The notes under the pieces: model-generated
The model's input: only the letters and a program-made list of their open reading frames with translations
Databases searched by the model: none
Told to the model about the DNA's origin: nothing
Made by a program: the position numbers and the translations under genes
DNA from: Patescibacteria group bacterium
Lineage (GTDB): Bacteria; Patescibacteriota; Minisyncoccia; Minisyncoccales; DG-74-3
Reading direction: 5' to 3'
Length of the DNA stretch: 18,549 bases
Assembly: GCA_018813025.1 (NCBI GenBank)
Contig: JAHJCL010000013.1
Location: 1 to 18,549 of the forward strand
Shown: in pieces, positions 1 to 18,549 of the stretch
Layout: each line of letters starts with the position of its first letter
Numbering within the stretch: the stretch's first letter is position 1

Positions 1-7
1 AATTGAT

Positions 8-595
8 TTACTTTTTCTTTATTTTAATCACCTCGTCAATAATACCGTATTCTTTAGCCTCATCAGCTGATAGATAAAAATCTCTGTCAGTATCTCTTTC
101 AATGTTTTTTAACGACTGACCGGTGTGTTGAGATAGAATTTTATTTAATTTAGCATTAATTTTCATTATTTGTTTTGCCGTAATTTCAATTTCCGATGCT
201 TGGCCTTTAACTCCTCCTGCAATCTGATGCAATAAAATTTCTGAATTAGGAAGAGTAAATCTTTTACCTTTACTTCCGGCCGCTAATAATACTGCTCCCA
301 TCGAACCTGCTAAACCAATACAAACTGTAGAAATATGGCAATTAACATATTGCATAGTGTCATAAATAGCTAATCCGGCTGTAACCGAACCGCCTGGAGT
401 ATTGATGTAAAGCTTAATATCTTTCTTGGGGTCTTGGGAAGATAAAAATAAAAGTTGAGCTATTATTGAATTGGCTAAATTATCATCAACTACGCCAGCT
501 AAAAAAATAATTCTATCCTTTAAAAGACGGGAGTAGATGTCATAAGCTCTTTCGCCTTTAGTTGTTTTTTCAATAACTGTTGGAATTAAAACCAT
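8..595 (-). CDS. clpP: ATP-dependent Clp protease proteolytic subunit ClpP
   Basis: 195-aa ORF with ATG at 595. The N-terminus [32 protein letters not shown] is the canonical ClpP start. Ser/His/Asp triad contexts are present ([24 protein letters not shown]). Confidence 0.95.
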
Positions 596-607
596 ATTCT
601 TAAGAAA

Positions 608-1486
608 TTACTTTTTTAAAAAACCTTCTAATAGTTGGAAAGTTTTTTCATTAATTAATGCTTCTCTAGTATAACTTTTCACCTGTTCCGGGTCAATCGG
701 CTGTTTGGCCAAATCAGCGAAAGGCGACTTCTTTATTTCTTGCTCCACTTCATGATCGCTGACTGAAATATTATTTTTAAGACCAAGCTCTCTTAAAACT
801 AAAGAAATCTTAATTTTCTCTTGTGATTCTTGGAAAAAAGAATCTGAAATTTCTTTTTCTGTTTTTCCAATTTTTTTAAGATAATCGTCGAAACTTGTCT
901 GTAAACTTTGTAGAACGCTATTTTTCAAATTTTCCAACATTCTTTTTTGTTCCTGTTCAATTAAAACCAAAGGAATTTCCACTTTTACTTCTTTAGCTAT
1001 TTTTTTCAGTATTTCCTGCCTCAATCTTTCTTTTTCCCATTTAACTTTTTCTTGTTTAACCTTCTCTATCTCTTCTTTCGTGACCTCTACTTTTTTTTGT
1101 TCAATTTTAGAGAGAATCTGCTCATAATTAGGCAATTCGAACTTAGGCAAGACATAAACTTTAGCCTTAAATTCAAAAGGGTTATCTTTAGCTAATTTTA
1201 AAATTTCAACTTGAGGAGAAGAAATTACTTCAAGATTATTTTCTTGTCTTGCTTTAAAATAGGAATCTTGGATAGCATGATCGGCAGCTGCTAATAATAT
1301 TTTTTCTTGTCCGACTTCTTTTTCAATTACTTCTTTAGGCGCATTTCCTTTTCTAAAACCGGCAACGGTTAAATCTTTACCTAAATCTATAATTGCTTTT
1401 TGAATAAATTTTTCGAACTCATCAAAAGGAATCTCGCAAGTTAATTCAATTTGAGATTGAGATATTTTTTGGATAGATGATTTCAC
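608..1486 (-). CDS. tig: Trigger factor, short form without a PPIase domain
   Basis: 292-aa ORF with a GTG start at 1486 that overlaps the ppaC stop (GTGA). It has the ribosome-binding signature AGFRKGNAPKEV (GFRxGxxP). After VEVTKEEIEKVKQEKVKWEKE the sequence goes straight into a C-terminal arm-like helical region, and no FKBP-like segment lies between. Confidence 0.85.
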   Translation of the reverse strand: MKSSIQKISQSQIELTCEIPFDEFEKFIQKAIIDLGKDLTVAGFRKGNAPKEVIEKEVGQEKILLAAADHAIQDSYFKARQENNLEVISSPQVEILKLAKDNPFEFKAKVYVLPKFELPNYEQILSKIEQKKVEVTKEEIEKVKQEKVKWEKERLRQEILKKIAKEVKVEIPLVLIEQEQKRMLENLKNSVLQSLQTSFDDYLKKIGKTEKEISDSFFQESQEKIKISLVLRELGLKNNISVSDHEVEQEIKKSPFADLAKQPIDPEQVKSYTREALINEKTFQLLEGFLKK

Positions 1487-2421
1487 TTTTGTTCTAAAAA
1501 ATTAATAATTGATGGGACCAACTGCTTTTTACGGGAAACTACTCCAGGTAATATTAAAAACCGACCAACTGCTTTAGTATTGAAAGCGGATTCAGCTACT
1601 ACTTTTTCCTGCTCTAATAAAAATATTTTACTTTCCTGTTTTAAAATATCAACTAAAGCAAAAAAAATAAAATCCAGATTGTCTTCTTTCTTAACTAACT
1701 CTAAAGCAGTAAATATTTCGTCTTGAATATCCTCGGCTTTTTGAGGAAGGACGGTTTCTAATACTGAAACTCCGAACTTCTTTTCTCCAGCCTCATAATT
1801 TTTACAATCTCTGCTAATCAACTCTTTACCGGAAATTCCAGAAATATCAGATTTGGCTTCAAAAATCTGTTCAGCTAATTTGTCCATATCTTCTCCGGAA
1901 ATATCAATCAACTTTTTAGCCATATCTTTATCTTCTTGGGTAGTAGTCGGAGAAACAAGACTTAATGTATCGGAAATAATAGCTGCTAATAAAAGCCCGG
2001 CTTGTTTTTTATTTAAAACAATTTGATTTTCAAAAAACATTTCGGCGATAATCGTAGCTGTACTGCCCTTAGGTTCAGAACGATAAAAAATTGGAGAACT
2101 GGTGACAATACCTCCCATCTTGTGATGGTCTATTACTCCAACCAGATTAGCCTGCTCAATACCTTGAATTGATTGTTCGAATTCGCCATGATCTACCAAA
2201 AATACATCTTGGGAAGATAAAGAATCAATTTTTTGGGGAATATTTTGAGAAAAATAATTCAAAACAAATTGAATTTCTTTATTAAGATCTCCCGATGCTT
2301 TAGCTATTGCTTTTCCTTTAATTGGTTTTTGAGTCTGATTAATCAGCTCAGCCAGTAAAATAGAAGAAACAATGGTATCAGTATCGGGATTTTTATGACC
2401 AATAATAATTACTTCTTTCAT
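1483..2421 (-). CDS. ppaC: Manganese-dependent inorganic pyrophosphatase (family II, DHH/DHHA2)
   Basis: 312 aa. Motifs: GHKNPDTDT, VDH, VIDHHK, SDT, and the DHHA2 C-terminus with GVVSRKKQLVP. It appears collinear with my remembered Bacillus PpaC sequence over the whole length. Confidence 0.85.
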   Translation of the reverse strand: MKEVIIIGHKNPDTDTIVSSILLAELINQTQKPIKGKAIAKASGDLNKEIQFVLNYFSQNIPQKIDSLSSQDVFLVDHGEFEQSIQGIEQANLVGVIDHHKMGGIVTSSPIFYRSEPKGSTATIIAEMFFENQIVLNKKQAGLLLAAIISDTLSLVSPTTTQEDKDMAKKLIDISGEDMDKLAEQIFEAKSDISGISGKELISRDCKNYEAGEKKFGVSVLETVLPQKAEDIQDEIFTALELVKKEDNLDFIFFALVDILKQESKIFLLEQEKVVAESAFNTKAVGRFLILPGVVSRKKQLVPSIINFLEQK

Positions 2422-2472
2422 TTTTATTAAAAAATTTATTTTATTGAAAACAAATTTATTTATTTTTTAAGA

Positions 2473-2510
2473 AAAACAAGGTTCTTGAGCAAAGCGAAAG
2501 GTTCTTATTT
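2473..2510. repeat. Intergenic motif copy A (between nusA stop and ppaC start)
   Basis: aaaacaaggttct (2473-2485) and ggttcttattt (2500-2510) are identical to blocks at 3833-3845 and 3865-3875. Both copies have an AGCRA-rich centre. On the gene-sense strand the motif reads AAATAAGAACC...AGAACCTTGTTTT. Confidence 0.5.
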
Positions 2511-2512
2511 TT

Positions 2513-3799
2513 TTAATTTTCTTGTTCTTCTTTTGTGTTTTTTTCTTTTGTTTTTTTAGGTTTGGCTGGTTTTTTAGTTTTAACTGACTTCTTAACTTTT
2601 TTTTCTTCTGATATTTCTGATGTTTCTGTTTTTTCTTCTGTTTTTTCTCCTACTTCTTCCTGGGTTTCATCTCCAGTTTCTTTTTGTTCTTGGCCTCTGA
2701 CATCTATTTTCCAACCAGTAAGTTTAGCAGCTAATCTTACATTTTGACCATCTTTACCAATAGCTAAAGACAGTTGATCTTCAGGGACAATACAAACAAC
2801 TTTATTTTTAGGCATTAACTCCACTTCTAAAACTTTAGCTGGTGATAAGGAGTTAGAAATAAATTTAGCCGGATCATCAGACCACTCAATAATGTCTATT
2901 TTTTCTCCCCCTAATTCATTAATGATTGCCTGAACTCTTGTTCCCCGCTGGCCAACAGATGCTCCGATAGGATCAATTCCTTCAGTATTTGAGGTCACGG
3001 CAATTTTAGTACGAGAACCGGCTTCTCTGGCAATAGCCTTGATTTCAACCTGTCCATCAGCTATTTCCGGGACTTCTAATTCAAATAATTTGGAAATTAA
3101 TTTAGGATAAGCTCTAGACAGAAAAACTCTTGGCCCTTTAGGGGTATCTTCTACCTGGATAACGAAAACCTTTAATCTCTGACCGGGTCTGTAAAACTCT
3201 CCGGCTACCTGCTCTTCTTTGGGCAATACTCCTAATGTCTTGCCAATATCTAGAAAAATATTTCTACCTTCAATTCTTTGCACAATACCCGATAAAATTT
3301 CACCTTCCTTATCTTTATATTCACTTAAAACATTTTCTCTTTCTGCCTCTCTTAATTTTTGCATTATAACCTGCTTAGCAGTTTGAGCGGCGATTCGTCC
3401 GTAATCTTCTTTAGATTCCAAAAATGTTTCTAATTCTTCACCAACTTTAATTTTTTCATCAATCTTTTTAGCTTCATCAAGCATAATATGTTTTTCCGGA
3501 TTAAATTTAACTTTTTTGCCGTCAGCTTCATCTTCTTCCTTGTTTTTGTCTTTCAAATCTTCTATTTCTTCTTCTGAATAGAGAGAATCTTGATCAACTA
3601 CTATTTTGACTTGCCAAAACTTAACTGCACCTGACTGCGTATCAAGTTTAGCTTTAATAATCTGTCCTTTTTCCCCGTAGTCTTTTTTATAAGCAGCGGC
3701 TATTGCTTGTTCAATTGTTTCAAAAACCTTTTCAGCGGAAATTCCTTTTTCCTCTGAAATTTGATGAACCGCTGATATAAAATCTCTTATTTCAATCAT
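2513..3799 (-). CDS. nusA: Transcription termination/antitermination factor NusA
   Basis: 428 aa with bacterial architecture: N-terminal domain (ISEEKGIS...AYKKDYG), S1 domain (GIVQRIEGRNIFLDIGK), and KH1/KH2 (GASVGQRGTRVQAIINELGGEKIDII; SLAIGKDGQNVRLAAKLTGWKIDV). It also has an acidic insertion in the NTD and a K/E-rich C-terminal tail. Confidence 0.93.
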   Translation of the reverse strand: MIEIRDFISAVHQISEEKGISAEKVFETIEQAIAAAYKKDYGEKGQIIKAKLDTQSGAVKFWQVKIVVDQDSLYSEEEIEDLKDKNKEEDEADGKKVKFNPEKHIMLDEAKKIDEKIKVGEELETFLESKEDYGRIAAQTAKQVIMQKLREAERENVLSEYKDKEGEILSGIVQRIEGRNIFLDIGKTLGVLPKEEQVAGEFYRPGQRLKVFVIQVEDTPKGPRVFLSRAYPKLISKLFELEVPEIADGQVEIKAIAREAGSRTKIAVTSNTEGIDPIGASVGQRGTRVQAIINELGGEKIDIIEWSDDPAKFISNSLSPAKVLEVELMPKNKVVCIVPEDQLSLAIGKDGQNVRLAAKLTGWKIDVRGQEQKETGDETQEEVGEKTEEKTETSEISEEKKVKKSVKTKKPAKPKKTKEKNTKEEQEN

Positions 3800-3832
3800 A
3801 ATTTTTTAATTTTAATTTTCGAACGAAGTGAG

Positions 3833-3875
3833 AAAACAAGGTTCTGAGGAGCGAAGCGACGAATGGTTCTTATTT
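3833..3875. repeat. Intergenic motif copy B (upstream of nusA start)
   Basis: Shares a 13-nt block and an 11-nt block, both perfectly identical, with 2473-2510. It lies between the plsY terminator hairpin and the nusA ATG. Confidence 0.5.
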
Positions 3876-3894
3876 GAAAAATTTAATTATTTCT

Positions 3895-3920
3895 GCAAAA
3901 AGTCCGTTTTAAAACGGACT
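3895..3920 (-). terminator. Rho-independent terminator after the plsY/GGGPS/GGPPS operon
   Basis: Perfect 20-nt palindrome agtccgttttaaaacggact (3901-3920), giving an 8-bp stem and a 4-nt loop. On the minus strand it is followed by TTTTGCAG. It lies 22 nt downstream of the plsY stop. Confidence 0.65.
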
Positions 3921-3941
3921 GTTATGTAATAATAACAGAAG

Positions 3942-4601
3942 TTAATTCTTTGTCAATTTTTTTACTATCCTTTTAATTCTCCAGTCCTTGTAAAAATCGT
4001 CGTCAAAAATTAAACGATTTAATAAAACTTTTCTTCTTACTGCCGGATCTTTTAATTCTTTAATTGGGCTAAGGCGTTTTAAAAAAATCGGCAATAAAGA
4101 TAATTGGACTAATTGACCCACTGAATTTGATAAACCGAATTTATTACCCCAATAAAAGACTAAAACCAGCATAACAATAGTTCCAATAGATAAATTCCAA
4201 ATAATTCCTAATAAAAGGAAGGGAATTAAACTAAATTTAAAAACAACCGGCGAAAAAGCATATAAAGCACCGCCGAAAGTTCCTATTCCTCGGCCTCCGT
4301 TAAATTTTAAAAATAAAGACCAATTGTGGCCGACAACAGCTGCCACTCCGCATAATACCTGTATTGAATCCGGCTGACCATAATACTGAGCTAATCTGAC
4401 AGCCAGATATCCTTTTAAAATATCTAAAAGACCGGTTAAAGCTCCTTGCCAAATACCTATATTTTTAAAAACATTTGAACCAGATGTTTTCCTCCAACCA
4501 ATTTCCAATATGTCCTTTTGAACTGAAAGTTTAGTTATAATATGACCAGACGGAAAAGAGCCTAAAAGATAAGATAAAATAATGAAAAAAATATTTAACA
4601 T
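3942..4601 (-). CDS. plsY: PlsY-family glycerol-3-phosphate acyltransferase (acyl-phosphate dependent), divergent copy 1
   Basis: 219 aa, multi-TM. Matching elements: N-terminus ILSYLLGSFPSGHII, LLDILKG, and GHNWSLFLKFNGGRGIGT (compare GHxxPxxxxFxGGKGxAT). The glycine-rich GSGNxGATN loop is degenerate (GWRKTSGSNVFKN). Confidence 0.8.
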   Translation of the reverse strand: MLNIFFIILSYLLGSFPSGHIITKLSVQKDILEIGWRKTSGSNVFKNIGIWQGALTGLLDILKGYLAVRLAQYYGQPDSIQVLCGVAAVVGHNWSLFLKFNGGRGIGTFGGALYAFSPVVFKFSLIPFLLLGIIWNLSIGTIVMLVLVFYWGNKFGLSNSVGQLVQLSLLPIFLKRLSPIKELKDPAVRRKVLLNRLIFDDDFYKDWRIKRIVKKLTKN

Positions 4602-4635
4602 AATGATTTGAAGATAATAAATATTGAAATTAGTA

Positions 4636-5430
4636 TTATCTAATTAATCCTTTTTCTATTTTTTCTTTGCCTTTTTGTTTGATAATTTTTACAAACTCTT
4701 TAACTAATGCTTTTACATCTTTAGTTTCTTCAGCGGCTGTACCAATAGATAAACAATCAGCTCCGGCCGCAACAACTTTACCGGCTTGTTCAGGAGTTCT
4801 AATTCCTCCACCAACAATATAAATAGCATCTATTGCTTTTCTGACAGTTGTTATCATCTCCAAAGGAATGTGATCAAAAGCAGCTGAGCCGGCATCGGTA
4901 AAGACCATTCTTCTACCAGCAAGCTGGGCTGAAAGAGCTAAAGCAGCTGCGAGTTTCGGCCTATTTCTGGGAACTAAATTGGCATCACCAACCCAGCCAG
5001 CAGTTCCTCCTGGTTCAACTAAAATATAACCTGTGGGCAAAGCTTCTATGCCCATTTTTTTAATCATCGGCGCTGACAGCATTTGAGCTTGAGAAATCCA
5101 ATAAGGATTTCTGGAATTCAATAAACTCATAAAAAACACAGCGTCGGCTGATGCCGAAATTGTAGCAATGTTTCCGGGAAATAAAACAATAGGAACATCT
5201 GTTTCTTTCTTAATTCCCTTAATCACTGAATCTAATAACTCGCCCTGCGCTCCAGTACTGCCACCAACCCCCAGAATATCAGTGCCGGCTTCAACTGCTA
5301 ATAAAGCTGTTTCAATAGCTTTTTGGGGCGTGGAATAATCACAGGGATCAATTAAAATAGATAGAATTGCTCCGTCCTTTTGAACCCTATCATTAATATA
5401 TTTTTCAACTTTTCCTATTAATGGAATCAT
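4636..5430 (-). CDS. Geranylgeranylglyceryl phosphate synthase (GGGPS/PcrB family)
   Basis: 264 aa with TIM-barrel GGGPS/PcrB hallmarks: ILIDP, DILGVGGS, PIVLFPGN, YILVEPGG, IVGGGIRTPEQA. The ATG at 5430 overlaps the upstream GGPPS stop (ATGA). Confidence 0.88.
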   Translation of the reverse strand: MIPLIGKVEKYINDRVQKDGAILSILIDPCDYSTPQKAIETALLAVEAGTDILGVGGSTGAQGELLDSVIKGIKKETDVPIVLFPGNIATISASADAVFFMSLLNSRNPYWISQAQMLSAPMIKKMGIEALPTGYILVEPGGTAGWVGDANLVPRNRPKLAAALALSAQLAGRRMVFTDAGSAAFDHIPLEMITTVRKAIDAIYIVGGGIRTPEQAGKVVAAGADCLSIGTAAEETKDVKALVKEFVKIIKQKGKEKIEKGLIR

Positions 5431-6524
5431 ATTTTTCTTGTAATTAAAAAATTAACGAATTCTTCCAACCTTTTTTTAGCCGGAGATTCAGGTAAAAGTT
5501 TCTCGGCTTCCTGCCAAGCATCTCCCATAATTTCTTTAGCTTTAGTTTGAGCATATTCCACACTGCCATATTTTTTAATTATAGCTATGGCTTCTTCTTT
5601 CTCTTTTATATCATCGGTATGCTTGTCCAATATTCCTATTAATCTGGCTTTATCTTCATCACTGGCTTTCTTTAGAGTATGAATTACCATTAAAGTTCTT
5701 TTACCTTCTTTAATATCATTGCCGAACACTTTACCGAATTTATCTCTTTCTTCTCCTTCAGAAATTATATCTAAAATATCGTCCTGAATTTGAAAGGCAA
5801 CTCCCATTGTCTCAGCTACTCTTCCAGCTGCCTCAACCACTTGATCGCTGCCACCGGATAGAATAACTGCTAATTTAGCCGACATTCTAGAGAGACAACC
5901 TGTTTTGTAAGCACACATTTGCAAATATTCATCTTCTTCAATATTAACTGCCTTACCATTGTGCCAAAAAATATCCGTGCCTTGACCAAGATGAATATTA
6001 ATCATCTCTTGCGCATAAGTTTCATAAGCTTTCTGTAAAATAACACAAGTAAAATTATCTTTGTTCTTGATTAAAGCCAGTAGTGGATAAAAATACATAA
6101 AATTCCCTGCATTAATAGCAACGTCAACACCAAAAACCTTATGAAGACATGGCTCATTTCTTCTTAATTCTCCCATATCTTCAATGTCGTCAACGATAAT
6201 ACTTCCGTTGTGAATTATTTCCGGAATCATTACAATATCTTGGACTTTTTCCAAATCACCTCCAACAGCTTCAACAATTAGTAAAAATAAAACTGGTCGC
6301 CATCTTTTACCACCCCTATCTATAAAATTCCAAATTGGTTTCATGAATACCGCATCGGCCGCGTCCGGACTATAAGTATAACGAGGGTCGCCGAAAACAA
6401 ACTTTAGCCACTCTTGCGTGGCTTTTCTGGGAAGATATTTCTCAATAATTTTATCTATCTCCGGTTTTTTTGATTCTAGATACTCGATAAATTCTTTTGA
6501 CTTACTGTCTTGATTATCAGGCAT
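5427..6524 (-). CDS. Polyprenyl (geranylgeranyl) diphosphate synthase
   Basis: 365 aa trans-isoprenyl diphosphate synthase. First Asp-rich motif: IVDDIEDMGELRRNEP. Second: FQIQDDILD. It also has GKRWRP and GNDIKEGKRT. The HNGSIIVDDIED / INAGNFMYF context resembles type III GGPP synthases. Confidence 0.85.
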   Translation of the reverse strand: MPDNQDSKSKEFIEYLESKKPEIDKIIEKYLPRKATQEWLKFVFGDPRYTYSPDAADAVFMKPIWNFIDRGGKRWRPVLFLLIVEAVGGDLEKVQDIVMIPEIIHNGSIIVDDIEDMGELRRNEPCLHKVFGVDVAINAGNFMYFYPLLALIKNKDNFTCVILQKAYETYAQEMINIHLGQGTDIFWHNGKAVNIEEDEYLQMCAYKTGCLSRMSAKLAVILSGGSDQVVEAAGRVAETMGVAFQIQDDILDIISEGEERDKFGKVFGNDIKEGKRTLMVIHTLKKASDEDKARLIGILDKHTDDIKEKEEAIAIIKKYGSVEYAQTKAKEIMGDAWQEAEKLLPESPAKKRLEEFVNFLITRKI

Positions 6525-6545
6525 AATAAATTTTGAACTATTAAT

Positions 6546-6565
6546 AGTATATTATATAGTATACT
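6546..6565. promoter_or_regulatory. Near-palindrome in the divergent GGPPS/DGGGPS promoter region (candidate operator)
   Basis: agtatattatatagtatact matches its own reverse complement at 18 of 20 positions. It contains TAGTATA twice and sits in the 103-nt divergent intergenic region. The AT-rich background makes chance occurrence plausible. Confidence 0.25.
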
Positions 6566-6627
6566 GGTTATTGTTCTAAGAGAAAAGATAGCTTGTATTT
6601 TTAGCTATTTTGTCTATTATTGAGCTT

Positions 6628-7422
6628 ATGAATCCTTATCTTGAGATTATTCGTCCGCAAACATCATTAATAGCCGGATTAGGAGCAGTAGTGGGTACTA
6701 TTATTGCCGGTGCCCCATTTTGTACTGCTTCTTTATATATTTTCTTAACTGTTTTCCTTATGACCGGAGCCGGTATGGTAATCAATGATTATTATGATTT
6801 GGAAATAGATAAAATTAATGCTCCTCATAGACCATTACCCAGTCAAAGAATGTTACCCAGGACAGCTTTTGGCTACGGATTATTTTTATTCATTTCCAGT
6901 CTTGTTTTTGGAACTTTCACTAATGTTTATTGTTTTGCTTTAGCTCTTTTCAACAGCTTAATTGAATTCTTTTACGCCAAAACATTTAAAAAATGGTGGC
7001 TGTTGGGAAATATTATGGTCAGTTGGTTAGCTGGCTCTGTTTTTTTGTTCGGCGCTATGGTCACCTTTGATTTCAGATTAGTGGGAATTTTGTCCGGACT
7101 GGCTTTTTTAGCCAATATGGGCAGAGAAATTTTCAAAACCATTGAAGATGTTAAAGGAGATCGGGCAATGAATTTGGATACGCTTCCCATCGGTTCGGGA
7201 ATCAAAAATGCCAAAGAAATAGCACGAGGATTTATTTGTTTGGCAATTATCCTTTCTCCTATTCCTTATTTATCCGGACTTTTAAAAAGTACTTACCTAC
7301 AAATTGTTTTAATCAGCGACTTAATTTTTTTCTACTCTCTTTTTCAATCTCCCACTAAGGCTAAAAATTTAGCCAAAATTGCTATGTTTATAGTTCTTTT
7401 AGCAATTTTAGTCAGCTTCTAA
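6628..7422 (+). CDS. UbiA-family prenyltransferase, digeranylgeranylglyceryl phosphate synthase-like
   Basis: About 8 predicted TM segments. UbiA Asp-rich motif: NDYYDLEIDKINAPHRPLPS. Second motif region: KTIEDVKGD. ATG at 6628 gives MNPYLEIIRPQ, typical of the family. The ORF track's alternative TTG start is at 6610. Confidence 0.85.
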   Translation: MNPYLEIIRPQTSLIAGLGAVVGTIIAGAPFCTASLYIFLTVFLMTGAGMVINDYYDLEIDKINAPHRPLPSQRMLPRTAFGYGLFLFISSLVFGTFTNVYCFALALFNSLIEFFYAKTFKKWWLLGNIMVSWLAGSVFLFGAMVTFDFRLVGILSGLAFLANMGREIFKTIEDVKGDRAMNLDTLPIGSGIKNAKEIARGFICLAIILSPIPYLSGLLKSTYLQIVLISDLIFFYSLFQSPTKAKNLAKIAMFIVLLAILVSF

Positions 7423-7428
7423 ATGAAA

Positions 7429-8550
7429 TTATCCAAAACTGGTTCCACTTCTCTGAAGGATTGAAAACAACTTGAATAATTGCCAAGCTCGACTTCTTAA
7501 TTTCGACTTAGAAAAAAACTTAACGAGTCCGGACAAATTCTTCAAATCCAGAGGATTTTTGTTTTCTGAAATATCAGCAATCTCATTCAAAACTGAATTG
7601 GGCAAACTGTACAAAACTTTTTGAGCATACATTAGGTCTTCACTGAAATAGGACATTGATTTTAATTTCTTTTCAAAGAGATGACTGGAATTATTAAGAA
7701 TTGCTTCAGTCGCCAATCTTCCTGAAATCATCGCGTTGTTTATTCCTCCGCCTAAAACCGGGTCAATCAAGGCTCCGGCATCACCAACCAAAAAAACATT
7801 ATCTTTGAATAATTTAATCCTCATTCCGCCATAAGTAATTAATCCGCTCTTATTAGTCAAAAGTTTGTAATTGCCGAATTCAGGAACAACGGTCGTGTCC
7901 ATAAAATATTTAAATCTTTTATCTAACTCTTTATACCCACCCAAACCAATATTAGCTGTATGTTTTGATTTAGGAAAAATCCAAACATATCCATCAGGGT
8001 ATTTCTCTTTATCAAAATATAATCTTATCGTTGATATTAGTACCTCTTTTTCAAGTTCAACTAAATATTCGTAAGTCGGTAAAATCCCGAATTTGCCTCC
8101 AAAGAGCTTAGTTCTGGTTACTGAAAGGGGACCATCAGCGCCAATAATATATTGAGCTCTGTAAATGTCTCCTTTTTCGGTATAGACTGCCCAGCAGTCT
8201 TTTTCCCTTTTTAAATCAACTACTTTGCTTTCTAATTTTATTTCTGCCTGACACTGCGTTGCTAAAAACTTCTCGAAAGCAACCCTATCTAAAACATAAC
8301 CGGCGTCTTGGCCCGGCAAAATAATTTTTTTACCTGAAGGAACAATTACCTCAATATTTTGAATAAACGTAGAAATCCAAGCAGGGTCAGGGGTGATTCC
8401 CTGTATTGATAAAGCTATCTGACTTAAACCCTCGCCACACTGGACTGGTTTACCAATTTCTTTCTTCTTGTCCAGAATTAAAGAATTATCCAAATACTTA
8501 CCGGCAATCAACCCCGCTGGACCGGCTCCAATAATAATCGTCTTAAACAT
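7429..8550 (-). CDS. FAD-dependent geranylgeranyl reductase (digeranylgeranylglycerophospholipid reductase-like)
   Basis: 373 aa. Motifs: N-terminal IIIGAGPAGLIAG dinucleotide fold, YVWIFPK, and GDAGALIDPVLGGGINNAMISG. The start overlaps the plsY copy 2 stop by 8 nt (ATGTTTAA). Confidence 0.85.
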   Translation of the reverse strand: MFKTIIIGAGPAGLIAGKYLDNSLILDKKKEIGKPVQCGEGLSQIALSIQGITPDPAWISTFIQNIEVIVPSGKKIILPGQDAGYVLDRVAFEKFLATQCQAEIKLESKVVDLKREKDCWAVYTEKGDIYRAQYIIGADGPLSVTRTKLFGGKFGILPTYEYLVELEKEVLISTIRLYFDKEKYPDGYVWIFPKSKHTANIGLGGYKELDKRFKYFMDTTVVPEFGNYKLLTNKSGLITYGGMRIKLFKDNVFLVGDAGALIDPVLGGGINNAMISGRLATEAILNNSSHLFEKKLKSMSYFSEDLMYAQKVLYSLPNSVLNEIADISENKNPLDLKNLSGLVKFFSKSKLRSRAWQLFKLFSILQRSGTSFG

Positions 8551-9208
8551 TATTTTGATTTTTTGTTTTTATATTTTTTATACCTCTATAATACCATTTA
8601 GGTATTTCACCTTTAAGAGCTGGAATAACACTTGGCCACTGTTTAATGAAAATTGGAATCGCCATTAAAAGACAAACCAAAAAATAATTGGGAGATAATG
8701 AATAACCAATTAAAGGCAGAAGAAAATTACCCATGAACTGGCCGAAGAAAAAACTTTGAGTAGCTAAAATAAAAACAATAGCCATAGCCGCCCAAGGTAA
8801 AAGCAACCAATTGAAATCTAAAACCCACAATATTCCGATTAAAGAGGCTTGTGCTTTGCCTCCAGAAAGTTTACCATCCTTAATTTTGAAATAAATAGAA
8901 AAACAATGCCCTAGAACTACTCCGAATCCGGCTATGGTCATAACTAAAATTTGATTGTACCCGAGGTAAGAAAAATATTTCGCAATTAATACAGGGAGAG
9001 CTCCTTTGGAGGCATCAATAAAAGTTGTGATTAGAAAAAGTAATGGTTTGTCGGTAACTCGCATTACGTTTAAAGCACCTACATTTTTGGTTTCTTCTTC
9101 CCTAATATCTTTATTTGAATATTTCTTTACAATCAAATAGGCGGTTGGAAAAGAACCTAAAAAATAAGATGAGACGAAGAACAAAATCGAATAAATTATA
9201 TTGTTCAT
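8543..9208 (-). CDS. plsY: PlsY-family acyltransferase, divergent copy 2
   Basis: Multi-TM. Matching elements: YFLGSFPTAYL, NVGALNVMR (partial GSGNxGATNVxR), FIDASKG, and GHCFSIYFKIKDGKLSGGKAQAS (GGKG motif with an insertion). ATG at 9208 is preferred. The ORF track's start at 9220 is a TTG. Confidence 0.8.
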   Translation of the reverse strand: MNNIIYSILFFVSSYFLGSFPTAYLIVKKYSNKDIREEETKNVGALNVMRVTDKPLLFLITTFIDASKGALPVLIAKYFSYLGYNQILVMTIAGFGVVLGHCFSIYFKIKDGKLSGGKAQASLIGILWVLDFNWLLLPWAAMAIVFILATQSFFFGQFMGNFLLPLIGYSLSPNYFLVCLLMAIPIFIKQWPSVIPALKGEIPKWYYRGIKNIKTKNQNNV

Positions 9209-9216
9209 TTCTTTAA

Positions 9217-10917
9217 TCAATAATTTCCATCTATTATATCCCAGGAAGCGATTAAACTTCCACTGACAATACTTTGGTCAAAAACTGAAGCTATAGAATT
9301 GATGAAAGAAACTTCAGCTTTTATTTCTTTCAATCTTTTTTTCAAAGATTCTGCCTGTTCAATATTATTTTTATGAGCAATAACTACTCTGATCTTTTGA
9401 CCATTTTGTCTTGATTTTTTAGTTTGCTTTTTAATTTCTATAAAAATTGCTTCTGATGCGTCTTGGGCTCTAAAACAAGAACTAATCCTAACCCATTGGC
9501 CTCTTCTGAGTCCAACCAACGGCTTAAAACCAATACTTTGCCATCTTTTAGCCCATTTTATAATAGGACTCCTGATAAAATTGTCTTGTTCTACTTTGGC
9601 TAAAAGTGGCAAAAATAGATAGGTCTGAATTTCCCGAGCTTTTTTATCAAGAATTTTAATAATCTCTCTTATTTCCCTCTGTTCTTTAATTAATCCAATG
9701 GCTTTTAAAATTAATAAACCCTGACCCGAACTGATATTTAAAGAATCAAAAACATAAACCCTGTAGGGGTCAACGAGTTTTAAGCGAAACTCCATGGCTT
9801 TTTGATAATTCAAATTAAATTTAGAAGAGCTGACAATAATCAACAATCTTTTAAATTTTTCTAACTGTTGATTGCAAACACTGATAAAATCATCCGGATC
9901 AGACAAAGAAGAAATAACTTTAATATAGTACCTCTCAATAATCTTATCAGTCAAATTTGAACTATTATCAGTAATGATACCAATTGAAAAATTACGCAAT
10001 GACTCTTCTCCGGCTGATTCTCTCGCCATATCTTCAACTCTCATCTCCTTGATTTCTCCAGCTGATCTAATAATTTCTTTTGCTTCTTCAATAGTGTCAG
10101 TATGAATATGAACTTTCATTCGATTACCAAAACTTACAACATCTAAACTATTACCGAATCGACTTAATTTTTCTTTAATGACCTTTTCAGTCATTTTCGG
10201 GTTTTCTATTAAAGCAACTATTTCATAGCGATTAGAAATGGTTTGAATAAATCTCCTAACCTCTTCTGACGGTCTGTCCATAATAATTTTAACTTTTTCT
10301 TCCTGAACTCCGTCTAAAGCATCAAGATAGCTTTCTAAAATGATTAAGAAACCCATCCCGCCGGCATCAACGACATTGGCCTTTTTTAATAACTCCATCT
10401 GGTTCTGCGTTTCTACTAAAGCTTTTTTAGCTTCTTGAATTGCTGTTTGAAACAAAATAATAATATCTTTTTCGGTTGAAACTCCTTGTTCAAAAGATTG
10501 AGCGGTTGCTTCAATCACATCTAAAATAGTTCCTTTTTTCGGGGACTGAATGCTATCTCTGGCCCTTTGATAACCTTTTCGAAAATACTCGGCCAGTTGC
10601 TGCGGTCCGACAGAATTTTCTTTTCCTAAAGAAGAAAAAAATCCAGCTAAAAAACCGGTATAAATAATACCGGCATTACCCTGGGCGGTGGTCATTGCCC
10701 CAGTTAAAATGGCATTAGAAATATCGTTTAAACTATTAAAATTTTTATTTTGAATTTCACTTCGAATCCCAGCCAGAGTCTTAGCTAAATTAGTCCCTGT
10801 GTCTTGATCGGGTACCGGGAAAACATTGATTTTATTTATCTCCTCCTTATCTCTTTCAACTCGTTCATAGGATAGAAGCATCATTTTCTTTAATTCCTTG
10901 GGAGTCAAATAGTCCAT
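9217..10917 (-). CDS. fakA: Fatty acid kinase FakA-like protein (DAK2/DhaL domain plus DegV-like C-terminal domain)
   Basis: 566 aa. The N-terminal DAK2 signature is INVFPVPDQDTGTNLAKT. The C-terminal ~250 aa align by eye with the stand-alone DegV ORF at 14540-15421: IGIITDNSSNLTDKIIERY vs IGLIVDEGADLTPEIIEKY, VFDSLNISSGQGLLILKA vs IIDSLSAVCGEGLLALKA, and GQKIRVVIAH vs GKKIKVFISH. Confidence 0.8.
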   Translation of the reverse strand: MDYLTPKELKKMMLLSYERVERDKEEINKINVFPVPDQDTGTNLAKTLAGIRSEIQNKNFNSLNDISNAILTGAMTTAQGNAGIIYTGFLAGFFSSLGKENSVGPQQLAEYFRKGYQRARDSIQSPKKGTILDVIEATAQSFEQGVSTEKDIIILFQTAIQEAKKALVETQNQMELLKKANVVDAGGMGFLIILESYLDALDGVQEEKVKIIMDRPSEEVRRFIQTISNRYEIVALIENPKMTEKVIKEKLSRFGNSLDVVSFGNRMKVHIHTDTIEEAKEIIRSAGEIKEMRVEDMARESAGEESLRNFSIGIITDNSSNLTDKIIERYYIKVISSLSDPDDFISVCNQQLEKFKRLLIIVSSSKFNLNYQKAMEFRLKLVDPYRVYVFDSLNISSGQGLLILKAIGLIKEQREIREIIKILDKKAREIQTYLFLPLLAKVEQDNFIRSPIIKWAKRWQSIGFKPLVGLRRGQWVRISSCFRAQDASEAIFIEIKKQTKKSRQNGQKIRVVIAHKNNIEQAESLKKRLKEIKAEVSFINSIASVFDQSIVSGSLIASWDIIDGNY

Positions 10918-10925
10918 AGTTTAAA

Positions 10926-11588
10926 TTAGCGAATTTTTTCCTCGAATTCTTTCAAAATTTTAGTGGCTATGTCTTTTCCGCCAAGACCGAAGGCAATACC
11001 CACGGCTATAACTATTGTTCCGATAAAACCGATAAAAATAGTCATAATAAGGTCTGGTGCAATTTGAAGTTGGTAGAGAATTGCCAATATTGATAAACTC
11101 CAAATTATCCAGCGAATAATCCGACCTAAAAAACGGGAATAAGTAATTTTTTCTTTTTCCAAAACAGCAATCATTATTTTCTGGGAGAAATCAGAGATAA
11201 AAACCGCGGTAATAAAAATTAAAGAAGCAATAAAAATGTTAGGGAAATAGGCAATAGCTTGAGCTAAAAGTTGACTAAATTGAAGTAAACCGATAATCTC
11301 GGCCGATGCCATTAAAAAAAGAAGGGTTACAAAACAGCTGGTGATACGACCGAAAAATTTAGGAACATTAAAATAGGTATCGGAAGTCATTAATCTTTCT
11401 TCCAAATCCATTCTTTTAATGGCCTGTCCTAATTGAATTTTTTCTAAAAAACGGCTGACTAAGTTGCCAACCCATTTTGAGACAAAAAGACCGATAATAA
11501 AAATCCAAATTGCCCAAATAAGGTTGGGTAGGTTTTCAACGAAACTCTCTAAAAATAATTGTAAAAAACTTTCTGAAGTAATTAACAT
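10926..11588 (-). CDS. Integral membrane protein of unknown function (about 5 TM, MscS-N-terminal/'TM helix repeat'-like)
   Basis: 220 aa with five hydrophobic segments and a short charged C-terminus (KILKEFEEKIR). It is wedged between carS (20-nt gap) and fakA (8-nt gap). I recognised no catalytic motif. Confidence 0.6.
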   Translation of the reverse strand: MLITSESFLQLFLESFVENLPNLIWAIWIFIIGLFVSKWVGNLVSRFLEKIQLGQAIKRMDLEERLMTSDTYFNVPKFFGRITSCFVTLLFLMASAEIIGLLQFSQLLAQAIAYFPNIFIASLIFITAVFISDFSQKIMIAVLEKEKITYSRFLGRIIRWIIWSLSILAILYQLQIAPDLIMTIFIGFIGTIVIAVGIAFGLGGKDIATKILKEFEEKIR

Positions 11589-11608
11589 ATCATTTAATTA
11601 ATTTTATC

Positions 11609-12178
11609 TTACCATTGGCTCTTAGACAAGCCTAATTTATAGCCAATTTGAGTGGCGCCAACGTGTAGAATAAAAGTTAAGACAAAAAGAACTAACCAGA
11701 CAGATAAATTAATTTGAATTTTAGAAAAAACAAACAGAAAGAGAGCCGCACCAAGAACATAATTAATTTGGTCAAAAGGAACAAACTTCGCTCCCGGTTT
11801 TAAATCTAAACGCCTTTTAATAAAAGCGAAGAATAAATCGCCGAAAATTGCTCCGAGGGTCATTGATAAAGCAAAATTCCAGATATTGATATTGGAATAA
11901 TTTATAATACTGATGCTTTGCATTAACGGACAATTAATGAAAAGCCATTTTTGATAAAAAATAATCATTATTCCGATTGACGAACCTACAATTATACCTC
12001 TCCAAGTTTTATGATCTCCCAACAAGGGTTTGCCCATAAATTGTTTACCTGCGTCAATTGGTTTAGCTAAAAATTTAAATATCCCTAGAGTAGCTGACAA
12101 TGAAGGAGTCATATTTGTCAAATAAGCGGGAAAAAAGAAATAGAAACAAGGTAGGATTAGATTAACAAAATTATCCAT
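11609..12178 (-). CDS. carS: CDP-archaeol synthase (CarS, DUF46 family; CDP-2,3-bis-O-geranylgeranyl-sn-glycerol synthase)
   Basis: 189 aa, 5-TM. CarS family signatures are present: PIDAGKQFMGKPLLGDHKTWRG, GAIFGDLFFAFIKRR, VPFDQINY, and a C-terminal ...LSKSQW. The size matches archaeal CarS. Confidence 0.85.
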   Translation of the reverse strand: MDNFVNLILPCFYFFFPAYLTNMTPSLSATLGIFKFLAKPIDAGKQFMGKPLLGDHKTWRGIIVGSSIGIMIIFYQKWLFINCPLMQSISIINYSNINIWNFALSMTLGAIFGDLFFAFIKRRLDLKPGAKFVPFDQINYVLGAALFLFVFSKIQINLSVWLVLFVLTFILHVGATQIGYKLGLSKSQW

Positions 12179-12221
12179 TTCAAAAATTGATTATTAGTTA
12201 TTTTAGATGTAAAATTATCCA

Positions 12222-12884
12222 ATGAAAGCTGACTTGCACGTTCATACTAATTATTCTTACGATAGCATATCTTCTCCGCAGGAAATAGTCAAAGCAGCTC
12301 TTCAAAAAGGGCTTGACTGTATTGCTATTTGCGACCATGGAGAAATAAATGGAGCAATTGAAGCAATTAAAGCGGCCTTTGACAAGCCGATTCTGGTTAT
12401 CCCGGGAATTGAGATAAAAAGCCAAGAAGGCGATATTTTGGGTTTAAATGTTAAAACAATAATTCCTAACGGACTTTCAGTCTTGGAAACAATTTTAGAA
12501 ATTAAAAAAGCTGGTGGACTGGTGGTGATACCGCATCCATTCGGACTTTGCTGTTCTTTTGACGGTAATTTAAAAAATATCATTGAACATATTGATGCTA
12601 TAGAAGTTTTAAACGCCAATATTTTTAAGAATAATAACCAAAAAGCTCTATCTTTGGCTAAGGAACATAATTTTGCAATAACCGCTGGTTCTGATGCTCA
12701 CAGCTCAATGTTTGTTGGTGAAGCCTTTTTAGAAATTCCGGGAGAAAAATTATCAATCAGCCAGATATTCGAACAAATTAAGAATAAAAGATGTAAGCCA
12801 TCAGGAAAAGAAACCAATATCTTTTTAAAAGGAATTGCTTTCTTACAGAGAAGTTGGGCAAAAATAAAGTATTACACAAAATAA
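12222..12884 (+). CDS. PHP-domain metal-dependent phosphoesterase
   Basis: 220 aa. PHP motifs: DLHVHTNYSYDS, ICDHG, VVIPHPF, EVLN, GSDAHS. It is divergent from carS (43-nt gap) and lies 6 nt upstream of the CDP-alcohol phosphatidyltransferase. Confidence 0.85.
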   Translation: MKADLHVHTNYSYDSISSPQEIVKAALQKGLDCIAICDHGEINGAIEAIKAAFDKPILVIPGIEIKSQEGDILGLNVKTIIPNGLSVLETILEIKKAGGLVVIPHPFGLCCSFDGNLKNIIEHIDAIEVLNANIFKNNNQKALSLAKEHNFAITAGSDAHSSMFVGEAFLEIPGEKLSISQIFEQIKNKRCKPSGKETNIFLKGIAFLQRSWAKIKYYTK

Positions 12885-12890
12885 CAACCC

Positions 12891-13487
12891 ATGTTATCAG
12901 AAAAAAGAGAACAATTTAAAAAATTAGAAGCAATAGTCGGTGATTTTTTTTCTAAGTTTTTGACTGCTAATCAATATTCTGGTTTAGCCATTTTAATGGC
13001 TTTGTTTTTTTTAAAATTTATTATTTCCGGCAATCTCAAAGTTGCTTTAATTTTTTTAATAACAACTTCTTTTTTAGATTTTGTTGATGGTGCTGTGGCG
13101 CGCAAAACCAACACTGCTTCCAATAAAGGAGCTTATTTGGATACAATTTTAGACCGCTATGTTGAGGCAATCGTTTTGTTCAGTTTCTTATTTCTACCCT
13201 TACCTAAACTATTGTTTCCCAGTTATGTCTGGATTTTATTTACCCTACTCGGTTCTTTTATGACCACTTATGCTAAAGCAGCTGGAAAAGAAAAAGAAAT
13301 ATTAAAAACCGAATTAAAAAAGGGGTTGATTGGCCGGGGAGAAAGAATGATTTTAGAATCTTTAGCCATATTATTCGGTATCTTTAATTTTAATTGGACG
13401 CTATTTTGTATTATTATTTTAGCTATTCTGTCTAACATCACTGCTTTTCAAAGAATTTACCTTGTTTTGAATAATGAAAATATTTAA
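12891..13487 (+). CDS. CDP-alcohol phosphatidyltransferase (archaetidyl/phosphatidyl head-group transferase; head group undetermined)
   Basis: 198 aa, multi-TM. It has an exact D-G-x2-A-R-x8-G-x3-D-x3-D signature: DFVDGAVARKTNTASNKGAYLDTILD. Confidence 0.9.
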   Translation: MLSEKREQFKKLEAIVGDFFSKFLTANQYSGLAILMALFFLKFIISGNLKVALIFLITTSFLDFVDGAVARKTNTASNKGAYLDTILDRYVEAIVLFSFLFLPLPKLLFPSYVWILFTLLGSFMTTYAKAAGKEKEILKTELKKGLIGRGERMILESLAILFGIFNFNWTLFCIIILAILSNITAFQRIYLVLNNENI

Positions 13488-14496
13488 TATTTCAGGACTC
13501 AAAAAAACTTATAGTCTTCTCAGGAAAACTTCTCGAATACAAGGACCTGATATCGATCAAAAATTAATAGACCAGATAATGTATAGTTTTGAGGCACTGC
13601 CACCATTTGGCAAAGAATACTGGTGGTTTCTTTTTTTAGATAATGATGGACCAAAACCAATTCAACTAATGTTAATGATTTGTCGAAAATATGGCAAAGA
13701 AATGTGGATTGATGATACTAAGATGACACTGAAAGATTTAGGGAAAGATGGAATAAAATCAGCTGTAACCGGCTGGCTTTACGATGGAAACAAGATGATC
13801 AACCTGGGCAACACCAATGGAATTGTCAAAATAACTGATAAAAAAATTATTACTGAAATTGCCGGCAATAAATTGATTTTTGAAGGCAGTTTTCCTTTTT
13901 ATAAATTGACAGTGGGTGATATTATTGATTTAAACATCAGTCACGAAAATACTTTAGTCAAAAGAAACAAAGAAGCTTACGGCATTTTCTGGCCACCATT
14001 CGGAGTCGGTTATTTTAATCTTTATCCCGATGTTTCCGGAACTATTTTTGGAAAAACATTTCAAGGAACCGGCCATTTACAAAAAGTTGTCGGTATCGCT
14101 CCTCACTTTCCTTATAACTGGGTCAGAATAATTTTTAAAAACGGATCTATGTTAAGGTTTTCCGATATTCGGCCTAAAAAAATACATGTTGAGAGATCGA
14201 TAGATTTTTATGATAATAATGAAAATAAAATTATTAAATTCAGCAAACCGAGTTTAAAAATATCTCGATCTGACAATTCTTTAATCTGGACATTGGAAGG
14301 ACAGGACAAAAACAATTACGCTAAAGTTGTTTTGGAAGCCTACGCTAAAAAACAATTTGTTATGAAAGGCGGAGGATCATTAACTTATGTTGAGTATTGT
14401 GTTATTCCTAAAGAATTGATTTTAAAAATTAAAGAAAAAACCATCACCTTAAATGATTTAGGTGATGGTGTGGGAACTTTAGAAGACGCCTATTAA
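13474..14496 (+). CDS. Hypothetical soluble protein, function unknown (weak tocopherol-cyclase/CrtC-like pattern, unverified)
   Basis: 340-aa ORF whose start overlaps the preceding transferase gene by 14 nt. No TM segment or signal peptide. The composition is rich in W, F, Y and G and looks beta-rich. Patches GKEYWWFLFL, GIAPHFPYNWVRIIF and C-terminal GVGTLEDAY recall lipocalin-like isoprenoid cyclase/hydratase families, but only from memory. Confidence 0.7.
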   Translation: MKIFNISGLKKTYSLLRKTSRIQGPDIDQKLIDQIMYSFEALPPFGKEYWWFLFLDNDGPKPIQLMLMICRKYGKEMWIDDTKMTLKDLGKDGIKSAVTGWLYDGNKMINLGNTNGIVKITDKKIITEIAGNKLIFEGSFPFYKLTVGDIIDLNISHENTLVKRNKEAYGIFWPPFGVGYFNLYPDVSGTIFGKTFQGTGHLQKVVGIAPHFPYNWVRIIFKNGSMLRFSDIRPKKIHVERSIDFYDNNENKIIKFSKPSLKISRSDNSLIWTLEGQDKNNYAKVVLEAYAKKQFVMKGGGSLTYVEYCVIPKELILKIKEKTITLNDLGDGVGTLEDAY

Positions 14497-14515
14497 AATT
14501 AATAGGATTATTAAC

Positions 14516-14535
14516 AATTAGCAAGCTTGCTTATT
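14516..14535. terminator. Possible weak bidirectional terminator hairpin between convergent genes
   Basis: aattagcaagcttgcttatt contains a perfect 12-nt palindrome agcaagcttgct (14520-14531) extended by imperfect AT pairs. It sits centrally in the 43-nt convergent gap. There is no clear U-tract. Confidence 0.3.
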
Positions 14536-14539
14536 AATA

Positions 14540-15421
14540 TTATTCGGCATACCAAGCAAGACCGATAAGTCCCGGGCCAGCGATGCTTCCAACGACATAA
14601 TCAGCTAAAGAAATTAAAACAACTTCTGTATTGTCTAAATTTTCTTTAATTAACTTTCCTAATTTTTCAGCTCCTTCTAAATTAATAATATGAGAGATAA
14701 AAACTTTAATCTTCTTTCCTTCTTGGCGAGGTTTTTTTGTTTTAGACTCAAGTTCTTTAAACAAAGCTTCAGGCACATCCTTAACTCCAGTTTTAACTCC
14801 AATTGGCTTAAGTACGCCTTCTTTAAATCCTAAAATTGGCCTAACGCCAAAATTAGCTGCTTTTCTAATCCAACTGGCTACCATCGGAGAAATACGGCCG
14901 GCATGTTCCAACCATTTAGGATCTTCGAGAATCGCATAAAGATGAATTCTAGATGGCATTTCTTTTAATTCTTTAACAATCATTTCAATATCGTTTCCGT
15001 TATTGATCAATTCAGCGGCTTTTAAGGCTAAAAGTCCCTCACCGCAGACTGCACTTAGAGAATCTATAATAAAAACATTGTTTTTCTGCTCTTCAGGCAG
15101 AAAACTAATTGCTTGAATTGCTGAGTTGTATGTCCCTGATAGTTTAGAGGTAACGGTAGTGCAGATGATCTTATCAAATTTTTCTAATTGCGCTTTAAAA
15201 ATATCTAAAAAATCTTTAGGCGATGGTTGGGATGTTTTACAGAATATTTTTACCCCTCTTTTATCTGCTTCTCGCATTTTGTGAAAAATACTTTCGCCAG
15301 GTAATTCCATTATTTCCGACGGCCACTCTACTTTTAAAGGAACAACTGCAATCTGATATTTCTCTATTATTTCTGGGGTCAAATCAGCCCCCTCATCAAC
15401 TATTAATCCAATTTTATTCAT
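14540..15421 (-). CDS. DegV family fatty-acid-binding protein (FakB-like)
   Basis: 293 aa. DegV hallmarks: N-terminal KIGLIVDEGADL, KTSQPSP, TVTSKLSGTYNSA, IIDSLSAVCGEG, and the C-terminal ISHIINLEGAEKL. Confidence 0.9.
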   Translation of the reverse strand: MNKIGLIVDEGADLTPEIIEKYQIAVVPLKVEWPSEIMELPGESIFHKMREADKRGVKIFCKTSQPSPKDFLDIFKAQLEKFDKIICTTVTSKLSGTYNSAIQAISFLPEEQKNNVFIIDSLSAVCGEGLLALKAAELINNGNDIEMIVKELKEMPSRIHLYAILEDPKWLEHAGRISPMVASWIRKAANFGVRPILGFKEGVLKPIGVKTGVKDVPEALFKELESKTKKPRQEGKKIKVFISHIINLEGAEKLGKLIKENLDNTEVVLISLADYVVGSIAGPGLIGLAWYAE

Positions 15422-15426
15422 ATTTT

Positions 15427-15454
15427 ATTGGTTAATTATTATTGGTTAATTATT
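15427..15454. repeat. Perfect 14-nt tandem duplication (attggttaattatt x2)
   Basis: Read directly: 15427-15440 equals 15441-15454. It lies in the 47-nt gap between the tRNA-Ala 3' end and the degV ATG. Confidence 0.9.
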
Positions 15455-15468
15455 AATTTTTTATAAAG

Positions 15469-15542
15469 TGGTGGACCCAGGGAGAATCGAACTCCCATTT
15501 CCACAATGCGAATGTGGCGTCTTGCCATTGGACTATAGGCCC
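15469..15542 (-). tRNA. tRNA-Ala (anticodon CGC), CCA encoded
   Basis: The hand-folded minus-strand sequence is GGGCCTA-TA-GTCC-AATGGCA-AGAC-G-CCACA-TTCGCAT-TGTGG-AAAT-GGGAG-TTCGATT-CTCCC-TGGGTCC-A-CCA. It has a 7-bp acceptor stem with the G3:U70 Ala identity pair and a canonical T-loop. Confidence 0.9.
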
Positions 15543-15543
15543 G

Positions 15544-15616
15544 TCAGGGTGGAGAGATTCGCACTCTCGATCTCCGGCACCCGAGGCCGGCGTCTTAACT
15601 ACTGGACTACACCCTG
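15544..15616 (-). tRNA. tRNA-Pro (anticodon CGG), no encoded CCA
   Basis: The hand-folded sequence is CAGGGTG-TA-GTCC-AGTAGTTA-AGAC-G-CCGGC-CTCGGGT-GCCGG-AGATC-GAGAG-TGCGAAT-CTCTC-CACCCTG-A. C1:G72 and A73 are bacterial Pro features. The D-loop (AG instead of GG) and T-loop (TGC instead of TTC) are atypical. Confidence 0.8.
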
Positions 15617-15698
15617 TAGTAATAAATTTCTAAATCCGAAATCCTCATTTCTAAACAAATTCCAAAATATCTAAGTAAGGTAATAATTTATTACCGGA

Positions 15699-17165
15699 TT
15701 AACTTACCCAATATTTCTGTTTAACCATTTCGTCTTTTTTGGTCTCAATCTTTTCTTTTTCCTGTTTGGCTTTCTGGGCTAACTCAATTAACTCTTTTTC
15801 AGACAATTGTCCCAATCTTTTAATTTCTTTTTCTAAGTCCTGCTTTTTATTATTGGAAGGATTATCTAAAACACTACCTAACAGAACATTTAGAATTTGC
15901 CCTATCTTCGGTCCGGGTTTTATATTTAAAATCTTAATTATGTCATTACCATCTAATTTTAACATCTTGGCAGAAATAGGATCATTAGACACTTTCTCAA
16001 TAATATATCTGAGATGCCTTAATTTATATGGCTCGGCCTTAGGACAACCGGAACCTATTCTATCTGCCATTCTCACTTGAATCAACTCTTCTATGCTTTC
16101 CTGTCCGACATTACAAAGTAATTTTCTGACTGACGACTCATTAACTTCATCAGGATGATAGTAAAAAAGATGGTATCTGACCAAATTGGTAATTTTCTCA
16201 ATATCTTTTTTGGGAAATTTTAATCGTTCTAAAATCTTTTGTGTCATCCTGGCTCCCACTACTTCATGACCATAAAAAGTGGCATCTTTGCCTTTACCTC
16301 TCTTAGTAATTGGCTTACCTACGTCGTGCAGTAGAGCAGCTATTCTGACATATCGATTAAAATTCTTTTTGACCGCATATTCCAAAGATTTCAAAGAATG
16401 GTCGTAGCAATCATAAATATGATGCTTATTCTGACTTACCTTATATCCTTGCTCCAACTCGGGAATAACATATTTTAAAAGATTTAATTCTCTTAACAGC
16501 TCGATTCCTTGAGCTGCATTTTCACTATCTATAATTTTAATCAATTCGTCTCTGATTCTCTCGGCTGAAACAATTTTTAAAGAATCAGAATTTTTTTTGA
16601 TTGCTTGAGATGTTTTTTCTTCAATAGAAAAACCTAACCTTATAGCTAATCTGACAGCTCTAATCATCCTTAAAGCATCCTCGTTAAATCTTTTTAAAGG
16701 ATCGCCAACTGTCCTAATTATTTTTTTCTTCAAATCTTCTTGACCTTTAAATGGATCAATAAGTTTAGAAGTTTGGGATTTGGAAATCGGAATTTCCAGT
16801 GCCATTGCGTTAACTGTAAAATCTCTTCTGGATAAATCTTCCTCTAAATTCTTGGCGAACTTAACCGAATCAGGATGTCTTTGATCTCCATACCGGGCTT
16901 CGGATCGATAAGTTGTTATTTCAATTTCCTTTAAATTAGATTTCTTACTCTGGGTTTGGACACTAACGGTAAAAAATTTGTTTTCGTAAAAACTTTTAGG
17001 AAATATTTCTTGTATTTGATTGGGTTTAGCGCTGGTGGCAATATCCCAATCGTTGGGAGTTATTTTTAATAAAAAATCACGGACACAACCGCCAACGACA
17101 AAAGCTTCAAAATCAGCCTTTTGAAGTTTTGAGATAATAGATTTAATTTCTTTGGGAATAAGCAT
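15699..17165 (-). CDS. cca: CCA-adding enzyme (class II tRNA nucleotidyltransferase with HD domain)
   Basis: 488 aa. Motifs: head domain FVVGGCVRDFLL...DWDIAT, RDFTVNAMA, and HD domain AALLHDVGKP...GHEVVGA. There is a K/E-rich C-terminal extension. Confidence 0.9.
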   Translation of the reverse strand: MLIPKEIKSIISKLQKADFEAFVVGGCVRDFLLKITPNDWDIATSAKPNQIQEIFPKSFYENKFFTVSVQTQSKKSNLKEIEITTYRSEARYGDQRHPDSVKFAKNLEEDLSRRDFTVNAMALEIPISKSQTSKLIDPFKGQEDLKKKIIRTVGDPLKRFNEDALRMIRAVRLAIRLGFSIEEKTSQAIKKNSDSLKIVSAERIRDELIKIIDSENAAQGIELLRELNLLKYVIPELEQGYKVSQNKHHIYDCYDHSLKSLEYAVKKNFNRYVRIAALLHDVGKPITKRGKGKDATFYGHEVVGARMTQKILERLKFPKKDIEKITNLVRYHLFYYHPDEVNESSVRKLLCNVGQESIEELIQVRMADRIGSGCPKAEPYKLRHLRYIIEKVSNDPISAKMLKLDGNDIIKILNIKPGPKIGQILNVLLGSVLDNPSNNKKQDLEKEIKRLGQLSEKELIELAQKAKQEKEKIETKKDEMVKQKYWVS

Positions 17166-17232
17166 AACTTTATTTTAAACCGAAATTTTTCTTTTTTCAA
17201 TTTACTTGTTAAAATATCTGAATAATAATCAA

Positions 17233-18549
17233 ATGATTAAAAATAAGAAAACATTAACGGTTATAATATTTTTCTTATTTTTGTTTCTATTTTTACCTTT
17301 TGCAGCAAATGGCTCATATTATTGCGACTTCGGAGGATGCGCTCCTGACCCGATAATAATGGAATGTACCAGATTAACTTGCGTAAACGGTGATACTTGT
17401 TATTACACGCCTGATGGATGCGTCCCTCCTTCTTATAATACCTGTGTATACAGTAATGAAGATCCTGATAAACCTTCTTCTGAAGAATGTTATGATGTGG
17501 TCTGTAGTGATAACGGATGGGACCAAATTTCTAATAATGCTAATTGTCCTTCAGGGGAAATATGTAATTCTTCCGGTTTCTGTGAATTAGCTGATCCCAA
17601 TCCTAATCCCAATCCTAACCCCACTCCAAGTACAGGTTTTTGCAATGCGTCAATTATTCCCTGTGGAACAACAGGGACCCCGACTTGTCAATTTTGCCAC
17701 ATTTTTGTTCTTCTGAACAATATCATAACTTATACTTTAACCTGTCTTACTCCAATTGCCGGAGTATTAATGATAGTGATTGGAGGTTTTATATTACTGA
17801 CTGCTGGTAACAACAGAAAAAGATTTGAAGAAGCTAAAAAAATAATTACTGCAACTGTAATTGGCATAGTAATTATATTGACTGCTTGGTTATTATTGAA
17901 TACTTTTTTAACTGCAATCGGCGTAGCAAATTGGACCGGGTTGGGAAGCTGGTGGAGGATAGAATGCGTCTCATTGCCGGAATATTATTTAACTCTTGCT
18001 GCCAATGACTTTGGTGGAACAACTAACCCGACGCCTGGCATCTATCAATATCAAGAGAATAACGAAGTTCAAATGACCGCTTATCCTTTATCCGGATATA
18101 GTTTTGAATATTGGGAATTGGATGGGGTTAACCAAGGAAGTGATAATCCCATCACCTTTTTAATGGATAAAGATTATATTTTGAAAGCTAATTTCAAAGT
18201 TTCAGACGCAAAATTGGCTTGTGATTCCACATGTATTGATAAATACGGCTCAACCTCCTTCGGAACATGTAGCCCGGGTAACATATGTCTACCGGGTAAA
18301 GTTTCCGTGGGTCAGGACGGCTGCTCTTCTGGGGCATGCTGCTGTTTGGAAGTCATTCAAACTTGCTCCGACGGTACACCTTACAGTTCTTGTTTGCCGA
18401 CCAAACCCCTATATTGCAGCGGAGGAACGCTGATCAGCAACTGCTCCCTTTGCGGTTGTTCATCCGGGACTTGCCAATCTGACGGTACGTGTAAAACAAC
18501 AACAACGACGACGTGTAACTCGGCCTGCAAGAATCAGTTAGGTTTGTCT
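17233..18549 (+). CDS. Secreted/membrane-anchored Cys-rich surface protein with a T4SS-pilin (TrbC/VirB2)-like domain; 3' partial
   Basis: This ORF is not in the supplied track because it runs off the window. I translated it by hand from ATG 17233 in frame 1 and found 439 codons with no stop. Domains in order: signal peptide MIKNKKTLTVIIFFLFLFLFLPFAA; a 12-Cys module; a PNPNPNPNP linker (17596-17622); a CPR-type pilin-like two-TM hairpin IIPCG...CQFCHIFVLLNNII...GGFILLTAGNN...IIGIVIILTAWLLLN (about 17638-17940); an InlB-B-repeat-like beta module YYLTLAAN...GYSFEYWELDG...LKANFK (about 17983-18198); and further Cys-rich modules. Confidence 0.85.
   Translation, partial: MIKNKKTLTVIIFFLFLFLFLPFAANGSYYCDFGGCAPDPIIMECTRLTCVNGDTCYYTPDGCVPPSYNTCVYSNEDPDKPSSEECYDVVCSDNGWDQISNNANCPSGEICNSSGFCELADPNPNPNPNPTPSTGFCNASIIPCGTTGTPTCQFCHIFVLLNNIITYTLTCLTPIAGVLMIVIGGFILLTAGNNRKRFEEAKKIITATVIGIVIILTAWLLLNTFLTAIGVANWTGLGSWWRIECVSLPEYYLTLAANDFGGTTNPTPGIYQYQENNEVQMTAYPLSGYSFEYWELDGVNQGSDNPITFLMDKDYILKANFKVSDAKLACDSTCIDKYGSTSFGTCSPGNICLPGKVSVGQDGCSSGACCCLEVIQTCSDGTPYSSCLPTKPLYCSGGTLISNCSLCGCSSGTCQSDGTCKTTTTTTCNSACKNQLGLS

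What the first reader, a model, noticed from the sequence alone, without database searches (positions are those of the whole stretch)
3942..14496. Near-complete archaeal-type isoprenoid ether-phospholipid pathway in a bacterial (CPR-like) genome
Six consecutive steps of archaeal membrane-lipid synthesis lie within about 9 kb:
- GGPP synthase (5427-6524; DDIED and DDILD motifs).
- GGGP synthase (4636-5430).
- UbiA-type DGGGP synthase (6628-7422; NDYYDLEIDKIN).
- Geranylgeranyl reductase (7429-8550).
- CDP-archaeol synthase CarS (11609-12178; GDHKTWRG, FGDLFFAFIKRR).
- CDP-alcohol phosphatidyltransferase (12891-13487; exact DGx2ARx8Gx3Dx3D).
Everything around and between these genes is bacterial: ClpP, trigger factor, NusA with NTD+S1+2KH, PpaC, class II CCA enzyme, tRNA-Pro with C1:G72/A73, FakA/DegV, PlsY.
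Isolated GGGPS/DGGGPS homologues are known in some bacteria (Bacillales PcrB and some uncultured lineages). A contiguous set that also includes CarS, the reductase and a head-group transferase, embedded among fatty-acid-utilisation genes, is to my knowledge not a characterised system.
No G1P dehydrogenase (EgsA/AraM) is present in the window, so the glycerophosphate stereochemistry of the product is open.
Basis: partly seen in the sequence, partly recalled or inferred. Interest (0 to 1): 0.9.

Follow-up and report, generated by a model that had tools for sequence, protein, structure and literature searches.

The report
Archaeal-type ether-lipid genes in CPR bacterium
A tiny uncultured bacterium (Patescibacteria/CPR) carries a compact, conserved gene cluster for building archaeal-style isoprenoid ether phospholipids, wired into the same operons as its fatty-acid salvage genes. 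This suggests a natural mixed bacterial/archaeal membrane in a group usually said to be unable to make lipids.

Summary
All six genes are at the stated coordinates with the stated motifs, and each matches the archaeal lipid enzyme far better than any alternative:
- GGGPS is group II (248 bits to M. thermautotrophicus GGGPS, 29-36 bits to PcrB).
- The UbiA protein matches M. jannaschii DGGGPS and no quinone prenyltransferase.
- CarS matches only A. pernix CarS.
- The reductase matches T. acidophilum DGGGPL reductase.
- The head-group transferase is closest to archaetidylinositol-phosphate synthase.

The contig is not chimeric. The same proteins occur in four NCBI MAGs, and the same gene order appears in independent assemblies and in more distant CPR lineages. 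The archaeal-type and bacterial-type genes overlap within operons.

GGGPS and the prenyl synthase are 62% and 51% identical to Aenigmarchaeota (DPANN) proteins. No G1P dehydrogenase was found in the window or among CPR relatives.

In a related CPR contig the same genes form a ~30-kb lipid supercluster that also holds fatty-acid synthesis genes. The window looks like that cluster without the synthesis block.

Function is inferred, not shown. FCB bacteria (Cloacimonetes) are a published precedent, but they lack CarS. I rate this a new variant of a known kind, of high interest.

The parts
3942..4601 (-). PlsY-like membrane protein, variant 1. It lies last in the GGPPS>GGGPS>PlsY1 gene string.
   Evidence: PF02660 scores 106 bits, but TIGR00023 scores 106 against a cutoff of 137. 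It matches 5xj5 at 61 bits. Motif 1 (GSGNxGATNxxR) is replaced by GWRKTSGSNVFK. This version is conserved in every GGGPS-adjacent orthologue in L005, L006, L012 and L013.
4636..5430 (-). Geranylgeranylglyceryl phosphate synthase (group II GGGPS); forms the first ether bond.
   Evidence: NF003198 scores 300 bits (cutoff 247) and TIGR01769 scores 205 (cutoff 161.55). It matches 4mm1 at 248 bits and PcrB at 29-36 bits. It is 51% identical to the M. thermautotrophicus enzyme and 62% to an Aenigmarchaeota enzyme.
5427..6524 (-). trans-Prenyl diphosphate synthase, probably GGPP (C20) synthase. It overlaps GGGPS by 4 nt.
   Evidence: PF00348 scores 227 bits. Best PDB hit is 1wy0, P. horikoshii GGPPS, at 166 bits; human GGPPS scores about 115. 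It is 51% identical over its full length to the Aenigmarchaeota synthase in L011. All NCBIfam equivalogs are below their cutoffs.
6628..7422 (+). UbiA-family digeranylgeranylglyceryl phosphate synthase (DGGGPS); forms the second ether bond.
   Evidence: NF009521 scores 253 bits (cutoff 296), and the three best models are all DGGGPS-type. It matches 6m31, M. jannaschii DGGGPS, at 158 bits over the full length; the next hit is ChlG at 44 bits.
7429..8550 (-). Geranylgeranyl reductase (FAD-dependent); saturates the isoprenoid chains.
   Evidence: TIGR02032 scores 166 bits (cutoff 158.8) and PF22578 GGR_cat is present. It matches 3oz2, T. acidophilum DGGGPL reductase, at 109 bits, with the CGEGLS and GYxWxFP segments conserved. 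Its start overlaps the PlsY2 stop by 8 nt.
8543..9220 (-). PlsY-like membrane protein, variant 2, lying between FakA and GGR.
   Evidence: PF02660 scores 108 bits; TIGR00023 scores 88 against a cutoff of 137. It matches 5xj5 at 38 bits. It is 29% identical to variant 1.
9217..10917 (-). FakA-like fatty acid kinase (Dak2, middle and DegV-like domains).
   Evidence: Pfam finds Dak2, FakA-like_M and DegV. TIGR03599 scores 247 bits, below its cutoff.
10926..11588 (-). Small membrane protein with MscS-type TM-helix repeats. It always sits between CarS and FakA in CPR loci.
   Evidence: PF05552 scores 64 bits. Its position is conserved in L005, L007, L009, L013 and L014.
11609..12178 (-). CDP-archaeol synthase (CarS)-like cytidylyltransferase; first gene of the CarS>MS>FakA>PlsY2>GGR string.
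   Evidence: PF01864 scores 101 bits (cutoff 22), while the CdsA family PF01148 scores 24. NF003114 scores 131.5 against a cutoff of 148. The only PDB hit is 5guf, A. pernix CarS, aligned over the full length.
12222..12884 (+). PHP-family metal-dependent phosphoesterase; candidate lipid head-group phosphatase (inferred).
   Evidence: Pfam finds PHP and PHP_C. NF038032 scores 84 bits (cutoff 80). It always lies next to the CDP-alcohol transferase and CarS in CPR loci.
12891..13487 (+). CDP-alcohol phosphatidyltransferase, closest to archaetidylinositol-phosphate and phosphatidylinositol-phosphate synthases.
   Evidence: PF01066 scores 59 bits. NF040950 (AIP synthase) scores 126 bits (cutoff 180). 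PIP synthase models score 71-73, pssA 33 and pgsA 25. All PDB hits use inositol phosphate: 4mnd, 5d91, 4o6m and 6h53.
13474..14496 (+). Uncharacterised 340-aa protein with an AttH/CrtC-like double beta-barrel fold. It overlaps the transferase gene by 14 nt.
   Evidence: It has no Pfam or NCBIfam family. The family is rare: 86 representatives in 1.84 billion proteins. AF2 with a 38-sequence MSA gives pLDDT 92 and pTM 0.89. Foldseek hits are 2ich AttH-like (E 4.6e-9), the Fsa2/Phm7 pericyclases, and kievitone hydratase 7a0q (E 1.6e-5).
14540..15421 (-). DegV/FakB fatty-acid-binding subunit.
   Evidence: PF02645 scores 180 bits. TIGR00762 scores 191 bits (cutoff 99.7).

Best explanation
The window carries a lipid-synthesis island of a Patescibacteria (CPR) bacterium. 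It encodes a working archaeal-type isoprenoid ether phospholipid pathway fused, at operon level, to a fatty-acid salvage arm.

Proposed flow (all steps inferred from homology, none shown experimentally):
1. The prenyl synthase makes GGPP.
2. Group II GGGPS attaches GGPP to glycerol phosphate.
3. The UbiA-type DGGGPS adds the second chain.
4. The CarS-like enzyme activates DGGGP with CTP.
5. The AIP-synthase-like CDP-alcohol transferase adds a polyol phosphate, most likely myo-inositol-1-phosphate.
6. The adjacent PHP phosphoesterase removes the phosphate.
7. GGR saturates the chains.

In parallel, FakA/FakB make acyl-phosphate for the PlsY-like proteins. The cell would then have a mixed isoprenoid-ether and acyl-ester membrane.

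The glycerol-phosphate stereochemistry is open, because no G1P dehydrogenase is detectable.

The gene set is an established, vertically diversified trait of a CPR radiation. It shares ancestry with DPANN (Aenigmarchaeota) genes.
For: Enzyme identities come from profiles and solved-structure homologues.

Operon-level interleaving is visible in the coordinates. CarS, MS, FakA, PlsY2 and GGR lie on one strand with gaps of 20 nt or less or with overlaps. GGPPS and GGGPS overlap by 4 nt. PHP, the transferase and ORF340 are coupled.

The order is conserved in independent assemblies and lineages: L003-L006, L013, and L012+L014. Housekeeping genes diverge in step: NusA is 73-75% identical, GGPPS 67-71% and CarS 53-64%.

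One 144-kb contig holds PT-PHP-CarS-MS-FakA-PlsY-UppS-thiolase-...-FabG-FabZ-FabK-PlsC-ACC-GGR-UbiA-GGPPS-GGGPS-PlsY-NusA.

GGGPS is 62-67% identical and GGPPS 51% identical to Aenigmarchaeota proteins.

Published biochemistry says CarS prefers DGGGP over phosphatidic acid and is not strict about ether versus ester bonds or G1P versus G3P backbones (PMC9385802). Cloacimonetes GGGPS and DGGGPS make ether lipids in E. coli, and an engineered E. coli carrying archaeal lipid genes still formed G1P-type lipids when the G1PDH gene araM was left out of the construct (PMC7852524).
Against: There are no lipid or expression data.

No G1PDH is in the window. A search with the Aenigmarchaeota EgsA returned only archaeal-named hits, and none came from the long CPR contigs.

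The source of IPP is unknown. MVA and MEP genes are sparse in Parcubacteria (PMC6107057).

CarS, DGGGPS, GGPPS and the transferase all score below the NCBIfam equivalog cutoffs.

The one lipidomic study of CPR-enriched filtrate reported no bacterial ether lipids and assigned the significantly correlating isoprenoid ether lipids to archaea (10.1101/465690).

Both PlsY-like proteins lack residues reported as essential for G3P binding.
Confidence: 0.6

Rival explanations
1. The enzymes make a minor, specialised isoprenoid glycerolipid rather than bulk membrane lipid. One example would be a membrane anchor for a surface glycoconjugate, comparable to PI-mannosides, GPI-like archaetidylinositol glycolipids, or the B. 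subtilis PcrB product.
For: The head-group enzyme is of the inositol-phosphate type. In L013 the gene next to it is a PIG-V-like mannosyltransferase, PF04188. The window has a lipid-modifying-looking AttH/CrtC-like protein in that position. CPR-enriched samples showed acyl lipids.
Against: A full set including GGR and CarS is more than an anchor needs. The genes are co-transcribed with the general lipid genes FakA and PlsY. In L012 they abut the whole FAS/ACC/PlsC block.
Confidence: 0.2
2. The genes serve salvage, remodelling or catabolism of host or environmental archaeal lipids rather than de novo synthesis. CarS and the transferase would re-activate scavenged archaetidic acid. GGGPS and DGGGPS would run in reverse or be relics.
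For: No G1PDH is found. Coleman et al. proposed a catabolic role for G1PDH-less bacteria (PMC6431249). Some Parcubacteria, such as Nealsonbacteria, are epibionts of the archaeon Methanothrix (10.1101/2022.04.20.488981). CPR are thought to scavenge lipids.
Against: A dedicated GGPP synthase is translationally coupled to GGGPS, which points to synthesis. The reverse prenyl-transfer reaction has no known precedent (own knowledge). Growth of Nealsonbacteria on E. coli lysate argued against a need for archaeal lipids.
Confidence: 0.12
3. The CarS-like, CDP-alcohol transferase and PHP module is the general phospholipid head-group machinery of these CPR and acts mainly on acyl phosphatidic acid, standing in for CdsA. 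The ether-lipid genes would be a later add-on that contributes little.
For: In Nealsonbacteria and L009 the PT-PHP-CarS-MS-FakA module is followed directly by thiolase, FabG, FabZ, FabK and PlsC genes. Many CPR CarS homologues also hit the CdsA family PF01148.
Against: Characterised CarS discriminates against phosphatidic acid, and AfCarS cannot complement an E. coli cdsA mutant. In every CPR contig where enough flank is visible, CarS and GGGPS co-occur: the window, L005, L013, and L012+L014. Whether Nealsonbacteria have GGGPS further downstream could not be checked.
Confidence: 0.07
4. The cluster is an assembly or binning artefact that joins DPANN archaeal DNA to a bacterial contig.
For: GGGPS and GGPPS are 51-67% identical to Aenigmarchaeota proteins.
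Against: Identical proteins occur in four MAG accessions. The same order appears in Logan and ENA assemblies and on 144-, 256- and 358-kb contigs. GC content is uniform at 0.30-0.37 across the cluster. Archaeal-type and bacterial-type genes overlap by 4-8 nt. In the archaeon the genes are dispersed, not clustered.
Confidence: 0.01

Closest known systems
Archaeal-like ether-lipid gene set of Ca. Cloacimonetes and other FCB-group bacteria (Villanueva et al. 2020, PMC7852524)
   Same: Both are bacteria with group II GGGPS, DGGGPS, GGR homologues and prenyl synthases alongside fatty-acid lipid genes. Both lack G1PDH. A mixed membrane is proposed for both. That paper noted one Parcubacteria genome with GGGPS and DGGGPS. 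The homologue from Parcubacteria DG_74_3, likely that genome, is 69% identical to the window GGGPS.
   Different: Cloacimonetes lack CarS and are assumed to use bacterial CdsA and PgsA. This locus has a CarS-like gene and an AIP-synthase-like transferase. The genes form one tight island interleaved with FakA and PlsY. The nearest archaeal relatives seen here are DPANN (Aenigmarchaeota), whereas TACK was reported for FCB. The host is an ultra-small CPR bacterium, a group generally described as unable to synthesise lipids.
Canonical archaeal phospholipid pathway (G1PDH, GGPPS, GGGPS, DGGGPS, CarS, AIP/AS/AG synthases, GGR), e.g. M. thermautotrophicus, M. jannaschii, A. pernix
   Same: Every step from GGPP to a polar head group has a homologue here that best matches the characterised archaeal enzyme.
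   Different: There is no G1PDH. The genes are clustered and share operons with FakA and PlsY-like genes. In the Aenigmarchaeota genome examined, GGGPS, G1PDH and the prenyl synthase are spread among unrelated genes.
Bacillales PcrB / heptaprenylglyceryl phosphate synthase system
   Same: It belongs to the same PcrB/GGGPS superfamily (PF01884), in a bacterium.
   Different: The window protein scores 28-36 bits against PcrB/HepGPS and 205-300 bits against GGGPS models. The PcrB system has no DGGGPS, CarS or GGR partners (own knowledge).
Engineered E. coli with a hybrid heterochiral membrane (Caforio et al. 2018, PMC5889666)
   Same: It combines GGPPS, GGGPS, DGGGPS and CarS-type activation with a bacterial acyl-lipid pathway in one cell.
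   Different: That system is synthetic. This locus would be a natural, evolutionarily conserved counterpart.

Membership tests
Archaeal isoprenoid ether phospholipid pathway | sn-Glycerol-1-phosphate dehydrogenase (EgsA/AraM) to supply G1P | tested here: not met
   No Fe-ADH_2/G1PDH domain occurs in any window ORF or in any CPR locus inspected. A search with the Aenigmarchaeota EgsA gave 91 hits. All named hits were archaeal, and none came from the long CPR contigs. The rest of the genome could not be searched.
Archaeal isoprenoid ether phospholipid pathway | GGGPS (not PcrB/HepGPS) with conserved fold and motifs | tested here: met
   TIGR01769 scores 205 bits (cutoff 161.55) and NF003198 scores 300 (cutoff 247). 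The protein matches 4mm1 at 248 bits and is 51% identical to it.
Archaeal isoprenoid ether phospholipid pathway | UbiA-type DGGGPS | tested here: inconclusive
   The best three NCBIfam models are DGGGPS-type, but the top score is 253 bits against a cutoff of 296. It aligns over the full length with M. jannaschii DGGGPS at 158 bits, well separated from ChlG at 44 bits.
Archaeal isoprenoid ether phospholipid pathway | CarS (CDP-archaeol synthase), distinct from CdsA | tested here: inconclusive
   PF01864 scores 101 bits (cutoff 22), while the CdsA family scores 24. The NCBIfam equivalog NF003114 scores 131.5 against a cutoff of 148. The only PDB hit is 5guf. Substrate preference could not be tested.
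Archaeal isoprenoid ether phospholipid pathway | Geranylgeranyl reductase acting on DGGGP-type lipids | tested here: met
   TIGR02032 scores 166 bits (cutoff 158.8). It matches the 3oz2 DGGGPL reductase at 109 bits. The lipid substrate was not tested.
Archaeal isoprenoid ether phospholipid pathway | C20 (GGPP) product of the trans-prenyl synthase | tested here: inconclusive
   The best hits are GGPP synthases. The residue at -5 from the first DDxxD is Gly, not the aromatic residue of type I archaeal GGPPS. The motifs HNGSIIVDDIED, NFMYF and HLGQGTDIFW align with human type III GGPPS. That those residues cap the chain at C20 is recalled from the literature, not tested.
Archaetidylinositol-phosphate / PIP synthase subfamily of CDP-alcohol phosphatidyltransferases | DGx2ARx8Gx3Dx3D motif plus a subfamily-level profile match | tested here: inconclusive
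   The motif is exact. NF040950 scores 126 bits against a cutoff of 180, and PIPS models score about 71-73. PDB hits all use inositol phosphate but are weak, at 24-38 bits.
PcrB / heptaprenylglyceryl phosphate synthase | Best match to HepGPS models and structures | tested here: not met
   NF003197 scores 28 bits against a cutoff of 260. Structures 1viz, 3vzx and 4nae score 29-36 bits.
Quinone or haem UbiA prenyltransferases (UbiA, MenA, CyoE) | Best match to those models | tested here: not met
   ubiA_proteo scores 31 bits, cyoE 45 and MqnP 28, against DGGGPS at 253. None appears among PDB hits.
Canonical PlsY (acyl-phosphate:G3P acyltransferase) | G3P clamp and catalytic residues Ser35, Asn37, Thr41, Arg45, Lys104, His177 and Asn180 (PMC5700162) | tested here: not met
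   PlsY1 has Trp, Lys, Ser, Lys and Arg at positions 35, 37, 41, 45 and 104. PlsY2 has Thr at 35 and Leu at 41. Neither aligns to motif 3, the region of His177 and Asn180. Both score below the TIGR00023 cutoff. His92 is kept in both.

The most novel reading that the evidence does not exclude
A whole radiation of CPR bacteria maintains a dual lipid supercluster.

In the window's lineage the fatty-acid synthesis block has been lost from it. The only membrane-lipid core the cell can then build de novo would be archaeal-type isoprenoid diether, while acyl chains are only salvaged. Because no G1PDH is detectable, that diether might sit on a G3P backbone.

This would be a natural bacterium with a largely 'archaeal' or hybrid membrane. 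Accessory enzymes not known from archaea could add new lipid types. The AttH/CrtC-like protein could act as an isoprenoid hydratase. The two PlsY-like proteins have a remodelled glycerol-phosphate pocket and might, for instance, acylate GGGP to give ether/ester hybrids.
Probability: 0.2. Interest if true: 0.92.

Novelty: new variant of a known kind. Interest (0 to 1): 0.72.

Why it matters
The 'lipid divide' between Bacteria and Archaea is a central problem in early cell evolution and eukaryogenesis. So far the only natural candidates for mixed membranes are FCB bacteria, which lack CarS, and a few archaea with bacterial-type genes.

This locus adds three things:
- A more complete archaeal-type pathway, including CarS and an AIP-synthase-like enzyme.
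- Physical and transcriptional fusion of that pathway with bacterial acyl-lipid genes.
- A host group, ultra-small CPR bacteria, that is generally described as unable to make its own lipids.

The close relation to DPANN genes points to lipid-gene exchange between the two episymbiotic radiations.

The cluster is compact, about 10 kb, and so could be expressed directly in E. coli. That makes it possible to test whether a natural G1PDH-less pathway yields G1P- or G3P-based archaeal lipids. It also affects how archaeol-type biomarkers in groundwater and sediments are interpreted.

Tried and rejected
1. A possible stereochemistry switch in GGGPS. The window has FTDAGS where M. thermautotrophicus has YLEAGS, at what I recalled as the glycerol-phosphate-binding strand. 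The same F/Y-T-D-A-G-S motif is present in Aenigmarchaeota enzymes whose genome encodes G1PDH next door. It is therefore not a CPR adaptation, and I rejected it.

2. A single-sequence AF2 model of ORF340 failed (pLDDT 35). An MSA of 38 distant homologues fixed it.

4. The promoter and terminator scan was uninformative in this AT-rich DNA: 53 promoter-like sites against 43±7 expected.

5. The genome-contig scan with the single CarS sequence returned only two loci.

6. I could not determine whether the complete Nealsonbacteria genomes carry GGGPS downstream of their CarS-FAS block, because of the 10-kb flank limit and look-up restrictions.

7. A neighbour-joining tree of 122 GGGPS sequences groups CPR with Aenigmarchaeota but does not resolve the direction of transfer.

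8. Rfam found only the two tRNAs.

9. Literature searches for CarS in CPR or Patescibacteria found no description of this system.

Full report
OBSERVATION

The quoted motifs can be read in the translations:
- DDIED and DDILD.
- NDYYDLEIDKIN.
- GDHKTWRG and FGDLFFAFIKRR.
- DGAVARKTNTASNKGAYLDTILD, which is DGx2ARx8Gx3Dx3D.

Pfam and NCBIfam assign the genes as follows:

| Coordinates | Strand | Assignment | Key scores |
|---|---|---|---|
| 4636-5430 | - | GGGPS | NF003198 300 bits (cutoff 247); TIGR01769 205 (cutoff 161.55) |
| 5427-6524 | - | trans-prenyl synthase | PF00348 227 bits |
| 6628-7422 | + | UbiA family | three best models are DGGGPS-type: 253, 217, 174 bits |
| 7429-8550 | - | geranylgeranyl reductase family | TIGR02032 166 bits (cutoff 158.8) |
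| 11609-12178 | - | CarS-like | PF01864 101 bits; CdsA family 24 bits |
| 12891-13487 | + | CDP-alcohol phosphatidyltransferase | best model archaetidylinositol-phosphate synthase, 126 bits |

The flanks are bacterial: ClpP, trigger factor, a DHH/DHHA2 phosphoesterase, NusA and a class II CCA enzyme. There are also two tRNAs. tRNA-Pro does have C1:G72 and A73. No G1P dehydrogenase domain occurs in the window.

WHAT THE SIX PROTEINS ARE CLOSEST TO

Sequence searches of all solved structures give a clear answer.
- GGGPS hits the group II hexameric enzyme of M. thermautotrophicus (4mm1) at 248 bits and 51% identity. PcrB/heptaprenylglyceryl phosphate synthases score 29-36 bits.
- The UbiA protein aligns end to end with M. 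jannaschii DGGGPS (6m31, 158 bits). The next hit is chlorophyll synthase at 44 bits, and no quinone or haem prenyltransferase appears.
- CarS hits only A. pernix CarS (5guf), over its full length, with the LLGDxKTxxG and GDxxxxFxKRR segments conserved. No CdsA appears.
- The reductase hits T. acidophilum digeranylgeranylglycerophospholipid reductase (3oz2, 109 bits).
- The head-group transferase hits only enzymes that use inositol phosphate: IPCT-DIPPS, the AF2299-PIPS fusion and M. tuberculosis PgsA1. These hits are weak.
- The prenyl synthase hits P. horikoshii GGPPS best (166 bits), then other GGPP synthases including the human one.

One detail differs from type I archaeal GGPPS. The residue five positions before the first Asp-rich motif is Gly, not an aromatic residue. 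The motifs HNGSIIVDDIED, NFMYF and HLGQGTDIFW line up with human type III GGPPS. From my recollection of the yeast and human structures, these are the residues that cap the product at C20. I therefore take C20 as probable but untested.

INTEGRITY AND DISTRIBUTION

The window is a contig of a 'Patescibacteria group bacterium' MAG (GCA_043819845.1).
- The same proteins are deposited under four NCBI accessions each.
- The same order occurs in a Logan assembly of another run, on a 256-kb ENA contig (CarS 84% identical) and in a further Logan assembly.
- More distant CPR contigs keep the arrangement. L013 (358 kb, GGGPS 75%) reads CCA-DegV-x-PT-PHP-CarS-MS-FakA-GGR-UbiA-GGPPS-GGGPS-PlsY-NusA.
- L014 and L012 are overlapping pieces of one 144-kb contig. 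It reads DegV-PT-PHP-CarS-MS-FakA-PlsY-UppS-thiolase-DUF359-...-BioY-FabG-FabZ-FabK-PlsC-AccC-BCCP-BPL-AccAD-GGR-UbiA-GGPPS-GGGPS-PlsY-NusA-ClpP.
- Housekeeping and lipid genes diverge together: NusA 73-75%, GGPPS 67-71%, CarS 53-64%.

Inside the window, archaeal-type and bacterial-type genes are translationally coupled:
- PlsY2 and GGR overlap by 8 nt.
- FakA and PlsY2 overlap by 4 nt, or are 8 nt apart with NCBI's start.
- GGPPS and GGGPS overlap by 4 nt.
- The transferase and ORF340 overlap by 14 nt.

A chimeric assembly is therefore excluded.

CarS has 248 detectable relatives. The best 120 are all at least 49% identical, and the only names attached to them are Patescibacteria, Paceibacterales, Nealsonbacteria or an unclassified 'bacterium'. 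This is a lineage trait, not a one-off transfer.

ORIGIN

GGGPS homologues named Aenigmarchaeota (DPANN) are 62-67% identical to the window protein. That is closer than M. thermautotrophicus at 51%. The prenyl synthase is 51% identical over its full length to the synthase of the same Aenigmarchaeota genome, including the unusual N-terminal extension and the Gly at -5.

A rough neighbour-joining tree puts all CPR and Aenigmarchaeota GGGPS in one group on a long branch. It does not resolve who donated.

In the archaeon the genes are scattered, and G1PDH lies two genes from GGGPS. In CPR they are clustered, and G1PDH is missing.

A search with that archaeal G1PDH found 91 relatives. All named ones are archaeal, and none comes from the long CPR contigs. 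GGGPS from the same genome finds many CPR relatives. This is negative evidence of moderate weight, because whole genomes could not be scanned.

In L012 the positional equivalents of DGGGPS and GGR are only 23% and 34% identical to the window's. They are still DGGGPS- and GGR-type. These two functions have therefore been replaced or have diverged strongly within CPR.

HOW IT MOST LIKELY WORKS (inferred throughout)

1. GGPP synthase makes the C20 chain.
2. GGGPS forms the first ether bond to glycerol phosphate.
3. DGGGPS forms the second ether bond.
4. CarS makes the CDP-activated diether.
5. The AIP-synthase-like transferase adds, most likely, myo-inositol-1-phosphate.
6. The PHP phosphoesterase is a good candidate for the missing phosphatase. 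It is invariably adjacent to the transferase and CarS in every CPR locus.
7. GGR saturates the chains.

FakA/FakB, and the PlsY-like proteins in the same operons, provide an acyl-lipid arm. The expected result is a mixed membrane.

Published biochemistry supports the plausibility of this scheme without G1PDH.
- An engineered E. coli carrying archaeal lipid genes formed G1P-type archaeal lipids even when araM was left out of the construct, and GGGPS shows some promiscuity for G3P (PMC7852524).
- CarS prefers geranylgeranyl substrates over phosphatidic acid. It is not strict about ester versus ether bonds or about backbone chirality (PMC9385802).

Two lineages distant from the window by CarS identity (52-53% to the window, 65-67% to each other) carry the FAS/ACC/PlsC block after FakA: Nealsonbacteria/L009 and L014. 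The window, L005 and L013 do not. I infer that the window's lineage lost that block and kept both the ether-lipid genes and fatty-acid salvage.

RIVALS

- A specialised minor lipid or glycolipid anchor. This is supported by the inositol-type transferase and by a PIG-V-like mannosyltransferase at the ORF340 position in L013.
- Salvage or catabolism of archaeal lipids. This is supported by the missing G1PDH, by the suggestion of Coleman et al., and by the fact that some Parcubacteria live on Methanothrix. The GGPPS-GGGPS coupling argues against it.
- The CarS/PT/PHP module is general head-group machinery for acyl lipids. This is supported by its adjacency to FAS genes in Nealsonbacteria. Known CarS specificity argues against it.
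- Assembly artefact. This is excluded.

WHAT IS KNOWN

The nearest precedent is the FCB/Cloacimonetes system (PMC7852524). It has GGGPS, DGGGPS, GGR and prenyl synthases in bacteria, with no G1PDH and no CarS. That paper mentions in passing that one Parcubacteria genome has GGGPS and DGGGPS.

Coleman et al. surveyed G1PDH, GGGPS and DGGGPS across bacterial phyla and include Parcubacteria in their table; the per-gene ticks are not held in the stored text. CPR are otherwise described as lacking lipid synthesis.

Full-text searches found no paper that describes CarS, an AIP-synthase-like enzyme or this supercluster in CPR. NCBI's pipeline already labels the CarS and GGGPS genes.

I therefore classify the finding as a new variant of a known kind.

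SIDE FINDINGS

1. ORF340 (13474-14496) belongs to a rare family with no Pfam model. Its model is confident (pLDDT 92). It has the AttH/CrtC-like double beta-barrel fold shared by kievitone hydratase, which hydrates a prenyl double bond, and by fungal decalin-forming pericyclases. The family conserves Tyr305, Glu337 and several Trp residues. A role in modifying the isoprenoid chains is an attractive but untested idea.

2. Both PlsY-like proteins deviate at residues shown to be essential for G3P binding in A. aeolicus PlsY (PMC5700162).
   - PlsY1 has Trp, Lys, Ser, Lys and Arg at positions 35, 37, 41, 45 and 104. This version is conserved in every GGGPS-adjacent orthologue.
   - PlsY2 has Thr at 35 and Leu at 41.
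   - Neither aligns with motif 3.
   - Their acceptor may therefore not be G3P.

VERDICT

Function, head group, chain length and backbone chirality remain to be shown. Interest is 0.72.

Noticed in passing
window 13474-14496 (+): A 340-aa 'hypothetical protein' overlaps the CDP-alcohol transferase gene by 14 nt. It belongs to a rare family (86 representatives in 1.84 billion proteins). Its confident AF2 model has the AttH/CrtC-like double beta-barrel fold (2ich, Fsa2/Phm7 pericyclases, kievitone hydratase). It could be an isoprenoid-chain hydratase, a cyclase or a lipid binder.
   Followed up: partly
window 3942-4601 (-) and 8543-9220 (-); L005, L006, L012, L013, L014: Two PlsY-like paralogues are 29% identical to each other and lack residues essential for G3P binding in canonical PlsY. 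In PlsY1, Ser35 is Trp, Asn37 is Lys and Arg45 is Lys. In PlsY2, Thr41 is Leu. Neither has a recognisable HxxN motif 3. The PlsY1 version (GWRKTSGSNVFK) is conserved next to GGGPS in all CPR loci seen.
   Followed up: partly
L014 + L012 (one 144-kb JGI contig, Ga0315280_10000121): This contig holds a ~30-kb lipid supercluster. The head-group module, FakA/PlsY, UppS, an archaeal-type thiolase (NF004720 / M. thermolithotrophicus acetyl-CoA acetyltransferase-like), DUF359, FabG/FabZ/FabK, PlsC and acetyl-CoA carboxylase directly abut GGR-UbiA-GGPPS-GGGPS-PlsY. The window looks like the same cluster without the FAS/ACC/PlsC block.
   Followed up: partly
L007/L008 (Ca. Nealsonbacteria complete genomes CP179890/CP179889), L009: PT-PHP-CarS-MS-FakA is followed by thiolase, Fab and PlsC genes. 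Whether GGGPS and DGGGPS lie further downstream could not be seen. A published Nealsonbacteria genome paper states 'no lipid biosynthesis pathway', which these loci contradict.
   Followed up: partly
L013 1351-2457 (+): In this relative a PF04188 (PIG-V/GPI mannosyltransferase 2-like) membrane protein occupies the place of the window's ORF340, next to the inositol-phosphate-type transferase. This hints at glycosylated inositol lipids.
   Followed up: no
L012 7050-8896 versus window 6628-8550: The positional equivalents of DGGGPS and GGR in L012 are only 23% and 34% identical to the window's. They are co-directional instead of convergent, yet still match DGGGPS- and GGR-type models. This looks like displacement or strong divergence within CPR.
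   Followed up: partly
window 10926-11588 (-): A 220-aa membrane protein with two MscS-type TM-helix repeats (PF05552) sits between CarS and FakA in every CPR locus examined. Its role is unknown.
   Followed up: no
window 15469-15616 (-): tRNA-Pro(CGG) and tRNA-Ala(CGC) are separated by a single C. Neither encodes CCA, and the gene for the CCA-adding enzyme lies immediately upstream (15699-17165).
   Followed up: no
window about 17200-18549 (+), running off the end: A long open frame encodes a signal-peptide-bearing, Cys-rich protein with a hydrophobic segment resembling the TrbC/VirB2-type pilin (PF18895 T4SS_pilin) found at the equivalent position of relatives, followed by further domains. 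The ORF listing does not report it because it is cut by the window end.
   Followed up: no
window 5427-6524 (-); L011 19051-20133: The prenyl synthase and its Aenigmarchaeota orthologue share a ~60-aa N-terminal extension and type III (eukaryote-like) GGPPS motifs, with Gly at -5 from the first DDxxD instead of the aromatic residue typical of archaeal type I GGPPS.
   Followed up: partly

What the first reader, a model, noticed from the sequence alone, without database searches (positions are those of the whole stretch)
3942..14496. Near-complete archaeal-type isoprenoid ether-phospholipid pathway in a bacterial (CPR-like) genome
Six consecutive steps of archaeal membrane-lipid synthesis lie within about 9 kb:
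- GGPP synthase (5427-6524; DDIED and DDILD motifs).
- GGGP synthase (4636-5430).
- UbiA-type DGGGP synthase (6628-7422; NDYYDLEIDKIN).
- Geranylgeranyl reductase (7429-8550).
- CDP-archaeol synthase CarS (11609-12178; GDHKTWRG, FGDLFFAFIKRR).
- CDP-alcohol phosphatidyltransferase (12891-13487; exact DGx2ARx8Gx3Dx3D).
Everything around and between these genes is bacterial: ClpP, trigger factor, NusA with NTD+S1+2KH, PpaC, class II CCA enzyme, tRNA-Pro with C1:G72/A73, FakA/DegV, PlsY.
Isolated GGGPS/DGGGPS homologues are known in some bacteria (Bacillales PcrB and some uncultured lineages). A contiguous set that also includes CarS, the reductase and a head-group transferase, embedded among fatty-acid-utilisation genes, is to my knowledge not a characterised system.
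No G1P dehydrogenase (EgsA/AraM) is present in the window, so the glycerophosphate stereochemistry of the product is open.
Basis: partly seen in the sequence, partly recalled or inferred. Interest (0 to 1): 0.9.

Follow-up and report, generated by a model that had tools for sequence, protein, structure and literature searches.

The report
Archaeal membrane-lipid genes in a tiny bacterium
A bacterium with a very small genome, of the group of tiny, partner-dependent Patescibacteria, carries a block of genes it took from archaea: they encode most of the archaeal route to ether-linked isoprenoid membrane lipids. The block sits inside its own bacterial fatty-acid lipid genes, so it may make a membrane that mixes the two kinds of lipid, but the lipids have not been measured.

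Summary
The window comes from a 542-kb bacterial genome of the Patescibacteria (candidate phyla radiation, CPR). Genes on both strands encode, in order: PlsY-A, GGGP synthase, GGPP synthase, a UbiA-type DGGGP synthase, a geranylgeranyl reductase, PlsY-B, FakA, MscS, a CarS-family enzyme, a PHP phosphoesterase, a CDP-alcohol phosphotransferase whose best match is an inositol type (archaetidylinositol-phosphate synthase), a lipocalin-like beta-barrel protein, DegV/FakB and the CCA enzyme. HMM and structure-database matches put these enzymes with the archaeal ones. The GGGP synthase is a true GGGPS, not a Bacillus PcrB. The same gene order is kept in Parcubacteria bacterium DG_74_3 and in a metagenome contig. 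Trees place the GGGPS and DGGGPS of this Patescibacterial lineage as one clade sister to DPANN archaeal sequences (Aenigmarchaeota, Diapherotrites). This points to a single transfer from archaea, followed by vertical inheritance. The CarS is a native Patescibacterial enzyme: it occurs in about 20% of Patescibacteria, mostly without GGGPS. And the genome has no known source of G1P, G3P or IPP. The most likely role is synthesis of isoprenoid diether phospholipids (archaetidylinositol-like) from scavenged precursors, beside scavenged fatty-acid lipids. No lipid has been measured. This is a new member of a known kind (archaeal lipid genes in bacteria, already reported once for a Parcubacteria genome).

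The parts
3942..4601 (-). PlsY-A: glycerol-3-P acyltransferase paralog that goes with the module, next to GGGPS
   Evidence: PF02660 E 3.6e-30; about 60% identical to the GGGPS-adjacent PlsY in L015/L016 and about 27% to PlsY-B; no close homolog in 300 other Patescibacteria
4636..5430 (-). GGGP synthase (geranylgeranylglyceryl phosphate synthase, PcrB/GGGPS family, not a heptaprenyl PcrB)
   Evidence: PF01884 E 3.7e-51; TIGR01769 above cut-off; PDB GGGPS entries E 1e-72 against PcrB/HepGP synthase E 7.5e-8; Patescibacterial clade sister to an Aenigmarchaeota-containing clade
5427..6524 (-). GGPP synthase (short-chain isoprenyl diphosphate synthase)
   Evidence: PF00348 E 2.3e-67; best NCBIfam IdsA_Meth (below cut-off); DDIED/DDILD motifs
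6610..7422 (+). DGGGP synthase (UbiA-family digeranylgeranylglyceryl phosphate synthase); ATG at 6628 or TTG at 6610
   Evidence: PF01040 E 7.5e-36; PRK12882 best; PDB 6m31 DGGGPS E 2.3e-45; Patescibacterial clade nested among DPANN sequences
7429..8550 (-). geranylgeranyl reductase (lipid-saturating FAD enzyme)
   Evidence: TIGR02032 above cut-off; next best DGGPL_Thplmales; PDB 3oz2 Thermoplasma DGGGPL reductase E 2.2e-30
8543..9220 (-). PlsY-B (glycerol-3-P acyltransferase, FakA-adjacent copy)
   Evidence: PF02660 E 5e-31; 62% identical to L015 PlsY next to FakA
9217..10917 (-). FakA fatty acid kinase (exogenous fatty acid activation)
   Evidence: Dak2 + FakA-like_M + DegV
10926..11588 (-). 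MscS-type membrane protein, part of the conserved Patescibacterial backbone
   Evidence: PF05552; kept in L009, L015, L016
11609..12178 (-). CarS-family CDP-lipid synthase (native Patescibacterial CarS-like; probably activates DGGGP to CDP-archaeol here and has a CDP-DAG-synthase-like role in relatives)
   Evidence: PF01864 E 1.2e-28; PRK04032 131.5 bits against a cut-off of 148; PDB 5guf CarS; named Patescibacteria homologs 50-60%; in 60/301 Patescibacteria; the only CTP_transf_1 hit in the genome
12222..12884 (+). PHP-domain phosphoesterase (candidate phosphatase turning archaetidylinositol phosphate into archaetidylinositol)
   Evidence: PF02811+PF13263; CehA/McbA metallohydrolase; next to CDP-OH in L015 too; the function is inferred
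12891..13487 (+). CDP-alcohol phosphotransferase, inositol type (archaetidylinositol-phosphate-synthase-like)
   Evidence: PF01066; best NCBIfam archin_ph_syn 125.6 bits against a cut-off of 180; PDB 4mnd, AF2299, Mtb PgsA1; no close homologs in other Patescibacteria; inositol-1-P synthase in the genome
13474..14496 (+). lipocalin-like double beta-barrel enzyme of the AttH/kievitone-hydratase/Diels-Alderase fold (candidate isoprenoid-chain hydratase); optional accessory
   Evidence: AlphaFold pLDDT 92; Foldseek 2ich AttH E 5e-9, kievitone hydratase 7a0t; Atlas neighbours are archaeal hypotheticals and CrtC/tocopherol-cyclase clusters; absent from L015 and from 300 Patescibacteria
14540..15421 (-). 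DegV/FakB fatty-acid-binding protein
   Evidence: PF02645 E 6e-53
8..3799 (-). conserved bacterial flank: ClpP, trigger factor, PpaC-like DHH, NusA (same order in DG_74_3 and L015)
15469..17165 (-). tRNA-Ala, tRNA-Pro and class II CCA-adding enzyme (flank)

Best explanation
A lineage of Patescibacteria (CPR) took in, in one transfer, a set of archaeal ether-lipid genes from DPANN-type archaea. The set is GGPPS, GGGPS, UbiA-type DGGGPS and GGR, with a dedicated PlsY paralog, an inositol-type CDP-alcohol phosphotransferase, a PHP phosphatase and, in this genome, a beta-barrel accessory enzyme. The set was inserted into the organism's own lipid locus, where the cell activates scavenged fatty acids (FakA/FakB), acylates glycerophosphate (PlsY) and makes CDP-lipids with a native CarS-family enzyme. 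Proposed pathway: GGPP plus glycerol-1-phosphate gives GGGP, then DGGGP. The CarS-like enzyme makes CDP-archaeol. The CDP-OH transfers myo-inositol-1-P, made by the genome's inositol-1-P synthase. The PHP enzyme removes the phosphate, and GGR saturates the chains, giving archaetidylinositol-type diether lipids. The cell thus builds a mixed membrane of scavenged ester lipids and isoprenoid ether lipids. The cell cannot make G1P, G3P or IPP, so it must obtain these precursors from its partner or surroundings. Shown: gene identities, synteny in three genomes, the Patescibacterial clade sister to DPANN sequences, and absence of the precursor pathways. Inferred: that the lipids are made, the inositol head group, and the phosphatase and hydratase roles.
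For: HMMs: every module enzyme matches the archaeal-type family, with GGGPS above the TIGR01769 GGGP cut-off and GGR above TIGR02032. Nearest solved structures are archaeal lipid enzymes: GGGPS 4mm1/5ndy, DGGGPS 6m31, CarS 5guf, DGGGPL reductase 3oz2, and inositol-type CDP-OH 4mnd/AF2299. Conserved gene order in Parcubacteria DG_74_3 and a JGI contig. Trees: Patescibacterial DGGGPS (99* SH-aLRT) and GGGPS (93) each form one clade sister to DPANN sequences, and the named DPANN homologs sit in an archaeal context (L013). Inositol-1-P synthase is present. Genes are intact and conserved at 60-94% across relatives, and Logan contigs from independent samples span the module.
Against: No G1P source (no EgsA/AraM), no G3P source (no GpsA or GlpK), and no IPP source (no HMGR or IspH). 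Substrate supply is therefore unexplained. No lipidomic or expression data. GGGPS sits in only 1 of 301 sampled GTDB Patescibacteria, so this is a minor lineage. The CDP-OH and CarS are below NCBIfam equivalog cut-offs, so their substrate specificities are not certain.
Confidence: 0.55

Rival explanations
1. The module makes isoprenoid ether lipids on a glycerol-3-phosphate backbone (bacterial stereochemistry). The cell has no G1P route, and G3P may be the only glycerophosphate it imports.
For: No EgsA/AraM G1P dehydrogenase in a 95.7% complete genome. The FCB-group paper raised the same option for Cloacimonetes, which also lack G1PDH (PMC7852524).
Against: Characterised GGGPS-family enzymes are G1P-specific; the Cloacimonetes GGGPS was tested with G1P and G3P (text, own knowledge of the family). 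The genome also lacks GpsA and GlpK, so G3P is not made in the cell either.
Confidence: 0.2
2. The module modifies precursors taken from a partner (for example an archaeal or DPANN-associated host), rather than building lipids from scratch. The cell would import G1P, IPP/GGPP or partly built archaeal lipids and finish them: reduce (GGR), activate (CarS) and add a head group (CDP-OH/PHP).
For: All three precursor routes are missing. Patescibacteria are partner-dependent. Other work reports gene flow between Patescibacteria and DPANN (PMC12455944). The donor lineage is DPANN.
Against: GGPPS, GGGPS and DGGGPS would then be redundant, yet they are kept intact across relatives. No archaeal partner has been identified.
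Confidence: 0.15
3. The isoprenoid genes make a non-membrane isoprenoid product, such as a polyprenyl-glyceryl phosphate used as a carrier or a glycolipid anchor (like the Bacillus heptaprenylglyceryl phosphate), not bulk membrane lipid.
For: PcrB-family products in Bacillus are minor lipids of unclear role (own knowledge). The beta-barrel accessory could act on such a product.
Against: The GGGPS is a group II/archaeal-type GGGPS, not PcrB. DGGGPS, CarS, GGR and a head-group transferase together form a membrane-phospholipid route.
Confidence: 0.1

Closest known systems
Archaeal ether-phospholipid biosynthesis (GGPPS - EgsA - GGGPS - DGGGPS - CarS - CDP-alcohol phosphotransferases - GGR), e.g., Methanosarcina, Thermoplasma, Archaeoglobus
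   Same: Same enzyme families in the same order: GGPPS, GGGPS, UbiA-type DGGGPS, CarS, an inositol-type head-group transferase, and a DGGGPL-type GGR
   Different: Lacks G1P dehydrogenase and the mevalonate pathway. Sits in a bacterial genome, inside a fatty-acid-scavenging phospholipid locus (FakA/FakB/PlsY). CarS comes from the host lineage. Carries a module-specific PlsY paralog and a beta-barrel accessory.
Archaeal lipid genes in FCB-group bacteria (Ca. Cloacimonetes; Villanueva et al. 2021, PMC7852524)
   Same: Bacterial genomes with colocated GGGPS+DGGGPS, an archaeal-type GGR, and no G1PDH
   Different: Here CarS and an inositol CDP-OH are present (Cloacimonetes lacked CarS). MEP/MVA routes are absent (Cloacimonetes have MEP). 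Phylogenetic affinity is with DPANN (Aenigmarchaeota, Diapherotrites) rather than TACK/Crenarchaeota. The host is a streamlined Patescibacterium.
Parcubacteria genome with GGGPS+DGGGPS noted by Villanueva et al. 2021 (via Hug et al. 2016); Parcubacteria bacterium DG_74_3
   Same: Same lineage-level module; DG_74_3 (GCA_001302985.1) has the same gene order, with about 60-69% protein identity
   Different: This genome also has the beta-barrel accessory (absent from L015/DG_74_3 contigs) and a genome of only 542 kb
Bacillus subtilis PcrB heptaprenylglyceryl phosphate pathway
   Same: A bacterial GGGPS-family prenyltransferase acting on glycerol phosphate
   Different: The window enzyme is far from PcrB: PDB E 7.5e-8 against 1e-72 for GGGPS entries; NCBIfam heptaprenylglyceryl-P synthase model scores 28 against a cut-off of 260. 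The pathway also includes DGGGPS, CarS and head-group steps.

Membership tests
Archaeal ether-phospholipid pathway | GGPP synthase | tested here: met
   PF00348 E 2e-67, IdsA_Meth best NCBIfam
Archaeal ether-phospholipid pathway | G1P supply by G1P dehydrogenase (EgsA) | tested here: not met
   No Fe-ADH_2 (PF13685) in the 95.7%-complete genome
Archaeal ether-phospholipid pathway | GGGP synthase (G1P-specific) | tested here: met
   TIGR01769 above cut-off; PDB GGGPS E 1e-72; G1P specificity itself not testable
Archaeal ether-phospholipid pathway | UbiA-family DGGGP synthase | tested here: met
   PRK12882 best (253 bits against a cut-off of 296); PDB 6m31 DGGGPS E 2e-45
Archaeal ether-phospholipid pathway | CDP-archaeol synthase CarS | tested here: met
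   PF01864 E 1e-28; PRK04032 131.5 bits against a cut-off of 148; PDB 5guf. It is a native Patescibacterial CarS-like, not co-transferred
Archaeal ether-phospholipid pathway | Polar head-group transfer to CDP-archaeol (CDP-alcohol phosphotransferase) | tested here: met
   Archaetidylinositol-phosphate synthase best NCBIfam match (below cut-off); inositol-type PDB hits; IPS in the genome
Archaeal ether-phospholipid pathway | Geranylgeranyl reductase saturating the lipid | tested here: met
   TIGR02032 above cut-off; 3oz2 E 2e-30
Archaeal ether-phospholipid pathway | Isoprenoid precursor (IPP) synthesis | tested here: not met
   No HMG-CoA reductase and no IspH; only an HMG-CoA-synthase-C-like protein
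Archaeal ether-phospholipid pathway | Actual production of archaeol-based lipids with sn-2,3 backbone | not testable with these tools
   Needs lipidomics and enzyme assays
Bacillus PcrB / heptaprenylglyceryl phosphate system | Group I PcrB-type enzyme producing C35 heptaprenylglyceryl phosphate | tested here: not met
   PcrB/HepGP-synthase PDB entries E 7.5e-8 against 1e-72 for GGGPS; NF003197 far below cut-off
FCB-group bacterial archaeal-lipid gene sets (Villanueva 2021) | GGGPS and DGGGPS colocated, with TACK/Crenarchaeota affinity, no CarS | tested here: not met
   Colocated yes, but CarS present and nearest archaeal relatives are DPANN
Patescibacterial exogenous-fatty-acid phospholipid locus | FakA/FakB (DegV) + PlsY + CarS-like + CDP-OH + MscS block | tested here: met
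   Present in the window and in module-less Patescibacterium UBA4067 (L009); CarS-like + CDP-OH adjacency common in Patescibacteria

The most novel reading that the evidence does not exclude
The lineage builds hybrid or mixed membranes in which archaeal-type isoprenoid diether inositol phospholipids, some perhaps hydrated on the chain by the beta-barrel enzyme, sit beside scavenged fatty-acid lipids. Its precursors (G1P, IPP/GGPP) would come from an archaeal (DPANN-associated) partner. That would make it a living natural example of a mixed-chirality or mixed-chemistry membrane in a bacterium.
Probability: 0.2. Interest if true: 0.85.

Novelty: new member of a known kind. Interest (0 to 1): 0.55.

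Why it matters
Whether bacteria can keep archaeal-type ether lipids in their membranes bears directly on the 'lipid divide' and on models of mixed membranes at the origin of eukaryotes. A nearly complete, conserved, vertically kept archaeal lipid module in a streamlined Patescibacterial lineage makes that question testable in nature: lipidomics of groundwater enrichments, or expression of the enzymes. It also adds a clear case of gene flow from archaea (DPANN) into CPR bacteria involving a core membrane pathway. Because these cells cannot make their own precursors, it also suggests that a partner supplies them.

Tried and rejected
Considered and rejected: (1) that the genome is archaeal. An early cmscan on a locus that cut off the 3' end of the 16S called the SSU archaeal, but the full-length 16S is bacterial, and sigma-70 is present while TBP is absent. 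(2) That the GGGPS is a Bacillus-type PcrB; rejected. (3) That the cluster is a chimeric assembly artefact. Rejected: Logan contigs from three studies span it, and the same gene order occurs in two independent assemblies. (4) That the CarS was co-transferred from archaea. Rejected: it belongs to a widespread Patescibacterial CarS-like lineage. (5) Looking for PlsC to explain how the bacterial branch goes on past LPA: none in G000, but PlsC is also absent from about 80% of Patescibacteria, so its absence is not informative. (6) Pfam scan of the beta-barrel protein and its 50 homologs gave no family; only fold comparison linked it to AttH/kievitone hydratase. Glycerophosphodiester phosphodiesterase, UppS, IPP isomerase and MEP steps other than IspH were not searched.


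Full report
What is in the window. Read on the minus strand, the gene order is: ClpP, trigger factor, a PpaC-like DHH/DHHA2 protein, NusA (bacterial NTD+S1+KH), PlsY-A (3942-4601), GGGPS (4636-5430), GGPPS (5427-6524), UbiA-type DGGGPS (6610/6628-7422, + strand), GGR (7429-8550), PlsY-B (8543-9220), FakA (9217-10917), MscS-like (10926-11588), CarS-like (11609-12178), then on the + strand PHP (12222-12884), CDP-OH (12891-13487) and a 340-aa protein (13474-14496), then DegV/FakB (14540-15421), tRNA-Ala and tRNA-Pro (15469-15616) and the class II CCA enzyme (15699-17165). A cysteine-rich surface protein (17206-) runs off the end. Base composition is even across the window.

Which organism. The window is contig C35 of G000, a 542-kb, 40-contig genome with CheckM 95.7% completeness and 0.17% contamination. 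It is bacterial: sigma-70 present, TBP absent, a bacterial 16S rRNA with a ~700-bp insertion, and bacterial class A RNase P. One early cmscan on a locus that cut off the 3' end of the 16S gave an archaeal SSU call; this was an artefact. The CarS homologs carry Patescibacteria, Paceibacterales and Nealsonbacteria names. The nearest genome contigs locus is Patescibacteria UBA4067 (L009), and the phylum sample consists of Patescibacteria of 0.5-1.6 Mb. So this is a streamlined CPR bacterium.

What the enzymes are.
- GGGPS: a true GGGP synthase. It passes the TIGR01769 GGGP equivalog cut-off, and its nearest solved structures are GGGPS entries (E 1e-72), far from Bacillus PcrB/heptaprenylglyceryl-P synthases (E 7.5e-8).
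- UbiA protein: a DGGGP synthase (PRK12882 top model; PDB 6m31 DGGGPS E 2e-45).
- GGR: closest to the Thermoplasma DGGGPL reductase 3oz2.
- CarS: matches CarS 5guf.
- CDP-OH: the exact DGx2ARx8Gx3Dx3D motif; best matches are archaetidylinositol-phosphate synthase and inositol-type CDP-alcohol phosphotransferases.
- The genome encodes myo-inositol-1-P synthase (C30).
- PHP protein: a CehA/McbA metallohydrolase. It is adjacent to the CDP-OH here and in L015, so it is a candidate AIP-to-AI phosphatase (an inference).
- The 340-aa protein has no Pfam family, even across 86 homologs. It folds confidently (pLDDT 92) into a double beta-barrel similar to AttH, kievitone hydratase (a prenyl hydratase), fungal Diels-Alderases and 25-phosphosteroid lyase. 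The Atlas places it near archaeal hypotheticals and CrtC/tocopherol-cyclase clusters. It may therefore be an isoprenoid-chain hydratase (e.g., for hydroxyarchaeol-type lipids); this is a lead, not a finding.

Conservation and origin. The whole arrangement (ClpP-TF-PpaC-NusA-PlsY-A-GGGPS-GGPPS-UbiA-GGR-PlsY-B-FakA-MscS-CarS-PHP-CDP-OH-DegV) recurs in Parcubacteria bacterium DG_74_3 (GCA_001302985.1; L016) and in a JGI metagenome contig (L015). The beta-barrel gene is absent there. A module-less Patescibacterium (L009) keeps the backbone ClpP-TF-NusA-CCA-PlsY-CarS-MscS-FakA-DegV without the isoprenoid genes. So the archaeal set was inserted into a pre-existing Patescibacterial lipid locus.

DGGGPS homologs rank as follows: Patescibacteria (94-48%), then DPANN archaea (Aenigmarchaeota, Aenigmatarchaeota, Diapherotrites) and Methanoperedens at 38-45%. 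In trees (IQ-TREE, LG+C20), the Patescibacterial DGGGPS form one clade (99* SH-aLRT) sister to a Diapherotrites-containing group. The Patescibacterial GGGPS (66 rows) are separated from an Aenigmarchaeota-containing clade (55 rows; support 93). An Aenigmarchaeota GGGPS lies in an archaeal context (TFIIB, histone, eIF5A; L013). Together these support one transfer from DPANN-type archaea into a Patescibacterial ancestor, then vertical descent. The roots are midpoint only, so donor direction rests on archaea being the ancestral owners of this pathway (established knowledge).

Within Patescibacteria the module is rare: GGGPS is found in 1 of 301 sampled GTDB genomes, and the beta-barrel gene in G000 only. 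The module's PlsY-A and CDP-OH have no close homologs elsewhere in the phylum. In contrast, CarS-like genes occur in 60 of 301 Patescibacteria, usually next to a generic CDP-OH, and are the only CDP-lipid synthase in G000. The CarS is therefore native and was probably recruited by the incoming genes.

Substrate supply. The genome has no G1P dehydrogenase, no GpsA, no glycerol kinase, no HMG-CoA reductase and no IspH. No PlsC was found, but PlsC is missing from most Patescibacteria. The cell therefore cannot make the glycerophosphate or isoprenoid building blocks itself. Whatever it makes must be built from imported or salvaged precursors. This fits a partner-dependent CPR lifestyle (PMC12455944 reports lipid recycling and Patescibacteria-DPANN gene flow).

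Assembly integrity. Logan contigs from a 2016 biofilm and from 2019 and 2024 groundwater studies span the window. Two contigs cover 5096-10156 and 10211-17168, and independent runs cover the module in pieces. The arrangement is real.

Verdict. The phenomenon was partly known: Villanueva et al. 2021 (PMC7852524) noted GGGPS+DGGGPS in a Parcubacteria genome and showed that a bacterial GGGPS works with G1P. New here:
- the full contiguous module, with reductase, CarS recruitment, an inositol-type head-group transferase, a phosphatase and a beta-barrel accessory;
- its placement inside the host's own fatty-acid-scavenging lipid locus;
- its DPANN affinity;
- the lack of any precursor pathway.
The most likely function is synthesis of archaetidylinositol-type isoprenoid diether lipids for a mixed membrane (confidence about 0.55). 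Rivals are a G3P-backbone ether lipid (0.2), finishing of partner-supplied precursors (0.15), and a non-membrane isoprenoid product (0.1). Lipid measurements are the decisive missing piece.

Noticed in passing
window 2506-3809 (NusA region): Logan contigs of three runs join 2506 directly to 3809, skipping the ~1.3 kb NusA gene, and also show a 'goes back 1400' joint. Weak AT-rich direct/inverted repeats flank the region (2495-2526 / 3860-3891). This may be strain variation or an assembly artefact.
   Followed up: partly
G000:C19:22915-23346 (+): A third PlsY-like gene in the genome (36% identical to PlsY-A), so G000 carries three PlsY paralogs.
   Followed up: no
G000:C23, 16S rRNA (L005:16053-18541): The bacterial 16S rRNA carries a ~700-bp insertion, probably an intron as often seen in CPR. 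A cmscan on a locus that cut off the 3' end scored it as archaeal SSU, a pitfall worth noting.
   Followed up: yes
G000:C30 (L017:3227-4387, 1550-2641): Inositol-1-P synthase lies near a protein with only the HMG-CoA synthase C-terminal domain, although no HMG-CoA reductase is found; the isoprenoid supply is unexplained.
   Followed up: partly
window 17206-18549 (+): A cysteine-rich secreted protein with weak T4SS-pilin and InlB B-repeat matches runs off the window end, typical of Patescibacterial surface proteins.
   Followed up: no
Patescibacteria phylum sample: CarS-family genes are common in Patescibacteria (about 20% of genomes) and usually sit next to a CDP-alcohol phosphotransferase. 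This suggests CarS-like enzymes serve as the CDP-lipid synthase in ordinary Patescibacterial phospholipid synthesis, since CdsA is absent.
   Followed up: partly
L013 (Aenigmarchaeota contig, GCA_039091535.1): The archaeal GGGPS relative sits next to an UppS-like prenyltransferase and near a polyprenyl synthetase, in a different context from the Patescibacterial module.
   Followed up: no
genome-wide tRNA scan: ARAGORN reports a tRNA-Ile with anticodon TAT, which is unusual for a bacterium.
   Followed up: no

What the first reader, a model, noticed from the sequence alone, without database searches (positions are those of the whole stretch)
3942..14496. Near-complete archaeal-type isoprenoid ether-phospholipid pathway in a bacterial (CPR-like) genome
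Six consecutive steps of archaeal membrane-lipid synthesis lie within about 9 kb:
- GGPP synthase (5427-6524; DDIED and DDILD motifs).
- GGGP synthase (4636-5430).
- UbiA-type DGGGP synthase (6628-7422; NDYYDLEIDKIN).
- Geranylgeranyl reductase (7429-8550).
- CDP-archaeol synthase CarS (11609-12178; GDHKTWRG, FGDLFFAFIKRR).
- CDP-alcohol phosphatidyltransferase (12891-13487; exact DGx2ARx8Gx3Dx3D).
Everything around and between these genes is bacterial: ClpP, trigger factor, NusA with NTD+S1+2KH, PpaC, class II CCA enzyme, tRNA-Pro with C1:G72/A73, FakA/DegV, PlsY.
Isolated GGGPS/DGGGPS homologues are known in some bacteria (Bacillales PcrB and some uncultured lineages). A contiguous set that also includes CarS, the reductase and a head-group transferase, embedded among fatty-acid-utilisation genes, is to my knowledge not a characterised system.
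No G1P dehydrogenase (EgsA/AraM) is present in the window, so the glycerophosphate stereochemistry of the product is open.
Basis: partly seen in the sequence, partly recalled or inferred. Interest (0 to 1): 0.9.

Follow-up and report, generated by a model that had tools for sequence, protein, structure and literature searches.

The report
Archaeal-type ether-lipid genes in Patescibacteria
A family of ultra-small groundwater bacteria carries, in one conserved gene cluster, almost every enzyme archaea use to build isoprenoid ether phospholipids while lacking the usual bacterial enzymes for the same steps, so it may be a natural bacterium living on the archaeal side of the "lipid divide".

Summary
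All six genes lie at the stated coordinates, carry the stated motifs and match the stated families. Bacterial genes surround them.

The cluster is not an assembly artefact. Gene order from NusA to the CCA enzyme is kept in four other genomes of the same Patescibacteria family. Contigs from separate studies bridge the bacterial-type and archaeal-type genes.

Across five near-complete genomes of the family I found no G1P dehydrogenase, glycerol kinase, PlsC, CdsA, HMG-CoA reductase or IspH. GpsA was searched in the window's genome only and was also absent. The family does encode:
- myo-inositol-1-phosphate synthase;
- a mevalonate kinase, decarboxylase and isopentenyl-phosphate kinase operon;
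- type 2 IPP isomerase;
- FakA/FakB;
- three PlsY paralogues, two of them inside the cluster.

The origin is mosaic. GGGPS and the head-group transferase group with DPANN archaea, nearest Aenigmatarchaeota. The CarS gene belongs to a clade found in 73 of 401 sampled Patescibacteria, so it is native to the phylum. GGGPS is nearly unique to this family (1 clear case in 401).

Best reading: the cluster makes archaetidylinositol-type diether lipids from salvaged precursors, alongside a truncated acyl route. The backbone chirality and the lipid itself remain untested. I rate it a new variant of a known kind, of high interest.

The parts
3942..4601 (-). PlsY-like paralogue 1, a divergent acyl-phosphate:glycerol-phosphate acyltransferase family member
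   Evidence: PF02660 105.6 bits. TIGR00023 106 bits, below its 137 cut-off. The first PlsY motif is degenerate. The position is conserved in G001-G004.
4636..5430 (-). Group II geranylgeranylglyceryl phosphate synthase (GGGPS)
   Evidence: NF003198 300 bits and TIGR01769 205 bits, both over their cut-offs. PDB 4mm1 248 bits against PcrB 36 bits. Falls in the DPANN-type clade.
5427..6524 (-). Short-chain trans-prenyl diphosphate synthase, probably GGPP synthase; overlaps GGGPS by 4 nt
   Evidence: PF00348 227 bits. Best NCBIfam models are IdsA and GGPP_syn, both below cut-off. Best PDB match is 1wy0, a GGPP synthase, 166 bits. DDIED and DDILD motifs, with Gly at position -5 of the first motif.
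6610..7422 (+). UbiA-family digeranylgeranylglyceryl phosphate synthase (DGGGPS); the likely start is the ATG at 6628
   Evidence: NF009521 253 bits, below its 296 cut-off. PDB 6m31 (DGGGPS) 158 bits. NDxxDxxxD motif at residue 59.
7429..8550 (-). Geranylgeranyl reductase family flavoprotein
   Evidence: TIGR02032 166 bits, over its 158.8 cut-off. PF22578 GGR catalytic domain. PDB 3oz2 109 bits.
8543..9220 (-). PlsY-like paralogue 2; overlaps GGR by 8 nt and FakA by 4 nt
   Evidence: PF02660 108 bits. TIGR00023 88 bits, below cut-off. Conserved in G001-G004.
9217..10917 (-). Fatty acid kinase subunit FakA (Dak2, FakA middle and DegV-like domains)
   Evidence: PF02734, PF21645 and PF02645.
10926..11588 (-). 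Membrane protein with two 'mechanosensitive channel conserved TM helix' motifs; role unknown
   Evidence: PF05552, two stretches. Sits between FakA and CarS in all four relatives at 63-73% identity.
11609..12178 (-). CarS-like CTP:lipid-phosphate cytidylyltransferase (CDP-archaeol synthase family)
   Evidence: PF01864 100.7 bits. NF003114 131.5 bits, below its 148 cut-off. PDB 5guf 43 bits. Nested among Patescibacteria CarS-like proteins. It is the only CTP_transf_1-type hit in five genomes.
12222..12884 (+). PHP-domain metal-dependent phosphoesterase, divergent from CarS and 6 nt upstream of the transferase; candidate lipid head-group phosphate phosphatase (inferred)
   Evidence: PF02811 and PF13263. 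NF038032 84 bits, over its 80 cut-off. The same adjacency occurs in G290 (CDP-OH transferase, PHP, CarS) and in archaeon G461 (CarS, PHP).
12891..13487 (+). CDP-alcohol phosphatidyltransferase, most like archaetidylinositol phosphate synthase
   Evidence: NF040950 125.6 bits, below its 180 cut-off; the next model, PIP synthase, scores 72 bits. Exact CDP-alcohol motif. Groups with Aenigmatarchaeota. Its orthologues lie next to inositol-1-phosphate synthase in G032, G458, G459, G460 and G464.
13474..14496 (+). 340-aa protein of unknown family; not a fixed member of the cluster
   Evidence: No Pfam or NCBIfam match over threshold. Absent from this position in G001 and G002 and located elsewhere in G003.
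14540..15421 (-). DegV / FakB fatty-acid-binding protein
   Evidence: PF02645 180 bits.
2513..3799 (-). NusA, the bacterial flank on the lower-coordinate side of the cluster
   Evidence: NusA_N, S1 and KH domains. Syntenic in relatives.
15469..15616 (-). tRNA-Ala(CGC) and tRNA-Pro(CGG), abutting
   Evidence: ARAGORN.
15699..17165 (-). CCA-adding enzyme, the bacterial flank on the higher-coordinate side of the cluster
   Evidence: PolyA_pol head, RNA-binding and HD domains. Syntenic in relatives.

Best explanation
The locus is the membrane-lipid gene island of a small family of Patescibacteria (record titles call its members Parcubacteria or Patescibacteria group bacteria).

Proposed route; every enzymatic step is inferred from homology and none was assayed:
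1. [quoted passage not shown] Relatives also carry type 2 IPP isomerase.
2. The prenyl synthase makes GGPP.
3. GGGPS ether-links GGPP to glycerol phosphate.
4. DGGGPS adds the second chain.
5. The CarS-like enzyme activates the product with CTP.
6. The CDP-alcohol transferase joins it to myo-inositol-1-phosphate, which the genome's own inositol-phosphate synthase supplies. This gives archaetidylinositol phosphate.
7. The adjacent PHP phosphoesterase probably removes the phosphate.
8. GGR saturates the chains.

In the same operons, FakA, FakB and the PlsY paralogues turn scavenged fatty acids into acyl-glycerol-phosphate. No PlsC or CdsA is encoded. The isoprenoid diether route is therefore the only complete two-chain phospholipid pathway present.

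Glycerol phosphate must be imported or made by an unrecognised enzyme, so its chirality is open.

The island is a mosaic. GGGPS and the head-group transferase are of DPANN type. The prenyl synthase is of a type shared with two Aenigmatarchaeota-like genomes. DGGGPS is archaeal with an unresolved donor. The CarS-like gene is native to Patescibacteria.
For: - Family assignments and motifs.
- Tight packing: GGGPS/IPPS overlap by 4 nt, GGR/PlsY2 by 8 nt and PlsY2/FakA by 4 nt; the PHP gene and the transferase are 6 nt apart.
- The whole order is conserved in G001-G004 at 50-78% identity.
- Searches of G000-G004:
  - the only CTP_transf_1 hit is CarS itself;
  - no PlsC;
  - no HMG-CoA reductase;
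  - no IspH;
  - no G1P dehydrogenase;
  - no glycerol kinase;
  - no GpsA, searched in G000 only.
- Precursor genes:
  - mevalonate kinase 206 bits, decarboxylase 309 bits and isopentenyl-phosphate kinase 229 bits, all over their cut-offs, at G000:C40:4377-7190;
  - type 2 IPP isomerase in G001-G004, 392 bits in G002.
- Inositol-phosphate synthase:
  - found in 5 of 5 family genomes, plus G020, G032 and G458;
  - found in only 2 of 33 other Patescibacteria searched;
  - lies next to the transferase orthologue in G032, G458 and several Aenigmatarchaeota-like genomes.
- GGGPS groups with DPANN sequences (SH-aLRT 100) and beside Aenigmatarchaeota (98), at 61-64% identity.
- The transferase clade lies inside the Aenigmatarchaeota group.
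- Near-identical DNA occurs in groundwater and biofilm metagenomes of six studies. Single contigs span 5096-10156 and 10211-17168. One metatranscriptome holds 64% of the sampled words.
Against: - No lipid has been measured.
- No source of sn-glycerol-1-phosphate, or of glycerol-3-phosphate, was found in five genomes.
- The mevalonate genes are patchy: GHMP kinases only in G000 and G001, isopentenyl-phosphate kinase only in G000, G002 and G003, and IPP isomerase not found in G000.
- DGGGPS, CarS and the transferase all score below NCBIfam's equivalog cut-offs.
- The CarS-like clade occurs in many Patescibacteria that have neither GGGPS nor DGGGPS. Its native substrate there cannot be DGGGP, and its use of DGGGP here is assumed.
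- Gly at position -5 of the first aspartate-rich motif leaves a product longer than C20 possible.
- The RNA evidence comes from assembled contigs of an RNA library, which can contain DNA.
Confidence: 0.6

Rival explanations
1. The genes are functional but make a minor or specialised prenyl-glycerol lipid, such as an anchor or a signalling or host-interaction lipid. This would resemble heptaprenylglyceryl phosphate in Bacillus. The bulk membrane would come from lipids scavenged from a host.
For: [quoted passage not shown]
- No glycerol-phosphate source and no complete mevalonate pathway were found.
- FakA, FakB and three PlsY copies point to heavy use of scavenged fatty acids.
Against: - The set includes the second prenyl transfer, CDP activation, a head-group transferase, head-group precursor synthesis and a saturating reductase. 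That is the full route to a bilayer-forming phospholipid and goes well beyond PcrB.
- No other complete two-chain phospholipid route is encoded.
Confidence: 0.2
2. The two routes meet and the cell makes hybrid or non-canonical lipids. Examples would be G3P-based ether lipids, or mixed acyl/prenyl glycerophospholipids made when a divergent PlsY paralogue acylates GGGP or lysophosphatidate. CarS-like would activate whatever lipid phosphate results.
For: - FakA, PlsY2 and GGR overlap in one operon with CarS. PlsY1 lies 35 nt downstream of GGGPS, and this arrangement is conserved.
- PlsY was found in this family alone among 50 panel genomes, at 2-3 copies each. The two cluster copies are divergent.
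- The CarS-like clade works without DGGGP in other Patescibacteria.
- There is no G1P dehydrogenase.
- By its title, PMC13400652 reports that PlsY and PlsC use both stereo-forms of glycerol phosphate. I saw only the title and the opening of the abstract.
Against: - No precedent was tested here.
- The GGGPS aligns almost without gaps over residues 7-248 with the Methanothermobacter group II enzyme (4mm1, 248 bits). Archaeal GGGPS enzymes use G1P (general knowledge, not tested here).
- The PlsY paralogues may simply be redundant.
Confidence: 0.15
3. The archaeal-type genes are binning or assembly contamination from a DPANN archaeon living alongside.
For: - The closest GGGPS sequences are from DPANN archaea that share these habitats.
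- G+C content is similar across small genomes of this kind.
Against: - The archaeal-type genes are interleaved with bacterial genes on one contig.
- The same order is present in MAGs from unrelated projects.
- Single contigs from several runs bridge both gene types.
- G+C content is flat, 0.30-0.37, across the cluster.
- The archaeal relatives do not have these genes clustered.
Confidence: 0.01

Closest known systems
Canonical archaeal diether phospholipid pathway (GGPPS, GGGPS, DGGGPS, CarS, archaetidylinositol phosphate synthase, GGR), as characterised in methanogens and Archaeoglobus
   Same: Every enzyme family after glycerol-phosphate formation is present. The solved archaeal enzymes are the best structural matches: 4mm1, 6m31, 5guf, 3oz2 and 1wy0.
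   Different: - No G1P dehydrogenase.
- The host is a bacterium.
- The genes are clustered, whereas the archaeal relatives have them dispersed.
- The CarS belongs to a bacterial (Patescibacteria) clade.
- Acyl-route genes (FakA, FakB, PlsY) share the operons.
FCB-group bacteria, including Ca. Cloacimonetes, with GGGPS and DGGGPS (PMC7852524; PMC6431249)
   Same: Bacteria carry archaeal ether-lipid genes and are proposed to make archaeal-type or mixed membranes. That paper also notes one Parcubacteria genome with both genes.
   Different: - Cloacimonetes lack CarS and keep the bacterial CdsA and phosphatidylglycerophosphate synthase, which that paper proposes take over the CarS and head-group steps (PMC7852524).
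- Their GGGPS is affiliated with TACK archaea (PMC7852524).
- Here CarS-like, an inositol-phosphate transferase and inositol-phosphate synthase are present, and PlsC and CdsA were not found.
- Here GGGPS is of DPANN type; Flavobacterium GGGPS 4jej scores 130 bits against 248 for the methanogen enzyme.
Bacillus PcrB (heptaprenylglyceryl phosphate synthase)
   Same: Same TIM-barrel family, PF01884.
   Different: PcrB scores 36 bits and NF003197 28 bits, against 300 bits for the group II model. PcrB makes a single-chain C35 product (general knowledge, not tested here); I did not check which downstream genes PcrB-bearing genomes have.
DPANN archaea (Aenigmatarchaeota, Micrarchaeota) lipid gene sets
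   Same: - Nearest GGGPS (61-64% identity), nearest transferase (40-47%) and, for two genomes, nearest prenyl synthase (51-52%).
- Six of seven Aenigmatarchaeota-like genomes searched also lack a clear G1P dehydrogenase.
- CarS, PHP, the transferase and inositol-phosphate synthase are neighbours in some of them.
   Different: - They are archaea, with archaeal CarS.
- No PlsY was found in them; Fak genes were not searched there.
- GGGPS is not clustered with the other lipid genes.
Engineered E. coli with a hybrid heterochiral membrane (PMC5889666)
   Same: A bacterium runs the ether-lipid route beside an acyl route.
   Different: It is artificial, uses added G1P dehydrogenase and keeps the complete native pathway.

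Membership tests
Group II GGGPS (archaeal type) | Scores over the curated family cut-offs and is closer to characterised GGGPS than to heptaprenyl PcrB | tested here: met
   NF003198 300 bits (cut-off 247) and TIGR01769 205 bits (cut-off 161.6). PDB 4mm1 248 bits against PcrB 36 bits.
Group II GGGPS (archaeal type) | Uses sn-glycerol-1-phosphate and GGPP | not testable with these tools
   Needs an enzyme assay. No G1P-forming enzyme was found in the genome.
DGGGPS (UbiA superfamily) | UbiA fold with aspartate-rich motifs, closest to DGGGPS and not to quinone, haem or chlorophyll prenyltransferases | tested here: met
   NDxxDxxxD at residue 59 and a D...D match (DVKGD) at residue 180. NF009521 253 bits against 84 or less for chlorophyll, haem and quinone models. 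PDB 6m31 158 bits against chlorophyll synthase 44 bits.
DGGGPS (UbiA superfamily) | Reaches NCBIfam's equivalog cut-off | tested here: not met
   253 bits against a cut-off of 296. This makes it a divergent member.
CDP-archaeol synthase (CarS) | Matches the CarS family profile across its full length with the conserved GDxKT and GDxxxxFxKRR segments | tested here: met
   PF01864 100.7 bits over profile positions 1-175. Both segments are present and align to 5guf.
CDP-archaeol synthase (CarS) | Orthology with archaeal CarS and use of DGGGP as substrate | tested here: inconclusive
   NF003114 131.5 bits, below its 148 cut-off. It falls on the Patescibacteria side of an Archaea/Patescibacteria split with SH-aLRT 98. 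Most members of that clade live in genomes without GGGPS or DGGGPS. The substrate needs an assay.
Archaetidylinositol phosphate synthase (CDP-alcohol phosphatidyltransferase) | CDP-alcohol motif DGx2ARx8Gx3Dx3D | tested here: met
   Exact match starting at residue 66.
Archaetidylinositol phosphate synthase (CDP-alcohol phosphatidyltransferase) | Specific for inositol-1-phosphate | tested here: inconclusive
   - NF040950 is the best model at 125.6 bits, below its 180 cut-off.
- Support comes from inositol-phosphate synthase in all family genomes.
- Its orthologues also lie next to that gene in G032, G458 and Aenigmatarchaeota-like genomes.
- No assay has been done.
Geranylgeranyl reductase | FAD-binding fold plus the GGR catalytic domain, over the subfamily cut-off | tested here: met
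   TIGR02032 166 bits (cut-off 158.8). PF22578 present. GxGxxG at residue 8. PDB 3oz2 109 bits.
GGPP (C20) synthase | Two aspartate-rich motifs and chain-length-determining residues that fit a C20 product | tested here: inconclusive
   - Both motifs are present.
- The best solved matches are GGPP synthases (1wy0, 5jfq, human 2q80).
- All equivalog models score below cut-off.
- Position -5 of the first motif is Gly, not an aromatic residue.
Complete archaeal lipid pathway | G1P dehydrogenase (EgsA/AraM) present | tested here: not met
   - No PF13685 match in G000-G005, G020 or G032.
- G458 has only a 37-bit hit.
- The control search detects the family in 13 of 14 reference genomes.
Bacterial phosphatidate pathway (PlsX/PlsY/PlsC/CdsA) | PlsC and CdsA present | tested here: not met
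   No PF01553 match in five genomes. The only PF01148 match is CarS itself. PlsY and FakA/FakB are present. PlsX was not searched.

The most novel reading that the evidence does not exclude
This Patescibacteria family builds its membrane mainly from archaeal-type isoprenoid diether inositol phospholipids, possibly mixed or hybridised with acyl chains through its two divergent PlsY paralogues. It would use a pathway assembled from DPANN-archaeal genes and a phylum-native CarS-like enzyme, and would run on salvaged mevalonate and glycerol phosphate. That would make it a natural bacterium that has largely crossed the lipid divide. It would also imply that the CarS-like enzymes common in Patescibacteria are general lipid-phosphate cytidylyltransferases standing in for CdsA.
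Probability: 0.35. Interest if true: 0.9.

Novelty: new variant of a known kind. Interest (0 to 1): 0.8.

Why it matters
The split between archaeal ether/isoprenoid/G1P lipids and bacterial ester/acyl/G3P lipids is central to models of early cell evolution and of eukaryote origins. The natural bacteria proposed so far to make archaeal-type lipids (FCB group) keep a full bacterial pathway and lack CarS.

This lineage is different. The archaeal-type route is the only complete two-chain phospholipid pathway it encodes. It is packed together with fatty-acid salvage genes and was apparently assembled partly by transfer between the two ultra-small radiations, DPANN and Patescibacteria. That gives a concrete, cloneable test case for three questions:
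- Can a bacterium live with archaeal or mixed membranes?
- How is backbone chirality set without G1P dehydrogenase?
- What do the widespread CarS-like enzymes of Patescibacteria use as substrate?

It also bears on the reading of archaeol-type biomarkers in groundwater and sediments.

Tried and rejected
- Promoter and terminator scans over 3800-15700 were uninformative: 51 promoter-like sites against 43 expected.
- Literature hits for 'archaeol' in Patescibacteria papers were species names such as 'archaeolyticus', not lipids.
- I could not identify which Parcubacteria genome PMC7852524 refers to; its supplements do not mention DG_74 or LJNG.
- The donor of DGGGPS could not be resolved. The family clade sits on weakly supported branches among archaeal sequences, although its best pairwise match is an Aenigmatarchaeota genome at 45%.
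- The donor of GGR could not be resolved; no panel archaeon exceeds 37% identity.
- An AU test did not reject a tree in which all DPANN-type GGGPS form one clade without the bacterial sequences (p = 0.248, log-likelihood difference 15.4). 'Nested beside Aenigmatarchaeota' is therefore the best tree, not a proven donor.
- The direction of transfer of the prenyl synthase is open, because two other Patescibacteria also carry that type.
- The RNA run is held as assembled contigs. It shows that the sequence is in an RNA library, not that the genes are transcribed.
- Type 2 IPP isomerase was not found in G000 by tblastn with the G002 protein.
- No glycerol kinase was found.
- No structure prediction or complex prediction was run; the sequence matches to solved enzymes were clear enough.

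Full report
**1. What is in the window**

The window is one whole contig (C35) of a 542-kb genome in 40 contigs. The genome is 95.7% complete with 0.17% contamination. G+C content is flat at 0.30-0.37 across the cluster.

- Lower-coordinate flank: ClpP (8-595), trigger factor (608-1486), a DHH/DHHA2 phosphatase (1483-2421) and NusA (2513-3799).
- Cluster:
  - a PlsY-like gene (3942-4601);
  - GGGPS (4636-5430);
  - a trans-prenyl diphosphate synthase (5427-6524);
  - a geranylgeranyl reductase (7429-8550);
  - a second PlsY-like gene (8543-9220);
  - FakA (9217-10917);
  - a small membrane protein (10926-11588);
  - a CarS-like gene (11609-12178);
  - a PHP phosphoesterase (12222-12884) and a CDP-alcohol phosphatidyltransferase (12891-13487), both divergent from CarS;
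  - an unknown 340-aa ORF (13474-14496);
  - DegV/FakB (14540-15421).
- Higher-coordinate flank: tRNA-Ala and tRNA-Pro (15469-15616), the CCA enzyme (15699-17165) and a pilin-like ORF (17206-18549).

The quoted motifs are all present.

Gene packing is tight. GGGPS and the prenyl synthase overlap by 4 nt. GGR and PlsY2 overlap by 8 nt. PlsY2 and FakA overlap by 4 nt. CarS, the membrane protein, FakA, PlsY2 and GGR therefore read as one operon that mixes isoprenoid-route and acyl-route genes.

**2. Identity of the six enzymes**

- GGGPS is a group II archaeal-type enzyme.
  - It passes two curated cut-offs: NF003198 at 300 bits (cut-off 247) and TIGR01769 at 205 bits (cut-off 161.6).
  - It aligns almost without gaps to Methanothermobacter GGGPS (4mm1, 248 bits).
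- Bacillus PcrB scores 36 bits and the heptaprenyl model 28 bits.
- The UbiA protein is closest to DGGGPS models (253 bits) and to the solved M. jannaschii DGGGPS (6m31, 158 bits). Chlorophyll, haem and quinone prenyltransferase models score 84 bits or less.
- The reductase passes the GGR subfamily cut-off, and its best solved match is the Thermoplasma digeranylgeranylglycerophospholipid reductase.
- The CarS-like protein covers the whole Pfam CarS profile and aligns to Aeropyrum CarS (5guf).
- The transferase is best matched by the archaetidylinositol phosphate synthase model: 125.6 bits, against 72 bits for the next model, PIP synthase.
- The prenyl synthase is nearest to archaeal and eukaryotic GGPP synthases (1wy0, 5jfq, 2q80). 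It has Gly where many C20 enzymes have an aromatic residue, five positions before the first aspartate-rich motif. C20 is likely but not certain.

DGGGPS, CarS and the transferase fall below NCBIfam's strict equivalog cut-offs, so they are divergent members of their families.

**3. Not an artefact**

GGGPS is present in all five other genomes of the same family, and in 2 of 55 other families sampled in the order. In G001-G004 the whole series from NusA to the CCA enzyme is kept at 50-78% amino-acid identity.

A scan of 185,579 species genomes found the holders to be MAGs from unrelated projects:
- Parcubacteria bacterium DG_74_3;
- isolates MEGAHIT-group-1.395, DeMMO5_22, KR13_S3.mb.32 and AUK254;
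- one MAG labelled Saccharibacteria.

Near-identical DNA is present in groundwater and biofilm metagenomes of six studies. In two runs single contigs span 5096-10156 (GGGPS to FakA) and 10211-17168 (FakA to the CCA enzyme). An independent study's contigs bridge GGR, PlsY2 and FakA, and also the PHP gene and the transferase.

One metatranscriptome holds 64% of the sampled words from a slightly different strain. Because it is held as contigs, this is only a hint of expression.

**4. The rest of the genome**

Family searches across G000-G004, each with positive controls in reference genomes, did not find:
- G1P dehydrogenase;
- glycerol kinase;
- HMG-CoA reductase;
- IspH;
- PlsC;
- any CdsA, the only CTP_transf_1 match being CarS itself.

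GpsA was searched in G000 only and was also absent.

They did find:
- a mevalonate kinase, (phospho)mevalonate decarboxylase and archaeal-type isopentenyl-phosphate kinase operon at G000:C40:4377-7190, all three over their curated cut-offs;
- type 2 IPP isomerase in G001-G004, but not in G000;
- an HMG-CoA-synthase-like gene next to inositol-3-phosphate synthase on C30;
- inositol-phosphate synthase in 5 of 5 genomes;
- a third, canonical PlsY and three further GGR-family paralogues.

The mevalonate genes are patchy among relatives. Precursor supply probably depends on salvage.

PlsY is peculiar to this family. Each member has 2-3 copies. None was found in 24 other Patescibacteria, in G020, G032 and G458, or in 16 DPANN archaea.

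**5. Head group**

Inositol-phosphate synthase occurs in every adequately complete GGGPS-bearing Patescibacteria genome and in 7 of 7 Aenigmatarchaeota-like genomes. It occurs in only 2 of 33 other Patescibacteria searched.

Orthologues of the transferase lie next to that gene in G032, G458, G459, G460 and G464. This supports inositol-1-phosphate as the acceptor.

The PHP phosphoesterase is adjacent to the transferase here. It lies next to CarS and a transferase in the unrelated Patescibacteria genome G290, and next to CarS in the archaeon G461. I therefore propose it as the phosphatase that converts archaetidylinositol phosphate to archaetidylinositol. This is an inference only.

**6. Origins**

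*GGGPS.* The family (PF01884) was found in 1 of 401 sampled Patescibacteria, this genome, plus one marginal hit. Its nearest non-bacterial relatives are Aenigmatarchaeota (61-64% identity) and Micrarchaeota (54-61%), ahead of Methanobacteria (about 50%).

In a maximum-likelihood tree:
- the eight bacterial sequences form one clade (SH-aLRT 98);
- that clade joins the Aenigmatarchaeota (98);
- the joint group sits inside a DPANN clade (100).

An AU test does not reject a tree with all DPANN sequences together and the bacteria outside them (p = 0.248). The safe statement is 'DPANN type, most like Aenigmatarchaeota'. That the gene moved from archaea into the bacteria is inferred from its distribution.

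*Other genes.*
- The transferase clade lies inside the Aenigmatarchaeota group, with supports of 95, 92 and 84.
- The prenyl synthase forms a clade (99) with two Aenigmatarchaeota-like genomes and two other Patescibacteria, apart from the other archaeal enzymes. The direction of transfer is open.
- The placements of DGGGPS and GGR are unresolved.
- In the archaeal relatives GGGPS is not clustered with the other lipid genes, so the cluster was assembled in the bacterial lineage.

*CarS-like is different.*
- PF01864 occurs in 73 of 401 sampled Patescibacteria.
- None of 20 such genomes tested has DGGGPS.
- None of 35 has CdsA.
- The tree splits Archaea from Patescibacteria (SH-aLRT 98), with this family's protein nested among the bacterial ones.
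- In several other lineages the gene sits between nusG and rplK, followed by a CDP-alcohol transferase.

The CarS-like gene here is therefore native to the phylum. In most Patescibacteria it must act on something other than DGGGP.

**7. Interpretation**

The only complete route to a two-chain phospholipid encoded by this family is:

IPP, GGPP, GGGP, DGGGP, CDP-archaeol, archaetidylinositol phosphate and then probably archaetidylinositol, with GGR saturating the chains.

The acyl branch (FakA/FakB and PlsY) stops at lysophosphatidate, unless a divergent PlsY paralogue performs a second acylation or acylates GGGP. The shared operons make a mixed or hybrid membrane a real possibility.

Glycerol phosphate supply and chirality are unknown. 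Six of seven Aenigmatarchaeota-like genomes with the nearest GGGPS also lack a clear G1P dehydrogenase, so salvage of the backbone may be shared with these archaea.

I put 0.6 on a functional archaetidylinositol-type pathway, 0.2 on a minor or specialised product, 0.15 on mainly hybrid or non-canonical lipids, and about 0.01 on contamination.

**8. Comparison with what is known, and novelty**

The closest described cases are the FCB-group bacteria with GGGPS and DGGGPS (PMC7852524, PMC6431249). According to PMC7852524 those bacteria lack CarS, keep bacterial CdsA and phosphatidylglycerophosphate synthase (proposed there to do the CarS and head-group steps), and have TACK-affiliated genes. That paper mentions one Parcubacteria genome with both genes.

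Full-text searches found no description of the complete pathway, its clustering with Fak and PlsY genes, the missing PlsC and CdsA, the DPANN affinity, or the wide spread of CarS-like genes in Patescibacteria. The library does not cover all journals.

All the enzymes belong to known families, so this is a new variant of a known kind and not a new kind of system. Its implications for the lipid divide make it highly interesting.

Noticed in passing
Loci L030-L049 (other Patescibacteria genomes); e.g. L032:919-3193, L045:896-3187, L046:327-2614: - CarS-like genes (PF01864) occur in 73 of 401 sampled Patescibacteria.
- None of 35 tested carries CdsA, and none of 20 tested carries DGGGPS.
- In several lineages the gene sits in a nusG, CarS-like, rplK, CDP-alcohol transferase arrangement.
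- This suggests a phylum-wide CarS-like cytidylyltransferase acting on a substrate that is not archaeal.
   Followed up: partly
G000:C40:4377-7190 (L019) and G000:C30 (L267:1550-2641 and 3227-4387): - There is an operon of mevalonate kinase, (phospho)mevalonate decarboxylase and archaeal-type isopentenyl-phosphate kinase.
- An HMG-CoA-synthase-like gene (141 bits, below cut-off) lies next to inositol-3-phosphate synthase.
- No HMG-CoA reductase was found in five family genomes.
- The pattern looks like mevalonate or isopentenyl-phosphate salvage.
   Followed up: partly
G000:C5:375-1355 (L264), G000:C17:38-904, G000:C19:18882-19880 (L266:1383-2381): Three further geranylgeranyl-reductase-family paralogues occur in a 542-kb genome. 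The two that were scanned (C5 and C19) are 326 and 332 aa and score 146 and 150 bits to TIGR02032, just under its cut-off; the C17 copy was found by similarity to the cluster GGR only. That makes four GGR-like genes in all.
   Followed up: partly
G000:C19:22906-23490 (L266:5407-5991): A third, canonical PlsY (TIGR00023 135.6 bits) lies outside the cluster. The PlsY family was found in this family alone among 50 genomes searched.
   Followed up: partly
L013 (G020:C40:1-4953): A genome of another family in the same order has a very divergent GGGPS (38% identity, long branch) next to a DGGGPS-like gene, and a prenyl synthase 66% identical to the window's. This may be a separate acquisition or rapid divergence.
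   Followed up: partly
G464:C2:517473-520814; G461 (L142); G463:C3:202973-205230: In Aenigmatarchaeota-like genomes CarS, the inositol-type transferase, inositol-phosphate synthase and, in one, a PHP protein lie close together. Part of the module may be ancestral to the archaeal side.
   Followed up: partly
window 2495-2526 and 3860-3891: A short imperfect direct repeat flanks nusA. Contigs of several runs show joints between about 2473-2511 and 3809-3872, which suggests strain variation or a small rearrangement around nusA.
   Followed up: no
window 17206-18549 (+): An ORF open at its 3' end has a type IV secretion pilin domain and a divergent InlB B-repeat. G+C rises to 0.41 at this end of the contig.
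   Followed up: no
window 15469-15616 (-): tRNA-Ala(CGC) and tRNA-Pro(CGG) abut with no spacer.
   Followed up: no
window 10926-11588 (-): A 220-aa membrane protein with two mechanosensitive-channel TM-helix motifs is kept between FakA and CarS in every relative. Its link to lipid synthesis is unexplained.
   Followed up: no

What the first reader, a model, noticed from the sequence alone, without database searches (positions are those of the whole stretch)
7429..12178. One operon mixes both sides of the 'lipid divide': carS, a TM protein, fakA, plsY and GG reductase with overlapping or abutting frames
On the minus strand the gene spacing is very tight:
- carS to the 5-TM protein: 20 nt.
- The 5-TM protein to fakA: 8 nt.
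- fakA to plsY copy 2: the fakA stop lies 8 nt before the plsY ATG (or overlaps the TTG by 4 nt).
- plsY copy 2 to the geranylgeranyl reductase: the stop overlaps the reductase start by 8 nt (ATGTTTAA at 8543-8550).
The second minus-strand unit is just as tight. The GGPPS stop overlaps the GGGPS start (ATGA, 5427-5430), there is then a 34-nt gap to plsY copy 1, followed by a terminator.
These gaps leave little room for independent promoters. Fatty-acid activation and acylation genes therefore appear co-transcribed, and probably translationally coupled, with isoprenoid ether-lipid genes. The overlaps also argue against a bacterial/archaeal misassembly.
This suggests either a heterochiral mixed membrane or true hybrid lipids. 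One example would be a prenyl-ether/acyl-ester glycerophosphate made by a PlsY-like enzyme acting on GGGP, then activated by CarS. Such lipids would be built partly from scavenged fatty acids.
Basis: partly seen in the sequence, partly recalled or inferred. Interest (0 to 1): 0.8.

Follow-up and report, generated by a model that had tools for sequence, protein, structure and literature searches.

The report
CPR bacterium's fatty-acid/archaeal-ether lipid locus
A tiny symbiotic (CPR/Patescibacteria) bacterium carries a full set of archaeal-type ether-lipid genes wired into the gene cluster its relatives use for fatty-acid lipids, so this group of bacteria could be used to test whether natural membranes mix bacterial and archaeal lipid chemistry.

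Summary
All genes, coordinates and junction spacings are as described, and the contig is a genuine Patescibacteria (Paceibacteria-type) locus found in more than 15 independent assemblies.

The interpretation needs revising in three ways.
1. Tight spacing is the norm in this window: it is 96.5% coding, and unrelated genes also overlap. The real evidence for linkage is conserved synteny.
2. CarS–TM–FakA, together with the divergent PHP and AIPS-like head-group genes, is the ancestral lipid locus of this clade. It mostly sits beside fatty-acid-synthesis (FAS), PlsC and ACC genes with no ether genes nearby. The CarS-like enzyme is therefore probably the clade's general CDP-lipid synthase.
3. The ether module (GGR, DGGGPS, GGPPS, GGGPS) always sits just upstream of (DegV-)PlsY-1–NusA. 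Its GGGPS is 62–67% identical to DPANN Aenigmarchaeota. Some relatives keep FAS+PlsC+ACC in the same array; the window lineage lacks them at the locus.

The two "plsY copies" are distinct, non-canonical paralogue families with altered glycerol-3-phosphate-pocket residues. Both predate the ether genes. No canonical PlsY or PlsC lies in the window.

Most likely the cell makes archaeol-type phospholipids and also incorporates salvaged fatty acids. True hybrid lipids remain possible but unsupported. No gene for making G1P was found.

The parts
11609..12178 (-). CarS-like CDP-lipid (CDP-archaeol) synthase; first gene of the upstream minus-strand unit
   Evidence: PF01864 100.7 bits. NF003114 131.5 bits, below the 148 cutoff. 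The only significant solved-structure match is A. pernix CarS 5GUF, E 5e-10. Orthologues at 41-100% identity occur across Patescibacteria.
10926..11588 (-). Conserved multi-pass membrane protein with two PF05552 (MscS-type TM helix) repeats; function unknown
   Evidence: PF05552, 2 stretches, E 1.5e-17. Found between CarS and FakA in nearly all CPR loci.
9217..10917 (-). FakA-like fatty-acid kinase (Dak2 + FakA middle + DegV-like C-terminal domain)
   Evidence: PF02734, PF21645 and PF02645. TIGR03599 247 bits (cutoff 396); NF038248 150 bits (cutoff 975).
8543..9208 (-). PlsY-2: non-canonical PlsY-family acyltransferase
   Evidence: PF02660 108 bits. TIGR00023 88 bits, below the 137.2 cutoff. 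Residues: S35T, T41L, S142Q, H177Q, N180S; N37, R45, H92 and K104 are kept. This is a CPR-specific family: scores drop from 204 to 84 bits among full-length hits.
7429..8550 (-). Geranylgeranyl reductase; last gene of the upstream unit, convergent with DGGGPS (6-nt gap)
   Evidence: TIGR02032 166.1 bits, above the 158.8 cutoff; PF22578 GGR_cat. GAGPAG and YVWIFPx8GLG motifs read from the sequence.
6610..7422 (+). UbiA-family prenyltransferase, DGGGPS-like (probable start ATG 6628)
   Evidence: PF01040 124 bits. The three best NCBIfam hits are NF009521 and NF009522 (DGGGPS models) and NF009523 (named 'prenyltransferase'); NF009521 scores 253 bits, below the 296 cutoff. NDxxDxxxD and DxxxD motifs read from the sequence. 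The gene is called as 264 aa in the NCBI record.
5427..6524 (-). Short-chain polyprenyl diphosphate synthase (GGPPS-like); first gene of the downstream unit
   Evidence: PF00348 227 bits. Best NCBIfam hits are IdsA and GGPP synthase, both below cutoffs. DDIED and DDILD motifs are present. Chain length was not tested.
4636..5430 (-). GGGPS (phosphoglycerol geranylgeranyltransferase)
   Evidence: NF003198 300 bits (cutoff 247); TIGR01769 205 bits (cutoff 161.6). It is 62-67% identical to Aenigmarchaeota GGGPS.
3942..4601 (-). PlsY-1: second, different non-canonical PlsY-family protein
   Evidence: PF02660 105.6 bits. TIGR00023 106 bits, below the 137.2 cutoff. Residues: S35W, N37K, T41S, R45K, K104R, H177R, N180P; H92 kept. 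It is always the gene immediately upstream of NusA where NusA follows on the same strand.
3896..3920 (-). Intrinsic terminator ending the GGPPS-GGGPS-PlsY-1 unit
   Evidence: Hairpin GUCCGUUU/AAACGGAC plus U-run, dG -13.7 kcal/mol, z -5.15, matched by 0 of 200 shuffles.
12222..12884 (+). PHP-domain phosphoesterase, divergent from CarS; candidate lipid-head-group phosphate phosphatase (inferred)
   Evidence: PF02811 and PF13263. Adjacent to the CDP-alcohol transferase in CPR loci and also in Woesearchaeota.
12891..13487 (+). CDP-alcohol phosphatidyltransferase, archaetidylinositol-phosphate-synthase-like
   Evidence: PF01066. Best NCBIfam hit NF040950, 125.6 bits (cutoff 180), followed by PIP synthases.
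13474..14496 (+). AttH/CrtC-like double beta-barrel protein; overlaps the head-group transferase by 14 nt
   Evidence: No significant Pfam or NCBIfam hit. AF2 pLDDT 91. Foldseek matches 2ICH AttH, Fsa2/Phm7 and kievitone hydratase, E 6e-9 to 1e-5, TM about 0.5.
14540..15421 (-). DegV/FakB-type fatty-acid-binding protein
   Evidence: PF02645 180 bits; TIGR00762 190.7 bits, above the 99.7 cutoff.
6525..6609 (.). Divergent intergenic region between GGPPS and DGGGPS (85 nt; 103 nt if DGGGPS starts at 6628); presumed promoters
   Evidence: Read from the sequence. Promoter-like hit TTGAAC/TATAGT on the + strand at 6533-6560.

Best explanation
This is the membrane-lipid locus of a Paceibacteria-type CPR bacterium.

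The clade's ancestral layout has two parts. The divergent part is PHP phosphatase plus an AIPS-like CDP-alcohol transferase. The main array is CarS-like - TM protein - FakA - [ACP-independent-looking FAS + PlsC + acetyl-CoA carboxylase] - PlsY-2 - DegV - PlsY-1 - NusA.

A DPANN-archaeon-like isoprenoid ether module (GGR, DGGGPS, GGPPS-GGGPS) was inserted immediately upstream of (DegV-)PlsY-1. In the window's lineage the FAS/PlsC/ACC genes are missing from the locus.

Inferred working:
1. GGPPS makes GGPP.
2. GGGPS ether-links it to glycerol-1-phosphate.
3. DGGGPS adds the second chain.
4. The clade's own CarS-like enzyme makes the CDP-activated lipid.
5. The AIPS-like transferase and the PHP phosphatase add and trim an inositol-type head group.
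6. GGR saturates the chains.

In parallel, scavenged fatty acids bound by DegV are phosphorylated by FakA. The acyl-phosphate is then used by the two PlsY-like membrane acyltransferases.

The cell would therefore carry archaeol-type lipids and acyl lipids in one membrane. Both would be finished by the same CDP-activation and head-group enzymes. The ether pathway would replace de novo fatty-acid synthesis as the cell's own source of hydrocarbon chains.

What is shown: gene identities, order, junctions, conservation, the DPANN affinity of GGGPS, and the paralogue classes. What is inferred: all enzyme activities, the substrates of CarS and the PlsY paralogues, co-transcription, and the supply of G1P and IPP.
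For: - Domain and family assignments.
- Window-type order is found in L001-L006, L014-L016, L018, L075, L076, L079, L089 and L091. A variant without PlsY-2 is found in L080, L082, L087 and L093.
- CarS-TM-FakA plus PHP/CDP-OH transferase is followed by thiolase-DUF362-BioY-FabG-FabA/K-FabK-PlsC in 22 species loci, including complete Nealsonbacteria genomes, with no GGGPS and no window-type DGGGPS within 10 kb.
- The right-hand part of the FAS type is ...PlsC-ACC-PlsY-2-DegV-PlsY-1-NusA.
- Some loci hold both modules co-directionally: FabG-FabK-PlsC-ACC-GGR-(UbiA)-GGPPS-GGGPS-(DegV)-PlsY-1-NusA in L074, L083, L084, L092, L094 and L096-L098, with a 2-nt CT/GGR overlap in L094.
- GGGPS is 62-67% identical to sequences from real Aenigmarchaeota contigs that carry TFIIB, histone and aIF5A. 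CPR and Aenigmarchaeota sequences fall on opposite sides of an NJ tree.
- A terminator follows PlsY-1.
- Published context. E. coli expressing Cloacimonetes GGGPS+DGGGPS makes archaeal-type lipids, and bacterial CdsA and head-group enzymes accept archaeal substrates (PMC7852524, PMC6431249). Nealsonbacteria have PlsY and PlsC but no PlsX, so their acyl-phosphate source was unexplained (10.1101/465690); FakA/DegV supplies one.
Against: - No G1P dehydrogenase appears in any CPR locus held, and the external scan for one was uninformative.
- No IPP pathway (MVA or MEP) was seen in the window.
- CarS, DGGGPS, GGPPS and FakA all score below NCBIfam equivalog cutoffs.
- Both PlsY-like proteins lack residues shown to be essential for G3P acylation in Aquifex PlsY (PMC5700162). 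No canonical PlsY or PlsC lies in the window, so it is unclear how a diacyl lipid would be completed.
- There are no expression or lipid data.
- The rest of the genome could not be inspected.
Confidence: 0.55

Rival explanations
1. The locus makes true hybrid lipids. One or both non-canonical PlsY paralogues use acyl-phosphate to acylate a non-G3P acceptor such as GGGP (or lyso-archaetidic acid). This gives prenyl-ether/acyl-ester glycerophosphates, which the CarS-like enzyme then activates.
For: - The residues that bind the acceptor's 2-OH and phosphate are replaced in both paralogues (PlsY-1: S35W, N37K, R45K, K104R, H177R, N180P; PlsY-2: S142Q, H177Q, N180S). The acyl-phosphate residue H92 is kept in both, and position 41 is S in PlsY-1 (PMC5700162).
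- No canonical PlsY or PlsC lies in the window or within 10 kb in window-type loci.
- GGGPS is always directly upstream of (DegV-)PlsY-1.
- Several FAS+ether loci (L092, L094, L096-L098) show GGR-GGPPS-GGGPS with no UbiA/DGGGPS hit in the array. In those loci a second, non-prenyl chain would be needed.
Against: - Both paralogue families predate the ether genes and are independent of them. They occur in FAS-type loci with PlsC (L009, L011) and in salvage-only loci (L048-L056) that have no GGGPS.
- The window encodes a DGGGPS-like enzyme, which would consume GGGP.
- No PlsY-family enzyme is known to use such an acceptor.
Confidence: 0.12
2. The membrane stays essentially bacterial and is built from scavenged fatty acids or lysolipids. 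The isoprenoid module makes a minor or non-bilayer product, comparable to PcrB-type polyprenylglyceryl lipids in Bacillus, or a carrier or signal lipid. The CarS-like enzyme acts mainly as a CdsA analogue on acyl lipids.
For: - CarS-like genes are near-universal in this clade without any ether genes nearby.
- The FakA/DegV/PlsY genes are retained in every variant.
- CPR membranes analysed so far were fatty-acid-based and rich in lysolipids (10.1101/465690).
- Sub-threshold scores for DGGGPS, GGPPS and CarS.
Against: - The full set GGPPS+GGGPS+DGGGPS+GGR+CarS+AIPS-like transferase is exactly the archaeal bilayer-lipid pathway.
- It is conserved as a block over deep divergence (CarS 58-100% identity).
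- In the window lineage the FAS, PlsC and canonical PlsY genes are absent from the locus.
Confidence: 0.18
3. The membrane is essentially archaeal-type (diether only). The retained FakA/DegV/PlsY-like genes serve something other than bulk phospholipid synthesis, for example re-acylation of scavenged lysolipids, detoxification of free fatty acids, or acylation of non-lipid targets.
For: - FAS, PlsC and canonical PlsY are lost from the locus in window-type genomes.
- The G3P pocket of both PlsY paralogues is remodelled.
- PlsY-2 is dispensable in some ether-type lineages (L080, L082, L087, L093).
Against: - FakA, DegV and PlsY-1 are conserved in every variant and remain tightly embedded in the operons.
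- Genome-wide absence of PlsC and canonical PlsY was not shown.
Confidence: 0.1
4. The arrangement is an assembly or binning artefact that joins archaeal and bacterial DNA.
For: The GGGPS is unusually similar (62-67% identity) to archaeal sequences.
Against: - The same gene order occurs in more than 15 independent assemblies, including 256-, 359- and 584-kb contigs.
- The archaeal-type genes overlap or abut bacterial genes and are flanked by NusA, ClpP, trigger factor and the CCA-adding enzyme.
- Composition is uniform.
Confidence: 0.01

Closest known systems
GGGPS+DGGGPS-bearing bacteria of the FCB superphylum (Ca. Cloacimonetes; Villanueva et al. 2021, PMC7852524; Coleman et al. 2019, PMC6431249)
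   Same: A bacterial genome encodes co-localised GGGPS and DGGGPS, plus a polyprenyl synthase and GGR, alongside fatty-acid lipid genes. No G1P dehydrogenase was found. A mixed membrane is proposed. That paper also notes GGGPS+DGGGPS together in one Ca. Parcubacteria genome. This may be DG_74_3 (= L018 here), but that identification is my inference.
   Different: - A CarS-family gene is present here; it was reported missing in Cloacimonetes.
- The ether genes are physically embedded in the fatty-acid lipid operons.
- The nearest archaeal GGGPS is DPANN Aenigmarchaeota, whereas Villanueva et al. report TACK/Crenarchaeota as the closest archaeal group for the bacterial clade as a whole.
- The host is a reduced-genome CPR episymbiont.
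- In the window lineage the FAS/PlsC genes are gone from the locus.
- Villanueva et al. state that co-localisation in bacteria seemed restricted to Cloacimonetes. That does not hold for these loci.
Canonical archaeal phospholipid pathway (GGPPS, G1PDH, GGGPS, DGGGPS, CarS, AIPS/other CDP-alcohol transferases, GGR)
   Same: The enzyme families and their order are the same. GGGPS and GGR pass curated family cutoffs. CarS matches only the A. pernix CarS structure.
   Different: - The chromosome is bacterial.
- No G1PDH was detected.
- The genes are arranged in operons with FakA and PlsY-like genes.
- The CarS-like family here is also conserved in relatives that lack the ether genes.
Firmicute exogenous-fatty-acid pathway FakA/FakB(DegV) -> acyl-phosphate -> PlsY -> PlsC (PMC9136124, PMC5700162)
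   Same: A three-domain FakA architecture, a DegV-family binding protein and PF02660 acyltransferases.
   Different: - No PlsX or PlsC in the window.
- Both PlsY-family proteins fail the PlsY equivalog cutoff and lack G3P-pocket residues.
- FakA scores far below the FakA equivalog cutoff.
Paceibacteria/Nealsonbacteria FAS-type lipid locus (this work; gene list matches the partial FAS genes AccC, FabK, FabG and FabA-like reported for Minisyncoccus archaeiphilus, PMC12281837)
   Same: The backbone is the same: PHP, CDP-OH transferase <-> CarS-TM-FakA ... PlsY-2-DegV-PlsY-1-NusA.
   Different: The window lacks the thiolase-to-ACC block and PlsC, and carries GGR/DGGGPS/GGPPS/GGGPS instead.
Bacillus PcrB/AraM heptaprenylglyceryl-phosphate system (from general knowledge)
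   Same: A GGGPS-family enzyme in a bacterium that makes G1P-based ether lipids.
   Different: Here the enzyme falls in GGGPS models rather than HepGPS models (NF003197 scores only 28 bits). It is accompanied by DGGGPS, CarS and GGR. No AraM-type gene was seen.

Membership tests
PlsY (acyl-phosphate:glycerol-3-phosphate acyltransferase, TIGR00023) | Score at or above the curated equivalog cutoff (137.2 bits) | tested here: not met
   PlsY-1 scores 106 bits and PlsY-2 scores 88 bits. Canonical CPR paralogues from related loci score 156-182 bits.
PlsY (acyl-phosphate:glycerol-3-phosphate acyltransferase, TIGR00023) | G3P pocket: phosphate clamp S35, R45, K104, N180 and 2-OH ligands S142, H177 (Aquifex numbering, PMC5700162) | tested here: not met
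   PlsY-1 has W, K, R and P at the clamp positions, M at 142 and R at 177. PlsY-2 has T, R, K and S at the clamp positions, Q at 142 and Q at 177.
PlsY (acyl-phosphate:glycerol-3-phosphate acyltransferase, TIGR00023) | Acyl-phosphate site: T41 and H92 side chains and the GGKG loop | tested here: inconclusive
   H92 is kept in both. Position 41 is S in PlsY-1 (tolerated in Aquifex) and L in PlsY-2. The loop reads GGRGIGT in PlsY-1 and GGKAQAS with a 5-aa insert in PlsY-2.
PlsY superfamily (Pfam PF02660) | Pfam gathering score | tested here: met
   105.6 and 108.4 bits against a cutoff of 24.1. The only solved-structure match is 5XJ5.
CarS (CDP-archaeol synthase) | Pfam PF01864 gathering score; similarity to the solved CarS rather than CdsA | tested here: met
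   100.7 bits against a cutoff of 22. The only significant PDB hit is 5GUF, E 5e-10.
CarS (CDP-archaeol synthase) | NCBIfam equivalog cutoff (NF003114, 148 bits) | tested here: not met
   131.5 bits.
CarS (CDP-archaeol synthase) | Uses DGGGP (unsaturated archaetidic acid) as substrate | not testable with these tools
   The neighbourhood argues for broader or different specificity. Orthologues sit in 22 FAS-type and about 8 salvage-only loci that have no GGGPS and no window-type DGGGPS.
GGGPS | Curated family cutoffs | tested here: met
   TIGR01769 205.3 bits (cutoff 161.55); NF003198 300.3 bits (cutoff 247).
DGGGPS (UbiA superfamily) | Equivalog cutoff and Asp-rich motifs | tested here: inconclusive
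   The three best hits are NF009521 and NF009522 (DGGGPS models) and NF009523 (named 'prenyltransferase'). NF009521 scores 253 bits, below the 296 cutoff. NDYYDLEID and EDVKGD motifs are present.
Geranylgeranyl reductase | TIGR02032 cutoff and the GGR catalytic domain | tested here: met
   166.1 bits against a cutoff of 158.8; PF22578 42.3 bits against 27.
GGPP synthase | Polyprenyl synthase fold with FARM/SARM motifs; C20 product | tested here: inconclusive
   PF00348 227 bits; DDIED and DDILD motifs are present. GGPPS equivalogs are below cutoff. Chain length cannot be tested here.
FakA fatty-acid kinase | Dak2 + middle + DegV-like C-terminal domains, with a DegV/FakB partner | tested here: met
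   All three Pfam domains are present. A DegV gene lies at 14540-15421. Equivalog cutoffs are not met: 150 against 975, and 247 against 396.
Bacteria with archaeal-type ether-lipid potential (FCB type) | GGGPS and DGGGPS in one bacterial genome, with bacterial lipid genes also present | tested here: met
   Both lie on one contig with NusA, ClpP, FakA and PlsY-like genes.
Bacteria with archaeal-type ether-lipid potential (FCB type) | A source of sn-glycerol-1-phosphate (G1PDH/AraM) | tested here: inconclusive
   A tblastn search with the Aenigmarchaeota G1PDH found no hit in any CPR locus held. The metagenome scan found nothing.
Operon (co-transcribed unit) | Same strand, short gaps, no internal terminator, conserved order | tested here: met
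Operon (co-transcribed unit) | A single transcript is observed | not testable with these tools
   No transcript data.

The most novel reading that the evidence does not exclude
In these CPR bacteria the two non-canonical PlsY paralogues are acyl-phosphate-dependent acyltransferases for acceptors other than G3P, such as GGGP or other lyso-lipids. The window lineage has lost FAS, PlsC and canonical PlsY from the locus. It would then build natural hybrid glycerophospholipids (an isoprenoid ether plus a scavenged acyl ester on one backbone). A promiscuous CarS-like enzyme shared with DPANN archaea would activate them.
Probability: 0.12. Interest if true: 0.9.

Novelty: new variant of a known kind. 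Interest (0 to 1): 0.68.

Why it matters
Archaeal-type lipid genes in bacteria are known from the FCB group. There they lack CarS, and they were not reported as part of fatty-acid lipid operons.

Here a clade of CPR bacteria shows a graded series at one chromosomal site: fatty-acid synthesis only, fatty-acid synthesis plus ether genes, and ether genes with only fatty-acid salvage. All three share CDP-activation and head-group genes. The GGGPS is only about 35% diverged from that of DPANN archaea.

This gives a natural system for three questions:
- Can one membrane, and one set of downstream enzymes, handle both lipid chemistries?
- How is a lipid-type replacement staged in evolution?
- Is lipid-gene exchange between CPR and DPANN episymbionts linked to lifestyle? 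Related Paceibacteria are reported parasites of methanogens.

The analysis also identifies two uncharacterised PlsY-like families. It also offers FakA/DegV as the missing source of acyl-phosphate in CPR, which lack PlsX.

Tried and rejected
- **Misassembly or contamination.** Rejected on recurrence, flanking genes and composition.
- **Tight spacing as evidence of functional coupling.** Rejected as weak, because unrelated genes in the window are equally tight and promoter-like hits match shuffled controls.
- **The two plsY genes as a recent duplication.** Rejected: 32% identity, and three separate orthologous groups exist.
- **PlsY paralogues recruited specifically for the ether pathway.** Rejected as a general statement, because they also occur in loci without ether genes.
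- **Block transfer of the whole ether module from Aenigmarchaeota.** Not supported. In L012 and L013 the GGGPS is not clustered with DGGGPS or GGR; only a G1PDH-like Fe-ADH (L012) and a distant polyprenyl synthase lie nearby.
- **Search for a CPR G1P dehydrogenase.** tblastn over all loci found none. The single-protein metagenome scan matched patterns but confirmed no relative. This is uninformative rather than negative.
- **A bidirectional terminator at the GGR/DGGGPS convergent junction.** None found.
- **Rfam scan of the window.** Only the two tRNAs.
- **Literature.** No paper in the library pairs 'digeranylgeranylglyceryl' with CPR terms. The reviews of archaeon-parasitising Paceibacteria do not discuss ether-lipid genes.
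- **Not possible with the tools.** I could not inspect the rest of the genome for PlsC, canonical PlsY, CdsA, GpsA or the MVA/MEP pathways.

Full report
**1. What is in the window**

The 18.5-kb window is identical to contig JBDREJ010000020.1 of GCA_043819845.1, annotated 'Patescibacteria group bacterium'. Its housekeeping genes are bacterial: ClpP, a short trigger factor, a DHH/DHHA2 phosphoesterase, NusA, a CCA-adding enzyme and two tRNAs. GC content is uniform at 0.30-0.37 across these genes and the lipid locus.

The lipid region has four parts.
- An upstream minus-strand unit: CarS-like 11609-12178, a membrane protein with two PF05552 repeats 10926-11588, FakA-like 9217-10917, PlsY-2 8543-9208, and GGR 7429-8550.
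- One plus-strand gene: a DGGGPS-like UbiA protein, 6610-7422.
- A downstream minus-strand unit: GGPPS-like 5427-6524, GGGPS 4636-5430, and PlsY-1 3942-4601.
- Genes divergent from CarS: a PHP phosphoesterase, a CDP-alcohol phosphatidyltransferase whose best match is archaetidylinositol-phosphate synthase, and a 340-aa protein. A DegV/FakB gene follows on the minus strand.

**2. Check of the observation**

The terminator after PlsY-1 is real. It is a hairpin at 3920-3901 plus a U-run, with dG -13.7 and z -5.15.

Tight spacing is not special in this genome, however. The window is 96.5% coding. The functionally unrelated trigger factor and DHH genes overlap by 4 nt, and ClpP and trigger factor are 12 nt apart. 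Promoter-like matches equal the shuffled expectation.

The real signal is conservation. The same order, including the overlapping PlsY-2/GGR and GGPPS/GGGPS junctions, recurs in independent assemblies down to 58% CarS identity and on contigs up to 584 kb. This also excludes misassembly.

**3. The locus in its clade**

I ran three kinds of context search:
- a CarS-profile scan of one genome per species, which gave 60 loci;
- context look-ups for PlsY-2, CarS and GGGPS homologues;
- a GGGPS-profile scan of metagenomes, which found 516 relatives, of which 80 were kept.

I annotated all loci by tblastn against a reference set.

The module PHP + CDP-alcohol transferase <-> CarS-TM-FakA is conserved across Paceibacteria-type CPR. 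What follows FakA varies.

- **FAS type.** In 22 species loci, including complete Nealsonbacteria genomes, FakA is followed by thiolase, DUF359, DUF362, BioY, FabG, FabA/FabK-like genes and PlsC. Other contigs that begin within this block (L009, L011) show its right-hand end...PlsC, acetyl-CoA carboxylase, then PlsY-2-DegV-PlsY-1-NusA. No GGGPS or window-type DGGGPS lies within the stretches held.
- **Salvage-only type.** About eight loci, including Ca. Microsyncoccus archaeolyticus, have only salvage genes: PlsY-0, CarS-TM-FakA-DegV-DegV-PlsY-2-PlsY-1.
- **Window type.** FakA-PlsY-2-GGR-(DGGGPS)-GGPPS-GGGPS-PlsY-1-NusA occurs in L001-L006, L014-L016, L018 (Parcubacteria bacterium DG_74_3), L075, L076, L079, L089 and L091.
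- **Window type without PlsY-2.** L080, L082, L087 and L093.
- **Both modules together.** A further set carries both in one co-directional array: FabG-FabK-PlsC-ACC-GGR-(UbiA)-GGPPS-GGGPS-(DegV)-PlsY-1-NusA. These are L074, L083, L084, L092, L094 and L096-L098; in L094 the CT and GGR genes overlap by 2 nt.
- **Partial combinations.** L020 and L026.

Where the stretch held reaches far enough, the ether module sits immediately upstream of (DegV-)PlsY-1-NusA. That fits a single acquisition into a fatty-acid lipid locus, followed by differential loss. The window represents the state in which FAS, PlsC and ACC are gone from the locus.

**4. Origin of the ether genes**

The window GGGPS passes curated GGGPS cutoffs. 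Among named sequences, its closest non-CPR relatives are Ca. Aenigmarchaeota at 62-67% identity. The corresponding contigs are genuinely archaeal, carrying TFIIB, histone and aIF5A. One has a G1PDH-like Fe-ADH next to GGGPS.

In the metagenome scan, matches at 63% identity or more on loci of at least 4 kb lie in CPR contexts. At 63% or below, several loci carry archaeal marker genes (TFIIB, aIF5A); most of the remainder carry none of the reference genes and could not be assigned. An NJ tree places CPR-context and Aenigmarchaeota sequences on opposite sides of the midpoint root.

For comparison, vertically inherited NusA is 72-77% identical among the same CPR loci. An inter-domain transfer between DPANN-like archaea and Paceibacteria is therefore the parsimonious reading. 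The direction archaea-to-CPR is inferred, not shown.

The Aenigmarchaeota genes are not arranged as in the CPR block, so the operon organisation is a CPR feature.

**5. The CarS-like gene**

It is CarS-family by Pfam, and its only solved-structure match is CarS. It is slightly below the NCBIfam equivalog cutoff.

Its orthologues are conserved next to FakA in many genomes that have FAS/PlsC or only salvage genes, with no ether genes nearby. The closest archaeal relatives (35-40% identity) are DPANN Woesearchaeota and Nanoarchaeota. In six of the twelve archaeal loci CarS lies next to a PlsC-type acyltransferase hit. In the one Woesearchaeota locus checked by Pfam (L060), it clusters with a PlsC-type acyltransferase, a PHP protein and CDP-alcohol transferases.

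I infer that this CarS clade is a general CDP-lipid synthase of episymbionts that probably accepts acyl lipids. So 'carS beside fakA' is not in itself a crossing of the lipid divide.

**6. The PlsY-like genes**

Alignment of 49 PlsY-family proteins from these loci with a Lactobacillus PlsY and the Aquifex enzyme resolves three orthologous groups. Identity is 26-28% between groups and 46-55% within them.

- **PlsY-0** keeps nearly all functional residues defined in the Aquifex structure (PMC5700162) and passes the PlsY equivalog cutoff at 156-182 bits. In relatives it lies between the CCA-adding enzyme gene and DegV or CarS.
- **PlsY-2** (window 8543-9208) has T41L/M, S142Q, H177Q and N180 replaced. 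It keeps S/T35, N37, R45, H92 and K104.
- **PlsY-1** (window 3942-4601) has S35W, N37K, R45K, K104R, H177R and N180P. It keeps H92 and has S41.

Both PlsY-1 and PlsY-2 fail the equivalog cutoff (88-112 bits).

The window and all window-type loci contain only PlsY-1 and PlsY-2 (or PlsY-1 alone), and no PlsC, within 10 kb. At the slot where relatives carry PlsY-0, the window has tRNA-Ala and tRNA-Pro.

The acyl-phosphate side of the active site therefore looks at least partly retained, while the acceptor side is remodelled. That is compatible with an acceptor other than G3P. Because both families also occur with PlsC and FAS, and without any ether genes (L009, L011, L048-L056), they were not invented for the ether pathway.

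**7. How it most likely works**

- **Shown:** the gene set, its order, its conservation and its affinities.
- **Inferred, ether route:** GGPP synthesis; G1P-linked mono- and di-ether formation; CDP activation by the CarS-like enzyme; an inositol-phosphate-type head group added by the AIPS-like transferase and trimmed by the PHP phosphatase; saturation by GGR.
- **Inferred, acyl route:** DegV/FakA convert scavenged fatty acids to acyl-phosphate for the PlsY-like enzymes. This would also answer the question raised for Nealsonbacteria, which have PlsY and PlsC but no PlsX (10.1101/465690).

The shared downstream enzymes would finish both lipid types and give a mixed membrane. In the window lineage the ether route would substitute for the lost de novo fatty-acid route.

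Published precedent makes this plausible. FCB GGGPS/DGGGPS give archaeal-type lipids in E. coli without a known G1PDH, and bacterial downstream enzymes are promiscuous (PMC7852524, PMC6431249). PlsY and PlsC accept both glycerol-phosphate enantiomers (PMC13400652).

I put this explanation at about 0.55. The rivals are:
- a minor, non-bilayer role for the isoprenoid products (0.18);
- true ether/ester hybrid lipids made by the PlsY paralogues (0.12);
- an essentially archaeal membrane, with the salvage genes serving other roles (0.10);
- an assembly artefact (0.01).

**8. Gaps**

- No G1PDH or IPP pathway was seen. The only external test for a G1PDH was uninformative.
- Several enzymes score below equivalog cutoffs.
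- GGPPS chain length is untested.
- There are no transcript or lipid data.
- The rest of the genome was out of reach.

**9. Comparison with what is known, and novelty**

The closest known case is the FCB/Cloacimonetes system. Its authors mention one Parcubacteria genome with both synthases. They also state that co-localisation in bacteria seemed restricted to Cloacimonetes and that CarS was absent there (PMC7852524).

I found no paper describing ether-lipid genes in CPR operons, the FAS-to-ether series, or the PlsY paralogue classes. Reviews of archaeon-parasitising Paceibacteria (Nealsonbacteria, Microsyncoccus, Minisyncoccus) list only partial FAS genes.

I therefore rate this a new variant of a known kind, with interest 0.68. 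The host range of the window lineage is unknown. The link to archaeal hosts is a lead, not a result.

Noticed in passing
window 13474-14496 (+): A 340-aa protein with no significant Pfam or NCBIfam hit overlaps the head-group transferase gene by 14 nt. Its AF2 model (pLDDT 91) has an AttH/CrtC-like double beta-barrel fold. The best structural matches are 2ICH AttH, the fungal Diels-Alderases Fsa2/Phm7/CghA, kievitone hydratase and 25-phosphosteroid lyase. It may be a hydratase or lyase acting on a lipid or isoprenoid chain. The family is small: 86 relatives among 1.84 billion representative proteins.
   Followed up: partly
L060 5913-10537 (Ca. Woesearchaeota); also L057, L059, L061, L065, L066: In DPANN archaea the closest archaeal CarS homologues are often next to a PlsC-type acyltransferase hit. 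In L060, checked by Pfam, CarS clusters with a bacterial PlsC-type acyltransferase, a PHP phosphoesterase, a GT2 and two CDP-alcohol transferases. This is the same head-group module as in CPR, so the module appears to be shared across the two episymbiont radiations.
   Followed up: partly
L007, L009, L011, L023, L030 and about 20 other loci: Many Paceibacteria and Nealsonbacteria carry a compact block: thiolase-DUF362-BioY-FabG-FabA/FabK-FabK-PlsC-ACC(BC, BCCP, BPL, CT). No ACP, FabH/FabF-type ketoacyl-ACP synthase or PlsX appears in the stretches for which called genes with Pfam hits were returned (L007, L009, L011). It looks like an ACP-independent fatty-acid synthesis route in organisms usually described as unable to make lipids.
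   Followed up: partly
L026 14653-16687: One lipid locus of intermediate type carries a DUF6580 protein and a 506-aa B12-binding radical SAM/DUF4070 protein between the DUF359 and DUF362 genes of the FAS block. Enzymes of this class make membrane-spanning or cyclised lipids elsewhere.
   Followed up: no
window 3929-3956 (-) and 3896-3920 (-): The best sigma-70-like match in the region (TTGACA-16-TATTAT with a TG, 11 of 12) lies in the last codons of PlsY-1, directly upstream of the terminator hairpin and 142 nt before nusA. A promoter followed at once by a terminator could be a nusA leader or attenuator, or a chance match.
   Followed up: no
window 15469-15616 (-): tRNA-Ala(CGC) and tRNA-Pro(CGG) abut with no spacer. 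They occupy the slot between the CCA-adding enzyme gene and DegV, where related loci carry the canonical PlsY-0 gene.
   Followed up: partly
window 608-1486 (-): The trigger factor is only 292 aa. It has N- and C-terminal domains, but no PPIase-domain hit was found.
   Followed up: no
P0222, P0221 (Chlorobi-labelled and related proteins): PlsY-like proteins outside CPR, one of them labelled Chlorobi (an FCB lineage), share some of the same substitutions (F41, K45, R104, P at position 180). Non-canonical PlsY families may therefore be wider than CPR.
   Followed up: no
window about 17232-18549 (+): An open reading frame of more than 440 codons with a signal-peptide-like N-terminus runs off the window end. 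GC rises to 0.51 at the end of the window.
   Followed up: no
L092, L094, L096-L098: Several FAS+ether loci have GGR-GGPPS-GGGPS with no UbiA/DGGGPS gene detected in the array. In these genomes GGGP may get its second chain by another route.
   Followed up: no
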